DNA from: an uncultured Candidatus Saccharibacteria bacterium
GTDB taxonomy: Bacteria > Patescibacteriota > UBA1384 > XYA2-FULL-43-10 > 1-14-0-10-43-13
NCBI GenBank assembly: GCA_964543385.1
Contig: CAZIYE010000001.1
Location: forward strand, 551,123 to 615,122
Reading direction: 5' to 3'
DNA length: 64,000 nt
Shown: piece by piece, positions 1 to 64,000 of the stretch
Numbering within the stretch: position 1 is the stretch's first letter
Layout of the letters: every line of letters starts with the position of its first letter
Notes under the pieces: generated by a model
Told to the model about the DNA's origin: nothing
The model's database searches: none
What the model saw: the letters and a program-made list of their open reading frames with translations, nothing else
Made by a program: the position numbers and the translations under genes

Positions 1-446
1 TCTCAAAGTTTGTACTCAAAACTCCTTATGGTATTGGTCTTGGTAGTCCTTGGACAATGCAGCTAGCGATACAAGAAGCAGGGTTATTCAGAATTTTCTT
101 AGGTGCCATTGCAGTAATAATAACCAAACCATTTGGCATCCGTGGAGTTTTCTATAAAGTTGTTGGCAAGAGAGTAAATGCTATTGATGGGCCTTGCGAA
201 TATACGCTCCCACCGTATAACAAATATGCTAAACTGCCACCCAAAGACCCAGATAAAGTCGCCAGAGAAATCAAAGATGTACTTGGGCACGAAGTAGTTA
301 TAATAGATGCGAATGATTTGGGAGTAGAAATCTTGGGTAAATCATCAAGTGGTATTGAAGATAGTTTTGCTAAAGCGGTTTTTCGAGATAATCCTCTCGG
401 TCAGACCAACGAGCAGACTCCTATTTGTATTGTCCGTAAATCTTAA
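1..446 (+). CDS. C-terminal part of a CofE-like F420-0:gamma-glutamyl ligase-family protein (PF01996-like); gene starts upstream of the window
   Basis: The frame is open from nt 3 with no stop before the first Met at 57. The tail ...VIIDANDLGVEILGKS...GQTNEQTPICIVRK resembles the CofE C-terminus (...GVIITDTNGR...GEGGDGIPAVVVRG). Confidence 0.4.
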   Translation, partial: SKFVLKTPYGIGLGSPWTMQLAIQEAGLFRIFLGAIAVIITKPFGIRGVFYKVVGKRVNAIDGPCEYTLPPYNKYAKLPPKDPDKVAREIKDVLGHEVVIIDANDLGVEILGKSSSGIEDSFAKAVFRDNPLGQTNEQTPICIVRKS

Positions 447-464
447 CAAAGCCATTGGAGGGCT

Positions 465-2582
465 GTGCGCAATATTGATGGTATAAGGAAAAAAAGCACA
501 AGATCTGCATGGAGAGAGGAAGAAAATCCTCATATTTTGCCGTTGGCAAAAGAAAATGCACCTCCTCGAGATAATCCAAAGATAATCATCCCTGTAGATA
601 TCGCAAAAGAGGATTATCAAAAACCGCCAGTCTCAGATAAGCCAATCTCCAATGGCAAAAAAGTTTGGAGAGCAGGTACCGGTTTGTCGCAAAAAAACTT
701 GATAATAGTTTTTCTGATTGCTTTGCTTTTATTTGGCGGTAAGACAGCCTTTTCCAGTGGCGAAAAAAAAGCCATTGCTTTGAAAAGGGAAATGGGTACG
801 AAAATTGCAATTATTGAGAACAAAATATCAAAAGTCCAAAAAGAAGCTGCTAGCGGCAATATCTCCAATGCGGTTAATGATCTGACAAATTTAAAAACAG
901 ACATTTTAGAATTAAAAATGTTTGCTCAATCATGGGGTCAGGATATAAAGTACTTTCAAATTTTAAATGCCAACACAGAACTAACTAAGAATGAAAAATT
1001 GCTGAGTACGGCCTATGAAGCCATTATGATTATTGATTCTCTTCCTGTTGATATGAAGAAACTAGAATCAACTTCATATCTTAGTCAAGGTGATTCTATC
1101 GCCGATATCAAAGCATTTAGACTGGAGCTATCTAGAGTAATAGATAAATTCGATAGTTTCGCAGTTCGGGCTAGGGATAATCTTCAAGGCATAAGCTATA
1201 CCAAAAGTTTGCTCCCAAAAATTGATCAATTAATTAATAAAATTAATTATGCTAAGAAGATAGCCAATAATGATCTTTTTTGGCTTTCCGGAGAAGATGG
1301 TACAGATAAAAATATTTTGGTCATTTTCCAAAATAATCGTGAATTACGTGGTGGCAGTGGTGGCTCATTTGGTTCGTTTGGGGTTGCTAGAATCAAGGGG
1401 GGCAAATTGCAAAAAATTGATTTTGGCACAAATATATACAAGCTCGACAAAGCTTTTATGGAAAAGGAGCAGATAGCTTCTCCATCTGAGCTCGAGGCTT
1501 TTGGTGGTATTTGGAGCTTAAAGCATTCTGGATTTGCTGTTGATGGCGCCGAAGCACTAGACAAAATCCGTTGGTTCTATGAAAAGGAAACCGGTGAGAA
1601 AGTTGACGGTGCTGTCACTATCGATACAGATACAATCGTATCTTTGCTTAGAGTAACTGGTCCAATCGACATGCCGGCATATCAGAAGACCTTAAATGCT
1701 GACAATTTTGTTGATGAGACAATGGCTGAAGTTCAAAATGACTATTTCGAGCGCACTGGAGGCAAAGTAGAAAATGAACCAAAGAAAATAATAGGAGATA
1801 TGACTCCAATCTTCATCACAAAACTTACTGCTGCTCTCAATGACAAGCAAAAATCGTTGGAGATAGTAAACTCATTGAAGCAATCATTCGCACAGAAACA
1901 CATATTGTTCAACTTTGCCAAGGAAGATTTACAGAAAGAAATGGTCGGTCTCAATCTAGCCGGAACAGTAAAGAATTCAATCGGGGACTATCTCTATATA
2001 AACAATTCAAACTTAGCCGGTGCTAAGACTAACCAAAATATGGTCGAAAATGTCATTCTGAATTCAGAAATATCTAAAGATGGTAAAATAACTAATAATC
2101 TCTCTCTAGAGAGAGTCCACACTGGAAAATCAAAAGCCCCTGATGGCTTGGACCGCAATTACGTTAGAATTTTGATCCCAAGTGACAGTAAGGTATTGTC
2201 ATTTAATGCCAAGAAGGGAAATTTCCAGCGTTATTATGATCGAGGATTTAGAAATAGTCAGCCTTTTTGGACAGATAAAGAGGCTGGAAAGAGTAGCATA
2301 AATTTCTGGATGTCGACATTGCCTCAAAATTCAACTCAGGCGGAGATGAGTTACGAGCCCAATTATCACCTAGACCTTACAAAAAGTTTTACCTATATTA
2401 TGAATTTTCAGAGACAGCCTGGTGCACCGGCTGATAATATTGAGTTAAATTTGAGCTACCCTGAGGGTTTCCAGCCTATAAATGTGGATAATCTGGGTCA
2501 GCTTGATAGCAAGATCAAACTTAAATTCAAAGTTGACACTGACAAAGAGATTAAAATAAAGTTTATTAAAACTACAAAGTAG
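465..2582 (+). CDS. DUF4012 domain membrane-anchored protein (cell-envelope glycopolymer associated)
   Basis: N-terminal TM helix (LIIVFLIALLLFGG). The motif FQNNRELRGGSGGSFGSFG matches the DUF4012 core (QNNAELRPTGGFIGSYG). The true start may be an internal Met. Confidence 0.6.
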   Translation: MRNIDGIRKKSTRSAWREEENPHILPLAKENAPPRDNPKIIIPVDIAKEDYQKPPVSDKPISNGKKVWRAGTGLSQKNLIIVFLIALLLFGGKTAFSSGEKKAIALKREMGTKIAIIENKISKVQKEAASGNISNAVNDLTNLKTDILELKMFAQSWGQDIKYFQILNANTELTKNEKLLSTAYEAIMIIDSLPVDMKKLESTSYLSQGDSIADIKAFRLELSRVIDKFDSFAVRARDNLQGISYTKSLLPKIDQLINKINYAKKIANNDLFWLSGEDGTDKNILVIFQNNRELRGGSGGSFGSFGVARIKGGKLQKIDFGTNIYKLDKAFMEKEQIASPSELEAFGGIWSLKHSGFAVDGAEALDKIRWFYEKETGEKVDGAVTIDTDTIVSLLRVTGPIDMPAYQKTLNADNFVDETMAEVQNDYFERTGGKVENEPKKIIGDMTPIFITKLTAALNDKQKSLEIVNSLKQSFAQKHILFNFAKEDLQKEMVGLNLAGTVKNSIGDYLYINNSNLAGAKTNQNMVENVILNSEISKDGKITNNLSLERVHTGKSKAPDGLDRNYVRILIPSDSKVLSFNAKKGNFQRYYDRGFRNSQPFWTDKEAGKSSINFWMSTLPQNSTQAEMSYEPNYHLDLTKSFTYIMNFQRQPGAPADNIELNLSYPEGFQPINVDNLGQLDSKIKLKFKVDTDKEIKIKFIKTTK

Positions 2583-2585
2583 ATT

Positions 2586-3890
2586 ATGTTAAAAAATATA
2601 GATCAAGCAATATTGTTGAAAAGTAGAGCATTACGTTGGATTTTGTTAATAATTATTGCCTATATTCCTTTTTACCGCTTTGTCCAAGCATTTCTTGAAA
2701 ATCATACTCAGCTTTCTAGCGGGACAGTTTTTTGGCTCTCGCATTGGTATGAGCCAGCAATTGTCATTTTAATATTCTTCTATTTTGCCATTTACCTATT
2801 TAAGAAAGAGCGGAAAATTGGGGCTGATCTTGTCTTGGCACTCATATTATTAAGTATGGGCACTCTTTCTATTTTTCTAGGAACTAAAGGTATCAGTAGG
2901 GGGATAGAGGGTTTTCGTTTTGTTGTGTTGCCCGTAGCGATTTTTGCCACTGCCTATCTGGCTGGTTTTGATAAGAATGCTCTCAAGAAATTTATTAATG
3001 TTTACATCGTAAGCGCTGTCATGATTGGCTTGTGGGCGTTGATTGAGCAAATCTTACCTTCAAATTATTGGTCACTTTGGGGTATCTTAAGCCCTAGTGC
3101 TTCGACATGGTTCGGTGCCCATACCGTTGATGGTATTAGACAAAGTGTATCTTTTATCGGCGGGCCCAATCAATTGGCTGCATATCTTCTGCCAGCATTT
3201 TTTATCTTGTTATCTAGTGGTAATGACATTACAAAGAAATTTCGTTGGGCACTGATCATCATTCTGGGAGCGGCTATAATTTTGACTTTTTCACGCTCTG
3301 CATTTATCGGGTTGATTATTGGTCTTATTTTATTCTTTATCTTAAATAAGAGTAATTTCGTTCGCTGGTTTGGATTGGCTTCATTTGTATTAGTCTTTGT
3401 TGCTATGTTCTTTATTTACCAATTTGGTGGTCCAACGGTTAAGAGTGTTTTTACTCATGGGGCTTCACAATCAGGTCATGCCTCGGCTCTGCAGGAATCG
3501 GTTTCAGAATTGAAATCAAGGACGTCTGATCTGCCAACTCTTATCTTCGGTTCTGGCTTGGGCAGTGCAGGGCCAGCCGCAATGAAATATGGCGATGGGA
3601 TTATCTCGGAATCATGGTATTTAGAAATTATTTTAGAGCTCGGCCTTTTTGGTATTTTTATATGGCTGCTTTATTTCTTTTTTATCGCCAAAAAGACAAT
3701 CAATTCGAATAGGGGATTATTTCTTGGTTTTATTTCCGTCGCAATCGCATCGTTATTTTTGCACACGCTCTCTGACAATCCGGCTGGAACATTTATTCTA
3801 TTTGCATTACTAGGCATAAACAACAGTTTATTATCAAAGGATAGCAAAAATATTCAAATAAAATTTGACCAAAGAACCGATAAAAGTTAG
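2586..3890 (+). CDS. O-antigen ligase-like (Wzy_C/WaaL family) polytopic membrane protein
   Basis: About 10 TM segments. The loop TFSRSAFIGLIIGLILFF is typical of the Wzy_C / O-antigen ligase family. Confidence 0.6.
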   Translation: MLKNIDQAILLKSRALRWILLIIIAYIPFYRFVQAFLENHTQLSSGTVFWLSHWYEPAIVILIFFYFAIYLFKKERKIGADLVLALILLSMGTLSIFLGTKGISRGIEGFRFVVLPVAIFATAYLAGFDKNALKKFINVYIVSAVMIGLWALIEQILPSNYWSLWGILSPSASTWFGAHTVDGIRQSVSFIGGPNQLAAYLLPAFFILLSSGNDITKKFRWALIIILGAAIILTFSRSAFIGLIIGLILFFILNKSNFVRWFGLASFVLVFVAMFFIYQFGGPTVKSVFTHGASQSGHASALQESVSELKSRTSDLPTLIFGSGLGSAGPAAMKYGDGIISESWYLEIILELGLFGIFIWLLYFFFIAKKTINSNRGLFLGFISVAIASLFLHTLSDNPAGTFILFALLGINNSLLSKDSKNIQIKFDQRTDKS

Positions 3891-3922
3891 ATTTAAAAAT
3901 AAATCATTATGGAAAGCCAAAA

Positions 3923-5128
3923 ATGAAACTTAATTCTCAAACAAGTATATTTTATCTTCTCTGCGTACTACTCATTTTTTTGCCATTAAGCTCATGGCTA
4001 GTCAGTTTGACCGGCTTGGCTTCTCTAACTTTAGTCAGGGATATCTTGATACTAATAATGGCTGCTTTGATAATTTTTAATTTTGACTGGAAAAAGATAA
4101 ATAAGACAATTTTCTGGTTAGCACTCGCCTTTATAATTTGGGGAGTCCTATCATTCTTTTGGAGGGAAGCCAGTGCAATGCAGTGGCTCAAAGGCTTCAG
4201 ATTCACATTTCTACCAATTATTTTCTTCCTTTCCATCGCAAATTCTAAGCTGAGTGAAAGTCAGAAGAGTACTATTTATAAGTTGATATTCGGCGGGGCA
4301 ATAGTGATATTAATTCTGGCAGCCCTTTCCCTATTTGGAGTCAATGTCCCTCTCATTACCTCTTTCTCAAGTCAGGGCGCCTTGGAAAGCGTTCATTATG
4401 TTGGCGATAGTAGTATCCCAAGACTGCAATCAGTTCTCGCTGGCCCAAATGCACTCGGGCTTTATTTAATGGCAATATTTGGCTTAGCAATTGGTCATTT
4501 AAAAAATAATAAACTTGCCAAATTTTTGCTTTTACCGATTATAATTATCCTTTTTCTAACATTTTCCAGAAGTGCTTTGATCGGTGCTTTTGTCTTGACT
4601 TTGGCAACAATATTCCTCTTTTTCAAAGAAAAGATTGGCGCTTGCAAATCGGCCATTATTATAGCCGTCATTTCAGTGGCGGTAGCTCTCGCCGGTTTCA
4701 TAGCTTATAAGAGTCCTGCATTGCAAAATTATTTTACTCATGACAATTCCTCTTCGCTCAGATATGAACAATATCAGAGGATTTGGGATATAAAAGCTGA
4801 AATCGGCTTGTTTGGAAGAGGATCAGGTACGGCCGGACCTTCCTCTCAATCTCGTCTTGATAACGGCGAAAATCATTGGACTGAAAATATCTACTTAGAT
4901 ATATTTGAGGAGCTTGGGTTTATCGGTTTATTTTTATATTTAATTTTAATTGGCGCCCTAATCTTTTCAACTTATAAGCGGGGGAACAAGAGCGCATTCT
5001 TAATTTTGACCGCTTTTGCCGTCACTGGTATTTTTATCAACTATTACACTGGCCAAGTCGGTATTTTCCTGATGTGGCTGATGGCAGCTTTAGTTTTGAA
5101 TAATGATAAAAAGGATATTAATGAATAA
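3923..5128 (+). CDS. O-antigen ligase-like (Wzy_C family) membrane protein, tandem paralog of the upstream gene
   Basis: Polytopic. The motif LTFSRSALIGAFVLTLATIFLFF matches Wzy_C. The architecture and length are the same as the preceding ORF. Confidence 0.6.
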   Translation: MKLNSQTSIFYLLCVLLIFLPLSSWLVSLTGLASLTLVRDILILIMAALIIFNFDWKKINKTIFWLALAFIIWGVLSFFWREASAMQWLKGFRFTFLPIIFFLSIANSKLSESQKSTIYKLIFGGAIVILILAALSLFGVNVPLITSFSSQGALESVHYVGDSSIPRLQSVLAGPNALGLYLMAIFGLAIGHLKNNKLAKFLLLPIIIILFLTFSRSALIGAFVLTLATIFLFFKEKIGACKSAIIIAVISVAVALAGFIAYKSPALQNYFTHDNSSSLRYEQYQRIWDIKAEIGLFGRGSGTAGPSSQSRLDNGENHWTENIYLDIFEELGFIGLFLYLILIGALIFSTYKRGNKSAFLILTAFAVTGIFINYYTGQVGIFLMWLMAALVLNNDKKDINE

Positions 5129-6287
5129 GGCAAAAAGAATCCTAGTTGATGGCAGGTTTGTCGGTGTTGGCGAATCTATCTCTCGATACACCTTAGAAAT
5201 GCTTAATGGTATTTTAAAATTGGATAAAGAAAATCAATATACCTTACTGATAAGACCCCAAGGTGAGCGTGCACTTGAAAGGTACCCAGATATTGTCAAT
5301 GCGCCAAACCTCAAAGTTGATATTTTAGAAATTCCTCATTACTCACTAGCTGAACAAACGAAGCTTTTAACCTACTTAAACAAAGAGAAATTTGATCTAG
5401 TTCACTTTACCCAATTCAATCATCCTATTTTTTACAAAGGTGATTATGTCACCACAATTCATGATCTTACTCTTGTCGGCCATTTACACTATTTCAATTT
5501 TGCTAAACAATTGGCCTATAATATGGTGATGAAATCGGCTGCCAGAGACTCAAAAAAGGTGATAGCAATCTCAAAGACTTCGATGGACGATGTAATAGAT
5601 TTTTTTGGCACACCAAAGAAGAAGTTTGAGATCATTTATCATGGTATTGACCACGCCAATTACAATTGGCAAGTCAAAAGTCAAAAGTCAAAAGTCAAAA
5701 GTTTTAAGGAAAAATATGGCATTCAACGCGACTATATTCTCTATACCGGTATGTGGAAGAAACACAAAAATTTGATCCGACTTTTCCAAGCCTTCGAAGA
5801 ATTCAAAAAAGAAACAAAAAACCCAATCCAGCTTGTCATGACGGGTAAAATTGATAAGAATGAGCCAGAAGTCATCGCCGAAATGGAAAGAGTCAATAAG
5901 TCTCTATCTTCTATATCAAAAAATCAATCTTCTATCCAAACAACTGGTTTTATTGACGAAGAAGAGCTGCCGATCGCTTATGCTGGGGCGTCTATGTACG
6001 TGATCCCTTCACTATCTGAAGGTTTTGGTTGGCCACCGCTCGAAGCAATGGCTTGCGGTACACCAGTAATTGCCTCAGATATCTCATGTATTCCTGAAAT
6101 ATTGGGTGATGCCCCATATTATTTTGATCCATATAAAATAGAAGAAATAACCAAAGCGATCTCAACTGTGTTGGGTGATGAAAAAGTTCAGAAAGAGCTA
6201 GCGGAAAAAGGGCTCAAACGGGTCAAAAAGTATAATTGGAACGAAACCGCTAAAAAGACCTTGGAAGTATATAAAAGTTTGATATAA
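5103..6287 (+). CDS. Glycosyltransferase family 4 (GT-B, RfaB-like)
   Basis: C-terminal motif [31 protein letters not shown] (GT4 E-x7-E signature). The real start is possibly ATG 5121, overlapping the upstream stop. Confidence 0.85.
5673..5700 (+). repeat. Heptanucleotide microsatellite (GTCAAAA)x4 inside the GT4 coding sequence
   Basis: Direct read: gtcaaaa gtcaaaa gtcaaaa gtcaaaa, encoding [10 protein letters not shown] in frame. Confidence 0.8.
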
Positions 6288-6359
6288 GTTTAATCATTTC
6301 CTTACTATAATTATTCTTGCGAAGCAATCTATTCTTTTGGCACTCTCTATATAACTAAA

Positions 6360-6391
6360 GTACGCCTGATCCCCGAAGGGAACAGGCGTAC
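6360..6391 (-). terminator. Rho-independent terminator for the GC-rich lipoprotein gene (weaker on the plus strand for the GT4 gene)
   Basis: GTACGCCTG-atccccgaagggaa-CAGGCGTAC perfect 9-bp stem. On the minus strand it is followed by TTTAGTTATATAG. Confidence 0.7.
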
Positions 6392-6411
6392 TTGATACTT
6401 GGCAGGGAAAG

Positions 6412-7176
6412 TCAGCGACTAAATCCCATGCCGGGGTCATCTGGTAAACCGGTGACCGTGTAGGTGGTGGTTTCTTCTATTGTTTCTCCAGTGTCAAGGT
6501 TTGTCACGATGACATGGAGGGTGCCCTCGCCATTAGCTGCGGCGTAGAAGCCATCAGCTGTTTTGGCCAGTGCATTTCTTTCTCCCGGGACATCCCACTC
6601 CGTTTTGATATGGTACCACGAGGTACCAAAACCAATGCGGAAGTAGTGTGCACCGGTGATACTAAAATGCCTGGTGCGATCTGGCATGACTTGGGCCATG
6701 TCTCCAACGGTTGTGTCAAAGACAGTTGTTAATGCAGTGCCAATAGGCGGTTTGGGATTGCAGATAAAGATATACTCACCTGCATTCCATTTGAAGGCGC
6801 CCTGTTGTGCAGTCGCAGTTGCAGTGTAGGCTTTGCCAGCCGCAACTATGGTGCTCAAGGTTGGCATAACTCCTTTTACATCATTGCTGATGCTCAGGCC
6901 CCCCCCAGGGGTGTTTTCGGTCTCGGTCACTTTGATCGTGACCTCTATTGGTAGCGGCTGGGGTGACCAGGTGGCGATTGCCTTCAAGGTCGTGCCAGCG
7001 GTGAGCTTGGTCGTACCCTCGGAGAGGGTGACCATGTTTCCAGCGCCATCCGTGAAACGGAGGCTGAGCCGGGGTTGCTCGTTGGAAGTCGAAGTGGCAC
7101 CAGTGCCACAGCCGGCCAGAATTCCGGCGCAAGCGATGATGAGCAACAGGCTCATGGCTGAGAGGATACGGCGCAT
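6412..7176 (-). CDS. Secreted lipoprotein of unknown function, compositionally foreign (GC-rich)
   Basis: Signal peptide plus lipobox (LLLIIACAGILAGC). The Thr/Gly/Ala-rich beta-type sequence is markedly GC-rich relative to its flanks. Strong SD AAGGAG 6 nt upstream of the ATG. Confidence 0.6.
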   Translation of the reverse strand: MRRILSAMSLLLIIACAGILAGCGTGATSTSNEQPRLSLRFTDGAGNMVTLSEGTTKLTAGTTLKAIATWSPQPLPIEVTIKVTETENTPGGGLSISNDVKGVMPTLSTIVAAGKAYTATATAQQGAFKWNAGEYIFICNPKPPIGTALTTVFDTTVGDMAQVMPDRTRHFSITGAHYFRIGFGTSWYHIKTEWDVPGERNALAKTADGFYAAANGEGTLHVIVTNLDTGETIEETTTYTVTGLPDDPGMGFSR

Positions 7177-7241
7177 CGATTTTCTCCTTATGCTTTCTTC
7201 AGCTGGTGGGATGATCCCATCGTCAGCTTAAAAACTTGCTA

Positions 7242-7270
7242 TATATTAACATAAATAACGTAAAATGTCA
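7242..7270 (-). promoter_or_regulatory. Sigma70-like promoter for the lipoprotein gene (TTGACA-17-TAATAT on the minus strand)
   Basis: Read on the reverse complement: cTTGACAttttacgttatttatgtTAATATatag. A GC-rich quasi-palindrome (cagctggtgggatgatcccatcgtcagct, 7205-7228) lies in the 5'UTR. Confidence 0.4.
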
Positions 7271-7273
7271 AGA

Positions 7274-7302
7274 TTGAAGAAAGAGTCCCCTTATGCTAGA
7301 TT
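7274..7302 (+). promoter_or_regulatory. Putative promoter for hppA (TTGAAG-17-TAGATT)
   Basis: Divergent from the lipoprotein promoter, about 100 nt upstream of the hppA ATG. Confidence 0.3.
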
Positions 7303-7400
7303 ATGCTTAATATATAAGGTCAAAAGTTTGTAAAGCAACTCAAAAGAGTGCTTTATGAGCTTTTTACTTTATAACTTTATTAACCAATCGGGAGTTTTCC

Positions 7401-9503
7401 ATGTACACAATTGCGATGATCCTGGCGCTTGGTGCCGCCATTGTTTCTATTATTTACGGCCTTATTTTGGTCATGAGCGTTAATAAGATGCCTGCTGGCA
7501 ATAAGAAAATGGTTGACATTGCGAAAGCAATCCAAGAAGGCGCGATGGCGTTTCTAAATCGCCAATATTCCGCTGTTGGCATGGTTGCCGCAGTTCTCTT
7601 TGTAATATTGCTTTATGCACTTGGCTGGAAAATTGCCGTTGGCTTCTTGGTCGGCGCAATCTTTTCTGCTTTGGCTGGCTATATCGGTATGAATGTTTCC
7701 GTTCGCGGAAATGTCAGAACTGCTGAAGCTTCCAGAAAGGGTCTGCCATTTGGCATGGATGTTGCTTTCAAGTCAGGAACTGTGACTGGAATGCTTGTTG
7801 TAGGTTTAGCACTTCTCGCGGTTGCTGGGTATTATGCACTCACCAAAGACATCAACGCCCTGATCGGTCTTGGTTTCGGCGGATCTCTTATCTCAATTTT
7901 TGCTAGACTTGGCGGCGGAATCTTTACAAAGGCTGCAGACGTCGGAGCTGATCTAGTTGGCAAGGTAGAAGCAGGAATTCCTGAAGATGATCCAAGAAAT
8001 CCGGCTGTTATCGCTGATAATGTTGGTGATAATGTTGGTGACTGTGCTGGCATGGCCGCTGACCTATTTGAGACCTACTCAGTAACTGCTATTGCTGCAA
8101 TGCTTTTAGGACACCTTTTCTTCCCAGATTTCGAGAATGCAGTTTTATTTCCACTCATTCTTGGTGCTGCTTCAATCGTAACTTCAATTATCGGTAGTTG
8201 GTTTGTAAAGCTTGGAAAAAATTCCAAAAACATCATGGGCACTCTATATAGAGGTTTGATTGTTGCTGGTGTTTTAGCTGCTATTGCTTTCTACTTCATC
8301 ACAAATTGGATGATGGCAGACAACGGACAATATACAACTCTTGAAATTTATCTGACAGCCTTGATTGGCTTGGGTGTCACCGCTGCATTATGTATAATTA
8401 CGGAATATTTTACTTCGACAAAATTTCAACCAGTCCAATCGATCGCACAGAGTTCTCAGACAGGTCACGGTACAAATATTATCACTGGTTTGGCTGTCTC
8501 GATGAGATCAACAGCAATGCCTGTAATAGTTATTGGTGCTGCTATCTTGGGCGCTTACTCTCTTGCCGGACTTTTCGGTATCGCTATCGCCGCTATGGCA
8601 ATGCTTTCAATGGCAGGTATCATCGTAGCTATTGATGCTTTCGGTCCAGTTGTTGATAATGCTGGCGGAATAGCAGAGATGAGTGAAATGCCATCTGATG
8701 TTCGTGTTCACACTGATGCACTTGACGCAGTAGGAAACACTACAAAAGCTGTTACCAAGGGTTATGCTATCGGTTCAGCTGCTCTTGCCGCTATGGTTTT
8801 ATTTGCTGACTACACTGAGAAACTTAAAGCAGCTGGTGGACATTATGCTTTTGATCTTACTGATCCAAAAGTTTTAGTAGGTTTATTTATTGGTGGCTTG
8901 CTTCCATATTATTTTGGTTCTCTGGCTATGGAGGCTGTCGGTAAGGCTGCTGGTGCTGTTGTCGAAGAAGTACGAAGACAATTCCGCGAGATGAAAGGCA
9001 TCATGGAAGGCAAAGTAAAGCCTGATTATGCTAAAGCTGTTGATATTGTAACTAAAGCAGCTATCAAAGAAATGATCCTTCCTGCTGCTATTACAGTTGC
9101 TGCTCCAATCCTAGTTGGCTTCTTGCTCGGTCCTGTTGCCCTCGGTGGCTTTCTGATTGGTACGATTATCACCGGACTTTTTGTTGCAATCTCGATGACT
9201 TCTGGCGGCGGTGCTTGGGATAATGCCAAGAAATACATCGAAGAAGGTAATTTCGGCGGCAAGGGCTCGATCGCTCATCAAGCTGCTGTGACAGGTGATA
9301 CTGTTGGTGATCCATATAAAGACACTGCTGGTCCTGCTATCAATCCGATCATCAAGGTTGTGAATATTATTGCTCTTCTGATTGCTGGTACATTGATCAA
9401 GGTTGAGCTCACAAATACAACCAAGATTGTAGTTGTTGCAGTTATCATTCTCGGTATTACTGCTTGGATGCTCCTCGGTAACAAGAAGAAATCTGTTAAA
9501 TAG
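7401..9503 (+). CDS. hppA: Membrane-bound H+-translocating pyrophosphatase, K+-independent type
   Basis: Motifs [18 protein letters not shown] and [26 protein letters not shown]. The GNTTKA motif has Lys at the Ala/Lys position, which indicates K+ independence. Confidence 0.9.
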
Positions 9504-9513
9504 TTGAGACAAT

Positions 9514-9533
9514 GGCTCCGCGAATGCGGGGCC
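9514..9533 (+). terminator. GC-rich hairpin after hppA (GGCTCCGC-gaat-GCGGGGCC)
   Basis: 8-bp stem including one G-U pair, followed by a U-containing tail. Weak-to-moderate terminator. Confidence 0.35.
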
Positions 9534-9563
9534 ATCTCTTACATATTTAAAGATAGTGGAAAT

Positions 9564-9836
9564 ATGACTAAGAAGATAATATTGCCTGTTGCAGCCTTGT
9601 TGCTCTCGGTAATTATCTTTTTGTCATATCAATATTTCAGAGATTATCAGACAAAAGAACAGGAAGAACAGTACGAAAAACAGACTTGTGCCAAAGAGGG
9701 AGAAGAAACTTTTGAACTGGTCGCTGACGCTAATCCTAGAAATTGTTGCGCAGGGCTAAAACCTTTTCGTGATTCAGAAACCCGTCCAGATGGTAGCTCG
9801 TGGATTTCAGGGACAGAGATATGTGTTAAGAATTAA
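9564..9836 (+). CDS. Small secreted/membrane-anchored Cys-containing protein (hypothetical)
   Basis: Internal Met start MTKKIILPVAALLLSVIIFL (signal/anchor) with GGAAAT upstream. The C-terminal part carries 4 Cys. Confidence 0.35.
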   Translation: MTKKIILPVAALLLSVIIFLSYQYFRDYQTKEQEEQYEKQTCAKEGEETFELVADANPRNCCAGLKPFRDSETRPDGSSWISGTEICVKN

Positions 9837-9849
9837 TTTATAAAGCTAA

Positions 9850-10104
9850 TTGCCAATGAAAACAGAACGAAGCAACAAAATCAGGTTCATCTTCGGTAGC
9901 GCTATTATTCTAATGGCAGTTCTTATTCTTTATAATGCTCTAAATAATGGTCCTAGCGATCACGCCTGGGCAAACTTTATGATTTTGACATTACTGGGAG
10001 TCAGTTGGTTCTTGCCTCCGGTCAAAGAAATGTCCTTGTGGCTGTTTCTAAGAATATTAGTTATCATGGTGATGGCTTTTACTGCCGGTTATATCTGGAG
10101 ATAG
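9850..10104 (+). CDS. Small two-TM membrane protein (hypothetical)
   Basis: Two hydrophobic helices. The stop overlaps the start of the next ORF (TAGATG). Confidence 0.3.
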   Translation: MPMKTERSNKIRFIFGSAIILMAVLILYNALNNGPSDHAWANFMILTLLGVSWFLPPVKEMSLWLFLRILVIMVMAFTAGYIWR

Positions 10105-10344
10105 ATGAAAAATATTGAAAAAGGTACCAAAAGAACCAAATTAGAGCTAGACCGAATAGAGGGAGAAAAATCAGTTTTATTTACTGATGACGGGGATGAA
10201 ATTGTCCTATCGAACAAAATACTTCCTAAAGACATTGCCGAAGGTGATTGCCTTATTCTGACAGTAGCGACCGACGAAGCCGAGAAGTTGGCAAATGACC
10301 AAAAAGCCAAGGATATTCTAAACGCGATAATGAATCCAAGATAA
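10105..10344 (+). CDS. DUF3006-like small protein
   Basis: LDRIEGEKSVLFTDDGDEIVLSNKILPKDIAEGDCLIL fits the DUF3006 pattern (IDRFEGDYAVLE..DG..IDVP...LPEGAKEGDVL). Confidence 0.45.
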   Translation: MKNIEKGTKRTKLELDRIEGEKSVLFTDDGDEIVLSNKILPKDIAEGDCLILTVATDEAEKLANDQKAKDILNAIMNPR

Positions 10345-10442
10345 GAAGTCATTACACTTTCTGGAAAAGCTTAAAATATTTATGGTTTTTCTGTATGATA
10401 GAGGCGAGACATGATTTAGAGCTGATTGTATATATGGATTAA

Positions 10443-12398
10443 TTGATGATAAAGAAAGATAAAGAAACCGCGAGAGAGGAAGATAAAGGGGAAAAGACAA
10501 AAGTAAAAATTCCTCTGAAATATTTGATTTTTGGCGGAGCAGGCCTCATCGTCCTGTCTTTGCTTTCTTTTGCTGCATATTCTATCGCTTTTCAAAATAA
10601 AAATTACATAAATCAATATGTAGGTACTATTAATCTAGGTGGCAGAGATAAGAATGATACTAAAAATGTTTTAAAAGAGGCAGCTGAGAAATATCAGAAC
10701 TCCCAGATCGTTCTCAAGAACACAAACTTAAACAAAGTCTATAATATTGATCCGACAGAAATCGGCTTAACTTTTGATGTAGATAGATCAGCAGATGAGA
10801 TTTGGTCCTTCGGTAGAGGAGGAAGTGCCTTAGGAAATATGCTGGATCAGATAAAAAGCATTTTCGTTCGCAGAAATTTTGATTTGTTTATATCATTGAA
10901 TGAAAAAGGCCTAAATCAAAAGATAAAAACAATTGCCGAAGAACTAGATAAACCTGAAAAAGATTATTCCCTTGTTTACACTGGTAACGGTTTCGAAATC
11001 ACAACAGAACGTGTTGCCGGTGAAAGGATAAACCAAGCTAAAATAGTATTGGATCTGAAAAAGAGCTTTTCTAGCCTATCTACTGCTGAAAATATTTTCA
11101 CAATCGATGTATATGAGCCAAAAGTAACGCTCGAGAGTGCTAATAAGACGCTGTCTGAGGCTAACGGGATTATTTCTCCGGGAGAATTAATAATAAAAGG
11201 GGAAGGCCAGGAATTCAAAGCAGATAAAGACACTATTGCTGGTTTTATAAAATCAAGCCACAATGGTAGCGATTTGGAGCTTGATTTTAATGAAGATAGG
11301 ATAAAAAAGTTTCTCGACGTTGTTGCCAAGGCTGTCAATGTTGATGCTGGCAATGCAAAACTTAGAATGGAAAATGGCAAAGTGGTTGTTTTTAATCAAT
11401 CAAAAGTTGGCAAGGCGCTCAAAATTGATCAGACAATTAATGAAATAAAAAGTGCATTACTGGCAAGAATTACTGGAGTCTATAACCAAGTCACATTAGT
11501 TGTAGAAAGTAAAAGCCCCCAAATTACCGAGACGGAGGTAAGTTCATTGGGGATCAACGAATTAATCGGAACTGCCAGTACTTCCTTCAAGGGATCTCCG
11601 CCAAATCGTGTTCATAATATAACCATAGGGGCAAATGGCTTGAACGGAGTTTTGCTCAAACCAGGTGAAGAATTCTCCACTCTCAGCCATCTTGGCGTAA
11701 TTGATGCCAGCGGAGGATATCTAGAAGAGCTTGTGATCAAAGAGAACAGGACCATACCAGAATTTGGTGGTGGGTTATGTCAGGTCTCCTCAACTATTTT
11801 TCGTACAGCTATATATGCGGGGATGAAAATAACAGAGCGTAGCGCTCACAAATATCGAGTTGGCTATTTTGAGCCACCTATTGGCATGGATGCCACAATC
11901 TATGATCCGGCGCCAGATTTTAAATTTGTTAATAACTATAAGAGTCACGTCCTGATCCAATCAAGGATAGAAGGAACAAAACTTACATTTGATATTTATG
12001 GCACTAAGGATGGCAGAAAAATAGATGTTTCTAATCCTATAGCATTCGATTACGTTAATCCTGGCGAACCGATAATTACTGAGACGGATACTCTACCTGC
12101 CGGTGAAAGAAAAAAAATTGAATCAGCACATCAGGGGGCAACTGCCAGATTTGATTATAAAGTGACGAGCGCTTCTGGGGACGTATTGCAACAAAAGACA
12201 TTTGTCTCCAAGTATGTCCCATGGCCAGAGAAATGGCTAGTAGGTAAGGCTGCTGCTCCTGCTGTTGTCCCTGATCCAATTCCGGCAACGCCCGAGACTC
12301 CGGCTCCATTGCCAACCACAACATGTACCGATGGAACTCAAAACGGTGATGAAACAGGTGTTGATTGTGGCGGAAGCTGCTCAGTCTGTGCGCAATAA
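10443..12398 (+). CDS. VanW-family protein with N-terminal TM anchor and Cys-rich C-terminal tail
   Basis: VanW core PEFGGGLCQVSSTIFRTAIYAGMKITERSAHKYRVGYF. Pro/Thr linker, then the tail CTDGTQNGDETGVDCGGSCSVCAQ. Confidence 0.75.
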   Translation: MMIKKDKETAREEDKGEKTKVKIPLKYLIFGGAGLIVLSLLSFAAYSIAFQNKNYINQYVGTINLGGRDKNDTKNVLKEAAEKYQNSQIVLKNTNLNKVYNIDPTEIGLTFDVDRSADEIWSFGRGGSALGNMLDQIKSIFVRRNFDLFISLNEKGLNQKIKTIAEELDKPEKDYSLVYTGNGFEITTERVAGERINQAKIVLDLKKSFSSLSTAENIFTIDVYEPKVTLESANKTLSEANGIISPGELIIKGEGQEFKADKDTIAGFIKSSHNGSDLELDFNEDRIKKFLDVVAKAVNVDAGNAKLRMENGKVVVFNQSKVGKALKIDQTINEIKSALLARITGVYNQVTLVVESKSPQITETEVSSLGINELIGTASTSFKGSPPNRVHNITIGANGLNGVLLKPGEEFSTLSHLGVIDASGGYLEELVIKENRTIPEFGGGLCQVSSTIFRTAIYAGMKITERSAHKYRVGYFEPPIGMDATIYDPAPDFKFVNNYKSHVLIQSRIEGTKLTFDIYGTKDGRKIDVSNPIAFDYVNPGEPIITETDTLPAGERKKIESAHQGATARFDYKVTSASGDVLQQKTFVSKYVPWPEKWLVGKAAAPAVVPDPIPATPETPAPLPTTTCTDGTQNGDETGVDCGGSCSVCAQ

Positions 12399-12455
12399 TT
12401 TATAAGAATAGAAAAAAGTTATCTTTTTAGTGTTTTGTTGGTACAATAGGAACTA

Positions 12456-15053
12456 ATGAATGGGAGGGAATACTCTTTTTACCAATGGCCAGTCAAAGAT
12501 GTCGAAAAACATCTGGAAACTGATGTTACCAATGGTCTTAGCAACAGCAAGGCCTCTTTTCGTTTGCAAAAATATGGACCAAATACTTTAGAAAAGTTTT
12601 CGGAGGTTTCTCCTTTTACCATTCTACTGCGACAGTTCACAAATCTATTTGTGATAATTTTATTCGCTGCCGGCATGATCTCTTATTTTGTTGACGGTTT
12701 GGTTCAAGCATTTATTCTCTTTGCCATAGTTTGCATAAATGTTAGTCTCGGTTTTCTTCAGGAATATAAAGCAGAAAAATCAATTACAGCTCTGAAAAAA
12801 TCTTTCTTTTCAAATGCCAAGGTAATCAGGGATGGTAAAGTTATATTAGTTGATAGCAGAGAAATAGTCTTGGGAGATATTGTTACCTTTGAAGCGGGAG
12901 ATAAAATTCCTGCAGATATGCGATTAGTAGATGAGGAATCTCTTCAAATAAATGAGTCATCCTTGACTGGAGAATCGATGCCCGTAAGCAAGAGCAGTGA
13001 TACACTGCCCATAGATACGAGTTTGGCGGATAGAAAAAATATGCTATTTGGCTCCACAACCGTTTTAAAAGGTCATGGAAAGGGCATAATCGTTAGTACC
13101 GGTGCAGGGACCGAATTCGGCAAGATTGCTAGCATGGTAGATAAAGCTGAAGATACAACTCCACTAGAAAAACAGATCGCATACATTGCTAAGGTTTTTT
13201 CCTTAATAGGTATAATTCTTGCAGTCATAATATTTGTGCTTGGTTATGCCCGTGGATATGAGGTATGGAAATTGTTAACATTCACCATCGCCCTGTTGGT
13301 GGCTGTGGTGCCTGAGAGTCTGCCGACAGTTATAACACTGTCTCTTGCAACTGGAGTAACTCGAATGTCACATAAAAAGGCCATTGTAAGAAAGTTGTCA
13401 GTGATAGAGGCTCTTGGTTGTGTGGATACAATTGCGACAGACAAGACAGGGACTTTGACCAATAATGAATTAGAGTTAGAGATTATATCCGTCCTTGAGG
13501 ATGGTAAATTAACACCAATAACTTTATCTGCAAATAATATTAACAAAGAATCCTTAGAAATTATCTATCAAAGCTTGGCTTGTTCTAATATCGATATGAA
13601 TAACGAAAAAGAATATATAGGTGATCCTGTGGAGATAGCTATAGCCAAGCGGTTGCAATCGCTTGGAAAAACAAAAGATTTCCAATCAAAGGGATATGAG
13701 CGCTTAATGGAGATTCCTTTCGATTCTGATAAAAAATATATGGCTGTCCTCACCAGTTTTGAAGGCAAAAAGTTTTTGATTTCTAAGGGATCTCCTGAAA
13801 GAATTATAAAATTCTGTTCATTTAAATCCGATATCGGAAAAGAGCATATCTTGTCTGAGGCAGCACGTCTTAGCGGGTTGGGGTATAAGGTAATTGCTTT
13901 AGCTGAAAAAAATATTGGGAAACTTTCTAGCAGTATTCTGTCTGGTATGAAATTTTGTGCGCTTCTAGTGATGATCGACGAGCCAGCTGAAGGAGTCAAA
14001 GAGGCGATTAGAAAAACAATATCTGCTGGGATCAGGCCAATTATTATTACTGGCGATCACCCCGAGACGGCAAAGTTTATTGCTAATAAATTAGGTCTAA
14101 AAGTAACTGATGATGAGATCATTTCAGAAAAAGAATTCGAACGTCTAGATCGCGCAGAATTAATCAGGGCACTTGGCAAGGTAAAAGTTTTTGCTAGAGT
14201 GACTCCCTCAGATAAGATAAAGATCGTCAGAGTGCTCCAGGAGATGGGATATTCGGTTGCTGTCACCGGAGATGGTGTAAATGATGCCCCGGCCTTAAAA
14301 GAGGCTTCAGTGGGCATAGCAATGGGTATAAAAGGTACGGATGTTGCTCGTGAATCGTCAGATATCATTCTTTCTAATGACCGATACAATACTATCGTGT
14401 CTGCCATAGAATATGGTCGGACTATTTACGATAATATCAGAAACATTGTTACCCAGCTTGTCTCTGGAAATTTCACTGAAATATTTTTAGTAATAGTGGC
14501 ATTTATTTTCGGTCTACCGATGCCATTTGTGACTTTGCAAATCCTCTGGATCAATCTGATAATAGAAAGTTTTGCCGGCCTTTCTTTCAGTTTCGAAAAA
14601 CCAAGTCCGAATGTATTAAGAAGCAAGCCCAGAATATCCGGCTCAAATTCGATGAGTAAATCTATTATTTATGCTTCATATCTCGCTGCATCATCTTTTG
14701 CTGTCTCTCTTGTTCTCTTTCTATGGGGATTAAATTCTTCTGTATCCAAAGCCAGGACACTAGTATTCTTTTTTATAGTCTTCTCCCAACTTTGTTTTGC
14801 CCTGTCAATAAGATCCAAGAAGAGGATATGGGAAAGTCCAAAAAGCTTTATTGAGAACAAATATTTATTGATCTCGGTTATTGCCGCTGTACTTCTCCAG
14901 CTATCGCTTCTTTTTGAGCCAGTTGCCCAGATATTTAGTATTACTGTTCCTAATTTCAGGGAGTGGATTGTCCTATCTATCGCAGTTATAATTACTTTCT
15001 TATTTGCCGAAATCATAAGAAGCAAACACGACAGCCACTTGCATAAACGTTGA
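12456..15053 (+). CDS. P-type cation-transporting ATPase (type II-like; Ca2+/Mg2+ family)
   Basis: Phosphorylation motif DKTGTLT, hinge VTGDGVNDAPALKEASVGIAMG, TM4 PESLP, and about 10 TM segments. Confidence 0.9.
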   Translation: MNGREYSFYQWPVKDVEKHLETDVTNGLSNSKASFRLQKYGPNTLEKFSEVSPFTILLRQFTNLFVIILFAAGMISYFVDGLVQAFILFAIVCINVSLGFLQEYKAEKSITALKKSFFSNAKVIRDGKVILVDSREIVLGDIVTFEAGDKIPADMRLVDEESLQINESSLTGESMPVSKSSDTLPIDTSLADRKNMLFGSTTVLKGHGKGIIVSTGAGTEFGKIASMVDKAEDTTPLEKQIAYIAKVFSLIGIILAVIIFVLGYARGYEVWKLLTFTIALLVAVVPESLPTVITLSLATGVTRMSHKKAIVRKLSVIEALGCVDTIATDKTGTLTNNELELEIISVLEDGKLTPITLSANNINKESLEIIYQSLACSNIDMNNEKEYIGDPVEIAIAKRLQSLGKTKDFQSKGYERLMEIPFDSDKKYMAVLTSFEGKKFLISKGSPERIIKFCSFKSDIGKEHILSEAARLSGLGYKVIALAEKNIGKLSSSILSGMKFCALLVMIDEPAEGVKEAIRKTISAGIRPIIITGDHPETAKFIANKLGLKVTDDEIISEKEFERLDRAELIRALGKVKVFARVTPSDKIKIVRVLQEMGYSVAVTGDGVNDAPALKEASVGIAMGIKGTDVARESSDIILSNDRYNTIVSAIEYGRTIYDNIRNIVTQLVSGNFTEIFLVIVAFIFGLPMPFVTLQILWINLIIESFAGLSFSFEKPSPNVLRSKPRISGSNSMSKSIIYASYLAASSFAVSLVLFLWGLNSSVSKARTLVFFFIVFSQLCFALSIRSKKRIWESPKSFIENKYLLISVIAAVLLQLSLLFEPVAQIFSITVPNFREWIVLSIAVIITFLFAEIIRSKHDSHLHKR

Positions 15054-15082
15054 TCTCTTAGGAGTACTTAATATAATAAGAA

Positions 15083-15109
15083 AAATCCCCCGATAACTCC
15101 GGGGGATTT
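15083..15109. terminator. Bidirectional rho-independent terminator between the convergent ATPase and pyrG genes
   Basis: AAATCCCCCG-ataact-CCGGGGGATTT perfect stem, flanked by T-runs on both strands. Confidence 0.8.
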
Positions 15110-15112
15110 CTT

Positions 15113-16756
15113 CTATTTACCTGCTGCTTTAACGAAAGCTATAAAAAGTGGATGAGGTCGGAGCGGGCGTGAAGCTAACTCTGGATGGAACTGTACTCCG
15201 ACGAAGAAAGGATGACTTTCTACTTCTACGATCTCTACTAGATCTCTTTCAGGATTAAGACCACCTATTCTGAGTCCTGCTTTGGTAAGCTGTTCCCTAT
15301 AATCGTTATTAAACTCATAACGATGGCGATGGCGTTCAAGAATCACTGGGAATTCACCTGGGTAGTCCTTGGCTTTATAAGCATCATATGAGATAGACCC
15401 TTTTTGCAGTTCACAAGCATATTCTCCTAGTCTCATAGAGCCGCCGAAGTCTTTCTTCCGAAGTTTCTCTTTTTGATCTTTCATAATGTGAATTACTGGG
15501 TATGGAGTTTTGGAATTTATCTCTTCAGTATGAGCGTCCTTCAGGCCGCAAACATTACGGGCGTATTCGATAGTTGCGATTTGCATGCCATAGCAAAGGC
15601 CAAAATAGGGGATTTTATTCTCACGACAGTATTTTGCTACAGCAATTTTCCCTTCGATCCCACGTGAACCAAAACCTCCAGGCACGATTACGCCGTCAAG
15701 GCTTTTTAACTCTGTTAGCTTCTCGGGATCTTCCTCATATGTAGTAGAGGAGAGCCAGACCATTTCTGGCTTGAAGCCTTGAGACCAAGCAGCATGTTTG
15801 ACCGCTTCAATAACTGAAATATAGGAGTCAGATAATATGAATTCTCCTGTTTCGAAATATTTTCCGATAACTCCGATCTTGATCGGTTTATTTGCTTTCT
15901 TTGATTTATCGACAAAAGCTCGCCATTCTACCAAGTCTTTCCGTCTTGGTTTCAAGTGTAATCTTTTCAAGATCTTCTCACCGAGCTGTTCATTCTCAAA
16001 ATTAACCGGAATTTCATAAATAGAATCGACGTCGGGTGCTGAGACAGCATTTTCTGGCAATATTGAGCAGAATGTGGCTAACTTTTCACGTCTCCTATCA
16101 TCGATTGGATATTCACTACGGCATAGTATAAAGTCCGGTTGAATACCACATGAGTTAAGCTCTCTAGAGGCATGTTGAGTCGGTTTTGTTTTCATCTCCC
16201 CAACTTTTGATGGTATTGGCAAATATGAAACTAATACAAAGATTACGTCATTTGGATGCTCGAGCTTCATCATGCGGGCAGCTTCCAGAAAAAGCAGGTT
16301 TTCATATTCACCTACAGTTCCACCTATTTCGACAATAGAAATTTCAGCCTTTGTTTTTAAAGAAGCAGTTTCTATTCTATTGATTATTTCTTCAGGTACA
16401 TGAGGCACGACCTGAACACATTTTCCACCATATTCAAGATTTCTTTCTTTATTGATTACGGATTGGTAAATACGTCCAGTGGTCATGTAATTCATCTTTG
16501 TAAGATCCTCTCCGATAAAACGCTCATAGTTACCCATGTCTTGATCGGTTTCGTCTCCATCTTTGGTTACAAAAACCTCACCATGTTCAGTTGGGTTCAT
16601 AGTGCCAGCGTCAACATTTACATATGGATCAGCCTTGATTGCAGTTACGCAGAAGCCTTTTGATTTTAGTATTGTTCCTATAGATGCTGCTGCAATGCCC
16701 TTACCTACAGAGGACATAACACCGCCAACTACAAAGATGAATTTTTTCGAAGCCAT
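15113..16756 (-). CDS. pyrG: CTP synthase
   Basis: N-terminus KFIFVVGGVMSSVGKGIAAASIG. Glutamine amidotransferase C-terminus (GLCYGMQ, HPEL). 547 aa. Confidence 0.95.
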   Translation of the reverse strand: MASKKFIFVVGGVMSSVGKGIAAASIGTILKSKGFCVTAIKADPYVNVDAGTMNPTEHGEVFVTKDGDETDQDMGNYERFIGEDLTKMNYMTTGRIYQSVINKERNLEYGGKCVQVVPHVPEEIINRIETASLKTKAEISIVEIGGTVGEYENLLFLEAARMMKLEHPNDVIFVLVSYLPIPSKVGEMKTKPTQHASRELNSCGIQPDFILCRSEYPIDDRRREKLATFCSILPENAVSAPDVDSIYEIPVNFENEQLGEKILKRLHLKPRRKDLVEWRAFVDKSKKANKPIKIGVIGKYFETGEFILSDSYISVIEAVKHAAWSQGFKPEMVWLSSTTYEEDPEKLTELKSLDGVIVPGGFGSRGIEGKIAVAKYCRENKIPYFGLCYGMQIATIEYARNVCGLKDAHTEEINSKTPYPVIHIMKDQKEKLRKKDFGGSMRLGEYACELQKGSISYDAYKAKDYPGEFPVILERHRHRYEFNNDYREQLTKAGLRIGGLNPERDLVEIVEVESHPFFVGVQFHPELASRPLRPHPLFIAFVKAAGK

Positions 16757-16845
16757 ATTTTTCCCAAGATTAAGAATTAAGAGCTAAGGATTAAGCTCAT
16801 ACACACAGCTTAACTCTTACTATCTTATCTCTAATCCAAACAAGC

Positions 16846-16882
16846 AAAAAACTCCGGACGCAATTTTTTTGGAGTTTTTTTT
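16846..16882 (-). promoter_or_regulatory. Terminator-like hairpin in the pyrG 5' leader (candidate attenuator)
   Basis: AAAAAACTCC-ggacgcaattttttt-GGAGTTTTTTTT. It lies between the predicted pyrG promoter (16909-16937) and the ATG. Confidence 0.4.
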
Positions 16883-16908
16883 GAGGATACTATATCGTAT
16901 TTAATGCC

Positions 16909-16937
16909 ATTTTACAGAATTGCCAGAAATAATGCAA
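16909..16937 (-). promoter_or_regulatory. Putative pyrG promoter (TTGCAT-17-TAAAAT on the minus strand)
   Basis: Read on the reverse complement: cTTGCATtatttctggcaattctgTAAAATggc. Confidence 0.4.
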
Positions 16938-16946
16938 GACCTAAGA

Positions 16947-16975
16947 TTGACACAACAACACTTATCTTATATAGT
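16947..16975 (+). promoter_or_regulatory. Near-consensus sigma70 promoter TTGACA-17-TATAGT driving the GC-rich islet 1 small ORF
   Basis: gaTTGACAcaacaacacttatcttaTATAGTgtc. Divergent and back-to-back with the pyrG promoter. Confidence 0.5.
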
Positions 16976-17016
16976 GTCAACACAACGAACCCCCGATCCA
17001 TTCTGAAGGAGACACC

Positions 17017-17175
17017 ATGGGAACAAAGACCGACGCTGCTGATCACAGCCAACAAACCCTACCGCCGGATGTTGCGCCGGTGCACGACTCTGTACTTGCC
17101 GATGGCACTGTCATTAAGGGGAATGAAGAATCCCCTCAGTCAGTGTCGCCCGACAAGAAGCCAATTAGCGGCTAG
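17017..17175 (+). CDS. Small ORF (52 aa), hydrophilic and acidic, in GC-rich islet 1 (hypothetical; not in the ORF track because it is under 60 aa)
   Basis: Strong SD ctGAAGGAGacaccATG. Product MGTKTDAADHSQQTLPPDVAPVHDSVLADGTVIKGNEESPQSVSPDKKPISG. Followed by a 9-bp GC hairpin. The codon usage and GC are atypical for this genome. Confidence 0.3.
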   Translation: MGTKTDAADHSQQTLPPDVAPVHDSVLADGTVIKGNEESPQSVSPDKKPISG

Positions 17176-17199
17176 TCTGCTTGGCACGTTCTTTCTCTT

Positions 17200-17227
17200 G
17201 GGTCCCCGTCGCTTGCGCCGGGGACCC
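17200..17227 (+). terminator. GC-rich hairpin after the islet 1 ORF (GGGTCCCCG-tcgcttgcgc-CGGGGACCC)
   Basis: Perfect 9-bp stem. The T-run (tctatttttt) starts about 17 nt downstream, so this is a non-canonical but plausible terminator. Confidence 0.4.
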
Positions 17228-17250
17228 TTAGCTTATCCCTGTCTATTTTT

Positions 17251-17259
17251 TGGTATAAT
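17251..17259 (+). promoter_or_regulatory. Extended -10 element TGGTATAAT immediately upstream of the NTase gene, implying a leaderless or near-leaderless mRNA
   Basis: ttttttgGTATAATcatcgcataATG. The ATG at 17269 is only 10 nt from the end of the -10 element. Confidence 0.4.
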
Positions 17260-17268
17260 CATCGCATA

Positions 17269-17946
17269 ATGAATCAATACAAAGATAAGTATTTAAAAAG
17301 AACAGTTAGATTCTCAGGGATTCTCCAATGTGTGCCATTTCTGCGTGCAATCATTCTAAATGGCTCTCTAGCAGGAGGTAATATTAAAGAAAGCTCTGAT
17401 ATAGATCTACTTATTATTGCAAGATCAGGGCGGATTTATACCACCAGATTCTTTGTTAATCTACTTGGTAATCTGCTGGGAGAAAAAAGATCGAAGAATG
17501 AAGAGAAGTCTCATGCTGGGAAGTTCTGCTTTAATTATTTTTTAACTGATGGTTATCTTAAAATCCCGACAGGTAGGGGAGAAAAGATGGACAAATATTG
17601 TGCGATGAATTATTCAAGAAGTGTCCTCCTTTGGGGTGATGATAAATTATTTGATAAGTTTCTTGCAATAAATAGTGATTTGTTTGCAAAATTTGGTTGT
17701 TTTTCGTCATTAAATGATTCAAAAGAGCTAGAATATTATTTCCCAGCCAGAAGTATTACTTTTCTCTTGTTTATTAGAAAAATGCAAGAGATTGTTTTTG
17801 GCGGAATGTTTGGTAATTGGATTGAAAGAAGGCTTAAACATTTACAAATAAAAATGATAGAAAGTGACCCGAGAACTAGCAAATTTCCGAGTTTGATCGT
17901 CTATAATGATCAAGAAGCTCGCTTTCATCCACCAAAAAATCTTTAA
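17269..17946 (+). CDS. Pol-beta-superfamily nucleotidyltransferase-fold protein of unknown substrate
   Basis: NTase signature GSLAGGNIKESSDIDLLII (hG[GS]-x9-13-[DE]h[DE]h). 225 aa, no TM. Confidence 0.55.
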   Translation: MNQYKDKYLKRTVRFSGILQCVPFLRAIILNGSLAGGNIKESSDIDLLIIARSGRIYTTRFFVNLLGNLLGEKRSKNEEKSHAGKFCFNYFLTDGYLKIPTGRGEKMDKYCAMNYSRSVLLWGDDKLFDKFLAINSDLFAKFGCFSSLNDSKELEYYFPARSITFLLFIRKMQEIVFGGMFGNWIERRLKHLQIKMIESDPRTSKFPSLIVYNDQEARFHPPKNL

Positions 17947-18012
17947 AATAGTCCTTGACTAATGTTTGTTCAACTTGACTTTTCGTGCTCATTTGCGCTA
18001 GTATAGGTTATA

Positions 18013-18052
18013 CGGCAACGGTGTTATCCCCCTTACACTTGTTGCCGTTTTT
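18013..18052 (+). terminator. Weak hairpin with T5 tail after the NTase gene (CGGCAAC...GTTGCCG TTTTT)
   Basis: 7-bp stem with a long 20-nt loop, followed by TTTTT. Confidence 0.25.
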
Positions 18053-18120
18053 AATATGAATTAATAGTAATAATGCACAAAGTGAATTCATCGCTATCTC
18101 AATAAGAGATGAAAAAAGTA

Positions 18121-18150
18121 TTGACAAAAATGTAAAGTTTACTTTACAAT
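18121..18150 (+). promoter_or_regulatory. groESL promoter (TTGACA-17/18-TACAAT)
   Basis: TTGACAaaaatgtaaagtttacTTTACAAT. No CIRCE inverted repeat was seen upstream. Confidence 0.5.
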
Positions 18151-18220
18151 TCCTTATGTATCAAGTCCTGATGTGGCTAACAATTGGGTCAATAGTAATA
18201 AGCAAAGAAAGGAAGATTTT

Positions 18221-18493
18221 ATGTTCAAACCACTAGCTGATAGGGTTTTAATCAAACCATTGGAAGCAGAAGTAAAAACTAAGGGAGGAATCTACATCCC
18301 AGACACTGCCAAAGAAGCTCCTGATCAAGGAGAAGTTGTCGCTTTAGGAAACGGCAAGATGACTGATGGCAAGAAATATGATTTTACCGTTAAAAAAGGT
18401 GATAAAGTAATTTTTAAATACGCTCAGGAGATCGAAGTTGATAATACTTCATATAAAATCTTAAAAGAAGAAGATATTTTAGGAATTATTTAA
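18221..18493 (+). CDS. groES: Co-chaperonin GroES (start at internal Met [13 protein letters not shown] with AAGGAAG SD)
   Basis: Canonical GroES sequence: [23 protein letters not shown]...GEVVALGNG. The ORF-track start at 18173 is probably too long. Confidence 0.9.
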
Positions 18494-18512
18494 TTTTTAG
18501 GGAAAGGATTAA

Positions 18513-20174
<1,662 letters not shown>

Positions 20175-20204
20175 AAGTATATACGAATAAACTAATCTCA
20201 CAAT

Positions 20205-20238
20205 AAAAGAAGACCCTCTCTATTTAGGGTCTTCTTTT
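20205..20238. terminator. Bidirectional terminator after groEL (AAAAGAAGACCCT-ctctattt-AGGGTCTTCTTTT)
   Basis: Perfect 11-13 bp stem with U-rich tails on both strands. Confidence 0.8.
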
Positions 20239-20240
20239 AT

Positions 20241-20762
20241 TTAATTCGTTGAGATTGCATCTACTGTTGCCATTGAACTTATTTTATTAGAGGTAAAATT
20301 GTCTTTTATTCTGATAATTTTTCCATTTATGGATATGACTTTGTCTGCGCTTATTATTCTTTCCGCAAAAAGGTGTTTGATATAAAACTTAACAATTGCA
20401 AGATTTCCAGTCTCAATTAGGAAGTCATATACATAACCGATATACGTGCCACTGCTCGTCTCAACTCTCTGATTTATACCAAAGACTTTTCTTTTAATCA
20501 GCTTTTCTAACTGGATTGATTCGTCTAAATCTACAATTGACTCTATGTCATTTATCATAATCCCGTCCTTGAGAAGATGAACAATATCAATATTAAGGAC
20601 AAATTTATCCTTTTGAAAAGACCAAAAGGGCATATCTACCGCAATGGCCGCAATTGAGATTGAGCTATCGTCAATAATGACTTCTGAGATTCGCCCTATT
20701 TTGGTTTGATCTCTTAATTCAGCGACCGTCGATCCAATAATAGAAGTATATCGAACTATCAT
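20241..20762 (-). CDS. PRC-barrel domain protein (two PRC-like repeats), hypothetical
   Basis: IIGSTVAELRDQTKIGRISEVIID and VFGINQRVETSSGTYIGYVYDFLIE resemble PRC-barrel / RimM C-terminal-like folds. Confidence 0.4.
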   Translation of the reverse strand: MIVRYTSIIGSTVAELRDQTKIGRISEVIIDDSSISIAAIAVDMPFWSFQKDKFVLNIDIVHLLKDGIMINDIESIVDLDESIQLEKLIKRKVFGINQRVETSSGTYIGYVYDFLIETGNLAIVKFYIKHLFAERIISADKVISINGKIIRIKDNFTSNKISSMATVDAISTN

Positions 20763-20781
20763 CTATGCCTTAGTTAATTTG

Positions 20782-20815
20782 TTATGGATTGATTTATTCT
20801 TTAATCAATCCATAA
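20782..20815. promoter_or_regulatory. Perfect 11-bp inverted repeat TTATGGATTGA-N12-TCAATCCATAA between efp and the PRC-barrel gene
   Basis: Direct read. AT-rich palindrome with no U-tail, so it is a possible operator or RNA processing site rather than an intrinsic terminator. Confidence 0.4.
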
Positions 20816-20825
20816 ACATATAAAC

Positions 20826-21383
20826 CTAGGCTCTTTCTACGTAGCTTCCGTCGGAGGTGTTAACAACAATTTTATCGCCTTCTTTGATAAAAATTGGTGC
20901 ATCGATAATAGTTCCAGTAGACAGGGTAACTTTTTTAGTAATACTTCCTGCAGAATTGCCTTTAACAGCAGGTGGAGCAGAGATAATATCAAAGGTCATT
21001 TTGATTGGTAGTTCAATATTCAGTGGCTCGTCGCCAAAGTATAATATATCAACATTCGAATTATCAATCAGAAATTGTTTCTGATCTCCAATTTTCTGCA
21101 ATGGCAATGTAAATTGCTCATATGTTTCGTTGTCCATAAAGTATGCATCCTGCTCGTCAAAATACAAATACATTACGACTTTTTTGCTCAGATCGGCTTC
21201 TTCAACCTTGTCAGCCCCCTGAAAGGTTTTATCTATATTGCCGCCAGTTCTTAAATTCTTTAGCTTTGTCTTTACAACAGCGCCACCACGCCCCATTTTG
21301 GAATGTGAATAAGAGATGACAATATATGGATCACCATCCAGGGTCAATTTAGCGCCAGTTTTTAAATCAGTGATACCTAACAT
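20826..21383 (-). CDS. efp: Translation elongation factor P
   Basis: MLGITDLKTGAKLTLDGDPYIVISYSHSKMGRGGAVVKTKLKNLRTGG. 185 aa. Confidence 0.9.
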   Translation of the reverse strand: MLGITDLKTGAKLTLDGDPYIVISYSHSKMGRGGAVVKTKLKNLRTGGNIDKTFQGADKVEEADLSKKVVMYLYFDEQDAYFMDNETYEQFTLPLQKIGDQKQFLIDNSNVDILYFGDEPLNIELPIKMTFDIISAPPAVKGNSAGSITKKVTLSTGTIIDAPIFIKEGDKIVVNTSDGSYVERA

Positions 21384-21399
21384 AAATAAGTTCCTTTCA

Positions 21400-21480
21400 T
21401 ACTAAATACAGATTGAACAGATTACAGATTAACAGCATATAAACCTCTTTTGTATCTGTTATTCGAGTGATCTGTATTCT
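21400..21480 (-). promoter_or_regulatory. Repeat-rich imperfect hairpin after rpsR (ACAGATT x3 facing ATCTGT x3). Candidate terminator/attenuator of the rpsF-ssb-rpsR operon, or the efp promoter region.
   Basis: atacagattgaacagattacagattaacag ... tgtatctgttattcgagtgatctgtattctgtatg. Confidence 0.3.
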
Positions 21481-21487
21481 GTATGTC

Positions 21488-21694
21488 TTAGCGAACTGTA
21501 AAAGGTAGAAGAGCTAAAAATCTTGCTCTCTTGATAGCGCGCTCTACTTGTCTTTGGTGTTTAGCGCAGTTACTGTTACGACTTGCTGGTTGAATTTTAT
21601 TCCAACGATCTAAATAACGTCCTAAAGTTGTGATGTCTTTATAATCAACCTCAGTCATCTTGGCAGCACATATTAAACATTTTTTTCTTGACAT
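21488..21694 (-). CDS. rpsR: 30S ribosomal protein S18
   Basis: MSRKKCLICAAKMTEVDYKDITTLGRYLDRWNKI...RARFLALLPF. Confidence 0.9.
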   Translation of the reverse strand: MSRKKCLICAAKMTEVDYKDITTLGRYLDRWNKIQPASRNSNCAKHQRQVERAIKRARFLALLPFTVR

Positions 21695-21712
21695 AATTTT
21701 CCTTAAAAAGTA

Positions 21713-22147
21713 TTAAAATGGTATTTCTTCTATATCTATTTCTTCTTCGTTCTTCGGCGCAGATTGAGCGATATTTTCCACTGGATTGCTTGCCTTTGGA
21801 GTATAGCTTCCTTTGCCTCTGCTTCCTAGAGCGATGATGCTTTCAGCAATAATCTCTGTTTTGTATCTTTTCACACCGTCTTGACCTTCCCAATTTCGTG
21901 TCTGGATTCTACCTTCGACGAAGACAGGATCGCCCTTTTTTATCATTGGGGTCACATTTTCTGCTTGTTTTCCCCAGACAACAACGTCATGGTATTCTGT
22001 GGCTTCGCCATCAGTACCGTCCTGATTCTTCCATCTTCGATTTGTCGCAACTGCGAAGTTCGCAACTGCTTGACCGTTCGGAGTGAATCTCATCTCAGGG
22101 TCTCTGGTCATATTTCCAAGTATTTGAGCTCTGTTCAAATTAAGCAT
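21713..22147 (-). CDS. ssb: Single-stranded DNA-binding protein
   Basis: OB-fold N-terminus (LNRAQILGNMTRDPEMRFTPNGQAVANFAVATNRRW) and acidic C-terminal tip EEIDIEEIPF. Confidence 0.9.
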   Translation of the reverse strand: MLNLNRAQILGNMTRDPEMRFTPNGQAVANFAVATNRRWKNQDGTDGEATEYHDVVVWGKQAENVTPMIKKGDPVFVEGRIQTRNWEGQDGVKRYKTEIIAESIIALGSRGKGSYTPKASNPVENIAQSAPKNEEEIDIEEIPF

Positions 22148-22237
22148 AACACCTCACTTTATTGAGAGCTGAGAGTTAAGTGTTTAGAGATTATTTTTTA
22201 AAATACTCTCAACTCTATACTCTAAACACTGAGCTAA

Positions 22238-22924
22238 TTATAACTCATCTTTCAAGATATCGTCGAGCTCATCGTTCAATTTTGAAAGTCTCTCAACTTC
22301 ATCGTTGACTTTTTCTTTCTTAGCAGCTTTTGGAGCAGAAGCCTTTTTTTCTGGCTTAGCCTCTACTACTTCCTCTGTTTTCTCTTTCTTAGCAGCTTTT
22401 GGAGCAGAAGCCTTTTTTTCTGGCTTAGCCTCTACTACTTCTTCTTCTTCTACCTGAATCTCTTCTTTTGCAGCTTCTTCAACGACTTCTGCTTTTTCTT
22501 CTTGGCGCTTTGCCATTAGGCTTTTGCTATCTTTGGTTTCTCCTATAATAGCTTCAAATGATTTTTCGCCACCGACAACTTCTTCGATCTCATTTGCTTG
22601 AGCGATCTCCTCAGCAGAAAGGCTTATTTTTTCATTGCTGAGCTCTTTGATAATCATTAACTGGCGAAGAACACCATCAATGTGTCGAAGGTCTTTCTCA
22701 AATTCGATTGCCTTGTTTGCTGGCAAATCAAAATAAAGGGTAACGTAAGTAGCAAAATCCTGTTTTTTAATAGGATATGCCAACTTTCTTCGTCCCCAAA
22801 TGTCTTCCTTGGTAGTCTTCCCGCCAAGTTCTTTAACGAAACCGGAAACTTTTCCGGTCACTTTGTTCAAATCACTCTCTGGTACCTCATCAGAAACGAG
22901 GTACGTAAGCTCGTACTTTCTCAA
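22238..22924 (-). CDS. rpsF: 30S ribosomal protein S6 with a long charged C-terminal extension containing a 23-aa tandem repeat
   Basis: S6 core MRKYELTYLVSDE...ATYVTLYFDLP... followed by about 125 aa rich in E/K/A, with EEVVEAKPEKKASAPKAAKKEK duplicated. Confidence 0.85.
   Translation of the reverse strand: MRKYELTYLVSDEVPESDLNKVTGKVSGFVKELGGKTTKEDIWGRRKLAYPIKKQDFATYVTLYFDLPANKAIEFEKDLRHIDGVLRQLMIIKELSNEKISLSAEEIAQANEIEEVVGGEKSFEAIIGETKDSKSLMAKRQEEKAEVVEEAAKEEIQVEEEEVVEAKPEKKASAPKAAKKEKTEEVVEAKPEKKASAPKAAKKEKVNDEVERLSKLNDELDDILKDEL
22319..22440 (-). repeat. 69-nt tandem duplication (2 copies) within the rpsF 3' extension
   Basis: cttagcagcttttggagcagaagcctttttttctggcttagcctctactactt is repeated with a 69-nt period. 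Confidence 0.8.
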
Positions 22925-23068
22925 TGTGCTCCTTTCATGGCGCCGATTCGGTCAGAATTTCTTCTTAGTCCGCTTGAGATCGAACATCGGCTCTCCCGTC
23001 ATACAACAGGAGAAAAGTTAATTAATTTGTATGCTGACAATAGCAGAAAATATGTAAAAGCGCAAGTT

Positions 23069-24154
23069 TTATACGTTGAATCTAAATACTACGACGTCGC
23101 CGTCTTTCATTACATAATTTTTGCCTTCAGTGCGGACCAGACCATGTGATTTGGCGCCTAACCAGCCACTCTGTGCATAAATATCCTGCCAGGGAACTAT
23201 TTCCGCAGCAATAAAGCCTTTTTCAAAGTCACCATGTATTGCTCCTGCTGCCTTTGGCGCAGTGTCGCCTTGATGAATTGTCCAAGCACGAGTTTCGTCT
23301 TCACCAGTCGTCAAATAGGTTTGAAGCCCTAATGTTTTAAAAGCCTCTTTTATTAAGCGATTTAGGCCAGAATCTGTTATCCCTAGAGTTTCGAGGTATT
23401 CACTCTTTTCTGGGTCTGTAAGATCATTTAATTCTGCTTCAAGCTTGGCAGAAATCGGAATAAATTGATCGGATTTCTCAGCAGAGATTACCTTTTTCCA
23501 CGAGTTATCTGCAAGCTGTTCTTCGCTGACATTAGCTATATATATAATAGGTTTTTGTGTCATCAGGCCAAGACCTTTTAGAACCTCTTTCTCCTGTTCG
23601 CTAAGGTCTGCTTCTCGAGCATTTTTACCAGCATAAAGCTGATCCTTTATCTTTTGCAGGCCAGAATGGGCAAATTTAGACTCTTTGCTGCCTGATTTAA
23701 GCTCTTTTTCGATAGAGAAAAGTCTTTTCTCTACAGTCGAAATATCGGCAAGTTGGAGCTCAGTTTCTATTGTTGAGATATCATCAAAAGGGTTGATCTT
23801 GCCGTCGACATGAGTCACATTGTCGTCGACAAAAAATCTAGTGACCATGCCGACAGCGTCACATTCTCGGATATGGGCAAGGAATTTATTGCCAAGACCT
23901 TCTCCCTTGGAGGCACCACGAACAAGTCCTGCAATATCAACGAATTCGACGACAGCCGGTACAATCTTTTTTGATTTAGAAATTTCAGCCAATGGTTTCA
24001 AGCGCTCATCGGGAACCTCGACAATACCAACATTTGGCTCAATAGTGCAAAAAGGATAATTTGCTGCTTCTGCGTGAGAGCCCTTTACTAGAGCGTTGAA
24101 AAGTGTAGATTTACCTACATTTGGCAGTCCGACGATACCTATCTTTAATGACAT
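23069..24154 (-). CDS. ychF: Ribosome-binding ATPase YchF (Obg-family GTPase)
   Basis: MSLKIGIVGLPNVGKSTLFNAL...NYPFCTIEPNVGIV. TGS-like C-terminus. 361 aa. Confidence 0.9.
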   Translation of the reverse strand: MSLKIGIVGLPNVGKSTLFNALVKGSHAEAANYPFCTIEPNVGIVEVPDERLKPLAEISKSKKIVPAVVEFVDIAGLVRGASKGEGLGNKFLAHIRECDAVGMVTRFFVDDNVTHVDGKINPFDDISTIETELQLADISTVEKRLFSIEKELKSGSKESKFAHSGLQKIKDQLYAGKNAREADLSEQEKEVLKGLGLMTQKPIIYIANVSEEQLADNSWKKVISAEKSDQFIPISAKLEAELNDLTDPEKSEYLETLGITDSGLNRLIKEAFKTLGLQTYLTTGEDETRAWTIHQGDTAPKAAGAIHGDFEKGFIAAEIVPWQDIYAQSGWLGAKSHGLVRTEGKNYVMKDGDVVVFRFNV

Positions 24155-24246
24155 TTGTTCCTTTTACGTTTACTTTCAAATAATAATATTTAAAAAACTC
24201 CGGCTAAATATACCAGATCTAAGCGTATTTGTGAACAAGCAAGCAT

Positions 24247-24275
24247 TTGACTAGCAAGAAATTTAGGGGTATAAA
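24247..24275 (+). promoter_or_regulatory. Near-consensus promoter TTGACT-17-TATAAA for the GC-rich islet 2 small ORF
   Basis: catTTGACTagcaagaaatttaggggTATAAAaat. Confidence 0.45.
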
Positions 24276-24332
24276 AATACTTAATCAACCCCCAAGGTTG
24301 ACCATCCAAACCCCATAGGAGGTCACTGTATC

Positions 24333-24497
24333 ATGGCTAGCAAGCCGACAGGTAAAGGTTTCACCTCGTCGCAGATGAAATCTCGAAGGCTCAAGGAGCA
24401 GCGGCAAAAGCGCCGTGAAAGCGAAGCGCTCGAAAAGGCGCGACGTAATCGCGAATCGCAGATGCGGCAACAGGCCCGCCGGTGGCAACCGGCATAA
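24333..24497 (+). CDS. Small highly basic ORF (54 aa) in GC-rich islet 2 (hypothetical; under 60 aa, so absent from the ORF track)
   Basis: Strong SD atAGGAGGtcactgtatcATG. Product MASKPTGKGFTSSQMKSRRLKEQRQKRRESEALEKARRNRESQMRQQARRWQPA. Arginines use CGN codons, unlike host genes. Followed by a GC hairpin. Confidence 0.3.
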   Translation: MASKPTGKGFTSSQMKSRRLKEQRQKRRESEALEKARRNRESQMRQQARRWQPA

Positions 24498-24526
24498 CTT
24501 AGCGCACTAATGCGCACTCATACTAT

Positions 24527-24565
24527 CGGCTCCCTGCACCTCGTGTACGGGAGCCGAAGTCTTTT
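24527..24565 (+). terminator. GC-rich hairpin plus U-tract after the islet 2 ORF (CGGCTCCC-N14-GGGAGCCG aagtcttttc)
   Basis: Perfect 8-bp stem with a U-rich tail. A small GCGCA-ctaa-TGCGC hairpin lies just upstream. Confidence 0.45.
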
Positions 24566-24658
24566 CAGTCAAGTTTTTATTACATGAAATTGCTATTTTA
24601 TTGCAATATATTTCCGTTTTGTTGTTAGCATAATTGCTTTTTAGTATACTTAAAAGCA

Positions 24659-27600
24659 ATGACTACAGAAGATGGGGACAAACCAATTGCGGTAGCCGAA
24701 AATCCCGCAGAAGGAAGCGAACTGGAGGAAATCGAAGCATCGGATACCGCTTTGCTGCACAGTGATTTTGATGTGGCTGTTTCTGAGGTTGTGAGTCGAC
24801 AGGAAATAGCGGCTGCAGTTTTTGATGAAGAACAAACCATTTTATCGCAGGCAAGCTCAACGGAAGAATTTATTGGAATTGAGAATGAGACAATCCCGAT
24901 CGAATTAGTGGCTAGTATCCAGGGGATTGAAAAATTATTTGAAGAAATTGACGTAATTGATATTAAGGAATTCCCATCACTGATCCTTAAAATCAAGATA
25001 CTTGCTGATGAAGCAAAAAAATTGCTCAAAAAGTCAGAGGATGGTCTTCAGGCTAGTGGAGGTGAACTTCTTGGTATTGAAAGTGAAATCAAGAAAAAAA
25101 CAACTACTCTGAGTGAGGAAAATGAAAAAGATTTTTGGGGAAAACTTTTCCGCATTGGAGAGCGCAGTTCGCTTAAGAAAGCAATAAAAGATTTGAAGGT
25201 CAAAGAAGGCAAAATTTCTACGATTAAAGATGATCAATTAGGCAGAAAAACTGATGCCGAAAAATTATTAAGAAAAGTTGAAAAATATCTTGATGATACC
25301 ATTGTCAAACTTGTCACTAAGATTTTCCAAAGTTTAAAAGCTGAAACTGAAAAAACTAGAGAAAAAATGACTGATCCGCGGCTAAGAGCTGGTATGAATG
25401 AGCAGCTCGTCGATTCAGAATTTTTACCACTTTTTGAGCAACTAAAATTAGAGGGGAAATATTTTAGCGATGAGGAGATATCCTTTTATCTGCAGCACAG
25501 AAAAGAAATTGCCAGAGACGGGATTCAAGATACGTATAGTATGTCAGCTGAAGATCGAGAAGCATATGAAGCCAAATTTGATCAAATCAGAAAATTAGAG
25601 GAAAGAAGTGGCTATAAATTATACTGGAAGTCAACGGCCCTGAGTCTCGATCCTGATCGAGGTTCGACACCAGATGAGAGATATGACGATATTTTCAAAT
25701 TGTTAACAGAAATAGGTTTGCGCCAAAAAGTTGATGCCGTTCTTGATCTTGTGGGTGATCTTGGTATAAGCACTGAAGCAAAAACGAAAATCTATACTGA
25801 AACGAAGAAGGAGTTCTTGGAATATTATTATAGTTATCAAGATCTAGATAAACGCCCAGACATTCAAGTCTACGCTGATTTTTGTGAAATGCCGGGAGAA
25901 TTGGGAAGATGGCAAACAACTAGGGATATTTGTATAGAGTCCGGCCTGATTGATGAGGCAACTTTCCATCAAGCCGAGGAAATACTAATAGACTATTTAC
26001 AGCAAAAATATCTTAGTAAAAAAGGTGGGGAACCAGATACACAAGTCGAACAGGTTTTTAACTTGGGTAATCCCGGGGTAATCCCCGTTCTTTATCAGTT
26101 TGTAGTTTTGCACGGTAGCCACTCAGGCGAACGGGCAATGAGGCGTCTTCTTACGCTAATAGACGAAAAATATTCCCACGAAGAGGTGCTACAGTCAACC
26201 AAAGATTTGCCAGGTGATGACCAAAAAATTTTTGAGTTGCTCCTTGATAAGGACTCATGTCTTAATAGATTTGCTAGAGAAAGCTATTTATGGACAATGT
26301 TTGGTTACCTGGGAGATCCAAAAAAAACTCTGAGGAATGAGGCATACACCCAGAAATTGCTTGATAGTGGATACCCAGAAGACAAAGCAGCCGAGTTTTT
26401 TACCGGTAGGTGGTGGGGGAAGGACTTACTTATCGGTTGCGTTGAAATTGCCGAGGTCTTGGGCATAGATAAGGAGATAATTATCGAAGATTATTTCAAA
26501 GACATCACTCGTTCAGTTTACCTTGAAAGTCCAGATTCTTTAGAGATTATTGGGTTAGTAGCAAAAGAGCTGGGAGTGCCAGCTCTAGAAATTTATCACC
26601 GCATTGAGTCTGAGATGGTGCGAAGTAAAGAAGATAAGCAAAGCGTTCATTCTCCGCAGGGCATTATTGAATCTTGCAGAGTTTTGTCTGACATTACCGG
26701 CGAAAGCTTGAAAGCTGTGGTTGATCGATACTATCCAATCAAGGCTATTCCAACGTATCAAGAAAAGTACGCTGAAATATTTGAGGAATTAGCACAGATA
26801 CTAGAGGTGCCAGTCGGCTCTCTTGTTTTAGAGAATCTCTTACCACAATTGTCATCCAAAAGGGGAGATAGAGGCGGACTCTATATTGTCAATAGCAAGG
26901 ATAAAAGAAATTTTTTATTCAATTCTGTTAGCTCTTTTTTACAAACCAATCCCGTACTTAGTTCCACAGAAGATTATTGCAAAATTTTCAACCTATTCGA
27001 TGAATTAAATAAAGATTGGTTGGGCTCTGATTTTGAAAAATTTTCTGATGAAGAAAAAGAGAAGATAAATTCAGGCAAAGTTGATCTTGCTAGATCCTTT
27101 GGAGAGATTTTAGCAAAAGGCGGAAATCGAGAAGAGATTATTCGGGCAATTCGGGCATTTGCTCCGGTTATATCTCTGGATGACTCAAAGTATGCTGAAA
27201 TATTTACTCTTTTGGCTGAAACAATGGAAATGGCTCCAGAGTCGTTGGTATCAGAAACGCTTATTTTCGACGAAAAGCTCGGACTTATTCTACCAAAAAT
27301 CAAAAAAAGTGACTCAAGGTGTTTGATCGGAAAGGCACTTTTTGAATTGGCCAAAACCGATCGAGTCCTAAGTTCTGCCAAAGAGATTAAAAAAGTTTTT
27401 AATGCTTTGTCGGCCCTCCAGTTGATTGGGGCAGAAGAAGATCCATCTGATGAAGAAATCAAGGTTATTTTTGAAACAAAGGAATACCTGATTGGCTATG
27501 TGAGGGAAAAAATGAAGAATGATCCAAATAAAATAGACATAATTGGAACACTTATTTCCCTCAAATCAGTTACCTTCCAAGACTTGTTGCTATTTTCATC

Positions 27601-30286
27601 TTTCCGAGAAGAATTTCCTGACTCGCAGACCTTTGAAAAGATTTTTTCGGATGGTTTAATTGCAATTGATCCTAATTTGCAGGAAATTTTTGATAATCCT
27701 AGGAAACTCGGCACAATGAGACCGCAAATTATTTCAAAAATTATCGATTATATTGAGGAGGCTTACAAGGGAGAGGAGATTGATAATGAAAAAATAGCCA
27801 AGGAACTTCTTTCTTTGCTGAATAATATTCGTCATATCTTCGAAAGTAGTGATTCCACGATTATAGAAAAGCGTTCTCTCTTCTTGGAGAAATATACTTT
27901 AGAAGATGCCAAAGATCCTGATTTTAAAATTGCAGTCGAATCATTAATGGAACAAGGGCTGTCATTGCACGAAGCGATTAAGCAGCTTGTTCAGGGTGAT
28001 TTTGAAGATATTTTAATCGCCTCTGGTAGTATTGATATGCAAAAACACTACAAAAAGAAGCTGAAAGACCCAAATATATCAGAAGAAGATCGGTTGGACT
28101 TAGAGAAAAAGCTTAAGTGGATGAAAGAGGCGTACCTACAAGCTGACCAGAGAAATAGAGAAATTTTTCAACGACTGCAGAGAGGGGGCCTGACAGAAGA
28201 GGAAAGAGCAGAAATTGCTTGTCCGCTAGCAACAAGTGTATCCCAAGTTGGTCCTCCAGATGTCACTTACCCGATCCTTGACCAAGGCACTCTATGTGAT
28301 GCTTTACTTGGTGAAATTGCTAAAGACCAGGAGAATAATCTTGGAGCTCATATTTCAAAAACAAGTCGTGTACCAGGAGATAGAAGTACTTTGGCTGGTA
28401 GATTGCCTTCTTATGGTAATCCTCATGGCACTCAGGTCAACCGTATCTATGGAGATGTCAGTGCTAATAAATATCAGTCATATGGACCGGATGGTACAGC
28501 AGAAACACACTTTCAGATGGGGCCAGCTCATCAATGCATTATGCTCGGTCTCCCCAGTACCGAAATATCTGCCATTGTTATTTCTGATACCTCCTTTCTT
28601 GCGGACCAAAAGAAGTACATTGCCATGAAAAACTTGTTTATTCCAATTCTCGATTCCAGTGGCAATAATCTCTGGACTCCTGAAGAGTTCGATCAAATGA
28701 AAATATTTTATTATGCGCTGAATTATAAGGGCTATCCCTTAGCCGTTATTGATAATGTTTATAAATATTATCTGGAACTAAATCAGACAACTGAGAAAAC
28801 AAAACATAATATTGTCTTGAATAAGGCCGTTGATTTGGTTAAAAAGCAGATAGAAAATGATGAACAAGGTTTTGAGGATTTGGCGGTGCTCGTTGACTTC
28901 TTGAAGAGCAATGATCTTAACACCAAGGATATTCAATGGTATGAGGAGGCAGATTTCGAGCAAGTGATGCAAATGGTTGAAGAAAATGTCGGCGCAAAAA
29001 ATCGTTGGAAAGCGAGGGATATACTCTTCATATATCCGGATGACCAAGCTAAAACTCATAGAACAATTGGCGATAGCGTTGATTATGAAAGGCAGATAAC
29101 GAGGCGTCCCCATGGTTTCATCGACTCATTTCTGGACGATCAGCTTGGATACATTTCCCCTGGAAATATAGATGAAAGACGAGCTGCCGAAGGCCACCTA
29201 ACAAGTTTAATGTTCCGCGATTCGATTTCAAGGCAGGCGCGAGAAGGCATAATTGTTGATGACGTGATTGAAACTGCAGAGTATATGACAGAAAAGAAGA
29301 AGGAGCTGATGGTCAAGATTTGGGAAGACGCATGGGAAGATATATTGAAGATGGATTCCATTGATAAAGCTATGGCGGGGCTTTATAAAAAGGCAATAAT
29401 CCCAGTTGTGACTGGTAGCGGTGGCCGAGGAGAGATAACGTTGGGCTCAGATTTGGATTATTCACTTCTAGTTGATGATGATCACTTGTTGGAAATACTT
29501 CCGGAGAGAACTGATCTAGCTCAATTTATTAAAGATCTTGGTAATTTTGTTAATAATGTTCTGGCCATATCAATTAATAAGTCTTTAGGTGAAGCGGGGA
29601 TCAGAGCTGATGCTGGATTGGCACGGAAAGACCGGCAACCGTTTAGCCTGATTAGTCGGATTCGGCAATTTGAGATTAATCCTTCTCAGGGCCGCCAGGA
29701 AGAAGAGCCGACTGAGATTATTAGTAATTATCCTCTTTTTGCAGAACACCAAGGGATTGTAGCTAAATGCAAGGAAGATCTGATTGTTCACAATCAATCT
29801 GCCCATCTACTAGACTCATATATTCTTCGAGATCTGGAAACTGGCTTTGGAAAGGCTTCTTTCACGGCTGAATTTGAGAAATTATATGCCTGTGCAGCAA
29901 GTGGAGAATTATTGCAAAAAATTAAAGAATCACTCCAGCGTTCGTTAGTCTTCAAAATTAACTATCTTCTCTTTTCTGCTTTTGACAAGGGAACTATAGA
30001 TCCGAGTGAGGCTAGTAAAATCCCTTCTGGAACGATTGATACAATTAATTTTCTTAAAGATCATAAAATTTTGACTGATCAAGAAGCGGAAATTTGTATT
30101 GAATTATGGGCAATCACTTACAAAATTAGATTTTTGGGGGAAGTATTCTCTCCAGAAGGTCAGAATGCAGATGAGCTCAAGAAGGTGAAGAATATTACAT
30201 TCAAACTAGATGATATATCCTTTGCCGAAAGAGTTCGCCTTTTCGATCTGCTTAAGCTTTTCAAGGATAATGTACTTTATAAATAG
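24659..30286 (+). CDS. Giant (1875 aa) cytoplasmic multidomain protein. N-terminal acidic/coiled-coil region, long alpha-helical repeat region, and a C-terminal GlnD/GlnE (DUF294)-type nucleotidyltransferase domain.
   Basis: No signal peptide or TM. Internal repeats YAEIFEELAQILEVP / YAEIFTLLAETMEMAP. C-terminal motif PVVTGSGGRGEITLGSDLDYSLLV matches the DUF294/GlnD consensus GSLGRGEQtLaSDqDnalif. No P-loop or kinase motifs. Confidence 0.6.
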   Translation: MTTEDGDKPIAVAENPAEGSELEEIEASDTALLHSDFDVAVSEVVSRQEIAAAVFDEEQTILSQASSTEEFIGIENETIPIELVASIQGIEKLFEEIDVIDIKEFPSLILKIKILADEAKKLLKKSEDGLQASGGELLGIESEIKKKTTTLSEENEKDFWGKLFRIGERSSLKKAIKDLKVKEGKISTIKDDQLGRKTDAEKLLRKVEKYLDDTIVKLVTKIFQSLKAETEKTREKMTDPRLRAGMNEQLVDSEFLPLFEQLKLEGKYFSDEEISFYLQHRKEIARDGIQDTYSMSAEDREAYEAKFDQIRKLEERSGYKLYWKSTALSLDPDRGSTPDERYDDIFKLLTEIGLRQKVDAVLDLVGDLGISTEAKTKIYTETKKEFLEYYYSYQDLDKRPDIQVYADFCEMPGELGRWQTTRDICIESGLIDEATFHQAEEILIDYLQQKYLSKKGGEPDTQVEQVFNLGNPGVIPVLYQFVVLHGSHSGERAMRRLLTLIDEKYSHEEVLQSTKDLPGDDQKIFELLLDKDSCLNRFARESYLWTMFGYLGDPKKTLRNEAYTQKLLDSGYPEDKAAEFFTGRWWGKDLLIGCVEIAEVLGIDKEIIIEDYFKDITRSVYLESPDSLEIIGLVAKELGVPALEIYHRIESEMVRSKEDKQSVHSPQGIIESCRVLSDITGESLKAVVDRYYPIKAIPTYQEKYAEIFEELAQILEVPVGSLVLENLLPQLSSKRGDRGGLYIVNSKDKRNFLFNSVSSFLQTNPVLSSTEDYCKIFNLFDELNKDWLGSDFEKFSDEEKEKINSGKVDLARSFGEILAKGGNREEIIRAIRAFAPVISLDDSKYAEIFTLLAETMEMAPESLVSETLIFDEKLGLILPKIKKSDSRCLIGKALFELAKTDRVLSSAKEIKKVFNALSALQLIGAEEDPSDEEIKVIFETKEYLIGYVREKMKNDPNKIDIIGTLISLKSVTFQDLLLFSSFREEFPDSQTFEKIFSDGLIAIDPNLQEIFDNPRKLGTMRPQIISKIIDYIEEAYKGEEIDNEKIAKELLSLLNNIRHIFESSDSTIIEKRSLFLEKYTLEDAKDPDFKIAVESLMEQGLSLHEAIKQLVQGDFEDILIASGSIDMQKHYKKKLKDPNISEEDRLDLEKKLKWMKEAYLQADQRNREIFQRLQRGGLTEEERAEIACPLATSVSQVGPPDVTYPILDQGTLCDALLGEIAKDQENNLGAHISKTSRVPGDRSTLAGRLPSYGNPHGTQVNRIYGDVSANKYQSYGPDGTAETHFQMGPAHQCIMLGLPSTEISAIVISDTSFLADQKKYIAMKNLFIPILDSSGNNLWTPEEFDQMKIFYYALNYKGYPLAVIDNVYKYYLELNQTTEKTKHNIVLNKAVDLVKKQIENDEQGFEDLAVLVDFLKSNDLNTKDIQWYEEADFEQVMQMVEENVGAKNRWKARDILFIYPDDQAKTHRTIGDSVDYERQITRRPHGFIDSFLDDQLGYISPGNIDERRAAEGHLTSLMFRDSISRQAREGIIVDDVIETAEYMTEKKKELMVKIWEDAWEDILKMDSIDKAMAGLYKKAIIPVVTGSGGRGEITLGSDLDYSLLVDDDHLLEILPERTDLAQFIKDLGNFVNNVLAISINKSLGEAGIRADAGLARKDRQPFSLISRIRQFEINPSQGRQEEEPTEIISNYPLFAEHQGIVAKCKEDLIVHNQSAHLLDSYILRDLETGFGKASFTAEFEKLYACAASGELLQKIKESLQRSLVFKINYLLFSAFDKGTIDPSEASKIPSGTIDTINFLKDHKILTDQEAEICIELWAITYKIRFLGEVFSPEGQNADELKKVKNITFKLDDISFAERVRLFDLLKLFKDNVLYK

Positions 30287-30360
30287 ACTATTTAAATTGT
30301 TCTTCTGCTCAATTATGTAAGTTGATATTGGGCACAGTGGTTGTTAGGATATTCAGATAA

Positions 30361-31728
30361 ATGAAAAAAATGAACAAAAAACAATCTGTTGCCCTAAGCT
30401 CGGTTTTTGCTAGTTTTGGTTTGACGGCTATGAAGTTAGTTGTAGGTATCGCTACTGGCAGTATGGGTATAATCTCTGAGGCAGCTCACTCAGCATTGGA
30501 TTTTGTTGCCGCTTTAATGACCTATTTCGCAGTTAACATTGGAGATAAACCTGCTGATAAGAGGCACCCTTATGGCCATGCTAAGGTTGAAAGTGTCTCT
30601 GCACTCTTAGAGACATGTTTGCTTGTCCTTACTAGCGCGTGGATAATCTATGAGGCAGTAAAAAGGTTAATTCACGGCAAATCGGAGGTTGAAGTTGCTT
30701 GGTATTCATTCACTGTGATAATAATCTCTATTGTCGTGGACATATCTCGGTCTAGAGCACTTTCTAAGGTTGCAAAAGAGACTAAAAGCCAGGCTCTGGA
30801 AGCCGACGCTTTACATTTCAGTTCAGACATTTTAAGCTCCTTGGTCGTTCTGGTGGGATTAATCTTTGTTTATTTCGGCAATACCACAGCTGACTCAATC
30901 GCAGCGATCATAGTTTCTTTTGTAGTACTATATGCTGCCTATGATCTAGGGCGTAAGACAATTAACGTTTTAGTAGATACTGCTCCAGAGGGTTTGGTTG
31001 ATGAAATAAATCAGGCTGCCAGTAGTGTTGCCGGTGTCATAGGAGTTGAAAAAATTCGTGCCAGAGCAGTTGGGGCGGCAGTAATCATCGATATCACAGT
31101 ATATCTGCACAGAAAAAACAATCTTCTCCTAACTCAAAAAATCTGCCAGCAAATAGAGGATAAAATAAAAAAAGATTTTTCCGATTCCGATATTACTATT
31201 CATACTAAACCTCTGCCACTAAATAGCGAAACAATTTTCGAAAGGGTTCAATTAATTGCCTCGACACATGGTCTCGCGGCCCATAATATTATTTTACACA
31301 GAGACTTCAAGGGCAAAAAATTAGACTTTGATCTTGAGGTTGATGGTAATTTAAACTTGCAAGAGGCTCACAGAATAGCTTCAGATTTGGAAAGAGAGAT
31401 AGAAGCTGAATTCGGGGATATAGAAATAAATAGTCATATAGAACCACTGAAATCCGAGATTATCTCCGGGAAAAATGTAAGTGGAGTGAAAGAGGCGAAG
31501 TTAAAAAACAAAATTTTACTTATAACAAGAAACATTCCTCTCATAAGAGACATTCATGATATTTCAATAATTGAGGATAATGATAAACTTTTCATTTCCC
31601 TCCATTGTCTATTCGACAAAAATTCTTCTCTGGATGAAGTTCACAGCGTAACGAGTAGACTTGAATACACAATTCGCGAAAATATGTCTGAGGTCTCCAA
31701 GGTTTCTATCCACGCTGAGCCAGCCTAA
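30361..31728 (+). CDS. Cation diffusion facilitator (CDF) family divalent-metal efflux transporter with extended C-terminal cytoplasmic domain
   Basis: HSALDFVAALMTYFAVNIGDKPADKRHPYGHAKVESVSAL (CDF signature). 6 TM. Confidence 0.85.
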   Translation: MKKMNKKQSVALSSVFASFGLTAMKLVVGIATGSMGIISEAAHSALDFVAALMTYFAVNIGDKPADKRHPYGHAKVESVSALLETCLLVLTSAWIIYEAVKRLIHGKSEVEVAWYSFTVIIISIVVDISRSRALSKVAKETKSQALEADALHFSSDILSSLVVLVGLIFVYFGNTTADSIAAIIVSFVVLYAAYDLGRKTINVLVDTAPEGLVDEINQAASSVAGVIGVEKIRARAVGAAVIIDITVYLHRKNNLLLTQKICQQIEDKIKKDFSDSDITIHTKPLPLNSETIFERVQLIASTHGLAAHNIILHRDFKGKKLDFDLEVDGNLNLQEAHRIASDLEREIEAEFGDIEINSHIEPLKSEIISGKNVSGVKEAKLKNKILLITRNIPLIRDIHDISIIEDNDKLFISLHCLFDKNSSLDEVHSVTSRLEYTIRENMSEVSKVSIHAEPA

Positions 31729-31784
31729 TTTGATATAGGCAAAAATGCCTTTCATTTTAATACAGCTTGGGATATATTTAAGCC

Positions 31785-32798
31785 ATGGATAGTGAACTCA
31801 AAAAATTAGTTCTCATTGACTCAAACGCGATCATTCATCGTGCTTATCATGCTTTGCCAAAGACTATGTCTACTAGAAAAGGTGAATTAACGAATGTAGT
31901 TTATGGTTATACCACAACACTCATAAAAGTTTTAGAAGATATAAAACCTGATTATATTGCTGCCTCTTTTGATATTTCCAAGGCGACATTTCGAACGCAG
32001 GAGTATGCTGAATACAAGGCGCATAGAGTGAAAGCCGACCAGGAATTATATGACCAAATACCAAGAGTGCGGCAACTTTTGGAAGTTTTGAATATTCCGA
32101 CATATGAGATGGAAGGCTTTGAAGCTGATGATTGTATCGGTACTATCTCCAATATGTTCGAAGAAAGAAGTCCTCAACAAAAGTTTAAAGGCTTCAAAGT
32201 ATATATTGTAACGGGGGATAAGGATGCCTTTCAGCTCATCGACGGGAACATATTCGTCTACGATCTTAAAAAGGGTCTCTCCGTCGCCCAAATCATTAAT
32301 AGAAAAGTGATTGAGATAGAATGGGCGCTACAGCCAGAGGATTTTATTGATCTAAAAGCACTGGCAGGAGATCCTTCGGATAACATTCCTGGAGTGCCAG
32401 GGATAGGCCCAAAAACAGCCATTGATTTGTTGCAAAGATTTGATACTTTAATAAAACTATATGAACAGATTGAATCAAGGGATTTAAATTCCGAGGATAG
32501 CAAACAATTTGATTTGACAGCCAAAGAGCTTAATCTAAAGCCCCGTATTCTCAAACTTCTTATTGACCACAAAGACCAAGCGTTTCTTTCCCAGCGTCTT
32601 GCTACTATCCGACGTGATGTACCGTTAGATTTCAATCTTGAAGATTGTAAATGGGGAGACTATGATAAGGAGAAGGTCCAGGATTTTTTTGAGGAAATGC
32701 AATTTCATTCATTGCTTCGGAGGTTTGGGGCAGAAAGAGCTGTAGAGCCGAAAACAAAAGAGCAAAAAGAAAAAGATGAGCAATTAAAGTTACTTTAA
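31785..32798 (+). CDS. 5'-3' exonuclease (FEN-like; Pol I N-terminal domain encoded as a separate ORF)
   Basis: LVLIDSNAIIHRAYHALP..., GDKDAFQL, HhH region GIPGVPGIGPKTAIDLL. 337 aa. Ends with a stop 14 nt before the polymerase ORF in another frame. Confidence 0.85.
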   Translation: MDSELKKLVLIDSNAIIHRAYHALPKTMSTRKGELTNVVYGYTTTLIKVLEDIKPDYIAASFDISKATFRTQEYAEYKAHRVKADQELYDQIPRVRQLLEVLNIPTYEMEGFEADDCIGTISNMFEERSPQQKFKGFKVYIVTGDKDAFQLIDGNIFVYDLKKGLSVAQIINRKVIEIEWALQPEDFIDLKALAGDPSDNIPGVPGIGPKTAIDLLQRFDTLIKLYEQIESRDLNSEDSKQFDLTAKELNLKPRILKLLIDHKDQAFLSQRLATIRRDVPLDFNLEDCKWGDYDKEKVQDFFEEMQFHSLLRRFGAERAVEPKTKEQKEKDEQLKLL

Positions 32799-32812
32799 AG
32801 TCAAAAAATACT

Positions 32813-34081
32813 ATGTCACAGTCAATAATAGAAAAAGCTAAAGTGATGGGCATCACAATTCCTTCTGCAACATCAGAAGATATTAATGAACAGATAAAGC
32901 CTGTTTTGCGAAAAATGGAGCTAGCAGGTATTAGAATCGATACAGCGGTTTTCAAAAGTTTAGAGGATACTTTGAGCGAAAGAGTAGAGGAGCTAGAGCT
33001 TGAGATTATTAAATTAGCTGGAGTTGAGTTTAATATCGGTTCCCCCATTCAGATGGCAGAAGTATTATTTGAGAAATTGAATCTTCCAACCGATGATCTC
33101 AAAAAAACAAAGACGGGCATCTCTACTGCAGCTAGTGAGCTCAAAAAGATTCAGGATAATCATCCGATAGTTTCTTTAATTATTGAGCAAAGAGAGCTTT
33201 CTAAGCTAATTTCGACTTATCTAAAACCAATGCCAATCTTAGTCGATGAAAACTCGAGACTCCACACTACTTATGGTCTTGAAACATCCACTGGCAGAAT
33301 TAATTCATCTGAGCCGAACTTACAGAATATTCCAATAAGGGGCAAATATGGTATGGAGATTAGAAAAGCCTTTATCGCTTCTCCTGGAGCTAAACTAATT
33401 TCTGCTGACTATTCCCAGATAGAGCTAAGGATAGTTGCATGTCTAGCTGATGACAAAAATATGATCGCATCTTTCCAGAATGGAGAAGATATTCATAGCA
33501 GGACAGCCTCTGAAATATTTGAAGTTCCTTTGCCCAAGATCACAAAGGATCAAAGACGGGTAGCTAAAGCTGTCAATTTTGGTATAGTCTATGGTCAAAC
33601 ACCTTTTGGTCTCTCTCAGGCTTTAGGTATAGAGACCTCGAAGGCTGCTGAATACATTATGCACTACTTCGACATACATAAAGGTATTAAGGATTATATT
33701 AATAAAATGATTCAGCAGGCTCATAAGGAGGGTTATGTAGAAACTCTCTTCGGTATGAGAAGATATCTGCCGAATATCAACTCGAGAATCAGATATATTG
33801 CAGAGGGTGAAGAAAGAATGGCAATAAACACTCCTGTTCAGGGGACAGCATCCGAGATCATCAAATTAGCAATGATCAAGCTAGATAGCGAGTTGTCTTC
33901 AAAATATCCAGAGGCTAAAATGCTTTTAACAGTTCATGATGAACTAGTGGTGGAAGTTCCAGAAAAAGATGTAAAAAAGGTTGCGAGTGTGGTTAAAGAA
34001 CTTATGGAAGGTGTAATCAAGCTTTGCATTCCATTAGAAGCAAGCGTGGGTATCGGTAATAATTGGGCTGCAACAAAGTAA
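32813..34081 (+). CDS. polA: DNA polymerase I polymerase domain (family A), lacking any 3'-5' exonuclease domain
   Basis: Motif A LISADYSQIELRIVA, motif B RRVAKAVNFGIVYGQ, motif C VHDELVVEV. 422 aa starting at the thumb/N-terminal polymerase region. Confidence 0.85.
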   Translation: MSQSIIEKAKVMGITIPSATSEDINEQIKPVLRKMELAGIRIDTAVFKSLEDTLSERVEELELEIIKLAGVEFNIGSPIQMAEVLFEKLNLPTDDLKKTKTGISTAASELKKIQDNHPIVSLIIEQRELSKLISTYLKPMPILVDENSRLHTTYGLETSTGRINSSEPNLQNIPIRGKYGMEIRKAFIASPGAKLISADYSQIELRIVACLADDKNMIASFQNGEDIHSRTASEIFEVPLPKITKDQRRVAKAVNFGIVYGQTPFGLSQALGIETSKAAEYIMHYFDIHKGIKDYINKMIQQAHKEGYVETLFGMRRYLPNINSRIRYIAEGEERMAINTPVQGTASEIIKLAMIKLDSELSSKYPEAKMLLTVHDELVVEVPEKDVKKVASVVKELMEGVIKLCIPLEASVGIGNNWAATK

Positions 34082-34129
34082 AATTTTTATTTTTTGTATT
34101 TTAAAACTTTCAGGTTGATAACTTAATCG

Positions 34130-35083
34130 ATGATTTATTTTATTTACGGTGAAGATAACTTTCGGTCGTCTCTTGCTCTCAAAAAAATTGAGACAGATTT
34201 TGTTAAAGAACATGGCGATCTTAACATCGAGAAACTTGACGGGGACAATCTGAGAGCAGATGTCCTGGAGGCGAAGGTCTCAGCATTGCCGTTTCTAGGG
34301 GATAAAAGATTAATAATAATAAATAATTTTCTGACAGCCGGAAAAAAAGAAGAAAAAGAACGGATTGTACAAGTTATAAAATCAATCCCGGAGACATCTG
34401 ATTTAGTCTTCTTTGAGAATATCTTGCCAGATCGAAGAGAGAGCATCTTTAAAGTTCTTGATAAATTACCCTTCAAACAATTTTTTCCACAGTTAGATGA
34501 TTTTGGCCTAAAACAGTGGATAGTAGAGAGAATTAGTCAGCAAAATTTTGGAATATCTAGCTCGGCCTGCGCTCGCCTCATAGCTTATGTTGGTTCCGAT
34601 CTTTTCCGGCTTCAAAATGAGATCGCCAGACTCATTGATTTTGTAAGATCAGATAACAGAAGCCAAATAGAGGATCAAGATGTAAATAATCTCATAGAAC
34701 CCAACAATAACTATAAGATTTTTGATCTTACCGATGCGATTGCACAAAAAAATATTAATAAAGCAATCATGGTTCTGCATGCATTCAAAAAATCAGGGGA
34801 GGACGATTATCGTATTTTTAACCTTATCGTCCACCAAATACGGACAATGCTTGTTATTAATGATTTTTCAAAAAAAATGACTGGAGATCAAATGGCGAAA
34901 GAAGCGGGTATCCATCCATTTGTTGTGAAAAAAACGATGGCAAACTTAAGAAATTTCCCTAAAAGTGAATTAATTAAGATGTATTCTAGGTTAGAAGAGA
35001 TTGATTGGAAGTCGAAAAATGGTATTGCGGATATTGCCATAATGACAGAGCTGCTTATAGTAGATTTCTGCAGAAAGTGCTAA
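34130..35083 (+). CDS. holA: DNA polymerase III delta subunit
   Basis: MIYFIYGEDNFRSSLALKKI...LNIEKLDGDN...KRLIIINNFL. 317 aa with HolA-like architecture. Confidence 0.7.
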   Translation: MIYFIYGEDNFRSSLALKKIETDFVKEHGDLNIEKLDGDNLRADVLEAKVSALPFLGDKRLIIINNFLTAGKKEEKERIVQVIKSIPETSDLVFFENILPDRRESIFKVLDKLPFKQFFPQLDDFGLKQWIVERISQQNFGISSSACARLIAYVGSDLFRLQNEIARLIDFVRSDNRSQIEDQDVNNLIEPNNNYKIFDLTDAIAQKNINKAIMVLHAFKKSGEDDYRIFNLIVHQIRTMLVINDFSKKMTGDQMAKEAGIHPFVVKKTMANLRNFPKSELIKMYSRLEEIDWKSKNGIADIAIMTELLIVDFCRKC

Positions 35084-35118
35084 AATAATTAGTAAGTAGA
35101 AGACTAGGGAGGGAGATC

Positions 35119-36600
35119 TTGGCCCAGCAGAAAAATAACATGAGCGTAGTTTCTTTTGGGTTTTATTGGAAAAAACTCCTGTTTTTTGGATGTTTTTTTC
35201 TGATGGCAATTTGGGGAATAGATTCTATAAGTAGTATCAAAGCTGACAGTGGCGATTTTGACTATGCAGTATATTCTGAAAATCCTGCTTCTAATATTCA
35301 AATAAAGCCAAACGGCAAGGTAGTTGTAGGAGAAAATAAGACCTCTATTAAGCTCTCTATAATGGAGGATTTTGATGAACTCAGAACACCGGTCTTGGAC
35401 AAGCCAGGCATTTACATGGATGAATTTGTGGTTAATCTAAGCTTGCCTGAAGATGTTGCCAACAAGGTTAGTTTCGAAGTCCTTGGAATCCACGGCGTTG
35501 ATAGCACGGAGTCATACATCTCTGATTCTAAAACCATCGTATATAAAGCCTATGGTGTTGGCCCTTCAGCGACAATCTCAATAATAGCGAAACTCCCAAA
35601 AGGAGTGGTCGGCTACAGCTTGATGGATAATGCCTTATTCGCCCTAAGACAGTTGGGGCCGAAACAATGGATAATACTTAGTATACTTGTACCTCTAATG
35701 GCTATTGTTATAATGATTTGGGTTATAGCGAAGCAGTTAGCTTCGGATAAAGTTGAGATTCCTGATAAGGAGATAGATTGTCCTCCAATGGCGTTACCAC
35801 CGGCAATAGTCGGGGCGCTATACCATCAGAAGGTTACTTCTAGAGAGATAGCAGCCACCCTCATTGATCTGGCCATAAGGGGAAATATCTATATCATGGA
35901 TAGGGAAAGAGATTTCGCCTTTGCTAAAAACAATTTTGATAAGCGTTTAATATCCTACGAGAAGATACTTCTGTCGAAGATTTTCAGTGAGCATGTATTC
36001 TCAAACAAAGAGGATATTGAAAAGAGAATCAATGATCATCTGTACAGCAAAAAGATATCCTTATTTACTTCGGGTGTTTATAACTTATCTACCAGATTAG
36101 GCTATTTCAAAACGAACCCCCAGAATATTCATTCCAAATATAGACTTGTTTGTCTTCTTATCTTATTTGTTTCTTTGGGTGGATTTCTTGTGAGCTTCGG
36201 TTTTACCGATTATCCTTATCTTTCATTTATATGGATTGGATTGATGATAACCGCTCTTGTTATTGCTTCACTAGCTCAGAAGATCCCTATGAGGGCTCCA
36301 ATGGGCCGTGAAGCTTTGAGCAATTGGCTAGCATTTAGAAAATTTCTCACTTCTAAAGACAGAATTCCTTTCTCATTAAACAATGTTGAAAGTTTTGAGA
36401 AATATCTACCTTATGCTATGGTGCTTGATTGCGAAGTTGCCTGGGCTAAGAGATTTTCGGAGGAAAGCTTTGCAATTCCTAGGTGGTTTATCTCTAGTAA
36501 AGATGGTTTTAGCTTACAGGACTTTTGTCTCTCGTTGTTTCCGATAGTTTCGTATATTTCAAGGAGTTTAGCTTCGGTAAGAGAACCTGGTTTTGAATAA
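35119..36600 (+). CDS. DUF2207-like membrane protein (signal peptide, extracytoplasmic beta domain, TM, cytoplasmic segment, C-terminal TM pair)
   Basis: Topology and the motif CPPMALPPAIVGALYH resemble the DUF2207 conserved PP..L.PA.VG.L segment. Confidence 0.45.
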   Translation: MAQQKNNMSVVSFGFYWKKLLFFGCFFLMAIWGIDSISSIKADSGDFDYAVYSENPASNIQIKPNGKVVVGENKTSIKLSIMEDFDELRTPVLDKPGIYMDEFVVNLSLPEDVANKVSFEVLGIHGVDSTESYISDSKTIVYKAYGVGPSATISIIAKLPKGVVGYSLMDNALFALRQLGPKQWIILSILVPLMAIVIMIWVIAKQLASDKVEIPDKEIDCPPMALPPAIVGALYHQKVTSREIAATLIDLAIRGNIYIMDRERDFAFAKNNFDKRLISYEKILLSKIFSEHVFSNKEDIEKRINDHLYSKKISLFTSGVYNLSTRLGYFKTNPQNIHSKYRLVCLLILFVSLGGFLVSFGFTDYPYLSFIWIGLMITALVIASLAQKIPMRAPMGREALSNWLAFRKFLTSKDRIPFSLNNVESFEKYLPYAMVLDCEVAWAKRFSEESFAIPRWFISSKDGFSLQDFCLSLFPIVSYISRSLASVREPGFE

Positions 36601-36612
36601 TAATCTTTCAAT

Positions 36613-37161
36613 ATGGGAAACGATAGTTTTTTAGCTAAAATTTTATATGGCAGTGTCGCAATTTTTGATCTGGCAAAATGGCTAATTTTGGTTTTGATAA
36701 TTTTAAGTTTGATCAATGCTTTTTTTGTGGGTGTGTTTGTCGTTGACGGCGAATCCATGCATCCGAGTTTTAAAGATAAGGAGCTTGTTTTTTGGAATAA
36801 AGGCATATATAAAGACAGTAAACCTGAGAGAGGAGACATAGTTGTCGTCCAATACCCAGGCGATCCTAAACATAAGGTTTATGTTAAGAGAGTTGTTGGT
36901 CTGCCTGGCGAACGCGTAGAGATAAAGAGTGGCAAAATCTACATAAACAACAAGCTCTATCGGGAGAAATACTTAAATCAAAGCTTGTTAACCGAACCAA
37001 GTGGTGTGTGGATATCAAAAAGTAATGAGTATTTTGTAATGGGTGATAACAGGCCAAACTCAAACGATTCAAGATTTTTCGGATCTATAGAAAAACGTTT
37101 TGTTTTAGGAAAAGCTCTCGGTGTGATATTCCCGAGGTTCCGTGTCGTAGACGATATCTAA
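36613..37161 (+). CDS. lepB: Signal peptidase I
   Basis: Catalytic Ser box VDGESMHPSF, Lys box VKRVVGLPGE, and C-box GDNRPNSNDSRFFG. Confidence 0.9.
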   Translation: MGNDSFLAKILYGSVAIFDLAKWLILVLIILSLINAFFVGVFVVDGESMHPSFKDKELVFWNKGIYKDSKPERGDIVVVQYPGDPKHKVYVKRVVGLPGERVEIKSGKIYINNKLYREKYLNQSLLTEPSGVWISKSNEYFVMGDNRPNSNDSRFFGSIEKRFVLGKALGVIFPRFRVVDDI

Positions 37162-37163
37162 AA

Positions 37164-37607
37164 CTAATTGCTGGTGACTGTAAAATCAATAGTTTTATTA
37201 AGAGAGGTCATTTTTATTTTATATTTGCCAGGCTTTATTGGAGACCCGGAGCTATCCTTCATTGACCATTGCCAATCTTCTTTCTCTCCAGGTTTCAGAT
37301 TAACGATGGTTTTATCAGCGGAATCTGCTTTATAGATTTGTTTGTTATTTGCATCGACTACGGTCCACGGGCCTATATCATTCCTTATCTTTAAGGTACA
37401 TTTGCTATATTTATCATTCTTAATACCTATAGTGACCAACTGATTAGGAAAGTAGCTCTTTCTATCTGTAAAGGCATAAAATTTGCAATCCTTGCTTTCG
37501 ACGTCAGCTGAAATAGATCCTGCCTTTCCAACATAAAAAACTATGCCTCCTACTATTGCCAAGATAGCAATACTAGAAAGTATTATCGTGTTTCTCAATG
37601 AGTTCAT
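37164..37607 (-). CDS. Membrane-anchored/secreted hypothetical protein
   Basis: N-terminal TM (IILSSIAILAIVGGIVFYV) and beta-rich body. Its stop is 2 nt from the lepB stop on the opposite strand. Confidence 0.4.
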   Translation of the reverse strand: MNSLRNTIILSSIAILAIVGGIVFYVGKAGSISADVESKDCKFYAFTDRKSYFPNQLVTIGIKNDKYSKCTLKIRNDIGPWTVVDANNKQIYKADSADKTIVNLKPGEKEDWQWSMKDSSGSPIKPGKYKIKMTSLNKTIDFTVTSN

Positions 37608-37642
37608 TACCGCTCCTATTTAATAGCTATATTACAAATTTA

Positions 37643-37663
37643 ACATCTTCCAGTGGAAGATGT
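37643..37663 (-). terminator. Rho-independent terminator for rpsT (ACATCTTCC-agt-GGAAGATGT)
   Basis: Perfect 9-bp stem. The minus-strand RNA is followed by UUAAAUUUGUAAUAU. Confidence 0.6.
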
Positions 37664-37693
37664 CAAAATTTGCTATTAGATCAAATATATCTA

Positions 37694-37954
37694 CTATTTT
37701 TTAGGAGATGTAGCTTTTGCTAGTTGAGACTTAAGTCTAGCAGCTTTATTTTTGTGAATAACATGTTTTTTCGCAGCGAGGTCGAGCTGTTTGTAGGCAT
37801 TGCTCAAAAGTTCGGTGACATTCTTTTCACCTTTAACTGTAGCAACTTTTAGTCCTTTAACGGCATTCTTTACCTTGGCTCTGGTATCGTCGTTTTCTAA
37901 TTTTCTTCTGGCTTCAACTTTTAAAGCTTTTTTTGCTGATTTGATAATTGGCAT
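37694..37954 (-). CDS. rpsT: 30S ribosomal protein S20
   Basis: MPIIKSAKKALKVEARRKLENDDTRAKVKNAVKG. Confidence 0.9.
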   Translation of the reverse strand: MPIIKSAKKALKVEARRKLENDDTRAKVKNAVKGLKVATVKGEKNVTELLSNAYKQLDLAAKKHVIHKNKAARLKSQLAKATSPKK

Positions 37955-38057
37955 GTTTATCTCTTTATTCTTATTTACAAACTAAGTGCTATTTTATCAG
38001 AAAGATGACAAATTGTAAAGAATATAATATAAAGCTATATTGGATCTTTTAGTAATC

Positions 38058-39020
38058 TTATTTAGCGGCTACTTTAGGGTCGGTGGAAATATTCTTCTTT
38101 AGTAAATTGTCGTAGATTTCTTTTATACCGTCTTCTAGATCAACAGTTGGCTGGTAGCCCAGTTCTGTTGTTATCTTCGTTAGATCAGCCCTTTGATCGC
38201 CAATATAACCCTCTTTGACGGGATTCTCGACAAATATTGGTTCGAGGTTTTTCTCTGTCACTTTATTAATCTTTTCAACAAGCTCTATCAGATTTATGGA
38301 GTGGTTTGTGCCAATATTAAAAATAGTAAAACCAAATTTCTTTTCAACATTCATTGCCCGTTCGATTCCTTGGACAACATCTTTGACATTGGTGAAGTCC
38401 CTTCTTTGTGTTCCGTCACCATAAAGAGTCGGGCGTTCACCCTTCTCCGTCATCCAAATGAATTGCGAAACAAGGTTGGCGAAATTTCCCTTATGATCCT
38501 CATGTAATCCATAAATACTCATAAAACGAAATGCAATAATCTCAAGTCCATAGCGTTTGCTGAATGCTCTTGATGTTTCCTCTTGCGCATGTTTAGTAAC
38601 AGCATAAAAATTTGGCGGAGTGACTTCCTGATCCTCAGTTAGGGGAGTAGGATTATTGCCATAAATAGAACTAGTTGAGGCGAATAGTACTTTTTTAGCA
38701 TTAATATCTCTAGCAAATTCCAAAACATTTAGGTGGCCAATAATGTTATTTTCAAATGATCCCTTTAGATCAGTTTCAAACATTGGAGCTGAAGAAGCTC
38801 CTGCCAAGTGTACTATGTAATCAAAGTCTGTTCCGGCTTTTTCTAAGTCTGATCTGTCCAAAACACTACCTTTTACAAACTTTACCTCTTTAGATAGGTT
38901 ATCTTCTCTTCCGAGAAAGAGATTATCCAATACTGTCACATTGTGGCCTTTTTGAGCCATTATGTTTGAAAAATTTGAACCTATAAACCCTGCACCACCT
39001 GCAACTAAAATTTTTGCCAT
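38058..39020 (-). CDS. NAD-dependent sugar-nucleotide epimerase/dehydratase (GalE-like SDR)
   Basis: MAKILVAGGAGFIGSNF Rossmann motif. Catalytic YAVTKHAQE (YxxxK). 320 aa. Confidence 0.85.
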   Translation of the reverse strand: MAKILVAGGAGFIGSNFSNIMAQKGHNVTVLDNLFLGREDNLSKEVKFVKGSVLDRSDLEKAGTDFDYIVHLAGASSAPMFETDLKGSFENNIIGHLNVLEFARDINAKKVLFASTSSIYGNNPTPLTEDQEVTPPNFYAVTKHAQEETSRAFSKRYGLEIIAFRFMSIYGLHEDHKGNFANLVSQFIWMTEKGERPTLYGDGTQRRDFTNVKDVVQGIERAMNVEKKFGFTIFNIGTNHSINLIELVEKINKVTEKNLEPIFVENPVKEGYIGDQRADLTKITTELGYQPTVDLEDGIKEIYDNLLKKNISTDPKVAAK

Positions 39021-39034
39021 ATTAACCTTAAATA

Positions 39035-41593
39035 TTAAACTAATTCTTTATAGACATTATAATTTATAGCGATCGTTTTCAATCTTTGCAACCCTTGGCT
39101 TGTCAGATCGTCAATTGAATGAATGCCAAAAAGTTGTAAAACATCATAAAGATTATATTTAGGTAGTTCGCTCAATGCCTCTGTAAGATTAGTAGTTTCT
39201 TCTTTAGACAACTTCTCGGCGTCAATATAAACCTTGCTTTTTAGGGGGTCGGTTCCTGATGGTCGAAAATCCAATTCGATGATAGCAGGGCCTAAATTGT
39301 TCTCATCTCCGAAGATCAAAGGAGTCCCTTCTGGTCTTGTTCTCCCCCCAGAGAGGGGCTCCTCATTCAAAGTCGTAAATCTGATTCTAGACCATAATGA
39401 TCTGTAATTTGGTAAAGCCATAGATAGAATATCTTTTACTTTGTCTAATCCGATATGCCCATCACGAACAGCTTTACTAATTGAAAAGAAAAAATTATTA
39501 AAGTTAGTCTTTAGATCGCTGCATTCTGCAAAAGCCTCATGTTGCTTCTTGAACGGAAGTTGAGCAATATAACCCTGATCTCCATGCAAAATGTCAATTC
39601 TAATATCAATTTTTGACTTCAAGTCGTATTTCTTAAAACCTTGATCAATAAGATTCAAGTAAGAGTAATCTCCTAAAAAGTTATTTTCCTTTAGATATAA
39701 TTCAGAGGAACGTGTAAGCTCTGAGAAAAGGGAATCCGCTGCACTTTTCTCTGGCATTGCCAATGTGTTTTTACCGAAGATGTTATAGCAATCATGGTTT
39801 AGACCAGCGACTCTACCGCCGCTTTCCTCGCTCTTAGCGTGTATCCTTATTGATTTATCCTTGTTTAAGATTATCTTATGACCAAGCTGATCAGTAAATT
39901 CACATTCATTGTCTGAATTCTTATTGAAATACCAATTTTCGATCACTTGTTGCATTTCAGACAGGTTCTTAAAGCCGACTCTCTCCATGAAATTTTCGAG
40001 ACCTACAACTGAGTTAGCAAATTCTGCCCATGCTCTTGTCGATACGTAGGTCGTCAAATAAACCGAGTGATATTTGTCCCATGTACCGTTTTGTTTCATT
40101 CTCTCATAATCAGCAATGTCGAGAAGCAAAAACTCCTTATTCGGTGTCGGAGCAACTAGGATCTTGTCATTATCTAAAATATAATAATCGATGCCGTATT
40201 CGGTAATAAGCCTTCTGTTATTTTCTGTATCGTCAACAACTTGTTTTACTACGAATCTGTCAGAATCTGGGTCACATTCATAAATTTTTATTCCTGTTTG
40301 ATACTTTTTTAATAAATCGCTATAAGGGATAGTCTCAGCAATTTTTTTCATTGTTGTATCAACGCCAAGATGATCAACACTGTAGATCTCAGATCCCGGA
40401 GAACCACCGGTTTTTATAATAATATAGCCCACATTGAAAAATTGGTCTTCTTCGGGATAAATAAGATCGAAAACATCTTTATCCACACCAAGTTTTTCCA
40501 TTAAGGGTTTAAGAGTTCTCCAAGTAGATCCGTTAAGAGGGTTTAAAAGTATTTTATGGCCGTTTTCTGTCGCCTTATTAATTAGATTGACATCATCCGG
40601 AGTCACATTTAAAGCTATACGATAGAGAGTTGTCATTCTATCGTAGGTAAGAGTTTTTTTGATGTTCTTGTGATTTGCTGCTGCTATTGTTACCGAATGC
40701 CCGCCTTCTGCATATATTTTTTGTTCAATAATTTTACGCAAAATTCGGCGGTAATCTTCATATTTATCGGGCAAAAGTTGTGCGCCACCAATGCCCAGAG
40801 CTTTTCTTCCGCACATATAATTAGAACTGTGGCTTGATGAATAATATGTTGATCCAGCGGCTCCAAGTAAGTGAGTTAAAAGCGATATTACTGTTATAGT
40901 CGAACTATCTGAAAAATCACTTGTTGTAATAACGGTGATTCCTTTTTCGGCAAGAATCCTTGATTCAAACTCGATAAATTTGGCTGTATGAGGTCTGACT
41001 TCACCGCTGATAATTTTGACTATGTTATCTTTGACAAAGGGTAATATTTTTTCGAGAGACAATCCATAGATATCTTCTACAATCTCTATTGTTTCTTTGT
41101 CTATTGTCTCTCTTAGCCATTTTGTATGAAGGGTAAAGCCAGGATCATCTTTTTCTATTTGCTCGAGGTTAGTCCTGATCTCATCATGAATCTGTACTAA
41201 AAACTCGGCCTCAGCTTCAACTAAAAGAGTTAAAAATAAGTCGTTGTACATCATGTTGGGATTTTCGCTGTGCAAAATATCCACAAAAGCTCTTATTCCG
41301 GCGGTTGATGCATCCGACTTCTTGTCAAATTCTTTCAAATGTTCGGAAAGATTATACAGATCAGCGAGTTCCGGTGTAACATTTACATCAAAAGCCTCTT
41401 TCTTATCTAAGTCAAAAATTGGCTTGAAAGATATATCATTAGTAGATTCAGCCCACATTTCGTTGTATTTTTGGATTATCGTTTCTCTGAGTCGGAGTTG
41501 GTTCTTCTGAATTTCACCCATTTGTCCGCTATTTTGTGCGGCAAATAAGTCCTTTAACTCCTGTTGGGATAGAGGGGTAACCTTGGCTTCCAT
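39035..41593 (-). CDS. Expanded, divergent alpha-D-phosphohexomutase (PGM/PMM) superfamily protein
   Basis: Metal loop CDPDSDRFVV (consensus DPDADR), phosphate-binding loop RPSGTDPLKSKVYIDAE (consensus RPSGTEP), and a degenerate Ser loop SSSHSSN (consensus TASHNP). 852 aa with an N-terminal extension and insertions. Confidence 0.45.
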   Translation of the reverse strand: MEAKVTPLSQQELKDLFAAQNSGQMGEIQKNQLRLRETIIQKYNEMWAESTNDISFKPIFDLDKKEAFDVNVTPELADLYNLSEHLKEFDKKSDASTAGIRAFVDILHSENPNMMYNDLFLTLLVEAEAEFLVQIHDEIRTNLEQIEKDDPGFTLHTKWLRETIDKETIEIVEDIYGLSLEKILPFVKDNIVKIISGEVRPHTAKFIEFESRILAEKGITVITTSDFSDSSTITVISLLTHLLGAAGSTYYSSSHSSNYMCGRKALGIGGAQLLPDKYEDYRRILRKIIEQKIYAEGGHSVTIAAANHKNIKKTLTYDRMTTLYRIALNVTPDDVNLINKATENGHKILLNPLNGSTWRTLKPLMEKLGVDKDVFDLIYPEEDQFFNVGYIIIKTGGSPGSEIYSVDHLGVDTTMKKIAETIPYSDLLKKYQTGIKIYECDPDSDRFVVKQVVDDTENNRRLITEYGIDYYILDNDKILVAPTPNKEFLLLDIADYERMKQNGTWDKYHSVYLTTYVSTRAWAEFANSVVGLENFMERVGFKNLSEMQQVIENWYFNKNSDNECEFTDQLGHKIILNKDKSIRIHAKSEESGGRVAGLNHDCYNIFGKNTLAMPEKSAADSLFSELTRSSELYLKENNFLGDYSYLNLIDQGFKKYDLKSKIDIRIDILHGDQGYIAQLPFKKQHEAFAECSDLKTNFNNFFFSISKAVRDGHIGLDKVKDILSMALPNYRSLWSRIRFTTLNEEPLSGGRTRPEGTPLIFGDENNLGPAIIELDFRPSGTDPLKSKVYIDAEKLSKEETTNLTEALSELPKYNLYDVLQLFGIHSIDDLTSQGLQRLKTIAINYNVYKELV

Positions 41594-41666
41594 AATTTCC
41601 TATAATTACTTTGATTCTTTTAATTATTAAAATTATATATAAAAGCCTTCAAATAAGCCATCTCTC

Positions 41667-42758
41667 TTACAAATAAAGGTGTTTGCCATCATCTCTGAGT
41701 TTGCTCAGTAAATCTTTAACATTGTTAGCTTTGGTTTTATCGGCGATAAAGAGAACATCATCAGTATCAATAACAATGATGTTTTCCAAACCCATAGTGG
41801 CAACCAATTTTTCATTGGCATAGACTAGACTGTCCTTGCTGCCGATATCGACATGATTACCTCTTGAAATTATGTGGGTTGAGTAGTTATCTAACAATAC
41901 GTCGCTCAATGTCTGCCATGTACCAATGTCGCTCCAGCCGAGATCAGCAGGAACTGCTAGGAATTTATTGAATTTAGAGTCTTCAACAATTGCATTCTCG
42001 ATTTGTTCCTTATCGAGTGTATTATAGAGAGCTTTAATTCGGCTTTCTGCTACTATTGATTTATCATTTTTTTCAATCTCATGGATTTCATTAACCACCT
42101 CAATTACCTTTGGTCGATATTGCTCAATCCATTTTAAAATTTGTTCAGCCTTGAAGAAATAGTATGCACCATTCCAAAGATGACTCCAACTTCTGACATA
42201 TCCTTTTGCAGTTTCAAGGTCCGGTTTCTCAGTAAACTGTTCAATATTAAAAACCTGACGGTTATCAACACGGCATTTCTCACTACCTATTCTCATATAG
42301 CCGAGCTCAGTACTTGGAAAATCAGGGTTGATACCAACAGCGACTAGGTGATCAGGATATTTTTCAATTACCTTTTGGCATGTCTTAACGGTTTCAATAA
42401 ATGCATCCGTATTTCTGATCATATGGTCGGAAGCAATTGTCGCGATCGTTGCATCAGGATCTTTTTCGAGCAGTTTGGTCGCAATGTACGCAAATGCCGG
42501 CGTGGTGTTTTTGGGACATGGCTCGATTATATAATTTTCGATTGGCACGTTTGGAAGTTGGCTTTTGATTTCATCCACAAATTTTGGTATTGCGGATATA
42601 TAGATTTTGTCTAGCGGTACAGCCTTACTCAACCTCTCGTAGGTTTCCTGAAGCAGGGTTTTGTCAGAAATTAATTTGTGCAATTGCTTCGGTTTTGACT
42701 CCCGACTCATAGGCCATAGCCTTGTTCCAGAACCACCAGCCATTATTACTGCATACAT
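41667..42758 (-). CDS. manC: Mannose-1-phosphate guanylyltransferase (GDP-mannose pyrophosphorylase)
   Basis: MYAVIMAGGSGTRLWPMSRESKPKQL nucleotidyltransferase motif. 363 aa. Confidence 0.8.
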   Translation of the reverse strand: MYAVIMAGGSGTRLWPMSRESKPKQLHKLISDKTLLQETYERLSKAVPLDKIYISAIPKFVDEIKSQLPNVPIENYIIEPCPKNTTPAFAYIATKLLEKDPDATIATIASDHMIRNTDAFIETVKTCQKVIEKYPDHLVAVGINPDFPSTELGYMRIGSEKCRVDNRQVFNIEQFTEKPDLETAKGYVRSWSHLWNGAYYFFKAEQILKWIEQYRPKVIEVVNEIHEIEKNDKSIVAESRIKALYNTLDKEQIENAIVEDSKFNKFLAVPADLGWSDIGTWQTLSDVLLDNYSTHIISRGNHVDIGSKDSLVYANEKLVATMGLENIIVIDTDDVLFIADKTKANNVKDLLSKLRDDGKHLYL

Positions 42759-42851
42759 AGTATCCTTGTTTGTTTAATATAAACTAAATAATTAAGCCAT
42801 AATTTAACACTATAAAGTGGGTTTATCAATCACTGGTTTAACAAAATTTGA

Positions 42852-43760
42852 CTAATATCGTTCGATTTCTAGTGTTGAAGCGTCTGCTGATACTCTCAAT
42901 TCTATTTGCTTGGGACTACTGTCAAAGTCATCGCTTTTATAAGTATTGTCCTGCTTCTTTAATCCTAGTTCTCCAAAATTATTTTCTAATAACCCAGAGT
43001 CAGAAATTATACAGAGGGCATATTCTTTTGGTAACAGAATATTACTTTTTGATGCGCCAATGTCAAACCCCATCGTAACTTTATCAATCACTGATCCAAT
43101 CTTTATATTGCTTTTGCTAGCACCCGCATTGATTTTGAGTTTGGTGAGCTTGATCGCCGAAAAATCTAGATCTAGTTTGCTGGCGCCAGAATCGATATTT
43201 ATCTCCATGGGGATACTTTTATTGAGGCTCAACGAAAAATTTCTTTTTGTATTGCCAGGGTTGAATATGCCGAAATCACGATGGTCTTCAGAGAAGTTGA
43301 TGTCTGCAACATTGCCGTTTATGTTATTTTTTGCTCTAATTTCACTGTTAGATTCAAAAAAAACCTCATATAATTTACTATCATTATTAAGAGAGTTGAC
43401 CTCGATATTTGCTGCTCCTAGATTCAGATCTAATTTAACTTCTTCAATATTTGTATCTGTATCATATGAAAATTTCTGGGTCTCGACATTCTCCGATCTA
43501 CCAGTATTCATTTTTTTGTTTAAGTCTTTGAAGTTTGAAATATAAAGTATCCCAAGAATTGACATTGCTACAAGTAGTACCGCGGGAATTATACTATCCT
43601 TACCGAAAATTATTCCAGCTCCGAGAAGGATAAGAAAGAGTGGCCAAAGATCAAAAGCAGAACGCCAAACACTTTCATTCCACCAGCCAAAGTTTATTCC
43701 CAAAAGCAGAACGCCGATAAAAAGAATTATAAACCCCCAGAGTAATCTTCCAAATCTCAT
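42852..43760 (-). CDS. LiaF/LiaG-like (DUF4097) membrane protein, envelope-stress associated
   Basis: N-terminal TM helices. C-terminal repeats ...GASKLDLDFS..., INAGASKSNIKIG, FDIGASKSNILLP are typical of the DUF4097 beta-helix. Adjacent to pspC. Confidence 0.45.
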   Translation of the reverse strand: MRFGRLLWGFIILFIGVLLLGINFGWWNESVWRSAFDLWPLFLILLGAGIIFGKDSIIPAVLLVAMSILGILYISNFKDLNKKMNTGRSENVETQKFSYDTDTNIEEVKLDLNLGAANIEVNSLNNDSKLYEVFFESNSEIRAKNNINGNVADINFSEDHRDFGIFNPGNTKRNFSLSLNKSIPMEINIDSGASKLDLDFSAIKLTKLKINAGASKSNIKIGSVIDKVTMGFDIGASKSNILLPKEYALCIISDSGLLENNFGELGLKKQDNTYKSDDFDSSPKQIELRVSADASTLEIERY

Positions 43761-43770
43761 AATTGCCTAC

Positions 43771-44214
43771 CTATTTTTTGCTATTTAATATTACAGCAAT
43801 ACCAACAACCACTAATACTAATGGCCAAAATACTGACCAAGCGCGGAAGCCTAGAACATTCTGTAATAAGAACAGTATTCCAATGACTATAATAACGAAG
43901 CCGATTATAAGTCTGCCATCGTCTTTGGAAACTATATTTTTATGGTCTTTAGCCTCTTTCTTGATTTCGCTAGCAAATTTTTCTGCTTTTTCCTTTATCT
44001 CTTCCGCTCCTGTTTTCCCTGTGGCACAACTAGGATCCTCGGGGATTATTATCCAAGCGACAATGTAAAATATGATTGATATACCTGTAAAGATTAGAAG
44101 CGCAACAATCAATCTTATTAAAACAGGATCAATATCAAAATATTTTCCTAGGCCTCCGCAGACGCCTCCTAATATTCTATTGTCGCAAGAACGATAAAGA
44201 TGTTTTTCTTTCAT
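43771..44214 (-). CDS. PspC-domain membrane protein
   Basis: LYRSCDNRILGGVCGGLGKYFDIDPVLIRLIVALLIF matches the PspC domain consensus. Confidence 0.8.
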   Translation of the reverse strand: MKEKHLYRSCDNRILGGVCGGLGKYFDIDPVLIRLIVALLIFTGISIIFYIVAWIIIPEDPSCATGKTGAEEIKEKAEKFASEIKKEAKDHKNIVSKDDGRLIIGFVIIVIGILFLLQNVLGFRAWSVFWPLVLVVVGIAVILNSKK

Positions 44215-44297
44215 ATGTTCCTTTTTATTTTAATAATTGTAACACCAATTATATCATATAGCCTTGCTATTTTAAACCAATATTCTATTCAAATACC

Positions 44298-44325
44298 TTG
44301 ACAAAATGGCAGTTTTTGCTATATT
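44298..44325 (+). promoter_or_regulatory. Promoter TTGACA-16-TATATT upstream of nrnA
   Basis: ccTTGACAaaatggcagtttttgcTATATTtac. Two copies of GATTGGACAT lie downstream (44367 and 44411). Confidence 0.4.
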
Positions 44326-44408
44326 TACTAGTTTCCCAGAAACAAAAAAAACCGAATAGCAAATAGATTGGACATATCTAACTCAGCATATTTGCTTAAT
44401 TCGATTGA

Positions 44409-45572
44409 TTGGACATTAGATTTTATATGGAATTATCCCCCAAACAACAAGTCGTAGATGTTATAAAGAACAGCCAAAGAGTTCTTCTTTTGACACACAA
44501 AAATCCTGATGGCGATGCCGTTGGTAGTATTTTGGGCTTATATTTCTCTCTTAAGAAGCTGGGCAAGGATGTCGTTGTTGTATGTGCTGATGTGCCGTCA
44601 GCTATATTCGACTATATGCCGGGGGTCAAAGAAATTGCCCAAAACTTTGCTTCTGGCAGAGATTTTGTCATATCTGTCGATACTTCCAAGGTGCAGGCAG
44701 ACAAAATAATGTATAAGATGGATGAAAATAAACTTAACATAATTGTTACTCCTAGGAATGGTCAGTTTAGCAAGGATATGATTTCATGTTGTGACGGCAA
44801 TTTTCATTATGATGCTGTTGTTGTCCTCGATTCAACTGATTTGGAAAGAATCGGCAATCCTTATGAGAAACATCCTGAACTTTTCTTCGACATTCCTGTT
44901 ATTAATATAGATCACCATGCCGGTAATGATTTTTTTGGCAAAGTTAATCTTGTCGACATTACAGCAACATCCACTTCTGAAATTTTGGTCTCGGTCTTGG
45001 AAGCATTGACTGGGGATCCCAAGTTTATTAATGAAGAAATCGCCACTGCTTTGCTAACGGGAATTATCACAGATACAAATTCTTTTCAAAATACCAATAC
45101 AACTCCAAAATCGCTTACAGTTGCAGCACAACTTGTTGCATTTGGAGGAAGACAACAAGACATAATAAAAAGTATCTATAAGACTAAACCTCTTTCTACT
45201 TTGCGCTTGTGGGGTAGGGCATTATCAAATTTACGTGATGAAAAATCTCATAAATTTGTCTGGACGCAGTTATACAAAAAGGATTACCTTGAAGTGGGGG
45301 CGGCAGAAACAGAATCTTCTGGCGTTATTGATGAATTATTGAAGACTGCCTCGGGCGTAGATTTTGCTCTACTATTGTCAGAAAAAAATGGCGATGTCCA
45401 TGGTTCACTTAGATCCACAACCAAATCTAAAGATGTTTCTATTATTGCTAAACTCTTTGGCGGGGGTGGTCATCCGATGGCAGCAGCTTTTCAGATGAAC
45501 AGCACGTCGCTAGAGGCTTCATCTGACTCCGTTATCCAAAAGATAAAGGAATACCAAGACTCCCTAGTCTAA
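44409..45572 (+). CDS. nrnA: DHH/DHHA1 phosphoesterase, NrnA-like bifunctional oligoribonuclease / pAp phosphatase
   Basis: DHH motifs LLLTHKNPDGDAVGS and NIDHHAGND. DHHA1 motif GGGGHPMAAAF. Confidence 0.8.
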   Translation: MDIRFYMELSPKQQVVDVIKNSQRVLLLTHKNPDGDAVGSILGLYFSLKKLGKDVVVVCADVPSAIFDYMPGVKEIAQNFASGRDFVISVDTSKVQADKIMYKMDENKLNIIVTPRNGQFSKDMISCCDGNFHYDAVVVLDSTDLERIGNPYEKHPELFFDIPVINIDHHAGNDFFGKVNLVDITATSTSEILVSVLEALTGDPKFINEEIATALLTGIITDTNSFQNTNTTPKSLTVAAQLVAFGGRQQDIIKSIYKTKPLSTLRLWGRALSNLRDEKSHKFVWTQLYKKDYLEVGAAETESSGVIDELLKTASGVDFALLLSEKNGDVHGSLRSTTKSKDVSIIAKLFGGGGHPMAAAFQMNSTSLEASSDSVIQKIKEYQDSLV

Positions 45573-45700
45573 CAATAACTCTATTGGGATAAAATAGATT
45601 GATATATAGACGAAATTATGATATAAAATAATAAATCAATAGTAATTAAGGGAGAAACCGGTTGGAGGTATAAACTTCCACTGCCGGCTGAAAGGAAAAG

Positions 45701-45979
45701 ATGGTTCAAGAAAAGGCTGCGAAAGCAGCGAAAGATGATCTGGTCAAAAAATACCAGACTCACAAAAATGACACTGGTTCGACTGAGGTACAGGTAGCAA
45801 TCCTGACAAAGAAGGTTTCTGACCTTACTAAGCATTTGAAAGAACACAAGAAGGATTTCGATTCTCGACGCGGACTTCTCATGATGGTTGGTAAACGCCG
45901 AAGACTTCTAAACTATCTTCGCAAAAATGACGAAGAAAAGTATACAAAAGTTATCACTGATTTAGGTCTCAAAAAATAG
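45701..45979 (+). CDS. rpsO: 30S ribosomal protein S15
   Basis: TGSTEVQVAILTKKVSDLTKHLKEHKKDFDSRRGLLMMVGKRRRLLNYL. Confidence 0.95.
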   Translation: MVQEKAAKAAKDDLVKKYQTHKNDTGSTEVQVAILTKKVSDLTKHLKEHKKDFDSRRGLLMMVGKRRRLLNYLRKNDEEKYTKVITDLGLKK

Positions 45980-45991
45980 GGGATTAAGATA

Positions 45992-46013
45992 AGGCTCCGA
46001 TTCATCGGAGCCT
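45992..46013 (+). terminator. rpsO terminator / pnp leader hairpin (AGGCTCCGAT-tca-TCGGAGCCT)
   Basis: Perfect 9-bp stem. Classic rpsO-pnp intergenic organisation. Confidence 0.55.
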
Positions 46014-46161
46014 CTCTTAGTTCATTGAAAAATTTATTAATTTAAAGAGATGCAAGTTTCTAGTTTCTAATTACAAATTTCTAATCGAAATAGGGATCTT
46101 TGAAAATTGATTGGAAATTGAAAATTGGATATTGGAAATTGCTCTCCAGGGAAGGACCTTT

Positions 46162-48315
46162 ATGGTTAAGAAAATGGAATTCAAAACTCGTTCATACGAG
46201 GTTGATTTTGGTGGGGAAAAAATAATGCTCGAGACGGGCAAATTGGCAGGTCTTGCTAGCGGTTCAATTACTGCTAGATACAAAGATACTGTTGTATTGG
46301 CAACTGTTTGTCTGGCTGCTGAGCCAAAAGAAGGGATGGATTTCTTCCCGCTCATGGTGGAGTTTGAGGAGAGATTTTATGCTGCTGGCAAAATTTCAGG
46401 TAGTCGTTTTATTAAGAGAGAGGGTAGACCATCCGATGCTGCCGTTTTGGCTGGCCGTAAGATTGATCGTCCGATTAGACCCCTTTTTCCAAAAAGCTAC
46501 CGAAATGATGTTCAGATTATTATAACGGCTCTATCGTATGATGGTTCAATAAATATTGATGTTCTCGGCACTTTTGCTGCTTCCGCTGCTTTAATGCAGA
46601 CAAATGCTCCTTTCAAAGGTCCGATTGCCTCAGTCAACGTCGGTATGATTGATGATAAATTTGTTCTTAACATGGATGAAGACCAGCAAGAATTATCTAA
46701 ATTGAACCTAACTTTTGCTGCTACTGCCGAACGCATTATGATGATTGAGACCGAAGCAAATGAAGTTAGTGAAGAGCAAGTTTTTGAGGCAATGCAATTT
46801 GGTCACAAAGCTATCCAACCGCTTATTCAACTTCAGCACAAGATTGCCGAGGATCATTCACGAGAAGTCGCTGCTGAAGCTACTGAGGAAAAAATTGTTG
46901 GTGTTCATGCCGAGGTATATAATCTAGTTGCTGACAAAATCAAGGATGCTATGGTCGCACTTGATAAACAAGAGCGAGAGTCAAAACTTAAATCTTATGA
47001 ACAGGAAGTACTCGACTCTCTCGATGGTGCTTATAAACAAATTGATATCAAAAATGCTTTTACTAAGATTGTTGAAAAAGAAATCAGACGGCTGATTCTT
47101 GAAAAAGGCATACGACCAGATGGTCGAGGTATCGAAGAGATTAGACCTATAGGTGTCGAAGTTGGCATTCTTCCACGACCTCATGGCTCCGCCTTATTTA
47201 CTCGTGGCCAAACCCAGGCTTTAACCGTTGCTACCCTTGCTTCTCCTGGTTTTGAACAATTGATTGATACTATGGAGGGCGAAAGTACCAAGAGATTTAT
47301 GCATCACTATAATTTCCCACCATATTCAACTGGTGAGGTTAGACCTCTTAGAGGCACCGGCCGACGTGAAGTTGGACATGGTTACCTTGCCGAAAAAGCA
47401 TTGAAGCCAATGATTCCTGACTCTGAGTCATTTCCTTATACTATCCGCTTAGTTTCAGAAATTTTGAGCTCAAATGGTTCTAGTTCAATGGCAGCAACTT
47501 GTGGTTCTACTCTTGCGCTTATGGACGCTGGTATCCCTATTAAAAAACCTGTCTCTGGTATTGCTATGGGTCTTGTGACTGACGAAGATATCTCTAAATA
47601 TAAGGTTTTGATGGATCTCCAGGGTCTTGAAGACTTTGCGGGTGATATGGATTTCAAAATAGCCGGTACAAGTGATGGCATTACTGCTATTCAGATGGAC
47701 ACCAAGCTCACTGGATTAACATATGATATTATCAGAGACACATTTGCTATGGCTAAAAAGGGCCGAGCTGATATTCTGGCGGCTATGCTAGAGATAATCC
47801 CAGAGCCAAGAGCAAATCTCTCTAAATATGCTCCTAGAATTGAAGCGATAAAGATTAATCCTGATAAGATTGGTGAATTGATTGGCCCAGGCGGCAAAAA
47901 TATCAAGAAGCTTGTCGAAGAGTGCGGTGGCAAAGAAATTTGTAGCATTGATATCGAAGATGATGGCACAGTTATGATCTCCTCAATTGATCCAGAAATG
48001 GGCGCAAAGGCAATATCAATGGTTAAATCAATGACTCGAGAAGTACAGGTCGGCGAAATACTGACCGGAGAGATTATTGATATTAAGAAAGATCGTATGA
48101 CTGGCAAGGAGATTGGTGCAATCTTCGCTATCTCTCCAAAACAAGATGGCATGATCCATATCTCTCAGATCGCAAATGAGAGAGTTGAAAAAGTATCTGA
48201 CAAGCTAAAAATTGGCCAGACTGTCACAGTAAAAGTTATCGAAGTCGATCCAATGAAGGGCAGAGTTTCTCTCTCTATAAAGGCTTTACTTGACAATAGT
48301 CAGGACCGACAATAA
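46162..48315 (+). CDS. pnp: Polyribonucleotide nucleotidyltransferase (PNPase). Start placed at internal Met with GGAAGGA SD.
   Basis: Two RNase PH domains, a KH domain (GPGGKNIKKLVEECG) and an S1 domain (GEILTGEIIDIKKD...). The ORF-track start at 46111 is probably too early. Confidence 0.95.
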   Translation: MVKKMEFKTRSYEVDFGGEKIMLETGKLAGLASGSITARYKDTVVLATVCLAAEPKEGMDFFPLMVEFEERFYAAGKISGSRFIKREGRPSDAAVLAGRKIDRPIRPLFPKSYRNDVQIIITALSYDGSINIDVLGTFAASAALMQTNAPFKGPIASVNVGMIDDKFVLNMDEDQQELSKLNLTFAATAERIMMIETEANEVSEEQVFEAMQFGHKAIQPLIQLQHKIAEDHSREVAAEATEEKIVGVHAEVYNLVADKIKDAMVALDKQERESKLKSYEQEVLDSLDGAYKQIDIKNAFTKIVEKEIRRLILEKGIRPDGRGIEEIRPIGVEVGILPRPHGSALFTRGQTQALTVATLASPGFEQLIDTMEGESTKRFMHHYNFPPYSTGEVRPLRGTGRREVGHGYLAEKALKPMIPDSESFPYTIRLVSEILSSNGSSSMAATCGSTLALMDAGIPIKKPVSGIAMGLVTDEDISKYKVLMDLQGLEDFAGDMDFKIAGTSDGITAIQMDTKLTGLTYDIIRDTFAMAKKGRADILAAMLEIIPEPRANLSKYAPRIEAIKINPDKIGELIGPGGKNIKKLVEECGGKEICSIDIEDDGTVMISSIDPEMGAKAISMVKSMTREVQVGEILTGEIIDIKKDRMTGKEIGAIFAISPKQDGMIHISQIANERVEKVSDKLKIGQTVTVKVIEVDPMKGRVSLSIKALLDNSQDRQ

Positions 48316-48350
48316 AGGTTTTAGTATAGAATATTTGACCTACCAGAATA

Positions 48351-48384
48351 AAGAATACCTCCCCTAAAAAGGGGAGGTATTCTT
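48351..48384 (+). terminator. Rho-independent terminator after pnp (AAGAATACCTCCCC-taaaaa-GGGGAGGTATTCTT)
   Basis: Perfect 14-bp stem. Confidence 0.75.
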
Positions 48385-48524
48385 GTCTAACAGTTTGTAT
48401 GTTGACTGCTTAACAGTTGACAAATGTTGTGATATCTGGTAATTTTATATCAAATAATAAATTTTGAACTCCAAAAAAATTATTGACCACACTATTTGAT
48501 TTATTTTCTACATTTTTTCTTTGA

Positions 48525-49154
48525 ATGGACGATTTAGATAAAAGAAGAGAGCTAAAAGAGATCCGAGAGGAGGTTGCCCCTTGTCTTAAGTGTTCTCTTT
48601 CAAAAACTAGAAAGAATGCAGTTCCTGGCGAAGGAAATCATTTGGCTAAAATTATGTTTATTGGTGAAGCGCCGGGTGCCACCGAAGATGAAAAGGGAAT
48701 ACCTTTTTGCGGCGCTGCAGGCAAATTTCTTGACGAAATGCTTTCAAGTATCGGTTTGAACCGCGAGAACATTTTTATTACCAATACCGTCAAGTGTCGT
48801 CCTCCGGGAAATCGTGATCCTGAGGATTCTGAAAAGATTGCTTGTAGACCATATCTAGAGCACCAGGTTGCTCTTATCAAGCCGAAATTGATCATTGCCC
48901 TTGGGCGACATGCAGCAGCTTCCCTATTACCAGGCCAGCCGAGCATCTCTAAAATTCATGGCAAGGCACTGCAAAGGCCAAATGGAATAGTTTATTTGCC
49001 TTTATATCATCCAGCTGCTGCGCTGCATAACGGCGGGCTAAGGCAAACACTAATGGATGATTTCTCCAAGATTCCAGTCATCCTCAAAAAAATAGAAGAA
49101 AAAGAGTCAAATAATTATACAGAAGAAGAATTAAAACAAGAAAAATTAATATAA
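48525..49154 (+). CDS. Uracil-DNA glycosylase, family 4 (Fe-S type)
   Basis: Motif A GEAPGATED. GIPFCGAAGKFL. C-terminal HPAAAL motif. Conserved Cys residues. Confidence 0.8.
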   Translation: MDDLDKRRELKEIREEVAPCLKCSLSKTRKNAVPGEGNHLAKIMFIGEAPGATEDEKGIPFCGAAGKFLDEMLSSIGLNRENIFITNTVKCRPPGNRDPEDSEKIACRPYLEHQVALIKPKLIIALGRHAAASLLPGQPSISKIHGKALQRPNGIVYLPLYHPAAALHNGGLRQTLMDDFSKIPVILKKIEEKESNNYTEEELKQEKLI

Positions 49155-49178
49155 AGAAAACAAACTATAAGGAAATTA

Positions 49179-51137
49179 ATGCAAAATGAAATTAAGACCA
49201 CTGCTAGTGGTGAAAAGAAACAAATTGTACCAGAGAGAAATAATGTTCTCGATAAAGTACTAAAGGATGACGGGGTTAGCTCCCGCTATCAAAATAATAA
49301 TAATGGTCAGAAAAGACCGGCTAATGCTAATAGAAATATGGAACCTCGCTATACAGCGCAGGTTGCCCCTAACTCGGCACAGAAGAAAAGTGAAGAGCCA
49401 CGTTTTACTGCTCAACAAGTTGATCCAAATGCTTACAAGTCAAAGTTTTTTTACGAACCAAAACTAAAAATTATTCCACTTGGTGGCGTAGAGGAAACGG
49501 GTGGCAAGAACTGTACTGTTATTGAATATAAAGATGATATTCTAGTTATAGATATGGGCTTTATGTTCCCAGACGAGAGTATGCCAGGTGTTGATTATGT
49601 AATCCCTGATGTTACTTATTTGGAACAAAATAAGAAAAAAATCAGAGGTTTGATCATAACTCATGGTCATTTGGATCATATTGGCGCTATCCCTTATGTC
49701 TATGAGAAAATAGGCTCCCCAACTATCTATTCAGCACCATTAACGCTAGGTTTGATTAAAAGCAAGCTCGAAGAGTTTGGTCTTGATAAAGTAGTCAAAG
49801 TTGCTTCAATTAACTGTGGAGTCGATATTCTTCAGCTTGGTTGTTTCAAAGTTGAGAGTTTTAAGGTAAATCATAGTATCCCTCAAGCAATGGGTTTCGC
49901 TATCACGACCCCAGAGGGCGTTATCGTTAACACTGGCGACTTCAAATTTGATCATACCCCTGCTGATGGTAAATCTGTTGATTTTTCTGCCATCGCTAAA
50001 ATTGGCGACAAAAAGCCGATCCTTTTGATGTCGGATTCGACAAACATAGAAAAACCAGGAGTATCTATATCTGAAAAAGTTTTGGAAGATTCCTTGATGT
50101 CTGTCATGGAAAATGCACAAAACAGACTCATTGTCTCCACATTCTCGACCCTTATTGGTCGTATTCAACAAATTCTAAATGTGTCCAAGAAGATTGATAG
50201 AAAAGTATGTTTTGTTGGTAGAAGTATGGCTACAACTGTGGAGATTGCAATATCTCTGGAAGCCCTTATAATTCCCAAGGACACTATCATCGATGTTAAG
50301 GATTTGAATAAGTATCCTGATAACAGAGTTGTTATCGTCTGTACCGGCTCTCAGGGTGAGGATAATGCTGCTCTGACTCGTATTGCAACTGGCGAGCATC
50401 GTCAAGTAAAGATGAAAAAAGGTGATCTTGTGATCCTTTCATCATCTCCAATTCCAGGTAACGAGCGTGCAGTTTCCGGTCTTATGGACAATCTTTTCCG
50501 TGCTGGTGCGCAGGTTGTCTACCAAAAATTAATGGATGTTCATACCTCTGGTCATGCAAATCAGGAGGACTTGAAGTTAATGCTTGCCTTAATCAAGCCT
50601 AAATATTTTATGCCTGTTCACGGTGAACGTTTCAGGCTTATGTTGCATAGTCAGATTGCTCAAAGCATGGGCGTAGTAGACGAAGAGCATTGTCTTGTCG
50701 CTGATGACGGCCAAACTATTGAATTCAGTAAAGGTAAGGGAGAAGTTACTAATAAACGTGTTCCAGCCTCATATGTCATGGTTGACGGTTTGGGTGTTGG
50801 TGATGTCGGTAATATAGTACTTCGTGATCGTAAGGCAATGGCCCAAGATGGTATCTTTGTGGTTATTGTTACCGTTGATCATTCTACAAATCAGATTGTG
50901 ACTTCGCCTGATATTATTTCTCGCGGATTTATTTATATGAGGGAGAGCGAAGATCTTGTTCACAAAGCTCGTGCTGAGGTCAAGAAAATCTTCCTAAAAT
51001 ATGTTGCTAAAGAAAAAGGTGGAGCGAAGGCTGATTATGGTGTTTCTAAGCAAAAACTTCGTGACGAACTTAGCGAGTTTCTTTTCAAGGAAACCGAGCG
51101 AAGACCAATGGTAATCCCGGTAATAATCGAGGTCTAA
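49179..51137 (+). CDS. rnj: Ribonuclease J (metallo-beta-lactamase / beta-CASP) with low-complexity N-terminal extension
   Basis: ITHGHLDHIGAIPYV (HxHxDH), beta-CASP motif HTSGHANQEDL. 652 aa. Confidence 0.85.
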   Translation: MQNEIKTTASGEKKQIVPERNNVLDKVLKDDGVSSRYQNNNNGQKRPANANRNMEPRYTAQVAPNSAQKKSEEPRFTAQQVDPNAYKSKFFYEPKLKIIPLGGVEETGGKNCTVIEYKDDILVIDMGFMFPDESMPGVDYVIPDVTYLEQNKKKIRGLIITHGHLDHIGAIPYVYEKIGSPTIYSAPLTLGLIKSKLEEFGLDKVVKVASINCGVDILQLGCFKVESFKVNHSIPQAMGFAITTPEGVIVNTGDFKFDHTPADGKSVDFSAIAKIGDKKPILLMSDSTNIEKPGVSISEKVLEDSLMSVMENAQNRLIVSTFSTLIGRIQQILNVSKKIDRKVCFVGRSMATTVEIAISLEALIIPKDTIIDVKDLNKYPDNRVVIVCTGSQGEDNAALTRIATGEHRQVKMKKGDLVILSSSPIPGNERAVSGLMDNLFRAGAQVVYQKLMDVHTSGHANQEDLKLMLALIKPKYFMPVHGERFRLMLHSQIAQSMGVVDEEHCLVADDGQTIEFSKGKGEVTNKRVPASYVMVDGLGVGDVGNIVLRDRKAMAQDGIFVVIVTVDHSTNQIVTSPDIISRGFIYMRESEDLVHKARAEVKKIFLKYVAKEKGGAKADYGVSKQKLRDELSEFLFKETERRPMVIPVIIEV

Positions 51138-51163
51138 TAACTAGAAAGTGAATACGGAATATA

Positions 51164-51198
51164 AAAAAACACCACCTACTAATTAGGTGGTGTTTTTT
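51164..51198 (+). terminator. Rho-independent terminator after rnj (AAAAAACACCACCT-actaatt-AGGTGGTGTTTTTT)
   Basis: Perfect stem plus a T6 tail. Confidence 0.85.
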
Positions 51199-51210
51199 AT
51201 TCTTATTTTG

Positions 51211-51239
51211 TTGCAACTTGCCTTGTATTGGCCTATAAT
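51211..51239 (+). promoter_or_regulatory. ftsK promoter (TTGCAA-17-TATAAT)
   Basis: gTTGCAActtgccttgtattggccTATAATtaa. Downstream, CCTCC-a-GGAGG pairs the SD with an anti-SD. Confidence 0.55.
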
Positions 51240-51301
51240 TAAATCCAAGAAGTGCTCTTTTGCACAATTATTGTTAATGGACTCCTCCAGGAGGGAAAAC
51301 A

Positions 51302-53551
51302 ATGGGAAGAAGAAGAATACATTCTAAAATAAAACCTGAACAGAAGTGGTACCAAAAGGATAATGGATTTGGAAAATATGTTTTTGACTGGTCTCTTGGT
51401 TTATCATCAGAAACCTGGCGTACCATCTTTTCGATCTTCATTATAATTCTCGGCGTGATCATATTCTTGGGCTTTCTTGGTACGGCAGGTTCACTAGGCG
51501 AAGCGATTTCTGAACTTGTCCGGAATACTTTTGGCTCGTTTGGTGCATATGTATTTGATATGATATTCCTATATCTTGGCGTTATCCTTATCTGGCCAAA
51601 AAGAAAATACAGAGTATCAGAATTTCTTGGCCTACTTATACTTATACTAGCGCTTCCTACATTTTTGCACTTATTCATTCCGGAGGAAGTAGCTCTTGAA
51701 GCAGCTGATTATGGCCGAAATGGTGGGAAAATTGGATACCTGATATCTACTCCGCTTAGAGAAGCCATTGGCTTATTTCCAACATTTTTGTTATCCGTAG
51801 CGATGGTTGCAATCTCGCTAGTCATGATTTTTGATTTCTCGTTGTTAGAGTTCCTGGGTATCTCTAAAAAAGAGGTTGAAGATGATGATTCTAAGGTTAA
51901 TATAAATAATCGTAGCGAGGCAAGAGTTTCCGTTTTTGAATCAGTCAAAAAGAAATTTGGCTCTTTCGGAAAACCTAAGACAGTGGAGAATAAGGCTCAA
52001 GTAATAGAGGTCGCTGCAAGTGAAAATCATCAGCCATCAGTACGAAAAGATGTTGCTTGGCAATATCCGCCACTAGATTTATTAAAGGAGTTAGACGAAG
52101 TTGCTAATCCTGGCAATATTTATAAAAATGCGGAGATAATTCAAAAGTGTCTCGAGACATTTGGCATAGAGGTTAGTCTCGGTGATGCCAATGTTGGCCC
52201 GACTGTCACTCAATATACTATCAAACCAAAACAGGGAGTTAAATTGAATCAGATAGTTGCTAGACAAAATGATCTTGCGCTAGCTCTTTCTGCTAAATCA
52301 ATAAGAATTGAAGCTCCTATCCCTGGAAAAGACGCTGTTGGTATCGAAATTCCAAACAAAGTCGGGGCAAAAGTGACCCAAAAAGAGATCTTGCTCGAAC
52401 CACAATTTAAGGCAGTCAAGAGTAAACTTGCGCTTGCGCTCGGTCGCGATGTTGCCGGCGAGCCGGTAGCGATTGATTTGGAAAAAATGCCTCATATGCT
52501 GATTGCCGGCTCAACTGGATCTGGTAAATCTGTCTGCATAAATTCAATCATTGTTTCGCTATTATTCAATAATTCGCCAGCCGATCTTCGGATTCTTTTA
52601 GTTGATCCAAAAAGAGTAGAGCTTACTGGCTACAATGATATACCACATTTGTTGACTCCTGTCGTAATCGAAGTTGACAAGACGGTTTCTGCTTTAAAAT
52701 GGGCTGTTTGGGAAATGGAACGACGTTACAAAATGTTCTCAGAACTTGGTAAAAGAAATATTGTTGCTTACAATCAGGCGCCAGGTCCAGAAGGTAAACT
52801 TCCTTATATAGTAATAATCATCGATGAGTTAGCCGACCTTATGGCAACTTCTTCAAAAGAAGTTGAAGGCTCCATTGTAAGACTCGCCCAGATGGCTAGA
52901 GCAACCGGAATGCATTTAATTATAGCAACGCAACGTCCATCTGTAGATGTCTTGACTGGTCTTATCAAAGCTAATATCGCTTCTCGTATTGCTTTTGCTA
53001 CTGCTTCTCAAGTTGATTCTCGTACGATCTTAGATATGTCTGGTGCTGAGAAGCTACTTGGTTTTGGAGACATGCTTTTCATGGCAGCAGGTATAAAACC
53101 AAAACGTGTTCAGGGCTGTTTTGTCTCTGACCCCGAAATTGAGAAAGTAACCGAATTTTTAAAACATGAAGAAGCTCCTCGTTACGATGAATCAATTCTA
53201 TCTTTTGGCGCCAGTCGAGGTGGAGGTATGGGCGGCGGGAATGGCAGTAGCGAAGATGATCTTTATAATGAAGCCATTGATACAGTTGTCGCTGCCGGAA
53301 AAGCATCTGCTTCTTTACTGCAAAGACGCCTAAAAGTTGGCTATGCCAGGGCTGCTAGACTACTTGATCTAATGGAAGAGAATGGAGCAATAGGTCCTGC
53401 AGATGGGGCTAGGCCTAGAGATGTTTTAGTTTCTGGTGCCGATCTTGGTTCTTATAGCAATAGCGGCGGCGGAAACTATGTTAGCTCATATGATAATACT
53501 GCAGATTATGTTGACGAGAATGAGATAAAAAAAGACAATGGATCTTATTAA
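51302..53551 (+). CDS. ftsK: DNA translocase FtsK/SpoIIIE
   Basis: N-terminal TM helices. Walker A LIAGSTGSGKS. Walker B IVIIIDELADLM. C-terminal winged-helix gamma domain. Confidence 0.9.
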   Translation: MGRRRIHSKIKPEQKWYQKDNGFGKYVFDWSLGLSSETWRTIFSIFIIILGVIIFLGFLGTAGSLGEAISELVRNTFGSFGAYVFDMIFLYLGVILIWPKRKYRVSEFLGLLILILALPTFLHLFIPEEVALEAADYGRNGGKIGYLISTPLREAIGLFPTFLLSVAMVAISLVMIFDFSLLEFLGISKKEVEDDDSKVNINNRSEARVSVFESVKKKFGSFGKPKTVENKAQVIEVAASENHQPSVRKDVAWQYPPLDLLKELDEVANPGNIYKNAEIIQKCLETFGIEVSLGDANVGPTVTQYTIKPKQGVKLNQIVARQNDLALALSAKSIRIEAPIPGKDAVGIEIPNKVGAKVTQKEILLEPQFKAVKSKLALALGRDVAGEPVAIDLEKMPHMLIAGSTGSGKSVCINSIIVSLLFNNSPADLRILLVDPKRVELTGYNDIPHLLTPVVIEVDKTVSALKWAVWEMERRYKMFSELGKRNIVAYNQAPGPEGKLPYIVIIIDELADLMATSSKEVEGSIVRLAQMARATGMHLIIATQRPSVDVLTGLIKANIASRIAFATASQVDSRTILDMSGAEKLLGFGDMLFMAAGIKPKRVQGCFVSDPEIEKVTEFLKHEEAPRYDESILSFGASRGGGMGGGNGSSEDDLYNEAIDTVVAAGKASASLLQRRLKVGYARAARLLDLMEENGAIGPADGARPRDVLVSGADLGSYSNSGGGNYVSSYDNTADYVDENEIKKDNGSY

Positions 53552-54257
53552 TATGATAAGAGGATTTTCAACAAGAAAAATTGAAGGCCAAAAAACGTTA
53601 GGAGAGAGACTCAGGTCTGTCCGACAGTCTTTGAATTTATCTATTCAAGACGCTGAAAATGGTTCTAAAGTAAGGGCTAAATTTCTAGTTGGGTTAGAGA
53701 ACGGAGATTGGAATAACTTACCGACCCCTGTCTACGTTCGAGGTTTTGTTTTGGCATATGCCAAATTTTTAGACATCAGCAGAGAAGAAATAATCCGTCT
53801 ATATGAAGCCGAATTGTCTCTCAAAAAGACGCAGAACCCGAGTGAATTTAGCTATAAAAACAGTATCAAAGATGTAAAAGTTATACTTACACCAAAAGTT
53901 TTGGGTTATTCATTGTTAGCCACTTTTGTTTTAGTTATGTTTGGCTACATCTTTTATCAAGTCATGAATTTTGCAGGTAGCCCCAATCTGCAAGTATCTG
54001 CTCCGGGAAATAATTTAGTTCTCGAAACAGATTCAACGGATATCCGTGGTGTGACTGACAGTGATACTGTTATAAGCGTTAATAATGAGACAATCCCTGT
54101 TACTAATGATGGACGTTTCTCAGCTTCTTTAAAACTTCATCGTGGCGTAAATGTTATTAAGGTCAAGGCTCTAAACAAGGCAAAGAAAGAGACGACCAAT
54201 GTGCTTACGATAGAGTATAAGCCAAAGACCGCACTAATTGATCTGGAAAGAAATTAA
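53538..54257 (+). CDS. rodZ: RodZ-like cytoskeleton protein (XRE-type HTH, TM, C-terminal beta domain)
   Basis: LGERLRSVRQSLNLSIQDAENGSKVRAKFLVGLENGDWNNLPTPVYVRGFVLAYAKFL matches the RodZ N-terminus. Single TM follows. Confidence 0.65.
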   Translation: MDLINMIRGFSTRKIEGQKTLGERLRSVRQSLNLSIQDAENGSKVRAKFLVGLENGDWNNLPTPVYVRGFVLAYAKFLDISREEIIRLYEAELSLKKTQNPSEFSYKNSIKDVKVILTPKVLGYSLLATFVLVMFGYIFYQVMNFAGSPNLQVSAPGNNLVLETDSTDIRGVTDSDTVISVNNETIPVTNDGRFSASLKLHRGVNVIKVKALNKAKKETTNVLTIEYKPKTALIDLERN

Positions 54258-54291
54258 TCAAAAAGTTAGAAATTAATAGTTAGGGTAAATT

Positions 54292-55335
54292 ATGGTCAAG
54301 AAAGAATCTGCTGAAGAAATAAAAATAGATGGTAAAAATGAGGCCCTAAAGGCCGCACTCATGTCGATAGAAAAACAGTTTGGCAAGGGTGCAATTATGA
54401 CCCTTTCTGATAGCAGTTCCATGAAAGTCGATGCTATATCAACAGGCTCATTTTCTCTAGATTTGGCTCTTGGAATAGGTGGTTTGCCAAGGGGGAGAGT
54501 CATCGAGATATTTGGCCCAGAGTCATCTGGCAAAACTACTTTAGCTATTTCAACGGTTGCAGAAGCACAGAAAAATGGCGGCAATTGTGCCTTTATTGAT
54601 GCTGAACATGCTTTTGATCCAGAATATGCCAAAAATTTGGGTGTTGATTTGGACAATTTATTGATATCTCAGCCAGACAATGGCGAACAAGCTCTAGAGA
54701 TCTGTGAGACCCTGGTCCGTTCAAATGCTCTCGATGTCGTAGTAGTTGATTCAGTCGCTGCTCTTGTTCCGCGTGCTGAAATTGAAGGCGAGATGGGCGA
54801 TTCAATGATGGGTGTCCAAGCTAGATTGATGTCACAGGCCCTAAGAAAATTAACCGGAGCAGTCTCTAAATCAAAAACAATATTAATATTCATTAATCAG
54901 ATAAGAATGAAAATTGGTGTTATGTTTGGAAATCCGGAAACTACTACTGGCGGAAATGCTCTGAAATTTTATTCGTCGGTTCGTTTAGATATTCGTCGCA
55001 AAGCTGCATTGAAAAAAGGAGAAGATACTGTTGGCAACAATGTCACAGTTAAGGTTGTTAAAAACAAAGTTGCGCCACCATTTAAGACTGCTGAATTCGA
55101 TATTATGTATGGTACTGGCATAGACTATGCAGGGGAAATTCTTGATTCCGGTGTGAAATATGGAATTGTAGATAGAGCAGGGTCATGGCTTTCATATAAC
55201 GATGAAAAGCTTGGCCAAGGCAAAGAGGGCGCTAGAAGTTTCCTGAAGAAGAACCCCAAAATTATTGAGGAAATAAAGAAAAAGATTCTAGACAAAGTTG
55301 TGTCCGATAAACTTGAGGCGGACAAGCAAGATTAA
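54292..55335 (+). CDS. recA: Recombinase RecA
   Basis: [20 protein letters not shown], Walker [11 protein letters not shown]2 loop region. 347 aa. Confidence 0.97.
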
Positions 55336-55357
55336 GTTTGTAGACTTATAGATAAAA

Positions 55358-55801
55358 ATGAAAAAATCTCCGCTTCAATATGCATTAGACCTAGTTGCTC
55401 TTAGAGACAGAACCGAGTTCGAGATAAAAAATAAAATGACTGAGAAGCAGTATCTGGGAGAGGAAATCATCAAAACAATAGAATGGTTGAAGGACAAAAA
55501 GTTTATCAACGATGAAAGGTTCGTCGACAATTATGTCAAAGATCAGTGCTCCCTCGGACGAAATGGATTTTACAAAATTAAATTTAAGCTATATTCATTG
55601 GGTATTAGTAAAGAATTAATAGAAAAATATTGCAACGAGATCGATTTGGATAATGAACAAAATAGAGCAAAAGAGCTGGCTGATAAGTGGCTAATCAAAA
55701 ATGAGAGCAAAGATAATAAGTATGATAAACTGGGACGTTTTCTGGTCGGTAGAGGGTTTGAGATAAATATCGTCAGAGAAGTTTTAAAACAGGTCATTTA
55801 A
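55358..55801 (+). CDS. recX: RecA regulator RecX
   Basis: YALDLVALRDRTEFEIKNKM... with a three-repeat helical architecture. Immediately follows recA. Confidence 0.7.
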   Translation: MKKSPLQYALDLVALRDRTEFEIKNKMTEKQYLGEEIIKTIEWLKDKKFINDERFVDNYVKDQCSLGRNGFYKIKFKLYSLGISKELIEKYCNEIDLDNEQNRAKELADKWLIKNESKDNKYDKLGRFLVGRGFEINIVREVLKQVI

Positions 55802-55832
55802 TAATTTTAAATTGAAAATATAAGGAGGGGTA

Positions 55833-58169
55833 GTGTTTGGAAAAAAGACGAAAAAGAAGTCAAAGTATATTTTATGGTTTGAGGAAATCCATAAGGAGGA
55901 CATACCCCATGTCGGAGGCAAGGGTGCTAACCTTGGAGAACTAACCAATCACAAAATTCCAGTTCCAAATGGTTTTTGTGTCACGGCCGAGGCCTTTTTT
56001 TATTATCTTGAAAAAACTGGTGCAAAAGCTCAGATAACAAAATTGCTTAGCGGTTTAAATCCTGAAGATAACAAAAAATTAAACCAAGTCTCAAGGACAA
56101 TAAAGAAACTTATTCTTAATACCAGACTGCCAAAAGACCTAGCAGATGAGATAAGAGTCGCTTATCGTAATCTTGGCGGTTTCCCAGTGGCCGTAAGATC
56201 ATCTGCGACTGCCGAAGATCTCCCAGAGGCTTCATTTGCAGGGCAACAAGCGACTTTTCTAAATACTATTGGTGCTGACAATGTAGTAGAGTCAACTATT
56301 CAATGTTATGCCTCTTTATTTGAAGCAAGAGCAATCTACTATAGGATTATCAATAAATTCGACCATATGAAGGTAGGGCTGTCAGCCGTTGTCCAAAATA
56401 TGGTTCAGTCTGATAAATCAGGAATTTTATTTACTGTAGACCCTGTCACTGAGAATAAAGACAATATCGTTATCGAGGCCGGCTATGGTCTCGGCGAAGC
56501 GATAGTTTCTGGGTCGGTCACCCCTGACCGTTATATCGTGGACAAAAACACTTTTGAAATTATCGAAAAGGAGATCAACAAACAGACTTGGAAGATTGTT
56601 CATGCAAAGAATGGCGGAGATCGCCATGCATCCGTAGAAGCAAAGCTCCAAAAAAGTCAAAAGATTACCGACATTGAAATAATAAAATTAGCCAAAATAG
56701 CCAAAAATATTGAGGATCATTATGGCAAACCACAAGATACAGAGTGGGCAATTGAAAATGGCTCTGTTTATTTTGTTCAATCCAGACCAATAACAACACT
56801 AGGAAACCAATTAGCGGAGAATAATAATCAGAAAGACGAAGATCCGCAGGTTGAGACAGAACAAAACAAAGAAGAAATTTTGCTCAAAGGCGCAGCGGCT
56901 TCTCTGGGTAGTGCATATGGCCCGGTAAAAATAATTCATAAACCAACAGAAATAGATAAGATCAATCAGGGTGATGTATTGGTTACTGAGATGACAACAC
57001 CTGATTTTGTGCCAGCGATGAGAAAGGCAACTGCAATTGTTACTGATACTGGGGGCAGAACTTGCCATGCTGCTATTGTTTCCCGCGAGCTCGGAATTCC
57101 TTGTGTCGTTGGAACAGGTACTGCCACTAATGTACTTAAAAATGGCCAGGTTATTACTGTTGATGGCGCAAGAGGTCTTGTTTACAAAGGAAAAATCAAG
57201 ACTAAATCAGCAGCTAAAGTATCAAATAGCGGTTTGTCGGGATCAGCTATCAGCGAAGAAATTCCAGTTACTGGTACAAAAGTTTATGTGAATCTTGGCG
57301 AGCCCCAATTAGCCGAAGAAGTTGCTAAGATGCCTGTCGATGGAGTTGGGTTATTGAGAGCTGAATTTATGGTCGCAAATTTAGGAGAGCATCCTAAGGC
57401 TATGGTGGCTGATGGCAGAGGAGATGACTATGTCAAAGCTTTAGTCGATGGTTTAAAAACTATTGCCGGAGCTTTCGCTCCAAGGCCTGTAGTTTATAGA
57501 GCAACTGACTTTAAAACAAATGAGTATAAAGGACTCAAAGGTGGAGAGCAGTATGAACCAGCCGAGGATAATCCAATGATTGGCTATCGTGGTGCTTCAC
57601 GTTACATCGCCGAGCCAGATATGTTTGCTTTAGAACTAAAGGCAATCAAGAAAGTCAGAGAAGAACACGATCTAAAAAATCTTTGGATGATGGTGCCATT
57701 TGTCAGAACTCTTTCTGAGATGGAGCAGTGTTTGGCATTGATCGAAAAAGGTGGATTAAAACAAGGTCCTGATTTCAAAATATGGATGATGTGTGAAATA
57801 CCTTCAAACGTGATATTGCTTGATAAATTTATTGATCTTGGGATCGACGGAGTTTCTATCGGCTCAAATGATCTAACCCAGTTAACATTGGGTGTAGATA
57901 GGGACAATCAGACTTTAGCTAAGTTGTTTGACGAAAGAGATGAAGCCGTCCGACTTTCAATAGAGTATGTGATCAAAACTTGTCGCAAGAGAAGTATTAC
58001 CTGTTCAATTTGCGGTCAAGCTCCTAGTACATATCCAGAAATCACGGAAATGATGGTAAAGGCGGGAACAACCAGCGTTTCTGTCACTCCTGATGTTATT
58101 ATCCAAACAAAAAAATTGATTGCTTCAGTTGAAAAAAGACTATTACTCTCAAATATTATTGATAGATAA
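55833..58169 (+). CDS. ppsA: Phosphoenolpyruvate synthase (pyruvate, water dikinase)
   Basis: ATP-grasp N-terminus (GGKGANLGEL). Phospho-His domain TDTGGRTCHAAIVSRELGIPCVVG. PEP-utilising C-terminus GSNDLTQLTLGVDRDN. 778 aa. Confidence 0.85.
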   Translation: MFGKKTKKKSKYILWFEEIHKEDIPHVGGKGANLGELTNHKIPVPNGFCVTAEAFFYYLEKTGAKAQITKLLSGLNPEDNKKLNQVSRTIKKLILNTRLPKDLADEIRVAYRNLGGFPVAVRSSATAEDLPEASFAGQQATFLNTIGADNVVESTIQCYASLFEARAIYYRIINKFDHMKVGLSAVVQNMVQSDKSGILFTVDPVTENKDNIVIEAGYGLGEAIVSGSVTPDRYIVDKNTFEIIEKEINKQTWKIVHAKNGGDRHASVEAKLQKSQKITDIEIIKLAKIAKNIEDHYGKPQDTEWAIENGSVYFVQSRPITTLGNQLAENNNQKDEDPQVETEQNKEEILLKGAAASLGSAYGPVKIIHKPTEIDKINQGDVLVTEMTTPDFVPAMRKATAIVTDTGGRTCHAAIVSRELGIPCVVGTGTATNVLKNGQVITVDGARGLVYKGKIKTKSAAKVSNSGLSGSAISEEIPVTGTKVYVNLGEPQLAEEVAKMPVDGVGLLRAEFMVANLGEHPKAMVADGRGDDYVKALVDGLKTIAGAFAPRPVVYRATDFKTNEYKGLKGGEQYEPAEDNPMIGYRGASRYIAEPDMFALELKAIKKVREEHDLKNLWMMVPFVRTLSEMEQCLALIEKGGLKQGPDFKIWMMCEIPSNVILLDKFIDLGIDGVSIGSNDLTQLTLGVDRDNQTLAKLFDERDEAVRLSIEYVIKTCRKRSITCSICGQAPSTYPEITEMMVKAGTTSVSVTPDVIIQTKKLIASVEKRLLLSNIIDR

Positions 58170-58184
58170 TCAAAAAGGATTTTA

Positions 58185-59525
58185 ATGGACGGACTTCAAG
58201 ATGATATCCCGCTTGAAAATGATGCTAAGAGGAGCAAAGGCTTAAGACCATTTTGGTTTTGGACAGCCATAATCTGTTTTACTGTTGCTAATTATGTTCT
58301 ATTCTATTTTTTCGCAAAATATCTCGTTCTATGGTTAATCGAAAAAATAGGATTAGTAGGCATTCTGTATATTGGTTACTATGGAATATATCCTCTTTTA
58401 ATTATATCCGCATTAACTGCATTTGCTACCTGGATTACCCTTAAAAAAAACTTTGTGGGTAAAAGGGCTGCCTATCTGTTGTTAGTTATCTATCTATCCA
58501 TCTCATGCTATGCCATTTCTTACGCACATATTGCATTGGCCAATTATCACAACCGTTTAATTGTGAAGCAAAAAGTATCTAAGTCTGTGCAGACCTATGG
58601 AGAGCACAAGATTACTAGTAATAGACAAGTTGTGAATACGGGCAACGCCAGTATTCAATCTTCATTATCGTCAAGTGGTATTTTTTCATGGGTTGGCCAT
58701 GATGACACCGAACTAGAGAAAGGAAATGTAGATAACTTAGTCACTCTTACTATTGACGGTGACAAATATAATAAAGAGAAAATCATACAAAATGCTTCAT
58801 CTGCAGTTATGTCTACGCAAAATAAGGTTTATTTTGTTAAAAATGATTTATTTGAGTATGATCTTAGAGCTAAAATCCAAAAGACTATTCTCTCAAATGT
58901 AGGGGACATCAAAAGTGAATATCAAGGAAGAATAGTATTGACTTATGGGGGCGTACTTTCTGTTTATGACACTGAGACGGGGAGACTGAATGATATTTCA
59001 GCAGCTACGGCAGATCTCCTATCCGACAATGTCTTCTATGCTGGAAAGTATATTCACACAAAGGAACCGATTGGTCTAGACATAAGGCTAAGAAGATTTG
59101 ACATTATCAGCCAAGTCAAAAAAGATGTTATAACAATTGAGAATGGCAAGCATCTTAATATGATAGCCTCAAATGATGATTATAGTGTATATACTATTAC
59201 CGATATAAATGGGACAAAATCAACATTTACTATAATCAGTAATGGTGATAACGCAGTAACATTTTCCGAAGAAGTTTCCGGCACTCCTAACTATCATGCG
59301 AAGGCTAAATTTATCGATAATATTTTGTATGTGACTGTCAGGGATGATAGTGACGGCAATAAATATAATATTGTAAAAATTGATCCAAAAACATCGCAAA
59401 AGGATATGGTATTTCACCTGTCTGACAATGGGGCAGGAAGAGAAGACTGGGATACAGATGGCCAATACCTAATTTATTCTACTGGACTTTACGGAGATCT
59501 GATTCTAAGTCCAATCGATAAATAA
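58185..59525 (+). CDS. Membrane-anchored hypothetical protein with extracytoplasmic beta-propeller-like (PD40/TolB-like) domain
   Basis: Four N-terminal TM helices. The C-terminal ...DWDTDGQYLIYSTGLYGDLILSP resembles PD40 repeats. Confidence 0.35.
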   Translation: MDGLQDDIPLENDAKRSKGLRPFWFWTAIICFTVANYVLFYFFAKYLVLWLIEKIGLVGILYIGYYGIYPLLIISALTAFATWITLKKNFVGKRAAYLLLVIYLSISCYAISYAHIALANYHNRLIVKQKVSKSVQTYGEHKITSNRQVVNTGNASIQSSLSSSGIFSWVGHDDTELEKGNVDNLVTLTIDGDKYNKEKIIQNASSAVMSTQNKVYFVKNDLFEYDLRAKIQKTILSNVGDIKSEYQGRIVLTYGGVLSVYDTETGRLNDISAATADLLSDNVFYAGKYIHTKEPIGLDIRLRRFDIISQVKKDVITIENGKHLNMIASNDDYSVYTITDINGTKSTFTIISNGDNAVTFSEEVSGTPNYHAKAKFIDNILYVTVRDDSDGNKYNIVKIDPKTSQKDMVFHLSDNGAGREDWDTDGQYLIYSTGLYGDLILSPIDK

Positions 59526-59583
59526 CAATTTATTTTCCATAAGTTAAATATTGATCTACGGCCAGAACACTCTTTGTCAGAGA

Positions 59584-59624
59584 AAAAAATAACTCCCTGC
59601 TGTAATTGCGGAGAGTTATTTTTA
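59584..59624. terminator. Bidirectional terminator between convergent genes (ATAACTCC-N12-GGAGAGTTAT with A/T-rich flanks)
   Basis: Imperfect 7-9 bp stem flanked by A7 upstream and T5 downstream. Confidence 0.45.
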
Positions 59625-59640
59625 TATAGAAGCTAGTAGG

Positions 59641-60195
59641 TTAGGATTTTCTCATAAACCTATTTTTCAATCCCTGAATAGACAGAGCAAGAACACCGCC
59701 TGCAAGTGCAGTATAGAGCTGAATCATACCCATCGAAATGGCAAATGGCTTTGGTAGTACATGAAGCTTGATCAATATTATGGCTATTGAATATAGAAAA
59801 GCCATTTTTAATACAGCGCCGATTATCAATCCCAGCCATTTATATTTTGCACCACGGATAGAATAACCGAGGATAAGATTTCCGAGCCAAATAAAGGGGA
59901 CCATGTAAACAAGGAATATCGAGAGTGGGCCGAAAACTAATCCCCTAGAAAGGACTCCAATGCTTGGCAGTAATAGGATTGGCAGTATCTGCCAATTTTT
60001 CAAATTTAATGCAGCAAGAACTATAGTGGCATTAACTAATATGCCGACAAGAAGCTGTGGGTGACCAAGTGAGAAGGGAATCATCAGGGCGGCAACTGAT
60101 ATAATCAGGAACTCTGCTATCTCTCTTGTTTTTACAATTTTCTGACTCTGTGTTTCTAACGCTACTGCTTTTATTTTTTCCATCGAATACTCCAA
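59641..60195 (-). CDS. Small polytopic membrane protein (possible ECF-type S-component-like substrate transporter)
   Basis: 184 aa, 5-6 TM, no diagnostic motif. Assignment is speculative. Confidence 0.3.
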   Translation of the reverse strand: MEYSMEKIKAVALETQSQKIVKTREIAEFLIISVAALMIPFSLGHPQLLVGILVNATIVLAALNLKNWQILPILLLPSIGVLSRGLVFGPLSIFLVYMVPFIWLGNLILGYSIRGAKYKWLGLIIGAVLKMAFLYSIAIILIKLHVLPKPFAISMGMIQLYTALAGGVLALSIQGLKNRFMRKS

Positions 60196-60206
60196 TTAAA
60201 TATTTC

Positions 60207-60821
60207 TTATCCTTTTAATTTCTTATAAATGAGAGCATCCGCCACCATGGATGTTGGTATTGTTGCAAAAAGGCCAATGCCTAGCGCCAAGGCTCCCAAA
60301 AGGTTCATTCCGATCAAAGTGAGACCGAAAAGAAAGAGTTGCCACTTTTTCCCTTTAGTTATCCGGCTGCTCTCTTTCATGGCGTCTATTGGATTCATTT
60401 GTTTATCAATAACTAAATATGGAGCCATAGAAAATTGAATAGCCCAGATGACACCTGGCACTACGAGTAGAACAAGCCCCGCCATAACTATTAAACTTAT
60501 TAGAATAGAAAGAACTAAAAAGCTTAGATAATGAGTTGTAGTACCCTTTAAGCTATCCAATGAGAGCTTTTTGTTGTTAGCAGCGTCTAATGATATCTTT
60601 GCCGATGCTAATGTTACAAGTGTAGAGAGAAGCAACCCTATAATCACAAAAATACTTGTTGCAGGGTCCCCAATAGGCATCTTTCTTGCAGAGGGATCTA
60701 TGCCTTGAAGTATGGCAGCTACAATCATGAAGATAACAAAAAACCAAAAATTTTTCTTCATGATTCCCCAACCTGAAGAAATTACCTCTTTTATAGAAAA
60801 ACTTTTCTCGCCCATAAACAT
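60207..60821 (-). CDS. DUF975-like membrane protein
   Basis: N-terminal SIKEVISSGWGIMKKNFWFFVIFMIVAAIL resembles the start of the DUF975 family. 5 TM. Confidence 0.35.
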   Translation of the reverse strand: MFMGEKSFSIKEVISSGWGIMKKNFWFFVIFMIVAAILQGIDPSARKMPIGDPATSIFVIIGLLLSTLVTLASAKISLDAANNKKLSLDSLKGTTTHYLSFLVLSILISLIVMAGLVLLVVPGVIWAIQFSMAPYLVIDKQMNPIDAMKESSRITKGKKWQLFLFGLTLIGMNLLGALALGIGLFATIPTSMVADALIYKKLKG

Positions 60822-60882
60822 CCTTTTTTATTTTAATTTATTATATTTTAATAATATTATAATTTAATTAACAATACTATCT

Positions 60883-61749
60883 CTATTTAAGAGATAGTAG
60901 GATAATACCTGCCACGATAAGTGCGATAGCAAAATATTGTTTTGGCGACAATTTTTCCTTGTATACAAACCAGCCATAGATACAAACTACCAAAGGACTT
61001 GCAGCTGCTATTGCTGTCATAACGCTGAGAGAATATATCTTTATTCCCTGGTAGTATGATAATACTCCCAGAACAGACAAAACAGCGATTATTAACACTG
61101 GTTTAATATTATTGTATGACGGTTTATCAACTTTCTCCTTACCTATTAGCATAATAATAAAAACTATTATAAGCATGATCGTCTCTTCTAAATACGTTGT
61201 AAGTACGGCTCCCATTTCCATTACTGGTATTCTGATAAGAAAAAAATAAATTCCCCAGCCAATTGCTGCCAATATCGCGTAATAAATCCCGCTGGATTTT
61301 TGAAAAAGATGCGAATTTTTAAAATCTCTAAAATTTATTGATATCAAAAATATACCGCAGATGATGATTGTGATAGAGATAATTTCAACCATTGAAAGAC
61401 GGTCCTTGTAAACAGCCATAGCCAGGAAGGTTGTAAATATTGTGTAAATAGATGAAACAGGGCTGACTATACCAACTTTCCCTAAATCCATTCCTTTATA
61501 AAAAAAGTATAGAGGCCAGTAGCCAATAAACGAGATGGCAACAGTGATGAGAGTATATTTGAGGGAAAAGTTTGTAAATTGCCCAGTGAACATAACAACA
61601 AAAAATAGAATAATAGACATGAAAACGCCGCGCCAAAACATAAGTTTATTTGGTCCAAAACTCTTTATGGGAACCTTTGAAATTGCGTTTCCAATGCCCA
61701 TGAATATCAGGGAAGATATTCCGAGCAATAATCCTAGCTGACTATTCAT
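60883..61749 (-). CDS. EamA/DMT-family transporter (10 TM)
   Basis: Two EamA-like 5-TM halves. 288 aa. Confidence 0.7.
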   Translation of the reverse strand: MNSQLGLLLGISSLIFMGIGNAISKVPIKSFGPNKLMFWRGVFMSIILFFVVMFTGQFTNFSLKYTLITVAISFIGYWPLYFFYKGMDLGKVGIVSPVSSIYTIFTTFLAMAVYKDRLSMVEIISITIIICGIFLISINFRDFKNSHLFQKSSGIYYAILAAIGWGIYFFLIRIPVMEMGAVLTTYLEETIMLIIVFIIMLIGKEKVDKPSYNNIKPVLIIAVLSVLGVLSYYQGIKIYSLSVMTAIAAASPLVVCIYGWFVYKEKLSPKQYFAIALIVAGIILLSLK

Positions 61750-62382
61750 TTATTTCTTGTTATCGATATTAATGTCATATTCTTTTTTCCATTCCCAGCC
61801 ATGCTTTGCAAATTCTGGTTTCAGGCGTTCCTGCAGCTCTTGTAACATTGGGATTAACTCTGGAAATTTTTGTACTGCTTTATTAGGGTATGGAGCGATC
61901 AGTTCCGGATGGTCGAAACATTTATGACCTTTGCACAACATATGGTTTATACCTTCAATTTTATCTAGAGCTTTGACGAACCTAGCCTCTTTAGTCTTTG
62001 CTTCATCATATTCACGCCAGAGTTCGGCTAATTCTTGACCGCTTGATGCTGGAGCGATTTCTCTAATTTTTGTTATTGCATCAACCTCTAGGTCATGTTT
62101 TTCTTCTGGCGACTTAATACCAAAGGCAATCAAGGAGTAATCAGTATCACCGGCTAATGCTTCAACCAAGTCATGAACAAGGGCTATTTTAACAGACTTT
62201 AGGACGTCGACGTTGAGCTTCATCTCATTGGCTGTAATAAAGGTTAGAAGGGCCAAATTCCAAGAGTGGTCGGCGCTGGACTCTTTCTTTTTCATCTCCT
62301 TGGTATGTAAAAAACGTTTTGTGGTCTTTAGTTTTTCAGATATTTCCAGAAGATCAAATAATTGTTTTATTTCCTGTGTCAT
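61750..62382 (-). CDS. HD-domain phosphohydrolase, YfbR-like (5'-deoxynucleotidase family)
   Basis: ADHSWNLALL ... IALVHDLVEALAGD matches the HD_3 / YfbR pattern (H...HD...D). Confidence 0.7.
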   Translation of the reverse strand: MTQEIKQLFDLLEISEKLKTTKRFLHTKEMKKKESSADHSWNLALLTFITANEMKLNVDVLKSVKIALVHDLVEALAGDTDYSLIAFGIKSPEEKHDLEVDAITKIREIAPASSGQELAELWREYDEAKTKEARFVKALDKIEGINHMLCKGHKCFDHPELIAPYPNKAVQKFPELIPMLQELQERLKPEFAKHGWEWKKEYDINIDNKK

Positions 62383-62548
62383 TTGTTCTTAATATAACAC
62401 AAAAATAGAGGAGTAAAAATAAAACTCTATTTTTCTTAGAACAAAAATGAAAAAAACGAAACCTTCCGCAGAAGCGGTTCTGGTGTTTGCTGTTATGCTA
62501 GATGGCGGCGATGGGGGAGCATGATTGCCCTCCCATCGCCTGATAGAA

Positions 62549-62725
62549 TCATGCAGTCACCTGCAGTGGCACATTCTGCGAGTAGGTCTTTGGAAGACCA
62601 TGACCATCGCATATTGGGCAAGTGATGTCTCTTGCATCGAATACGTTCCCGCATTCTTCGCAGAGCTTATCGCCAGTCCCAACAGTTTGCTGACGGTTGT
62701 CAGCATCGGTGTCCATATTAGGCAT
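62549..62725 (-). CDS. Small zinc-ribbon protein (58 aa; CxxC-N17-CxxC) in GC-elevated islet 3
   Basis: Strong SD AAGGAGGtcatcATG on the minus strand. Product MPNMDTDADNRQQTVGTGDKLCEECGNVFDARDITCPICDGHGLPKTYSQNVPLQVTA. Co-directional with flanking operon genes. GC-rich hairpin GGCGATGGG...CCCATCGCC downstream. Confidence 0.4.
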   Translation of the reverse strand: MPNMDTDADNRQQTVGTGDKLCEECGNVFDARDITCPICDGHGLPKTYSQNVPLQVTA

Positions 62726-62823
62726 GATGACCTCCTTCTGGTCTTCTCAAGCGCAACAGCTCAAATTCTCAAAATTATAACGTAAAAAAGACTACCAGTA
62801 TACAGTCAAAACTGTGGATAATG

Positions 62824-63141
62824 CTAAGAGTGCTTCTCGTTTATATTTTCCCAGTTCCAGTCTCTATTTTTATTCAATTCCATCTTTTGTAATATTGCTT
62901 TTTCAACATCAATATTGAGAGCTGTGGCCAGATGGAGAGTCCGCTGAATTACATCACCTAATTCCTCTGCAAAACCATCCTTGCCGTCAATGTTATTATG
63001 TCGGTATGCCTCATAAGCCTCTGAAACTTCCGAGTGGATCAAGGCAATCTTTTCAGCCACATTAATATCTTTTGGGTTTGTACCGAACCCCTTTTCTTTT
63101 GCTTGAATTAAAATTTTATTTTGCAACTCTTTAATTTCCAT
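62824..63141 (-). CDS. MazG-like nucleoside triphosphate pyrophosphohydrolase
   Basis: AEKIALIHSEVSEAYEAYR ... FAEELGDVIQRTLHLA (MazG/HisE-like EExxE/D helices). 105 aa. Confidence 0.65.
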   Translation of the reverse strand: MEIKELQNKILIQAKEKGFGTNPKDINVAEKIALIHSEVSEAYEAYRHNNIDGKDGFAEELGDVIQRTLHLATALNIDVEKAILQKMELNKNRDWNWENINEKHS

Positions 63142-63683
63142 TAGAACCTTAACTCCTTAAATGAATGTAGATCGATCCCATAGCGTTTATAGATTGCGAT
63201 CGTGCCTATATGGCCGGCATCCTTATTTTCTAACCCTAAGATCTTTAAGCCATTTTTTACTTCGGCTTCACTTTTTCCTTCGATCTCCATAATTGGCGGA
63301 ATTTTGGGCCAAGTGTCAAAGACAAATTCCATATTGAGATATCTAAATTTGTGCCTTCTATTTTCCTGATAATATTTGCCTTTAAACGGCACCTTGGAGA
63401 GTATTTGTGCAGTCCTGTCAAAGTCATCAACCTCGACCTCTATCTCCGAAGTATCACTCATGCCTTTACCAACTTTATTTTTATAGGTAATAATTGGTTT
63501 TTTGTCTCCGGCTTGACGTAGACGAATCCATTCACCCATATGGATATCATTACACGGATCGATATCAAAAATCCAACGATGCTGGAAAACCTCTGGTTCC
63601 TCAACAGCTCCCAATTTTCGTAATTTATCTTTTATTTCCTCGACATCAAGATCGAGGATCTGAGTTTCAAATTCTTTTTCCAT
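63141..63683 (-). CDS. CYTH-domain protein (triphosphate tunnel metalloenzyme; CyaB/ThTPase-like)
   Basis: EFETQILDLD...GA...WIRLRQ...ITYK...SEIEVEV...MEIEGKSEAEV. Alternating acidic beta-strands of the CYTH tunnel. Confidence 0.7.
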   Translation of the reverse strand: MEKEFETQILDLDVEEIKDKLRKLGAVEEPEVFQHRWIFDIDPCNDIHMGEWIRLRQAGDKKPIITYKNKVGKGMSDTSEIEVEVDDFDRTAQILSKVPFKGKYYQENRRHKFRYLNMEFVFDTWPKIPPIMEIEGKSEAEVKNGLKILGLENKDAGHIGTIAIYKRYGIDLHSFKELRF

Positions 63684-63686
63684 AAT

Positions 63687-64000
63687 TCATAAATATTCTT
63701 TTAGCTCTTCTAGTCTATCAATAATTATATCAGGCTCGTAAGGCAAGAACTCTTCTCTAGAGGCAAAACCGGTTGTTACTGCACAAGATGAGACACCTGA
63801 TTCTTTTGCTGCCAGTACATCGTTTACATGATCACCTATATACATGGCCTCTGATTTATTAACTCCAAGTTCATTAATACATTGGATAATTCTTTGAGCT
63901 TTGCTGTGTCCAGAATTTGTCTCATAAACAGCAGAGAATTGGATGTCACAATTATTTTTATTTTTTATGACATCATCAATAATTTCTTTTGTGTTGCCAG
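63687..64000 (-). CDS. HAD-superfamily hydrolase (C-terminal part; start lies beyond the window)
   Basis: Minus-strand translation ...YIGDHVNDVLAAKESGV... (HAD motif III/IV). Stop overlaps the CYTH start (TGAattATG). Confidence 0.6.
   Translation of the reverse strand, partial: GNTKEIIDDVIKNKNNCDIQFSAVYETNSGHSKAQRIIQCINELGVNKSEAMYIGDHVNDVLAAKESGVSSCAVTTGFASREEFLPYEPDIIIDRLEELKEYL

What the first reader, a model, noticed from the sequence alone, without database searches (positions are those of the whole stretch)
31785..34081. DNA polymerase I encoded as two ORFs (5'-3' exonuclease and polymerase) with the 3'-5' proofreading domain entirely absent
The exonuclease ORF of 337 aa ends at 32798. 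The polymerase ORF of 422 aa starts at 32813 in a different frame and begins right at the polymerase thumb. There is no sequence at all for a 3'-5' exo domain. Either this is a natural split, which is known in some reduced genomes, or a frameshift. Either way the organism lacks Pol I proofreading, which is relevant for mutation rate in a reduced genome.
Basis: partly seen in the sequence, partly recalled or inferred. Interest (0 to 1): 0.5.

Follow-up and report, generated by a model that had tools for sequence, protein, structure and literature searches.

The report
Naturally split, proofreading-less DNA polymerase I
This small-genome (Patescibacteria/CPR) bacterium and more than a hundred sequenced relatives make DNA polymerase I as two separate proteins, a flap nuclease and a bare polymerase, with the proofreading domain deleted, and the nuclease always ends in a short motif that looks like a handle for the DNA sliding clamp.

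Summary
ORF 31785-32798 (337 aa) is a complete 5'-3' exonuclease (FEN). ORF 32813-34081 (422 aa) is a complete family-A polymerase domain. They lie 14 nt apart in different frames, and no 3'-5' exonuclease domain is present anywhere in the 64 kb window.

It is a natural split, not a frameshift. Two independent assemblies carry the same arrangement, one of them read through an identical junction. The 120 closest polymerase homologues are all 414-464 aa polymerase-only proteins, and the 120 closest FEN homologues are all standalone. In three relatives, two unrelated genes sit between the halves. Catalytic motifs are intact in both proteins, and both give confident structure models.

New here: 115 of 120 standalone FENs end exactly in QLxLL after a variable tail. 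This has the form of the experimentally shown Mycobacterium tuberculosis Pol I clamp-binding motif QLSLL. Related CPR Pol I proteins, both canonical and fused exo-less, carry Qxx[LF]F-type motifs at the same position, just after the FEN domain.

I infer, but have not shown, that the FEN is tethered to the beta clamp while the polymerase acts as a separate gap-filler. This is a new variant of a known kind, of moderate interest.

The parts
31785..32798 (+). Standalone 5'-3' exonuclease / flap endonuclease (FEN), 337 aa, derived from the N-terminal domain of Pol I
   Evidence: Pfam PF02739 (aa 7-164) and PF01367 (aa 183-296). The best NCBIfam match is Pol I model positions 1-295 (310.7 bits), ahead of the standalone-exonuclease models. 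It aligns to M. tuberculosis/M. smegmatis-type Pol I residues 21-314 and to Taq residues 13-292. Acidic active-site residues are present: D12, D63, E113/D115/D116, D145/D147, D196/D199. AF2 model: pLDDT 88.5, pTM 0.85.
32727..32780 (+). Variable, charged, probably flexible tail of the FEN (aa 315-332, ...GAERAVEPKTKEQKEKDE)
   Evidence: Length and sequence vary among 28 aligned homologues. pLDDT falls to 65-75 over the last 27 residues (aa 311-337). The tail corresponds to the FEN-to-Klenow linker of Taq.
32781..32795 (+). C-terminal pentapeptide QLKLL (aa 333-337), a putative beta-clamp-binding motif
   Evidence: 115 of 120 homologues end exactly in QLxLL, 2 have near variants and 3 look truncated. 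D331, Q333, L334, L336 and L337 are invariant in alignment A3. It has the same form as the experimentally defined M. tuberculosis Pol I clamp motif 457-QLSLLDD-463 (bioRxiv 10.64898/2026.09.19.751633). Qxx[LF]F-type motifs occupy the equivalent post-FEN position in 45/59 fused exo-less and 45/58 canonical CPR Pol I proteins. Binding has not been shown.
32799..32812 (+). 14-nt intergenic spacer between the two genes; there is no room for a domain remnant and no terminator-like site
   Evidence: The sequence is identical in the independent assembly L001.
32813..34081 (+). Polymerase-only family-A DNA polymerase, 422 aa (the Pol I polymerase domain without any 3'-5' exonuclease domain)
   Evidence: Pfam DNA_pol_A, aa 46-419. 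Pol I model positions 488-888. Aligns to Taq 433-831. AF2 model pLDDT 91, pTM 0.86. Foldseek matches Bst large fragment and KlenTaq with TM(query) 0.82-0.91; the best entries (e.g. 3po4, 1xwl, 3eyz) have rmsd 1.6-1.9 A over about 400 columns. TM(target) is only 0.65-0.71; these large-fragment chains are 115-160 residues longer than the query, and I attribute the difference to their exonuclease(-like) domain.
32813..32881 (+). Conserved N-terminal segment of the polymerase (aa 1-23; clade consensus M..L.EKAEKLGIKIPxITxEEIN)
   Evidence: The start position and this sequence are conserved among the 40 polymerase-only homologues printed out of 120. pLDDT is lower here, 60-76. Its function is unknown. 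From my recollection of the E. coli sequence, not tested here, it may be a remnant of the last helix of the lost exonuclease domain.
33404..33430 (+). Polymerase motif A (ADYSQIELR, aa 198-206; catalytic D199)
   Evidence: Invariant in alignment A1.
33554..33595 (+). Polymerase motif B (RRVAKAVNFGIVYG, aa 248-261; R248, K252, F256, Y260)
33932..33943 (+). Polymerase motif C (VHDE, aa 374-377; catalytic D376/E377)
34130..35083 (+). holA (DNA polymerase III delta subunit, clamp-loader component), the conserved downstream neighbour
   Evidence: Pfam PF06144 and PF21694. holA follows the polymerase gene directly in four of the six relatives' loci (L083-L086). In L087 and L088 it lies 2.5 kb and 0.9 kb downstream, after inserted genes.

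Best explanation
The two ORFs are the functional, anciently separated halves of this lineage's Pol I. One is a Pol I-derived flap endonuclease. The other is a polymerase-only enzyme from which the whole 3'-5' exonuclease domain has been deleted.

Shown:
- Both genes are intact, with complete catalytic motifs and confident folds.
- The architecture is fixed across a monophyletic clade of Patescibacteria (Berkelbacteria-like).
- The genes stay in one replication-gene neighbourhood (FEN, 0-2 inserted genes, pol, then holA directly or after inserted genes). In the window there is no terminator-like site between FEN and pol.

Inferred mechanism:
- The polymerase does gap filling and strand displacement without proofreading in cis, as Taq, Bst and the engineered Klenow sub-fragment HoLaMa do.
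- The FEN removes the displaced RNA/DNA flaps.
- Without a covalent tether, the two activities are probably coordinated through the beta sliding clamp. The FEN ends in a strictly conserved QLxLL pentapeptide on a flexible tail. This is the position where related CPR Pol I proteins carry Qxx[LF]F-type clamp-binding-like motifs.
- The gene was therefore most likely cut just downstream of an ancestral clamp-binding motif. The result is a clamp-tethered FEN, functionally like archaeal/eukaryotic FEN1 on PCNA, plus a free gap-filling polymerase.
For: ORFs and domains.

Not an artefact:
- The junction is identical in the independent Logan assembly L001, and L002 shows the same gene order.
- 120/120 best polymerase hits are 414-464 aa with PF00476 only.
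- 120/120 best FEN hits are standalone.
- Intervening genes lie between the halves in L083 (acetyltransferase + DUF1653), L084 (hypothetical + NUDIX) and L085 (methyltransferase + NUDIX). Spacers are 1, 5 and 89 nt in L088, L086 and L087.
- The polymerase N-terminus is conserved in position and sequence.
- The split clade is monophyletic in a neighbour-joining tree, with bootstrap 90 when P0124 is included.

No exonuclease domain: the profile search is negative in the window and in L001, L002, L003 and L083-L088, and positive in controls.

Functionality: motifs A/B/C and the FEN acidic residues are intact. AF2 pLDDT is 91 and 88.5. The model superposes on Bst/KlenTaq at TM about 0.9. The engineered exo-less Klenow fragment HoLaMa is folded and active, with 10-fold lower catalytic efficiency (PMC6457538).

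Clamp-motif inference:
- 115/120 FENs end in QLxLL, after a tail that varies in sequence and length and has lower model confidence.
- QLSLL is a structurally validated clamp motif in M. tuberculosis Pol I.
- 45/59 fused exo-less proteins (Kazan-type) have Qx[SP][FL]F in the FEN-pol linker. The L003 subgroup has E[MIV][SA]LPL.
- 45/58 canonical CPR Pol I proteins have Q[GD]xF[ED]F, QQGLF and similar motifs just after the FEN domain.
- Background frequencies in random windows of the same proteins are 1.2% and 3.1%.
- A motif present in covalently fused proteins cannot be needed to dock FEN onto the polymerase. This favours the clamp as the partner.
Against: - No binding data exist, and no complex model could be made with the tools available. 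dnaN is not in the window, so its binding pocket could not be examined.
- The sequences counted for motif conservation are related to each other, so the enrichment statistics overstate independence.
- QLKLL ends in Leu rather than the classical Phe.
- The polymerase half shows no recognisable Q-type clamp motif, so how it is recruited is unexplained.
- Deep nodes of the polymerase tree are unresolved (bootstrap 4-13). The order of events (exonuclease loss first, then split) and the number of independent losses are therefore not established.
- Only 64 kb of a roughly 671 kb contig was available. A trans-acting 3'-5' exonuclease elsewhere in the genome cannot be excluded.
Confidence: 0.85

Rival explanations
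1. The split is a sequencing or assembly frameshift, or a very recent pseudogenising mutation, in a gene that is really one fused FEN-polymerase ORF.
For: The two ORFs are only 14 nt apart in different frames. Fused exo-less Pol I proteins of 700-770 aa do exist in other CPR lineages (L003, Kazan).
Against: - The junction is identical in an independent assembly.
- Fusion would need an indel in a 16-nt stretch without homopolymers.
- All 120 nearest homologues of each half are separate proteins.
- Unrelated genes are inserted between the halves in three relatives.
- The C-terminus of the FEN and the N-terminus of the polymerase are each conserved as termini.
Confidence: 0.02
2. The conserved QLxLL C-terminus of the FEN is not a clamp-binding motif. 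Instead it is a docking peptide that re-assembles a non-covalent FEN-polymerase heterodimer, possibly onto the conserved polymerase N-terminal segment, or it binds another partner such as SSB, ligase or a protease adaptor.
For: Both new termini created by the split are conserved. The genes are co-transcribed neighbours. The polymerase half has no clamp motif of its own, so a direct FEN-pol contact would solve its recruitment.
Against: Equivalent Qxx[LF]F or QxxFxF motifs sit at the same post-FEN position in proteins where FEN and polymerase are already covalently joined. No docking peptide is needed in those proteins. The motif matches the clamp consensus and the validated QLSLL of M. tuberculosis Pol I.
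Confidence: 0.12
3. The 422-aa polymerase is not the Pol I orthologue. It would be an accessory or mobile-element family-A polymerase (phage-like, PolA3/CCPol-like) that happens to lie next to a solo FEN.
For: Polymerase-only and exo-truncated family-A enzymes are known from T7-like phages and staphylococcal mobile elements (PMC10201439).
Against: - The best models are the Pol I equivalogs (551.8 and 532.8 bits). The next-best hit, a 'bifunctional 3'-5' exonuclease/DNA polymerase' model, scores 245.6 bits, and phage DpoZ scores 138.6 bits.
- It nests among CPR Pol I sequences in the tree.
- The chromosomal synteny with holA, a DUF2207 gene and the signal peptidase gene is conserved (ribosomal protein S20 follows in three relatives).
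- No phage genes were seen among the large ORFs scanned in the window.
Confidence: 0.03

Closest known systems
Canonical bacterial DNA polymerase I (PolA1; E. coli PolA, Taq, Bst)
   Same: The FEN domain and the polymerase domain are orthologous, with all catalytic motifs. The polymerase model superposes on Bst/KlenTaq at TM about 0.9. Like Taq, Bst and about half of Pol I orthologues, it has no proofreading activity (PMC12926913).
   Different: It is two polypeptides instead of one. The 3'-5' exonuclease domain is physically deleted, not merely inactivated. Each half scores below the NCBIfam Pol I cut-off.
Fused exo-less Pol I of other CPR lineages (candidate division Kazan / Patescibacteria, 700-770 aa; e.g. 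L003, P0428)
   Same: The 3'-5' exonuclease domain is likewise completely absent. These proteins are FEN plus a short linker plus the polymerase. A clamp-binding-like motif follows the FEN domain.
   Different: They remain a single polypeptide and their motif is internal (QxSFF, QxSLF or EMSLPL). Here the gene is cut right after the motif, which becomes the C-terminus (QLKLL). The tree does not resolve whether the two forms share one loss event.
[quoted passage not shown]
   Same: A polymerase domain on its own. HoLaMa is folded and active, which shows that the architecture is viable.
   Different: HoLaMa is artificial and 10-fold less efficient than Klenow. The CPR enzyme is natural, conserved across a clade, and has its own conserved N-terminal segment of about 20 residues.
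Archaeal/eukaryotic FEN1 bound to PCNA through a C-terminal PIP box
   Same: A standalone flap endonuclease with a short hydrophobic clamp-type motif (Q-x-x-hydrophobic-...) on a flexible C-terminal tail, separate from the gap-filling polymerase. This is an analogy in how it works.
   Different: The nuclease lineage is different (bacterial Pol I-type FEN), the clamp is different (beta versus PCNA) and the motif consensus is different. Binding has not been demonstrated here.
Clamp-binding motifs in family-A polymerases: M. tuberculosis Pol I 457-QLSLLDD-463 (bioRxiv 10.64898/2026.09.19.751633) and actinobacterial PolA2/APEX QSSLF (PMC12926913)
   Same: The same pentapeptide type (QLxLL, QxSLF) in or near a disordered segment of a Pol I-family protein.
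   Different: Those motifs lie inside the (vestigial) 3'-5' exonuclease region. They were reported as restricted to Mycobacteriales or to PolA2. Here the motif follows the FEN domain and occurs in CPR bacteria.
Solo 5'-3' exonucleases (E. coli Xni/ExoIX, Mycoplasma and Bacillus solo FENs) and T7-like phage polymerases with a split-off exonuclease
   Same: Pol I-type activities are encoded on separate genes (PMC3021548; PMC12926913; PMC10201439).
   Different: The FEN here matches the Pol I N-terminal region better than the solo-FEN equivalog models (310.7 versus 245.3 bits, and below their cut-offs). In T7-like phages the exonuclease persists as a neighbouring gene. Here no 3'-5' exonuclease gene is found in the window or in relatives' loci.

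Membership tests
Bacterial DNA polymerase I (PolA1, NCBIfam NF004397 / TIGR00593) | Family-A polymerase domain with catalytic motifs A (DYSQIELR), B (RRxAKxxNFGxxYG) and C (HDE) | tested here: met
   PF00476, E 6.7e-143. Motifs lie at aa 198-206, 248-261 and 374-377 and are invariant in A1. The fold matches Bst/KlenTaq.
Bacterial DNA polymerase I (PolA1, NCBIfam NF004397 / TIGR00593) | [quoted passage not shown] | tested here: not met
   The FEN is a separate ORF that ends with TAA at 32796-32798. The polymerase ORF starts at 32813 in another frame.
Bacterial DNA polymerase I (PolA1, NCBIfam NF004397 / TIGR00593) | Central DnaQ-like 3'-5' exonuclease domain (active DEDDy or an inactivated vestige) | tested here: not met
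   Neither ORF hits PF01612 or PF22619 at E<=0.01. Pol I model positions 296-487 are uncovered. A custom profile has no hit at E<=10 in the six-frame translation of the window.
Bacterial DNA polymerase I (PolA1, NCBIfam NF004397 / TIGR00593) | Whole-protein score above the curated equivalog cut-off (720 / 600 bits) | tested here: not met
   310.7 and 303.1 bits for the FEN; 551.8 and 532.8 bits for the polymerase.
Standalone bacterial 5'-3' exonuclease / FEN (NCBIfam NF011547, Xni NF007017) | PF02739 + PF01367 architecture with conserved acidic metal-binding residues and no polymerase domain | tested here: met
   Residues D12, D63, E113, D115, D116, D145, D147, D196 and D199 are invariant in A3.
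Standalone bacterial 5'-3' exonuclease / FEN (NCBIfam NF011547, Xni NF007017) | Score above the curated equivalog cut-offs (305 bits for NF011547; 261 bits for Xni) | tested here: not met
   245.3 and 137.3 bits. The protein is closer to the Pol I N-terminus (310.7 bits). It is therefore a Pol I-derived FEN, not an Xni/ExoIX paralogue.
Beta-sliding-clamp client proteins (clamp-binding motif QL[SD]LF / QLxLxL type) | Pentapeptide or hexapeptide matching the consensus | tested here: met
   QLKLL at aa 333-337. It has the same form as the validated QLSLL of M. tuberculosis Pol I.
Beta-sliding-clamp client proteins (clamp-binding motif QL[SD]LF / QLxLxL type) | Motif located at a terminus or in a flexible, poorly conserved segment, and itself conserved | tested here: met
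   The motif is at the extreme C-terminus, after a linker of variable length. It is conserved in 115/120 homologues. Tail pLDDT is 65-75.
Beta-sliding-clamp client proteins (clamp-binding motif QL[SD]LF / QLxLxL type) | Physical binding to the hydrophobic pocket of DnaN | not testable with these tools
   No complex prediction or binding assay was available, and dnaN is not in the window.
Split family-A polymerases with a separately encoded proofreading exonuclease (T7-like phages, PMC10201439) | A 3'-5' exonuclease gene retained next to the polymerase-only gene | tested here: not met
   No hit for the exonuclease profile in the 64 kb window, nor in the roughly 9 kb loci of six relatives. The genes between FEN and pol in relatives are acetyltransferase, DUF1653, NUDIX and methyltransferase genes.

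The most novel reading that the evidence does not exclude
In this CPR clade, Okazaki-fragment maturation would be organised as in archaea and eukaryotes. A standalone flap endonuclease rides on the sliding clamp through a C-terminal QLKLL motif, and a separate, proofreading-less polymerase fills the gaps. This would derive from an ancestral, previously unrecognised clamp-binding motif in the FEN-to-Klenow linker of CPR Pol I. The same kind of motif also appears in some Chloroflexi, Bacteroidales and Saccharibacteria Pol I proteins. Current literature states that Pol I clamp motifs are confined to Mycobacteriales and PolA2.
Probability: 0.55. Interest if true: 0.65.

Novelty: new variant of a known kind. 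Interest (0 to 1): 0.5.

Why it matters
- It shows that a bacterial lineage can dispense with the physical 3'-5' exonuclease domain of Pol I, not just with its activity. That domain is usually kept as a structural vestige even when inactive. The same lineage has also severed the covalent link between flap cleavage and gap filling.
- The polymerase-only proteins are natural, evolved counterparts of engineered minimal polymerases such as HoLaMa. They could be useful as compact enzymes.
- The conserved clamp-type motif on the nuclease gives a directly testable hypothesis for how nick translation is coordinated without a tether.
- If the motif is real, beta-clamp use by Pol I-family proteins is far more widespread than currently stated.
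- For annotation, these gene pairs should not be flagged as frameshifted or partial polA.

Tried and rejected
It returned mostly distant full-length Pol I proteins from many phyla rather than the close relatives. It was still useful for controls and for finding the fused exo-less L003.
- The first tree script timed out. The neighbour-joining tree resolves the split clade but not the deep nodes, so I do not claim an order of events or a number of independent losses.
- The representative-library search gave only the top 150 clusters, and several short entries are probably gene fragments. I did not use their lengths as evidence.
- My FEN profile often stopped aligning at position about 232. I re-anchored linkers on the last FEN helix with a regular expression. 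This is approximate.
- Rfam and tRNA scans of the window found nothing.
- Promoter-like and terminator-like sites are not above shuffled expectation, so I make no regulatory claims beyond the absence of a terminator-like site in the 14-nt spacer.
- No conserved Q-type clamp motif was found in the polymerase half. A resemblance of its N-terminal LGIKIP to MutL-type motifs was considered and dropped as too weak.
- Programmed frameshifting to make a fused protein was rejected, because spacer length and frame differ among relatives and genes are inserted between the halves.
- Literature searches for a prior description of this CPR architecture found none. The held library is incomplete, so this is not proof of absence.
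Full report
**1. The observation.** The window has two adjacent plus-strand ORFs: 31785-32798 (337 aa) and 32813-34081 (422 aa). They are in different frames and separated by 14 nt.
- Pfam finds the two 5'-3' exonuclease/FEN domains in the first ORF and only DNA_pol_A in the second.
- Against the 889-position NCBIfam Pol I model, the first ORF covers positions 1-295 and the second covers 488-888.
- The second ORF aligns from residue 24 to Taq Pol I residue 433.
- The roughly 190 positions that form the 3'-5' exonuclease domain are missing, and a 14-nt spacer leaves no room for a remnant.
- A profile I built from the FEN-to-polymerase middle regions of 33 canonical relatives finds nothing at E<=10 in the six-frame translation of the whole window. 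The same profile detects the domain in control Pol I proteins of Patescibacteria, Pseudomonas and Paenibacillus.

The polymerase starts about 20 residues before the first helix of the polymerase domain, not literally at the thumb.

**2. Split or frameshift.** In the polymerase frame a stop lies 12 codons upstream of the ATG. Only an indel within about 16 nt lacking homopolymers could fuse the ORFs.
- The junction is base-for-base identical in an independent Logan assembly (L001). A second assembly (L002), which starts within the last 39 codons of the nuclease gene, shows the same gene order.
- The 120 best homologues of the polymerase (55-100% identity) are all 414-464 aa with only PF00476. 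Where a source names them, the name is Patescibacteria, Candidatus Berkelbacteria or simply 'bacterium'.
- The 120 best homologues of the nuclease are all standalone proteins of 269-398 aa.
- In six relatives whose loci I fetched, the two genes are always separate. The spacers are 1, 5 and 89 nt in three of them. In the other three, two unrelated genes are inserted: acetyltransferase + DUF1653, hypothetical + NUDIX, and methyltransferase + NUDIX.
- The polymerase N-termini are conserved in position and sequence, M..L.EKAEKLGIKIPxITxEEINxQIKPVLR.
- The split clade is monophyletic in a neighbour-joining tree of polymerase domains, with bootstrap 90 when P0124 is included.

This is an old, fixed, lineage-wide gene split, not an error or a fresh pseudogene.

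**3. Are the halves functional?**
- Polymerase motifs A (ADYSQIELR), B (RRVAKAVNFGIVYG) and C (VHDE) are intact and invariant in the clade.
- The FEN keeps all acidic metal ligands that align with Taq and mycobacterial Pol I.
- AlphaFold models are confident: polymerase pLDDT 91 and pTM 0.86; FEN pLDDT 88.5 and pTM 0.85.
- The polymerase model superposes on Bst large fragment and KlenTaq with query-normalised TM 0.82-0.91. The closest entries have rmsd 1.6-1.9 A. The target-normalised TM is about 0.66-0.71. These chains are 115-160 residues longer than the query, which I attribute to their exonuclease-like domain.
- An engineered Klenow sub-fragment without the exonuclease domain (HoLaMa) is folded and active, with 10-fold lower catalytic efficiency (PMC6457538). 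The architecture is therefore biochemically plausible.

**4. Context.** The genes lie in an ordinary chromosomal region of a low-GC (about 38%) small-genome bacterium.
- A cation-efflux gene lies upstream. It is followed by a terminator-like hairpin at 31737-31750, which is a weak consensus match.
- Downstream come holA (Pol III delta subunit), a DUF2207 membrane protein and signal peptidase.
- Relatives keep this order, with extra genes before holA in two of the six (L087, L088).
- There is no terminator-like site between FEN and polymerase. Neither dnaN nor dnaQ is among the large ORFs of the window.

**5. Wider distribution of architectures.** Other CPR lineages show the following.
- Canonical Pol I with a recognisable 3'-5' exonuclease domain: L006, L009, Buchananbacteria and WS5, about 900-980 aa.
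- Forms whose middle domain gives a Pfam hit below threshold (L005) or none (Saccharibacteria L045 and L080).
- A sizeable clade of fused FEN-polymerase proteins of 700-770 aa with no exonuclease domain. These are named Patescibacteria or candidate division Kazan.

Physical loss of the domain is therefore recurrent or old within CPR. The split form is one outcome. The tree cannot order these events, because deep-node bootstraps are only 4-13.

**6. A conserved motif at the cut.**
- All seven FENs first examined end in [KRQ]D[DEK]QL[KQ]LL.
- Across the 120 homologues, 115 end exactly in QLxLL, and 51 of these end in KDEQLKLL. Two have near variants and three look truncated.
- The preceding linker varies in length and sequence, and the tail has reduced model confidence.
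- This is the signature of a short linear motif. Its form is that of the beta-clamp-binding pentapeptide. The M. tuberculosis Pol I motif QLSLL was recently shown by cryo-EM, crystallography and binding assays to occupy the canonical clamp pocket (bioRxiv 10.64898/2026.09.19.751633).
- In the fused exo-less clade, 45 of 59 proteins carry Qx[SP][FL]F (QTSLF, QSSFF, QPSFF, QVSLF) in the short FEN-polymerase linker. The L003 subgroup carries E[MIV][SA]LPL.
- In canonical CPR Pol I, 45 of 58 carry Q[GD]xF[ED]F, QQGLF or similar motifs 15-25 residues after the last FEN helix.
- Random 45-aa windows of the same proteins match in 1.2% and 3.1% of cases. The sequences are related, so these are conservation statements rather than independent events.
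- Because the motif also exists where FEN and polymerase are covalently joined, a role in FEN-polymerase docking is unlikely. Clamp binding is the most economical reading.

I conclude that the ancestral gene was cut immediately downstream of a clamp-binding-like motif. This is an inference.

**7. Proposed mechanism.**
- Shown: there are two intact enzymes, no cis proofreading, and a conserved terminal motif.
- Inferred: the FEN is tethered by QLKLL to beta clamps left on DNA. The polymerase-only enzyme extends the upstream fragment and displaces the primer. The clamp-bound FEN cuts the flap, and ligase seals the nick. This arrangement is functionally analogous to FEN1 on PCNA.
- How the polymerase is recruited is not explained. 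No Q-type motif is conserved in it, and the role of its conserved N-terminal segment of about 20 residues is unknown.

**8. Comparison with what is known.**
- Solo FENs and Pol I lacking one domain are known (PMC3021548; PMC12926913).
- About half of Pol I orthologues have an inactivated exonuclease site, so loss of Pol I proofreading is not unusual in itself.
- What differs here is three things together: complete physical deletion of the domain, a fixed split, and a clamp-type motif on the FEN.
- The 2026 survey of bacterial polymerases does not mention CPR. It calls PolA2 the first bacterial family-A polymerase with an identified clamp motif.
- The mycobacterial study reports its motif as restricted to Mycobacteriales.
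- I found no paper describing the CPR architecture or a clamp motif after the FEN domain, within the limits of the held library.

**9. Verdict.** The open alternative is settled in favour of a natural, lineage-wide split. On its own this is a modestly interesting variant of Pol I in a reduced genome. The conserved clamp-type tail raises the interest, because it gives a concrete, testable mechanism and hints at unrecognised clamp use by Pol I-family proteins.
- Confidence in the split and loss being real and functional: about 0.9.
- Confidence in the clamp-tether mechanism: about 0.55-0.6.

Noticed in passing
Loci L063, L019, L039, L045; proteins P0131, P0146, P0167, P0195, P0199, P0236, P0270: Outside the split clade, 12 of 127 FEN-bearing Pol I proteins from diverse phyla carry a strict clamp-binding-like pentapeptide within 40 aa after the FEN domain. 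Random windows match in 1.2% of cases (binomial p = 5e-8). Examples are Chloroflexia QLSLF, Caldilineae QLPLF, Bacteroidales QGSLF and Saccharibacteria QAELF. The FEN-Klenow linker may be an unrecognised clamp-binding site in some bacterial Pol I proteins.
   Followed up: partly
window 24659-30286 (+): A very large ORF of 1875 aa lies two genes upstream of the FEN (the cation-efflux gene is between them). The collection's precomputed table records no Pfam family for it. Its function is unknown.
   Followed up: no
window 39035-41593 (-) and 58185-59525 (+): ORFs of 852 aa and 446 aa have no Pfam match at E<=1e-5.
   Followed up: no
window 6001-10000: GC content rises to 0.42-0.47 against about 0.38 elsewhere. 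The region holds a membrane H+-pyrophosphatase gene (7401-9503; PF03030, E 1.2e-268). This could be a compositional effect or a horizontal acquisition.
   Followed up: no
window 1-64000: There is no tRNA, rRNA or any Rfam family at gathering threshold in 64 kb.
   Followed up: no
window 32120-32190 and 32460-32540 (FEN aa ~123-136 and ~226-250); alignment A3 columns 155-206 and 301-375: The standalone FENs carry two hypervariable, low-complexity insertion sites. One follows the GTI...FEE helix and one lies between the H3TH region and the last helices. Their length ranges from 0 to more than 60 residues among close relatives.
   Followed up: no
L084 3496-3939, L085 3477-4004: In two relatives a NUDIX hydrolase gene sits directly upstream of the polymerase-only gene. 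In L085 it overlaps the polymerase start by 4 nt. This may be a nucleotide-pool sanitising partner for a proofreading-less polymerase. That idea is speculative.
   Followed up: no
window 32813-32881; proteins P0001-P0040: The first ~20 residues of the polymerase-only proteins (EKAEKLGIKIPxIT) are conserved but modelled with lower confidence (pLDDT 60-76). No function is assigned.
   Followed up: partly
window 34130-37161 and loci L083-L088: The gene string pol - holA - DUF2207 membrane protein - signal peptidase I is conserved (ribosomal protein S20 follows in three relatives' loci). It holds across relatives with 59-68% polymerase identity, although two relatives have extra genes between pol and holA.
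   Followed up: partly

What the first reader, a model, noticed from the sequence alone, without database searches (positions are those of the whole stretch)
61750..64000. Tight minus-strand operon of four different nucleotide phosphohydrolase folds (HAD, CYTH, MazG-like, YfbR-like HD) plus a Zn-ribbon mini-protein and an EamA transporter
The CYTH and MazG genes overlap (ATGA), and the HAD gene's stop sits 3 nt upstream of the CYTH start, where the ORF-track CYTH coordinates make the two look overlapping. HD and EamA are also directly adjacent. The operon combines a triphosphate-tunnel enzyme, an NTP pyrophosphohydrolase, a 5'-deoxynucleotidase-type HD hydrolase and a HAD phosphatase, with a possible metabolite exporter. 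This looks like a dedicated NTP to NMP to nucleoside conversion and export, or a house-cleaning or salvage module. That would be relevant for an organism that probably cannot make nucleotides de novo. Alternatively it could be a nucleotide-depletion or signal-degrading system, for example for (p)ppGpp or cyclic or modified nucleotides. The specific five-gene combination is not a described system.
Basis: partly seen in the sequence, partly recalled or inferred. Interest (0 to 1): 0.5.

Follow-up and report, generated by a model that had tools for sequence, protein, structure and literature searches.

The report
Variable nucleotide-hydrolase gene island in CPR bacterium
The genes and their enzyme folds are real, but they are several transcription units at one end of a larger gene island. 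In related tiny (CPR) bacteria this island keeps swapping nucleotide-cleaving enzymes around a stable nucleotidase-plus-transporter pair, so it is probably nucleotide clean-up or recycling and not a new fixed system.

Summary
All the genes exist and all the fold assignments hold: HAD (cut by the window end), CYTH, small MazG-like, Zn-ribbon, YfbR-like HD_3 and EamA.

Three corrections:
- The CYTH/MazG overlap is TAATG (1 nt), not ATGA.
- The 98-nt and 166-nt gaps around the Zn-ribbon gene carry terminator-like hairpins, and the second also carries a conserved extended -10. A single tight operon is therefore unlikely. The likely units are HAD-CYTH-MazG, Zn alone, and HD-EamA.
- The cluster continues beyond the window as EamA-EamA-NUDIX-HD_3/GNAT-HAD.

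In about a dozen related Patescibacteria contigs the same chromosomal slot, next to PPDK-RecX-RecA, holds a changing set of NUDIX, CYTH, MazG-like, HAD, NT5C, HD_4 and HD_3 genes. Only the HD_3-EamA pair is constant. The five-gene combination recurs nowhere else in the contigs seen that span the slot. The orthologous MazG-like gene sits beside dCMP deaminase-ThyX-Tmk-dUTPase in another CPR genome.

The CYTH protein has hydrolase motifs, not cyclase motifs, and it carries the ThTPase-type WxRxR signature.

My best reading is a fluid (deoxy)nucleotide turnover and sanitation island. There is no support for an anti-phage defence system or for cAMP signalling. Interest is modest.

The parts
63687..64000 (-). 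C-terminal 103 aa of a 213-aa HAD-IA phosphatase. The gene start lies beyond the window end.
   Evidence: Pfam Hydrolase_like 3.5e-11 and HAD_2 5e-9. The full gene is on contig L001 9356-9997, with motif I DFDLT and motif IV GDHVND. The nearest families are PpaX/Gph-type, all below the equivalog cut-offs. The nearest solved structures are COG0546 phosphatases.
63141..63683 (-). CYTH / triphosphate-tunnel metalloenzyme, 180 aa. Predicted to be a hydrolase, not a cyclase.
   Evidence: Pfam CYTH 1.3e-6. The family profile hits SaTTM at 3.7e-14. The AF2 model has pLDDT 94.5 and TM 0.74 to SaTTM. Motifs are E4xE6xQ8, invariant W52xR54xR56 and E133xE135, read against Vogt 2021, PMC8233210.
62824..63141 (-). 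Small all-alpha MazG-like NTP pyrophosphohydrolase, 105 aa. It overlaps the CYTH stop by 1 nt (TAATG).
   Evidence: Pfam MazG 22.8 bits. Motifs E37xxE40 and E59ExxD63 are present. The AF2 model best matches iMazG, DCTPP1, BcMazG, SSO3215 and YpjD. The family is 65-87% identical across CPR. The orthologue lies next to dUTPase/Tmk/ThyX in L088.
62784..62807 (-). Weak hairpin plus T-run just after the MazG stop (possible terminator). A TATAAT lies downstream of it.
   Evidence: Fold, which is not better than shuffles. The stem is kept with changes on both arms in L003 (GACUG..UAGUC versus GACCC..GGGUU).
62549..62725 (-). Zn-ribbon mini-protein, 58 aa (CxxC-N10-CxxC), with a strong AAGGAGG Shine-Dalgarno sequence. 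GC-rich (about 50% against 37%).
   Evidence: Homologues sit in the same slot in L086 and L094. A longer variant with two CxxC pairs sits there in L003, L087 and L083.
62442..62540 (-). Two hairpins after the Zn gene. One is a strong GC-rich stem (62507-62540). The other is the conserved CCGCUUCUGCGG stem (62466-62477) followed by a U-run. Together they look like an intrinsic terminator.
   Evidence: Fold z = -2.6. The CCGCTTCnGCGGA core is invariant in 6 genomes.
62391..62399 (-). Extended -10-like element TGTTATATT, 8 nt upstream of the HD ATG, with no Shine-Dalgarno sequence. It is a putative promoter for a leaderless HD-EamA transcript.
   Evidence: Sequence. Conserved in 6 genomes. Function is inferred and was not measured.
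61750..62382 (-). YfbR/HDDC2-type HD_3 phosphohydrolase, 210 aa. Predicted to be a 5'-(deoxy)nucleotidase.
   Evidence: Pfam HD_3 3e-34. PDB matches are HDDC2 2e-17, 3kh1, 1xx7 and yeast YGL101W. The H39, H70-D71-x-x-E74 and D139 motif is read from the sequence. Characterised members of this family are dNMP nucleotidases (PMC8475336, PMC5098729).
60883..61749 (-). EamA/DMT transporter, 288 aa, with two EamA repeats. It directly abuts the HD stop (TAAATG).
   Evidence: Pfam EamA 5e-38, two stretches. An HD_3-EamA pair is found in 11 related contigs.
60875..60899 (-). Terminator-like hairpin at the end of the EamA gene.
   Evidence: z = -2.8.
60207..60815 (-). DUF975/YciC-like membrane protein. 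It travels with HD-EamA in several relatives.
   Evidence: Pfam DUF975 3e-16. Synteny.
59641..60183 (-). 180-aa multi-pass membrane protein with no family match. It is the last gene of the island, before the converging 446-aa ORF (58185-59525) and the PPDK gene.
   Evidence: No Pfam or NCBIfam match. Conserved in L003, L083, L086, L095 and L096.

Best explanation
The window shows the downstream half of an island of about 8 kb in a Patescibacteria (CPR) genome. The island changes in composition between relatives. It lies between cell-wall genes (Ddl, abhydrolase, LD-carboxypeptidase) and PPDK-RecX-RecA.

**Gene order and transcription units.** In this genome the island reads EamA-EamA-NUDIX-HD_3/GNAT-HAD-CYTH-MazG | Zn-ribbon | HD_3-EamA | DUF975-membrane protein. 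It is probably three or four transcription units, not one operon.

**Stable and variable parts.** The stable core across relatives is the YfbR-type HD_3 hydrolase plus an EamA transporter. The other phosphohydrolases are accessory genes that come and go.

**Most likely function.** I infer turnover and sanitation of the (deoxy)nucleotide pool in an organism that lives on scavenged nucleic-acid precursors. The proposed steps are:
- NUDIX (NudI/NudG-like) and the small MazG-like enzyme split surplus or non-canonical (d)NTPs, probably pyrimidine dNTPs, into (d)NMP plus PPi.
- The CYTH enzyme is a two-metal triphosphatase that removes a terminal phosphate from a triphosphate. Its conserved Trp suggests the substrate carries an aromatic group.
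- HD_3, and possibly HAD, dephosphorylate (d)NMPs to nucleosides.
- EamA moves a nucleoside, a base or a related small molecule across the membrane.

**What is shown and what is inferred.** Shown: the folds, the intact catalytic motifs, the gene order, the partial synteny and the non-coding signals. Inferred: every substrate, the order of the steps, the direction of transport and any co-regulation.
For: - **Folds and motifs:**
- **Extension of the cluster beyond the window:**
- **Same slot, different hydrolase sets in relatives:**
  - L086: NUDIX-HD/GNAT-HAD-unknown-CYTH-Zn-HD-EamA.
  - L083: HD/GNAT-HAD-CYTH-CYTH-Zn-HD-EamA.
  - L003.
  - L084: HAD/NUDIX fusion, CYTH, NUDIX, NUDIX, CYTH, a different MazG-like gene, NUDIX-NUDIX.
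  - L097: NUDIX-HD_4-EamA, HAD, NT5C-HD-EamA-HD_3.
  - L095, L096, L098.
- **Enrichment near this CYTH family over 80 species-level loci:** NUDIX lies within 2 kb in 15 loci (9-fold, binomial p 6e-7). HD_3 lies within 2 kb in 4 loci (p 1e-3).
- **MazG context elsewhere:** the orthologue (73% identity) sits in a dCMP deaminase-kinase-ThyX-Tmk-dUTPase-MazG cluster. Another orthologue lies near NDK and DnaE.
- **NUDIX:** the nearest solved structures are NudI and the CTP pyrophosphohydrolase NudG.
- **Characterised HD_3 proteins:** these are dNMP nucleotidases, and YjjG (HAD_2) is a house-cleaning nucleotidase (PMC8475336, PMC5098729, PMC4491880).
- **Rationale:** salvage lets modified nucleosides enter the dNTP pool, which makes sanitising enzymes necessary (PMC12887539).
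- **Separate transcription units:**
Against: - No biochemical or expression data exist for any of these proteins.
- None reaches an NCBIfam equivalog cut-off, so the substrates are guesses.
- HAD-IA, NUDIX and EamA families act on many non-nucleotide substrates.
- The island also picks up unrelated genes: CutA1, SDR, chorismate mutase, TerC, an aminotransferase and GNAT. It may be a general accessory-gene slot.
- The genome is about 93% coding, with co-directional runs of 5 to 9 genes. Adjacency alone is therefore weak evidence.
- The enrichment test counts loci that are not phylogenetically independent, and it uses HMMs built from the island itself.
- The CPR copies of CYTH have ExExQ in place of the hallmark ExExK. 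The consequence of this is unknown.
Confidence: 0.5

Rival explanations
1. The slot is an accessory-gene hotspot with no pathway behind it. Under this reading, the stretch between the cell-wall genes and PPDK-RecA simply tolerates insertions and deletions. Small hydrolases and transporters are the commonest dispensable genes in CPR genomes, so they pile up there without working together.
For: - Island content is very variable and includes non-nucleotide genes: CutA1, SDR, CM_2, TerC and an aminotransferase.
- The MazG-like orthologue lives elsewhere in other CPR genomes.
- Predicted terminators and promoters separate the units.
- The genome is dense, with long co-directional runs.
Against: - Different nucleotide-hydrolase families were recruited to the slot independently: two unrelated MazG-like genes, NT5C and HD_4, and multiple NUDIX genes.
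- CYTH-NUDIX and CYTH-HD_3 adjacency also occurs in distant lineages that lack this slot, namely Clostridia, Actinobacteria and Peribacteria.
- HAD-CYTH-MazG are translationally coupled (3-nt gap, 1-nt overlap), and the same junctions recur in L003, L083, L087 and L094.
- No flanking repeats or mobile-element genes were found.
Confidence: 0.3
2. It is an anti-phage or conflict system. Under this reading it depletes nucleotides or degrades a nucleotide signal such as (p)ppGpp or cyclic nucleotides, and the variable content reflects an arms race.
For: - Rapid turnover of island content resembles a defence island.
- The NUDIX protein matches the PADLOC candidate PDC-S07 at 1e-15.
- MazG-like and HD enzymes reshape dNTP pools in phages. 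MazZ is a weak hit, 7e-3.
Against: - None of the other nine proteins matches any PADLOC model.
- There is no sensor, nuclease, ATPase, TIR, SIR2 or toxin partner in the island.
- The MazG-like family is a highly conserved housekeeping-type protein, with 75% mean column identity across CPR, and it is linked to thymidylate genes elsewhere.
- The region has no DNA similarity to phages.
- HD_3 is the mononucleotidase type. It is not a dNTP triphosphohydrolase and not an HD-GYP.
Confidence: 0.07
3. It is a cofactor-triphosphate module, for example for thiamine triphosphate, and not a nucleotide module. Under this reading the CYTH enzyme is a prokaryotic ThTPase-like hydrolase. HAD and NUDIX would then act on thiamine or another cofactor phosphate, and EamA would carry the vitamin.
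For: W52-x-R54-x-R56 is invariant in this CYTH family. It aligns with A54 of SaTTM. According to Vogt 2021, that is the position whose aromatic residue defines ThTPases, and the motif otherwise occurs only in the plant TTM1/2 cluster.
Against: - Overall sequence and fold are closest to the archaeal TTMs (SaTTM, PH1012, Pfu-838710). ThTPases match far less well: no profile hit at E <= 1e-3, and TM 0.36-0.59.
- No thiamine genes were seen in the contig segments examined around the island.
- The neighbours HD_3 and MazG-like point to deoxynucleotides.
- The Trp could equally stack on a nucleobase.
Confidence: 0.06
4. It is a cAMP signalling unit. Under this reading the CYTH protein is the class IV (CyaB-type) adenylate cyclase that many database names give it, and HD acts as the phosphodiesterase.
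For: Source annotations read 'adenylate cyclase class 2 / class IV'. TIGR00318 cyaB scores 39.7 bits, below its cut-off of 57.95.
Against: All three AC-IV determinants from Vogt 2021 are absent:
- There is no room for the HF motif, because ExEx starts at residue 4.
- The first Arg of xRxR is retained.
- ExE is retained, where cyclases have ExA.

In addition, the closest characterised relative, SaTTM, makes no cyclic nucleotides. HD_3 is a monoesterase family.
Confidence: 0.02

Closest known systems
E. coli house-cleaning and deoxynucleotide-turnover enzymes: YfbR (HD_3), YjjG (HAD-IA), NudG/NudI (NUDIX), MazG
   Same: The same four protein superfamilies. [quoted passage not shown] The island NUDIX is closest to NudI and NudG.
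   Different: - In E. coli these genes are scattered (my own knowledge). Here they are clustered.
- All similarities fall below the equivalog cut-offs.
- The island adds a CYTH enzyme, a GNAT fusion, a Zn-ribbon protein and up to three DMT transporters.
- That MazG and NudG supply dCMP in the Weiss pathway is recalled from memory. I could not check it, because the paper is not held.
SaTTM (Saci_0718), an archaeal triphosphate tunnel metalloenzyme
   Same: It is the best match by sequence (3.7e-14) and by structure (TM 0.74). It has the same tunnel fold, the ExE motif and both Arg residues. SaTTM hydrolyses PPPi, and about 19-fold less well ATP and GTP to NDP plus Pi. It has no cyclase activity.
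   Different: Identity is only about 25%. The window protein has Trp where SaTTM has Ala54 (the ThTPase-type WxRxR motif), and it has ExExQ where SaTTM has ExExK.
Small all-alpha MazG-type dNTP pyrophosphohydrolases (integron iMazG, human/mouse DCTPP1 = RS21-C6, Bacillus YpjD/BcMazG, phage MazZ)
   Same: A four-helix fold of about 100 aa with the ExxE...EExxD metal motif. These are the top structural matches.
   Different: - Sequence similarity is remote (E 1e-4 to 1e-2).
- The CPR family is a distinct, very conserved clade.
- Its substrate is unknown. Pyrimidine dNTP is suggested only by the neighbourhood in L088.
HDDC2 / YfbR / T. brucei HD-domain 5'-nucleotidase (Pfam HD_3)
   Same: An HD_3 domain with H, HD, E and D residues in place. 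HDDC2 matches at 2e-17. Characterised members dephosphorylate (d)NMPs.
   Different: The NCBIfam 5'-deoxynucleotidase model scores 25.7 bits against a cut-off of 122. Here the gene is paired with an EamA transporter. A paralogue is fused to a GNAT domain.
Phage Z-genome dNTP-pool cluster (MazZ + DatZ + PurZ)
   Same: It combines a MazG-like pyrophosphohydrolase with an HD-domain hydrolase to reshape the dNTP pool. MazZ is a weak hit.
   Different: There is no PurZ and no DatZ-type HD. The context is chromosomal, with no phage similarity.

Membership tests
CYTH / triphosphate tunnel metalloenzyme superfamily | Eight-stranded beta-barrel tunnel fold | tested here: met
   AF2 model pLDDT 94.5. 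Foldseek TM 0.74 to SaTTM, 0.71-0.73 to PH1012 and Pfu-838710, and 0.62-0.70 to the AC-IV structures.
CYTH / triphosphate tunnel metalloenzyme superfamily | N-terminal ExExK hallmark motif | tested here: inconclusive
   E4 and E6 are invariant. The Lys is Gln in the window protein and in most CPR copies, and Lys in some archaeal members of the same family. The effect of Lys to Gln is unknown.
CYTH / triphosphate tunnel metalloenzyme superfamily | ExE on strand beta-8 and the paired Arg residues that bind the beta and gamma phosphates | tested here: met
   E133, E135, R54 and R56 are invariant in 21 sequences. Criteria are from PMC8233210.
Class IV (CyaB) adenylate cyclase | HFxxxxExExK extension, first Arg of xRxR replaced by a small residue, and ExA in place of ExE | tested here: not met
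   Only 3 residues precede E4, R54 is retained and E135 is retained. TIGR00318 scores 39.7 against a cut-off of 57.95.
Thiamine triphosphatase (ThTPase) subfamily | W/YxRxR aromatic stacking motif | tested here: met
   W52-I-R54-L-R56 is invariant. W52 aligns with SaTTM A54.
Thiamine triphosphatase (ThTPase) subfamily | Overall sequence and structure grouping with ThTPases, and ThTP hydrolysis | tested here: not met
   No ThTPase among the profile hits at E <= 1e-3. TM to the query is only 0.36-0.59. Enzyme activity cannot be tested here.
MazG-type all-alpha NTP pyrophosphohydrolase | Four-helix fold with the ExxE...EExxD metal-binding motif | tested here: met
   E37xxE40 and E59-E60-x-x-D63. 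E41, E59, E60 and D63 are invariant in the 20-sequence alignment, and E38 is in at least 90%. The AF2 model has four helices. The 31 best Foldseek hits are all members of this superfamily. Pfam MazG scores 22.8 against a cut-off of 22.
YfbR-type 5'-deoxynucleotidase (HD_3) | HD_3 domain with H...HD..E...D ligands | tested here: met
   Pfam HD_3 3e-34. H39, H70-D71, E74 and D139 are read from the sequence. HDDC2 matches at 2e-17.
YfbR-type 5'-deoxynucleotidase (HD_3) | Equivalog-level similarity to YfbR, and dNMP-specific activity | tested here: not met
   NF003009 scores 25.7 bits against a cut-off of 122. Activity cannot be tested with these tools.
HAD superfamily phosphatase | Motifs I-IV (DxDxT, S/T, K, GDxxxD) | tested here: met
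   The full-length gene on L001 has DFDLT, VSGNT and GDHVND. Pfam HAD_2/Hydrolase. Only motifs III and IV lie inside the window.
EamA / drug-metabolite transporter | Two EamA repeats (10 TM) | tested here: met
   Pfam EamA 5e-38, two stretches. The substrate was not tested.
Single operon (one transcription unit) | No internal terminators or promoters, with short gaps throughout | tested here: not met
   The gaps are 98 nt and 166 nt, each with a hairpin and T-run. The second gap also has a conserved extended -10 before HD. These are predictions only. No transcript data exist.
Conserved gene cluster (synteny in relatives) | The same five genes together in close relatives | tested here: not met
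   MazG-like is absent in L086, L083 and L003. CYTH is absent in L095-L098. Only HD_3-EamA is constant, along with HAD-CYTH in the closest set.
Known anti-phage defence systems (PADLOC) | Match of the components to defence-system models | tested here: not met
   Only NUDIX matches, to candidate PDC-S07. The other nine proteins have no hit.

The most novel reading that the evidence does not exclude
The constant HD_3-EamA pair, with its own conserved and apparently leaderless promoter, may be the nucleoside gateway of these CPR bacteria. In this reading, (d)NMPs released from scavenged host or environmental DNA and RNA are dephosphorylated by the HD_3 nucleotidase, and the nucleosides cross the membrane through a DMT-family carrier. 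The accessory hydrolases around the pair (NUDIX, MazG-like, a WxRxR-type CYTH, NT5C, HD_4) would then be exchanged between strains to cope with whatever modified nucleotides their hosts and phages supply. That would assign a DMT transporter to nucleoside traffic. It would also give a genetic handle on how organisms that lack nucleotide biosynthesis obtain and police their precursors.
Probability: 0.15. Interest if true: 0.65.

Novelty: new variant of a known kind. Interest (0 to 1): 0.33.

Why it matters
CPR bacteria are thought to depend on imported nucleic-acid precursors (general knowledge, not tested here). How they keep that pool clean and balanced is largely unknown.

This locus gives three useful things:
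- A concrete, recurring genomic address, next to PPDK-RecX-RecA, where such functions concentrate and diversify.
- A stable nucleotidase-transporter pair that can be tested directly.
- A widespread CPR/DPANN CYTH family that is routinely mis-named 'adenylate cyclase', yet carries hydrolase motifs plus the ThTPase-type Trp.

None of the individual enzymes is unexpected, and no new mechanism is implied. The value lies in annotation and in generating hypotheses.

Tried and rejected
- **Structured RNA in the gaps.** There are no tRNAs and no Rfam hits at gathering score. A permissive Rfam scan of 59.5-64 kb gave only a chance-level Yfr10 hit, E 0.8. I therefore read the conserved hairpins as terminators.
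- **Mobile element or prophage.** There is no DNA match in the phage collection. No flanking direct or inverted repeats stand out. There are no integrase or transposase genes on the contig.
- **Defence system.** PADLOC was negative apart from a generic NUDIX candidate.
- **Generic promoter/terminator scan.** The promoter count was not above the shuffles, and the scan missed the conserved elements. I relied instead on cross-genome conservation.
- **Metagenome scan with the HD protein.** It returned only 3 loci.
- **Literature.** I found no paper describing a CYTH/NUDIX/HD/MazG cluster or CPR house-cleaning genes. Weiss 2007 could not be read. The role of the Lys in ExExK could not be extracted from PMC4641920.
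- **MazG in L084.** I considered whether it is the same gene relocated. I rejected this because BLASTP gives E 0.18, and it is a different MazG-like subfamily.

Full report
**1. What is in the sequence**

On the minus strand, the last 4.4 kb of the window carries these ORFs:
- the C-terminal 103 codons of a HAD gene (63687..64000, open to the window end);
- CYTH (63141..63683, 180 aa);
- a small MazG-like gene (62824..63141, 105 aa);
- a 58-aa Zn-ribbon ORF (62549..62725), preceded by AAGGAGG;
- an HD gene (61750..62382, 210 aa);
- an EamA gene (60883..61749, 288 aa);
- a DUF975 membrane protein;
- a 180-aa membrane protein with no family match.

HD_3 scores 3e-34 (YfbR-like 2e-9) and CYTH 1.3e-6. 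MazG scores 1.1e-4, which is 22.8 bits against a cut-off of 22. HAD_2/Hydrolase_like and EamA (5e-38) also match. Zn_ribbon_3 scores 6e-5, below its cut-off.

The two weaker calls were checked by structure.
- The CYTH model has pLDDT 94.5 and superposes on the archaeal triphosphatase SaTTM with TM 0.74.
- The MazG model has pLDDT 91.8 and is a four-helix protein. Its 31 best PDB matches are all all-alpha NTP pyrophosphohydrolase-type chains, including integron iMazG, DCTPP1, BcMazG, SSO3215, YpjD, MazZ, HisE-type enzymes and DR2231.

Catalytic motifs are intact in all of the enzymes (sequences):
- MazG-like: ExxE...EExxD.
- HD: H, HD-x-x-E, D.
- HAD: DxDxT and GDxxxD, read in the full-length gene.
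- NUDIX: the Nudix box, in the gene that lies beyond the window.

**2. Corrections to the observation**

The CYTH/MazG junction, however, is TAATG (1-nt overlap) and not ATGA.
- The cluster is not uniformly tight. MazG to Zn is 98 nt and Zn to HD is 166 nt.
- After the Zn gene there is a strong GC-rich hairpin, then a CCGCUUCUGCGG hairpin followed by a U-run (z = -2.6).
- Eight nucleotides before the HD ATG lies TGTTATATT, an extended -10, with no Shine-Dalgarno sequence.
- These non-coding elements are nearly invariant in six genomes whose CYTH proteins are only 64-100% identical. That makes them better conserved than the Zn ORF between them.
- A weaker hairpin plus T-run follows MazG. It keeps its pairing through changes on both arms in L003.
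- A further hairpin closes the EamA gene.

The most economical reading is three or four units: ...HAD-CYTH-MazG, then the Zn-ribbon gene alone, then HD-EamA (probably leaderless), then DUF975 plus the membrane protein. All of this is prediction. No transcript data were available.

**3. The cluster is larger than the window**

The exact CYTH protein is found on longer public contigs. Window coordinate equals 73684 minus L001 coordinate.

Upstream of HAD lie EamA (310 aa), EamA (307 aa), NUDIX (137 aa) and an HD_3-GNAT fusion (357 aa). Before these come LD-carboxypeptidase, an abhydrolase and a double-length Ddl. Downstream of the island lie a converging 446-aa ORF and then PPDK, RecX, RecA and FtsK.

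The island therefore holds six phosphohydrolase genes of five folds, plus three DMT transporters.

**4. Organism and families**

The CYTH homologues are from CPR2, Berkelbacteria, Howlettbacteria, Parcubacteria and DPANN archaea. The HD homologues are from the 'Patescibacteria group'. This is a CPR bacterium.

None of the ten island proteins reaches an NCBIfam equivalog cut-off. They are members of known superfamilies with unproven specificity.

**5. Synteny test**

I combined one genome-collection scan with the CYTH family (80 species-level loci), eleven look-ups of encoding contigs, and local tblastn and iterated HMM searches. The slot next to PPDK-RecX-RecA reads as follows.

| Contig | Identity to window | Gene order |
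|---|---|---|
| window / L001 | CYTH 100% | EamA EamA NUDIX HD/GNAT HAD CYTH MazG ZnA HD EamA DUF975 M180 |
| L087 | CYTH 92%, 1.6 kb | unknown CYTH MazG ZnB |
| L086 | CYTH 89% | NUDIX HD/GNAT HAD unk170 CYTH ZnA HD EamA DUF975 M180 |
| L083 | CYTH 83% | EamA CutA1 SDR HD/GNAT HAD CYTH CYTH ZnB-like HD EamA DUF975 M180 |
| L003 | CYTH 82% | NUDIX HD/GNAT HAD CYTH ZnB HD EamA M180 |
| L084 | CYTH 71% | HAD-NUDIX fusion, unk174, CYTH, NUDIX, NUDIX, CYTH, a different MazG-like (BLASTP E 0.18 to the window's), NUDIX-NUDIX; no HD or EamA |
| L094 | CYTH 64% | unknown CYTH MazG ZnA HD |
| L095 | HD 72% | CutA1 HD EamA DUF975 M180 |
| L096 | HD 62% | HD_3, GNAT, HAD, aminotransferase, HD EamA |
| L097 | HD 58% | NUDIX HD_4 EamA ... 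HAD ... NT5C HD EamA HD_3 |
| L098 | HD 54% | EamA CM_2 TerC EamA HD HD |

L004 (CPR2), L019 and L092 also keep HD next to EamA.

Three conclusions follow.
- The five-gene combination is not seen in any other contig that spans the slot.
- MazG and CYTH are accessory genes.
- The stable core is HD_3-EamA, and in the nearest relatives also HD/GNAT-HAD-CYTH.

The theme, however, is strikingly persistent. The same slot repeatedly acquires different families of nucleotide hydrolases.

**6. Beyond this lineage**

Over the 80 CYTH loci, NUDIX genes lie within 2 kb of CYTH in 15 loci. That is 5.8 per 100 kb against 0.64 further away (binomial p 6e-7). HD_3 lies within 2 kb in 4 loci (p 1e-3). HAD and EamA each do so in 3 loci, and this MazG family in none.

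The caveats are that the loci are not phylogenetically independent and that the HMMs were built locally.

In the 64-kb window these HMMs hit nothing outside the island.

**7. Clues to specificity**

*(a) CYTH.* Vogt et al. 2021 give three determinants.
- True class IV cyclases need HFxxxxExExK, a small residue in place of the first Arg of xRxR, and ExA. The window protein has only three residues before E4, keeps R54 and R56, and keeps E133xE135. It should therefore be a two-metal hydrolase like SaTTM.
- SaTTM cleaves PPPi, and about 19-fold less well ATP and GTP, and it makes no cNMP.
- Unexpectedly, the family has an invariant Trp at the position of SaTTM Ala54. This gives the W/YxRxR motif that the same paper treats as the ThTPase signature. 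I take it as a hint that the substrate carries an aromatic group. Overall sequence and fold are nevertheless closest to the archaeal TTMs.
- The CPR copies also have ExExQ in place of ExExK.

*(b) MazG-like.* The family is extremely conserved across CPR, at 65-87% identity. In another CPR genome the 73%-identical orthologue ends a dCMP deaminase-kinase-ThyX-Tmk-dUTPase run. In a Berkelbacteria genome it lies near NDK and DnaE. That links it to deoxynucleotide metabolism, probably pyrimidine.

*(c) NUDIX.* The closest matches are NudI and the CTP pyrophosphohydrolase NudG.

*(d) HD_3.* The closest solved relatives are HDDC2, 3kh1, a Pyrococcus OxsA-like protein and yeast YGL101W. The characterised members, E. 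coli YfbR and the T. brucei enzyme, are metal-dependent (d)NMP nucleotidases.

*(e) HAD.* It is a generic COG0546 (PpaX/Gph-like) phosphatase.

**8. Most likely mechanism**

This is inferred. The island is a toolbox for (deoxy)nucleotide turnover and sanitation.
- Pyrophosphohydrolases (NUDIX, MazG-like) take unwanted (d)NTPs to (d)NMPs.
- CYTH removes a terminal phosphate from a triphosphate.
- HD_3, and perhaps HAD, take (d)NMPs to nucleosides.
- A DMT carrier moves a product or a precursor across the membrane.

The rationale is that organisms relying on salvage admit modified nucleosides into their dNTP pool and need sanitising enzymes (PMC12887539).

Shown: the folds, motifs, gene order, partial synteny, enrichment and non-coding signals. 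Not shown: any substrate, the order of reactions, the direction of transport, or co-expression. My confidence in the theme is about 0.5.

**9. Rivals**

- **Accessory-gene hotspot without pathway coupling (0.3).** This is the serious rival. The slot also takes up CutA1, SDR, chorismate mutase, TerC and an aminotransferase. The genome is 93% coding with long co-directional runs.
- **Defence or nucleotide depletion (0.07).** It has only a generic NUDIX hit in PADLOC. There are no sensor or effector partners and no phage similarity.
- **Cofactor-triphosphate (ThTP) reading (0.06).** It rests on the single Trp.
- **cAMP signalling (0.02).** It is contradicted by all three cyclase determinants.

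**10. Novelty and verdict**

Every enzyme is a new member of a known superfamily. I found no description of this island or of a CYTH/NUDIX/HD/MazG cluster in the searchable literature.

It is best classed as a new variant of a known kind, namely house-cleaning and nucleotidase genes that are here clustered, fluid and anchored by a nucleotidase-transporter pair.

The 'tight operon' and 'five-gene system' parts of the interpretation are not. Interest is modest, at about 0.33. The most useful products are:
- the HD_3-EamA hypothesis;
- the corrected annotation of a widespread CPR/DPANN 'adenylate cyclase' family as a WxRxR-type triphosphatase;
- the conserved terminator and leaderless-promoter signals.

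Noticed in passing
window 62383-62823, and the same slot in L086 3400-3573, L094 1473-1652, L003 2468-2701, L087 1215-1430 and L083 4877-5095: The slot upstream of HD always holds a small, GC-rich (about 50% against 37%), Cys-rich Zn-ribbon ORF with a strong Shine-Dalgarno sequence. It comes in two forms: 58 aa with one CxxC..CxxC unit, and 72-77 aa with an extra N-terminal CxxC pair. The form present does not follow the CYTH phylogeny: the relative with 92% CYTH identity has the long form, and the relative with 64% has the short form. This suggests cassette-like exchange between conserved flanks.
   Followed up: partly
window 62383-62480, aligned with L003, L083, L086, L087 and L094: The non-coding sequence before HD is better conserved than the neighbouring ORF. 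It has an invariant ACCGCTTCnGCGGA hairpin plus T-run, then TTTACTCC...TGTGTTATATT ending 7-8 nt before the ATG, with no Shine-Dalgarno sequence. This implies a leaderless HD-EamA transcript. It has no Rfam match.
   Followed up: partly
window 63141-63683 and alignment A1: This CPR/DPANN CYTH family is widely labelled 'adenylate cyclase class 2/IV' in source databases. It lacks all the cyclase determinants, carries an invariant ThTPase-type WxRxR motif, and in CPR copies has ExExQ in place of ExExK.
   Followed up: yes
L001 8320-9393 (beyond the window end); L096 3255-3839 and 3915-4247: There is an HD_3 nucleotidase-like domain fused to a GNAT acetyltransferase (357 aa), conserved in L003, L083 and L086. 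The same two domains are separate neighbouring genes in L096. The acetyl acceptor is unknown.
   Followed up: no
L086 2215-2727, L084 7493-8017, L094 62-502, L087 16-246: An unknown 146-174-aa ORF with no Pfam or NCBIfam match sits directly upstream of CYTH in four relatives. It is absent from the window genome. The L094 and L087 copies are visibly related to each other, but a local search with the L086 copy found no other member.
   Followed up: partly
L001 1499-3859 (beyond the window end): A 786-aa protein made of two complete D-Ala-D-Ala ligase units in tandem. It is also present, at 71% identity, in L019.
   Followed up: no
L088 2435-6318 and L089: In another CPR genome the orthologous MazG-like gene closes a compact run of dCMP deaminase, AAA_17/18 kinase, ThyX, thymidylate kinase, dUTPase and MazG-like, next to ribosomal protein genes. 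None of the other genes of this run has a tblastn match in the 64-kb window.
   Followed up: partly
L083, L095, L096, L098: CutA1 (divalent-cation tolerance protein) recurs in or beside the island in four relatives, directly upstream of HD in L095. It is absent from the window.
   Followed up: no
window 59641-60183: A conserved 180-aa multi-pass membrane protein with no family match ends the island in at least six genomes.
   Followed up: no
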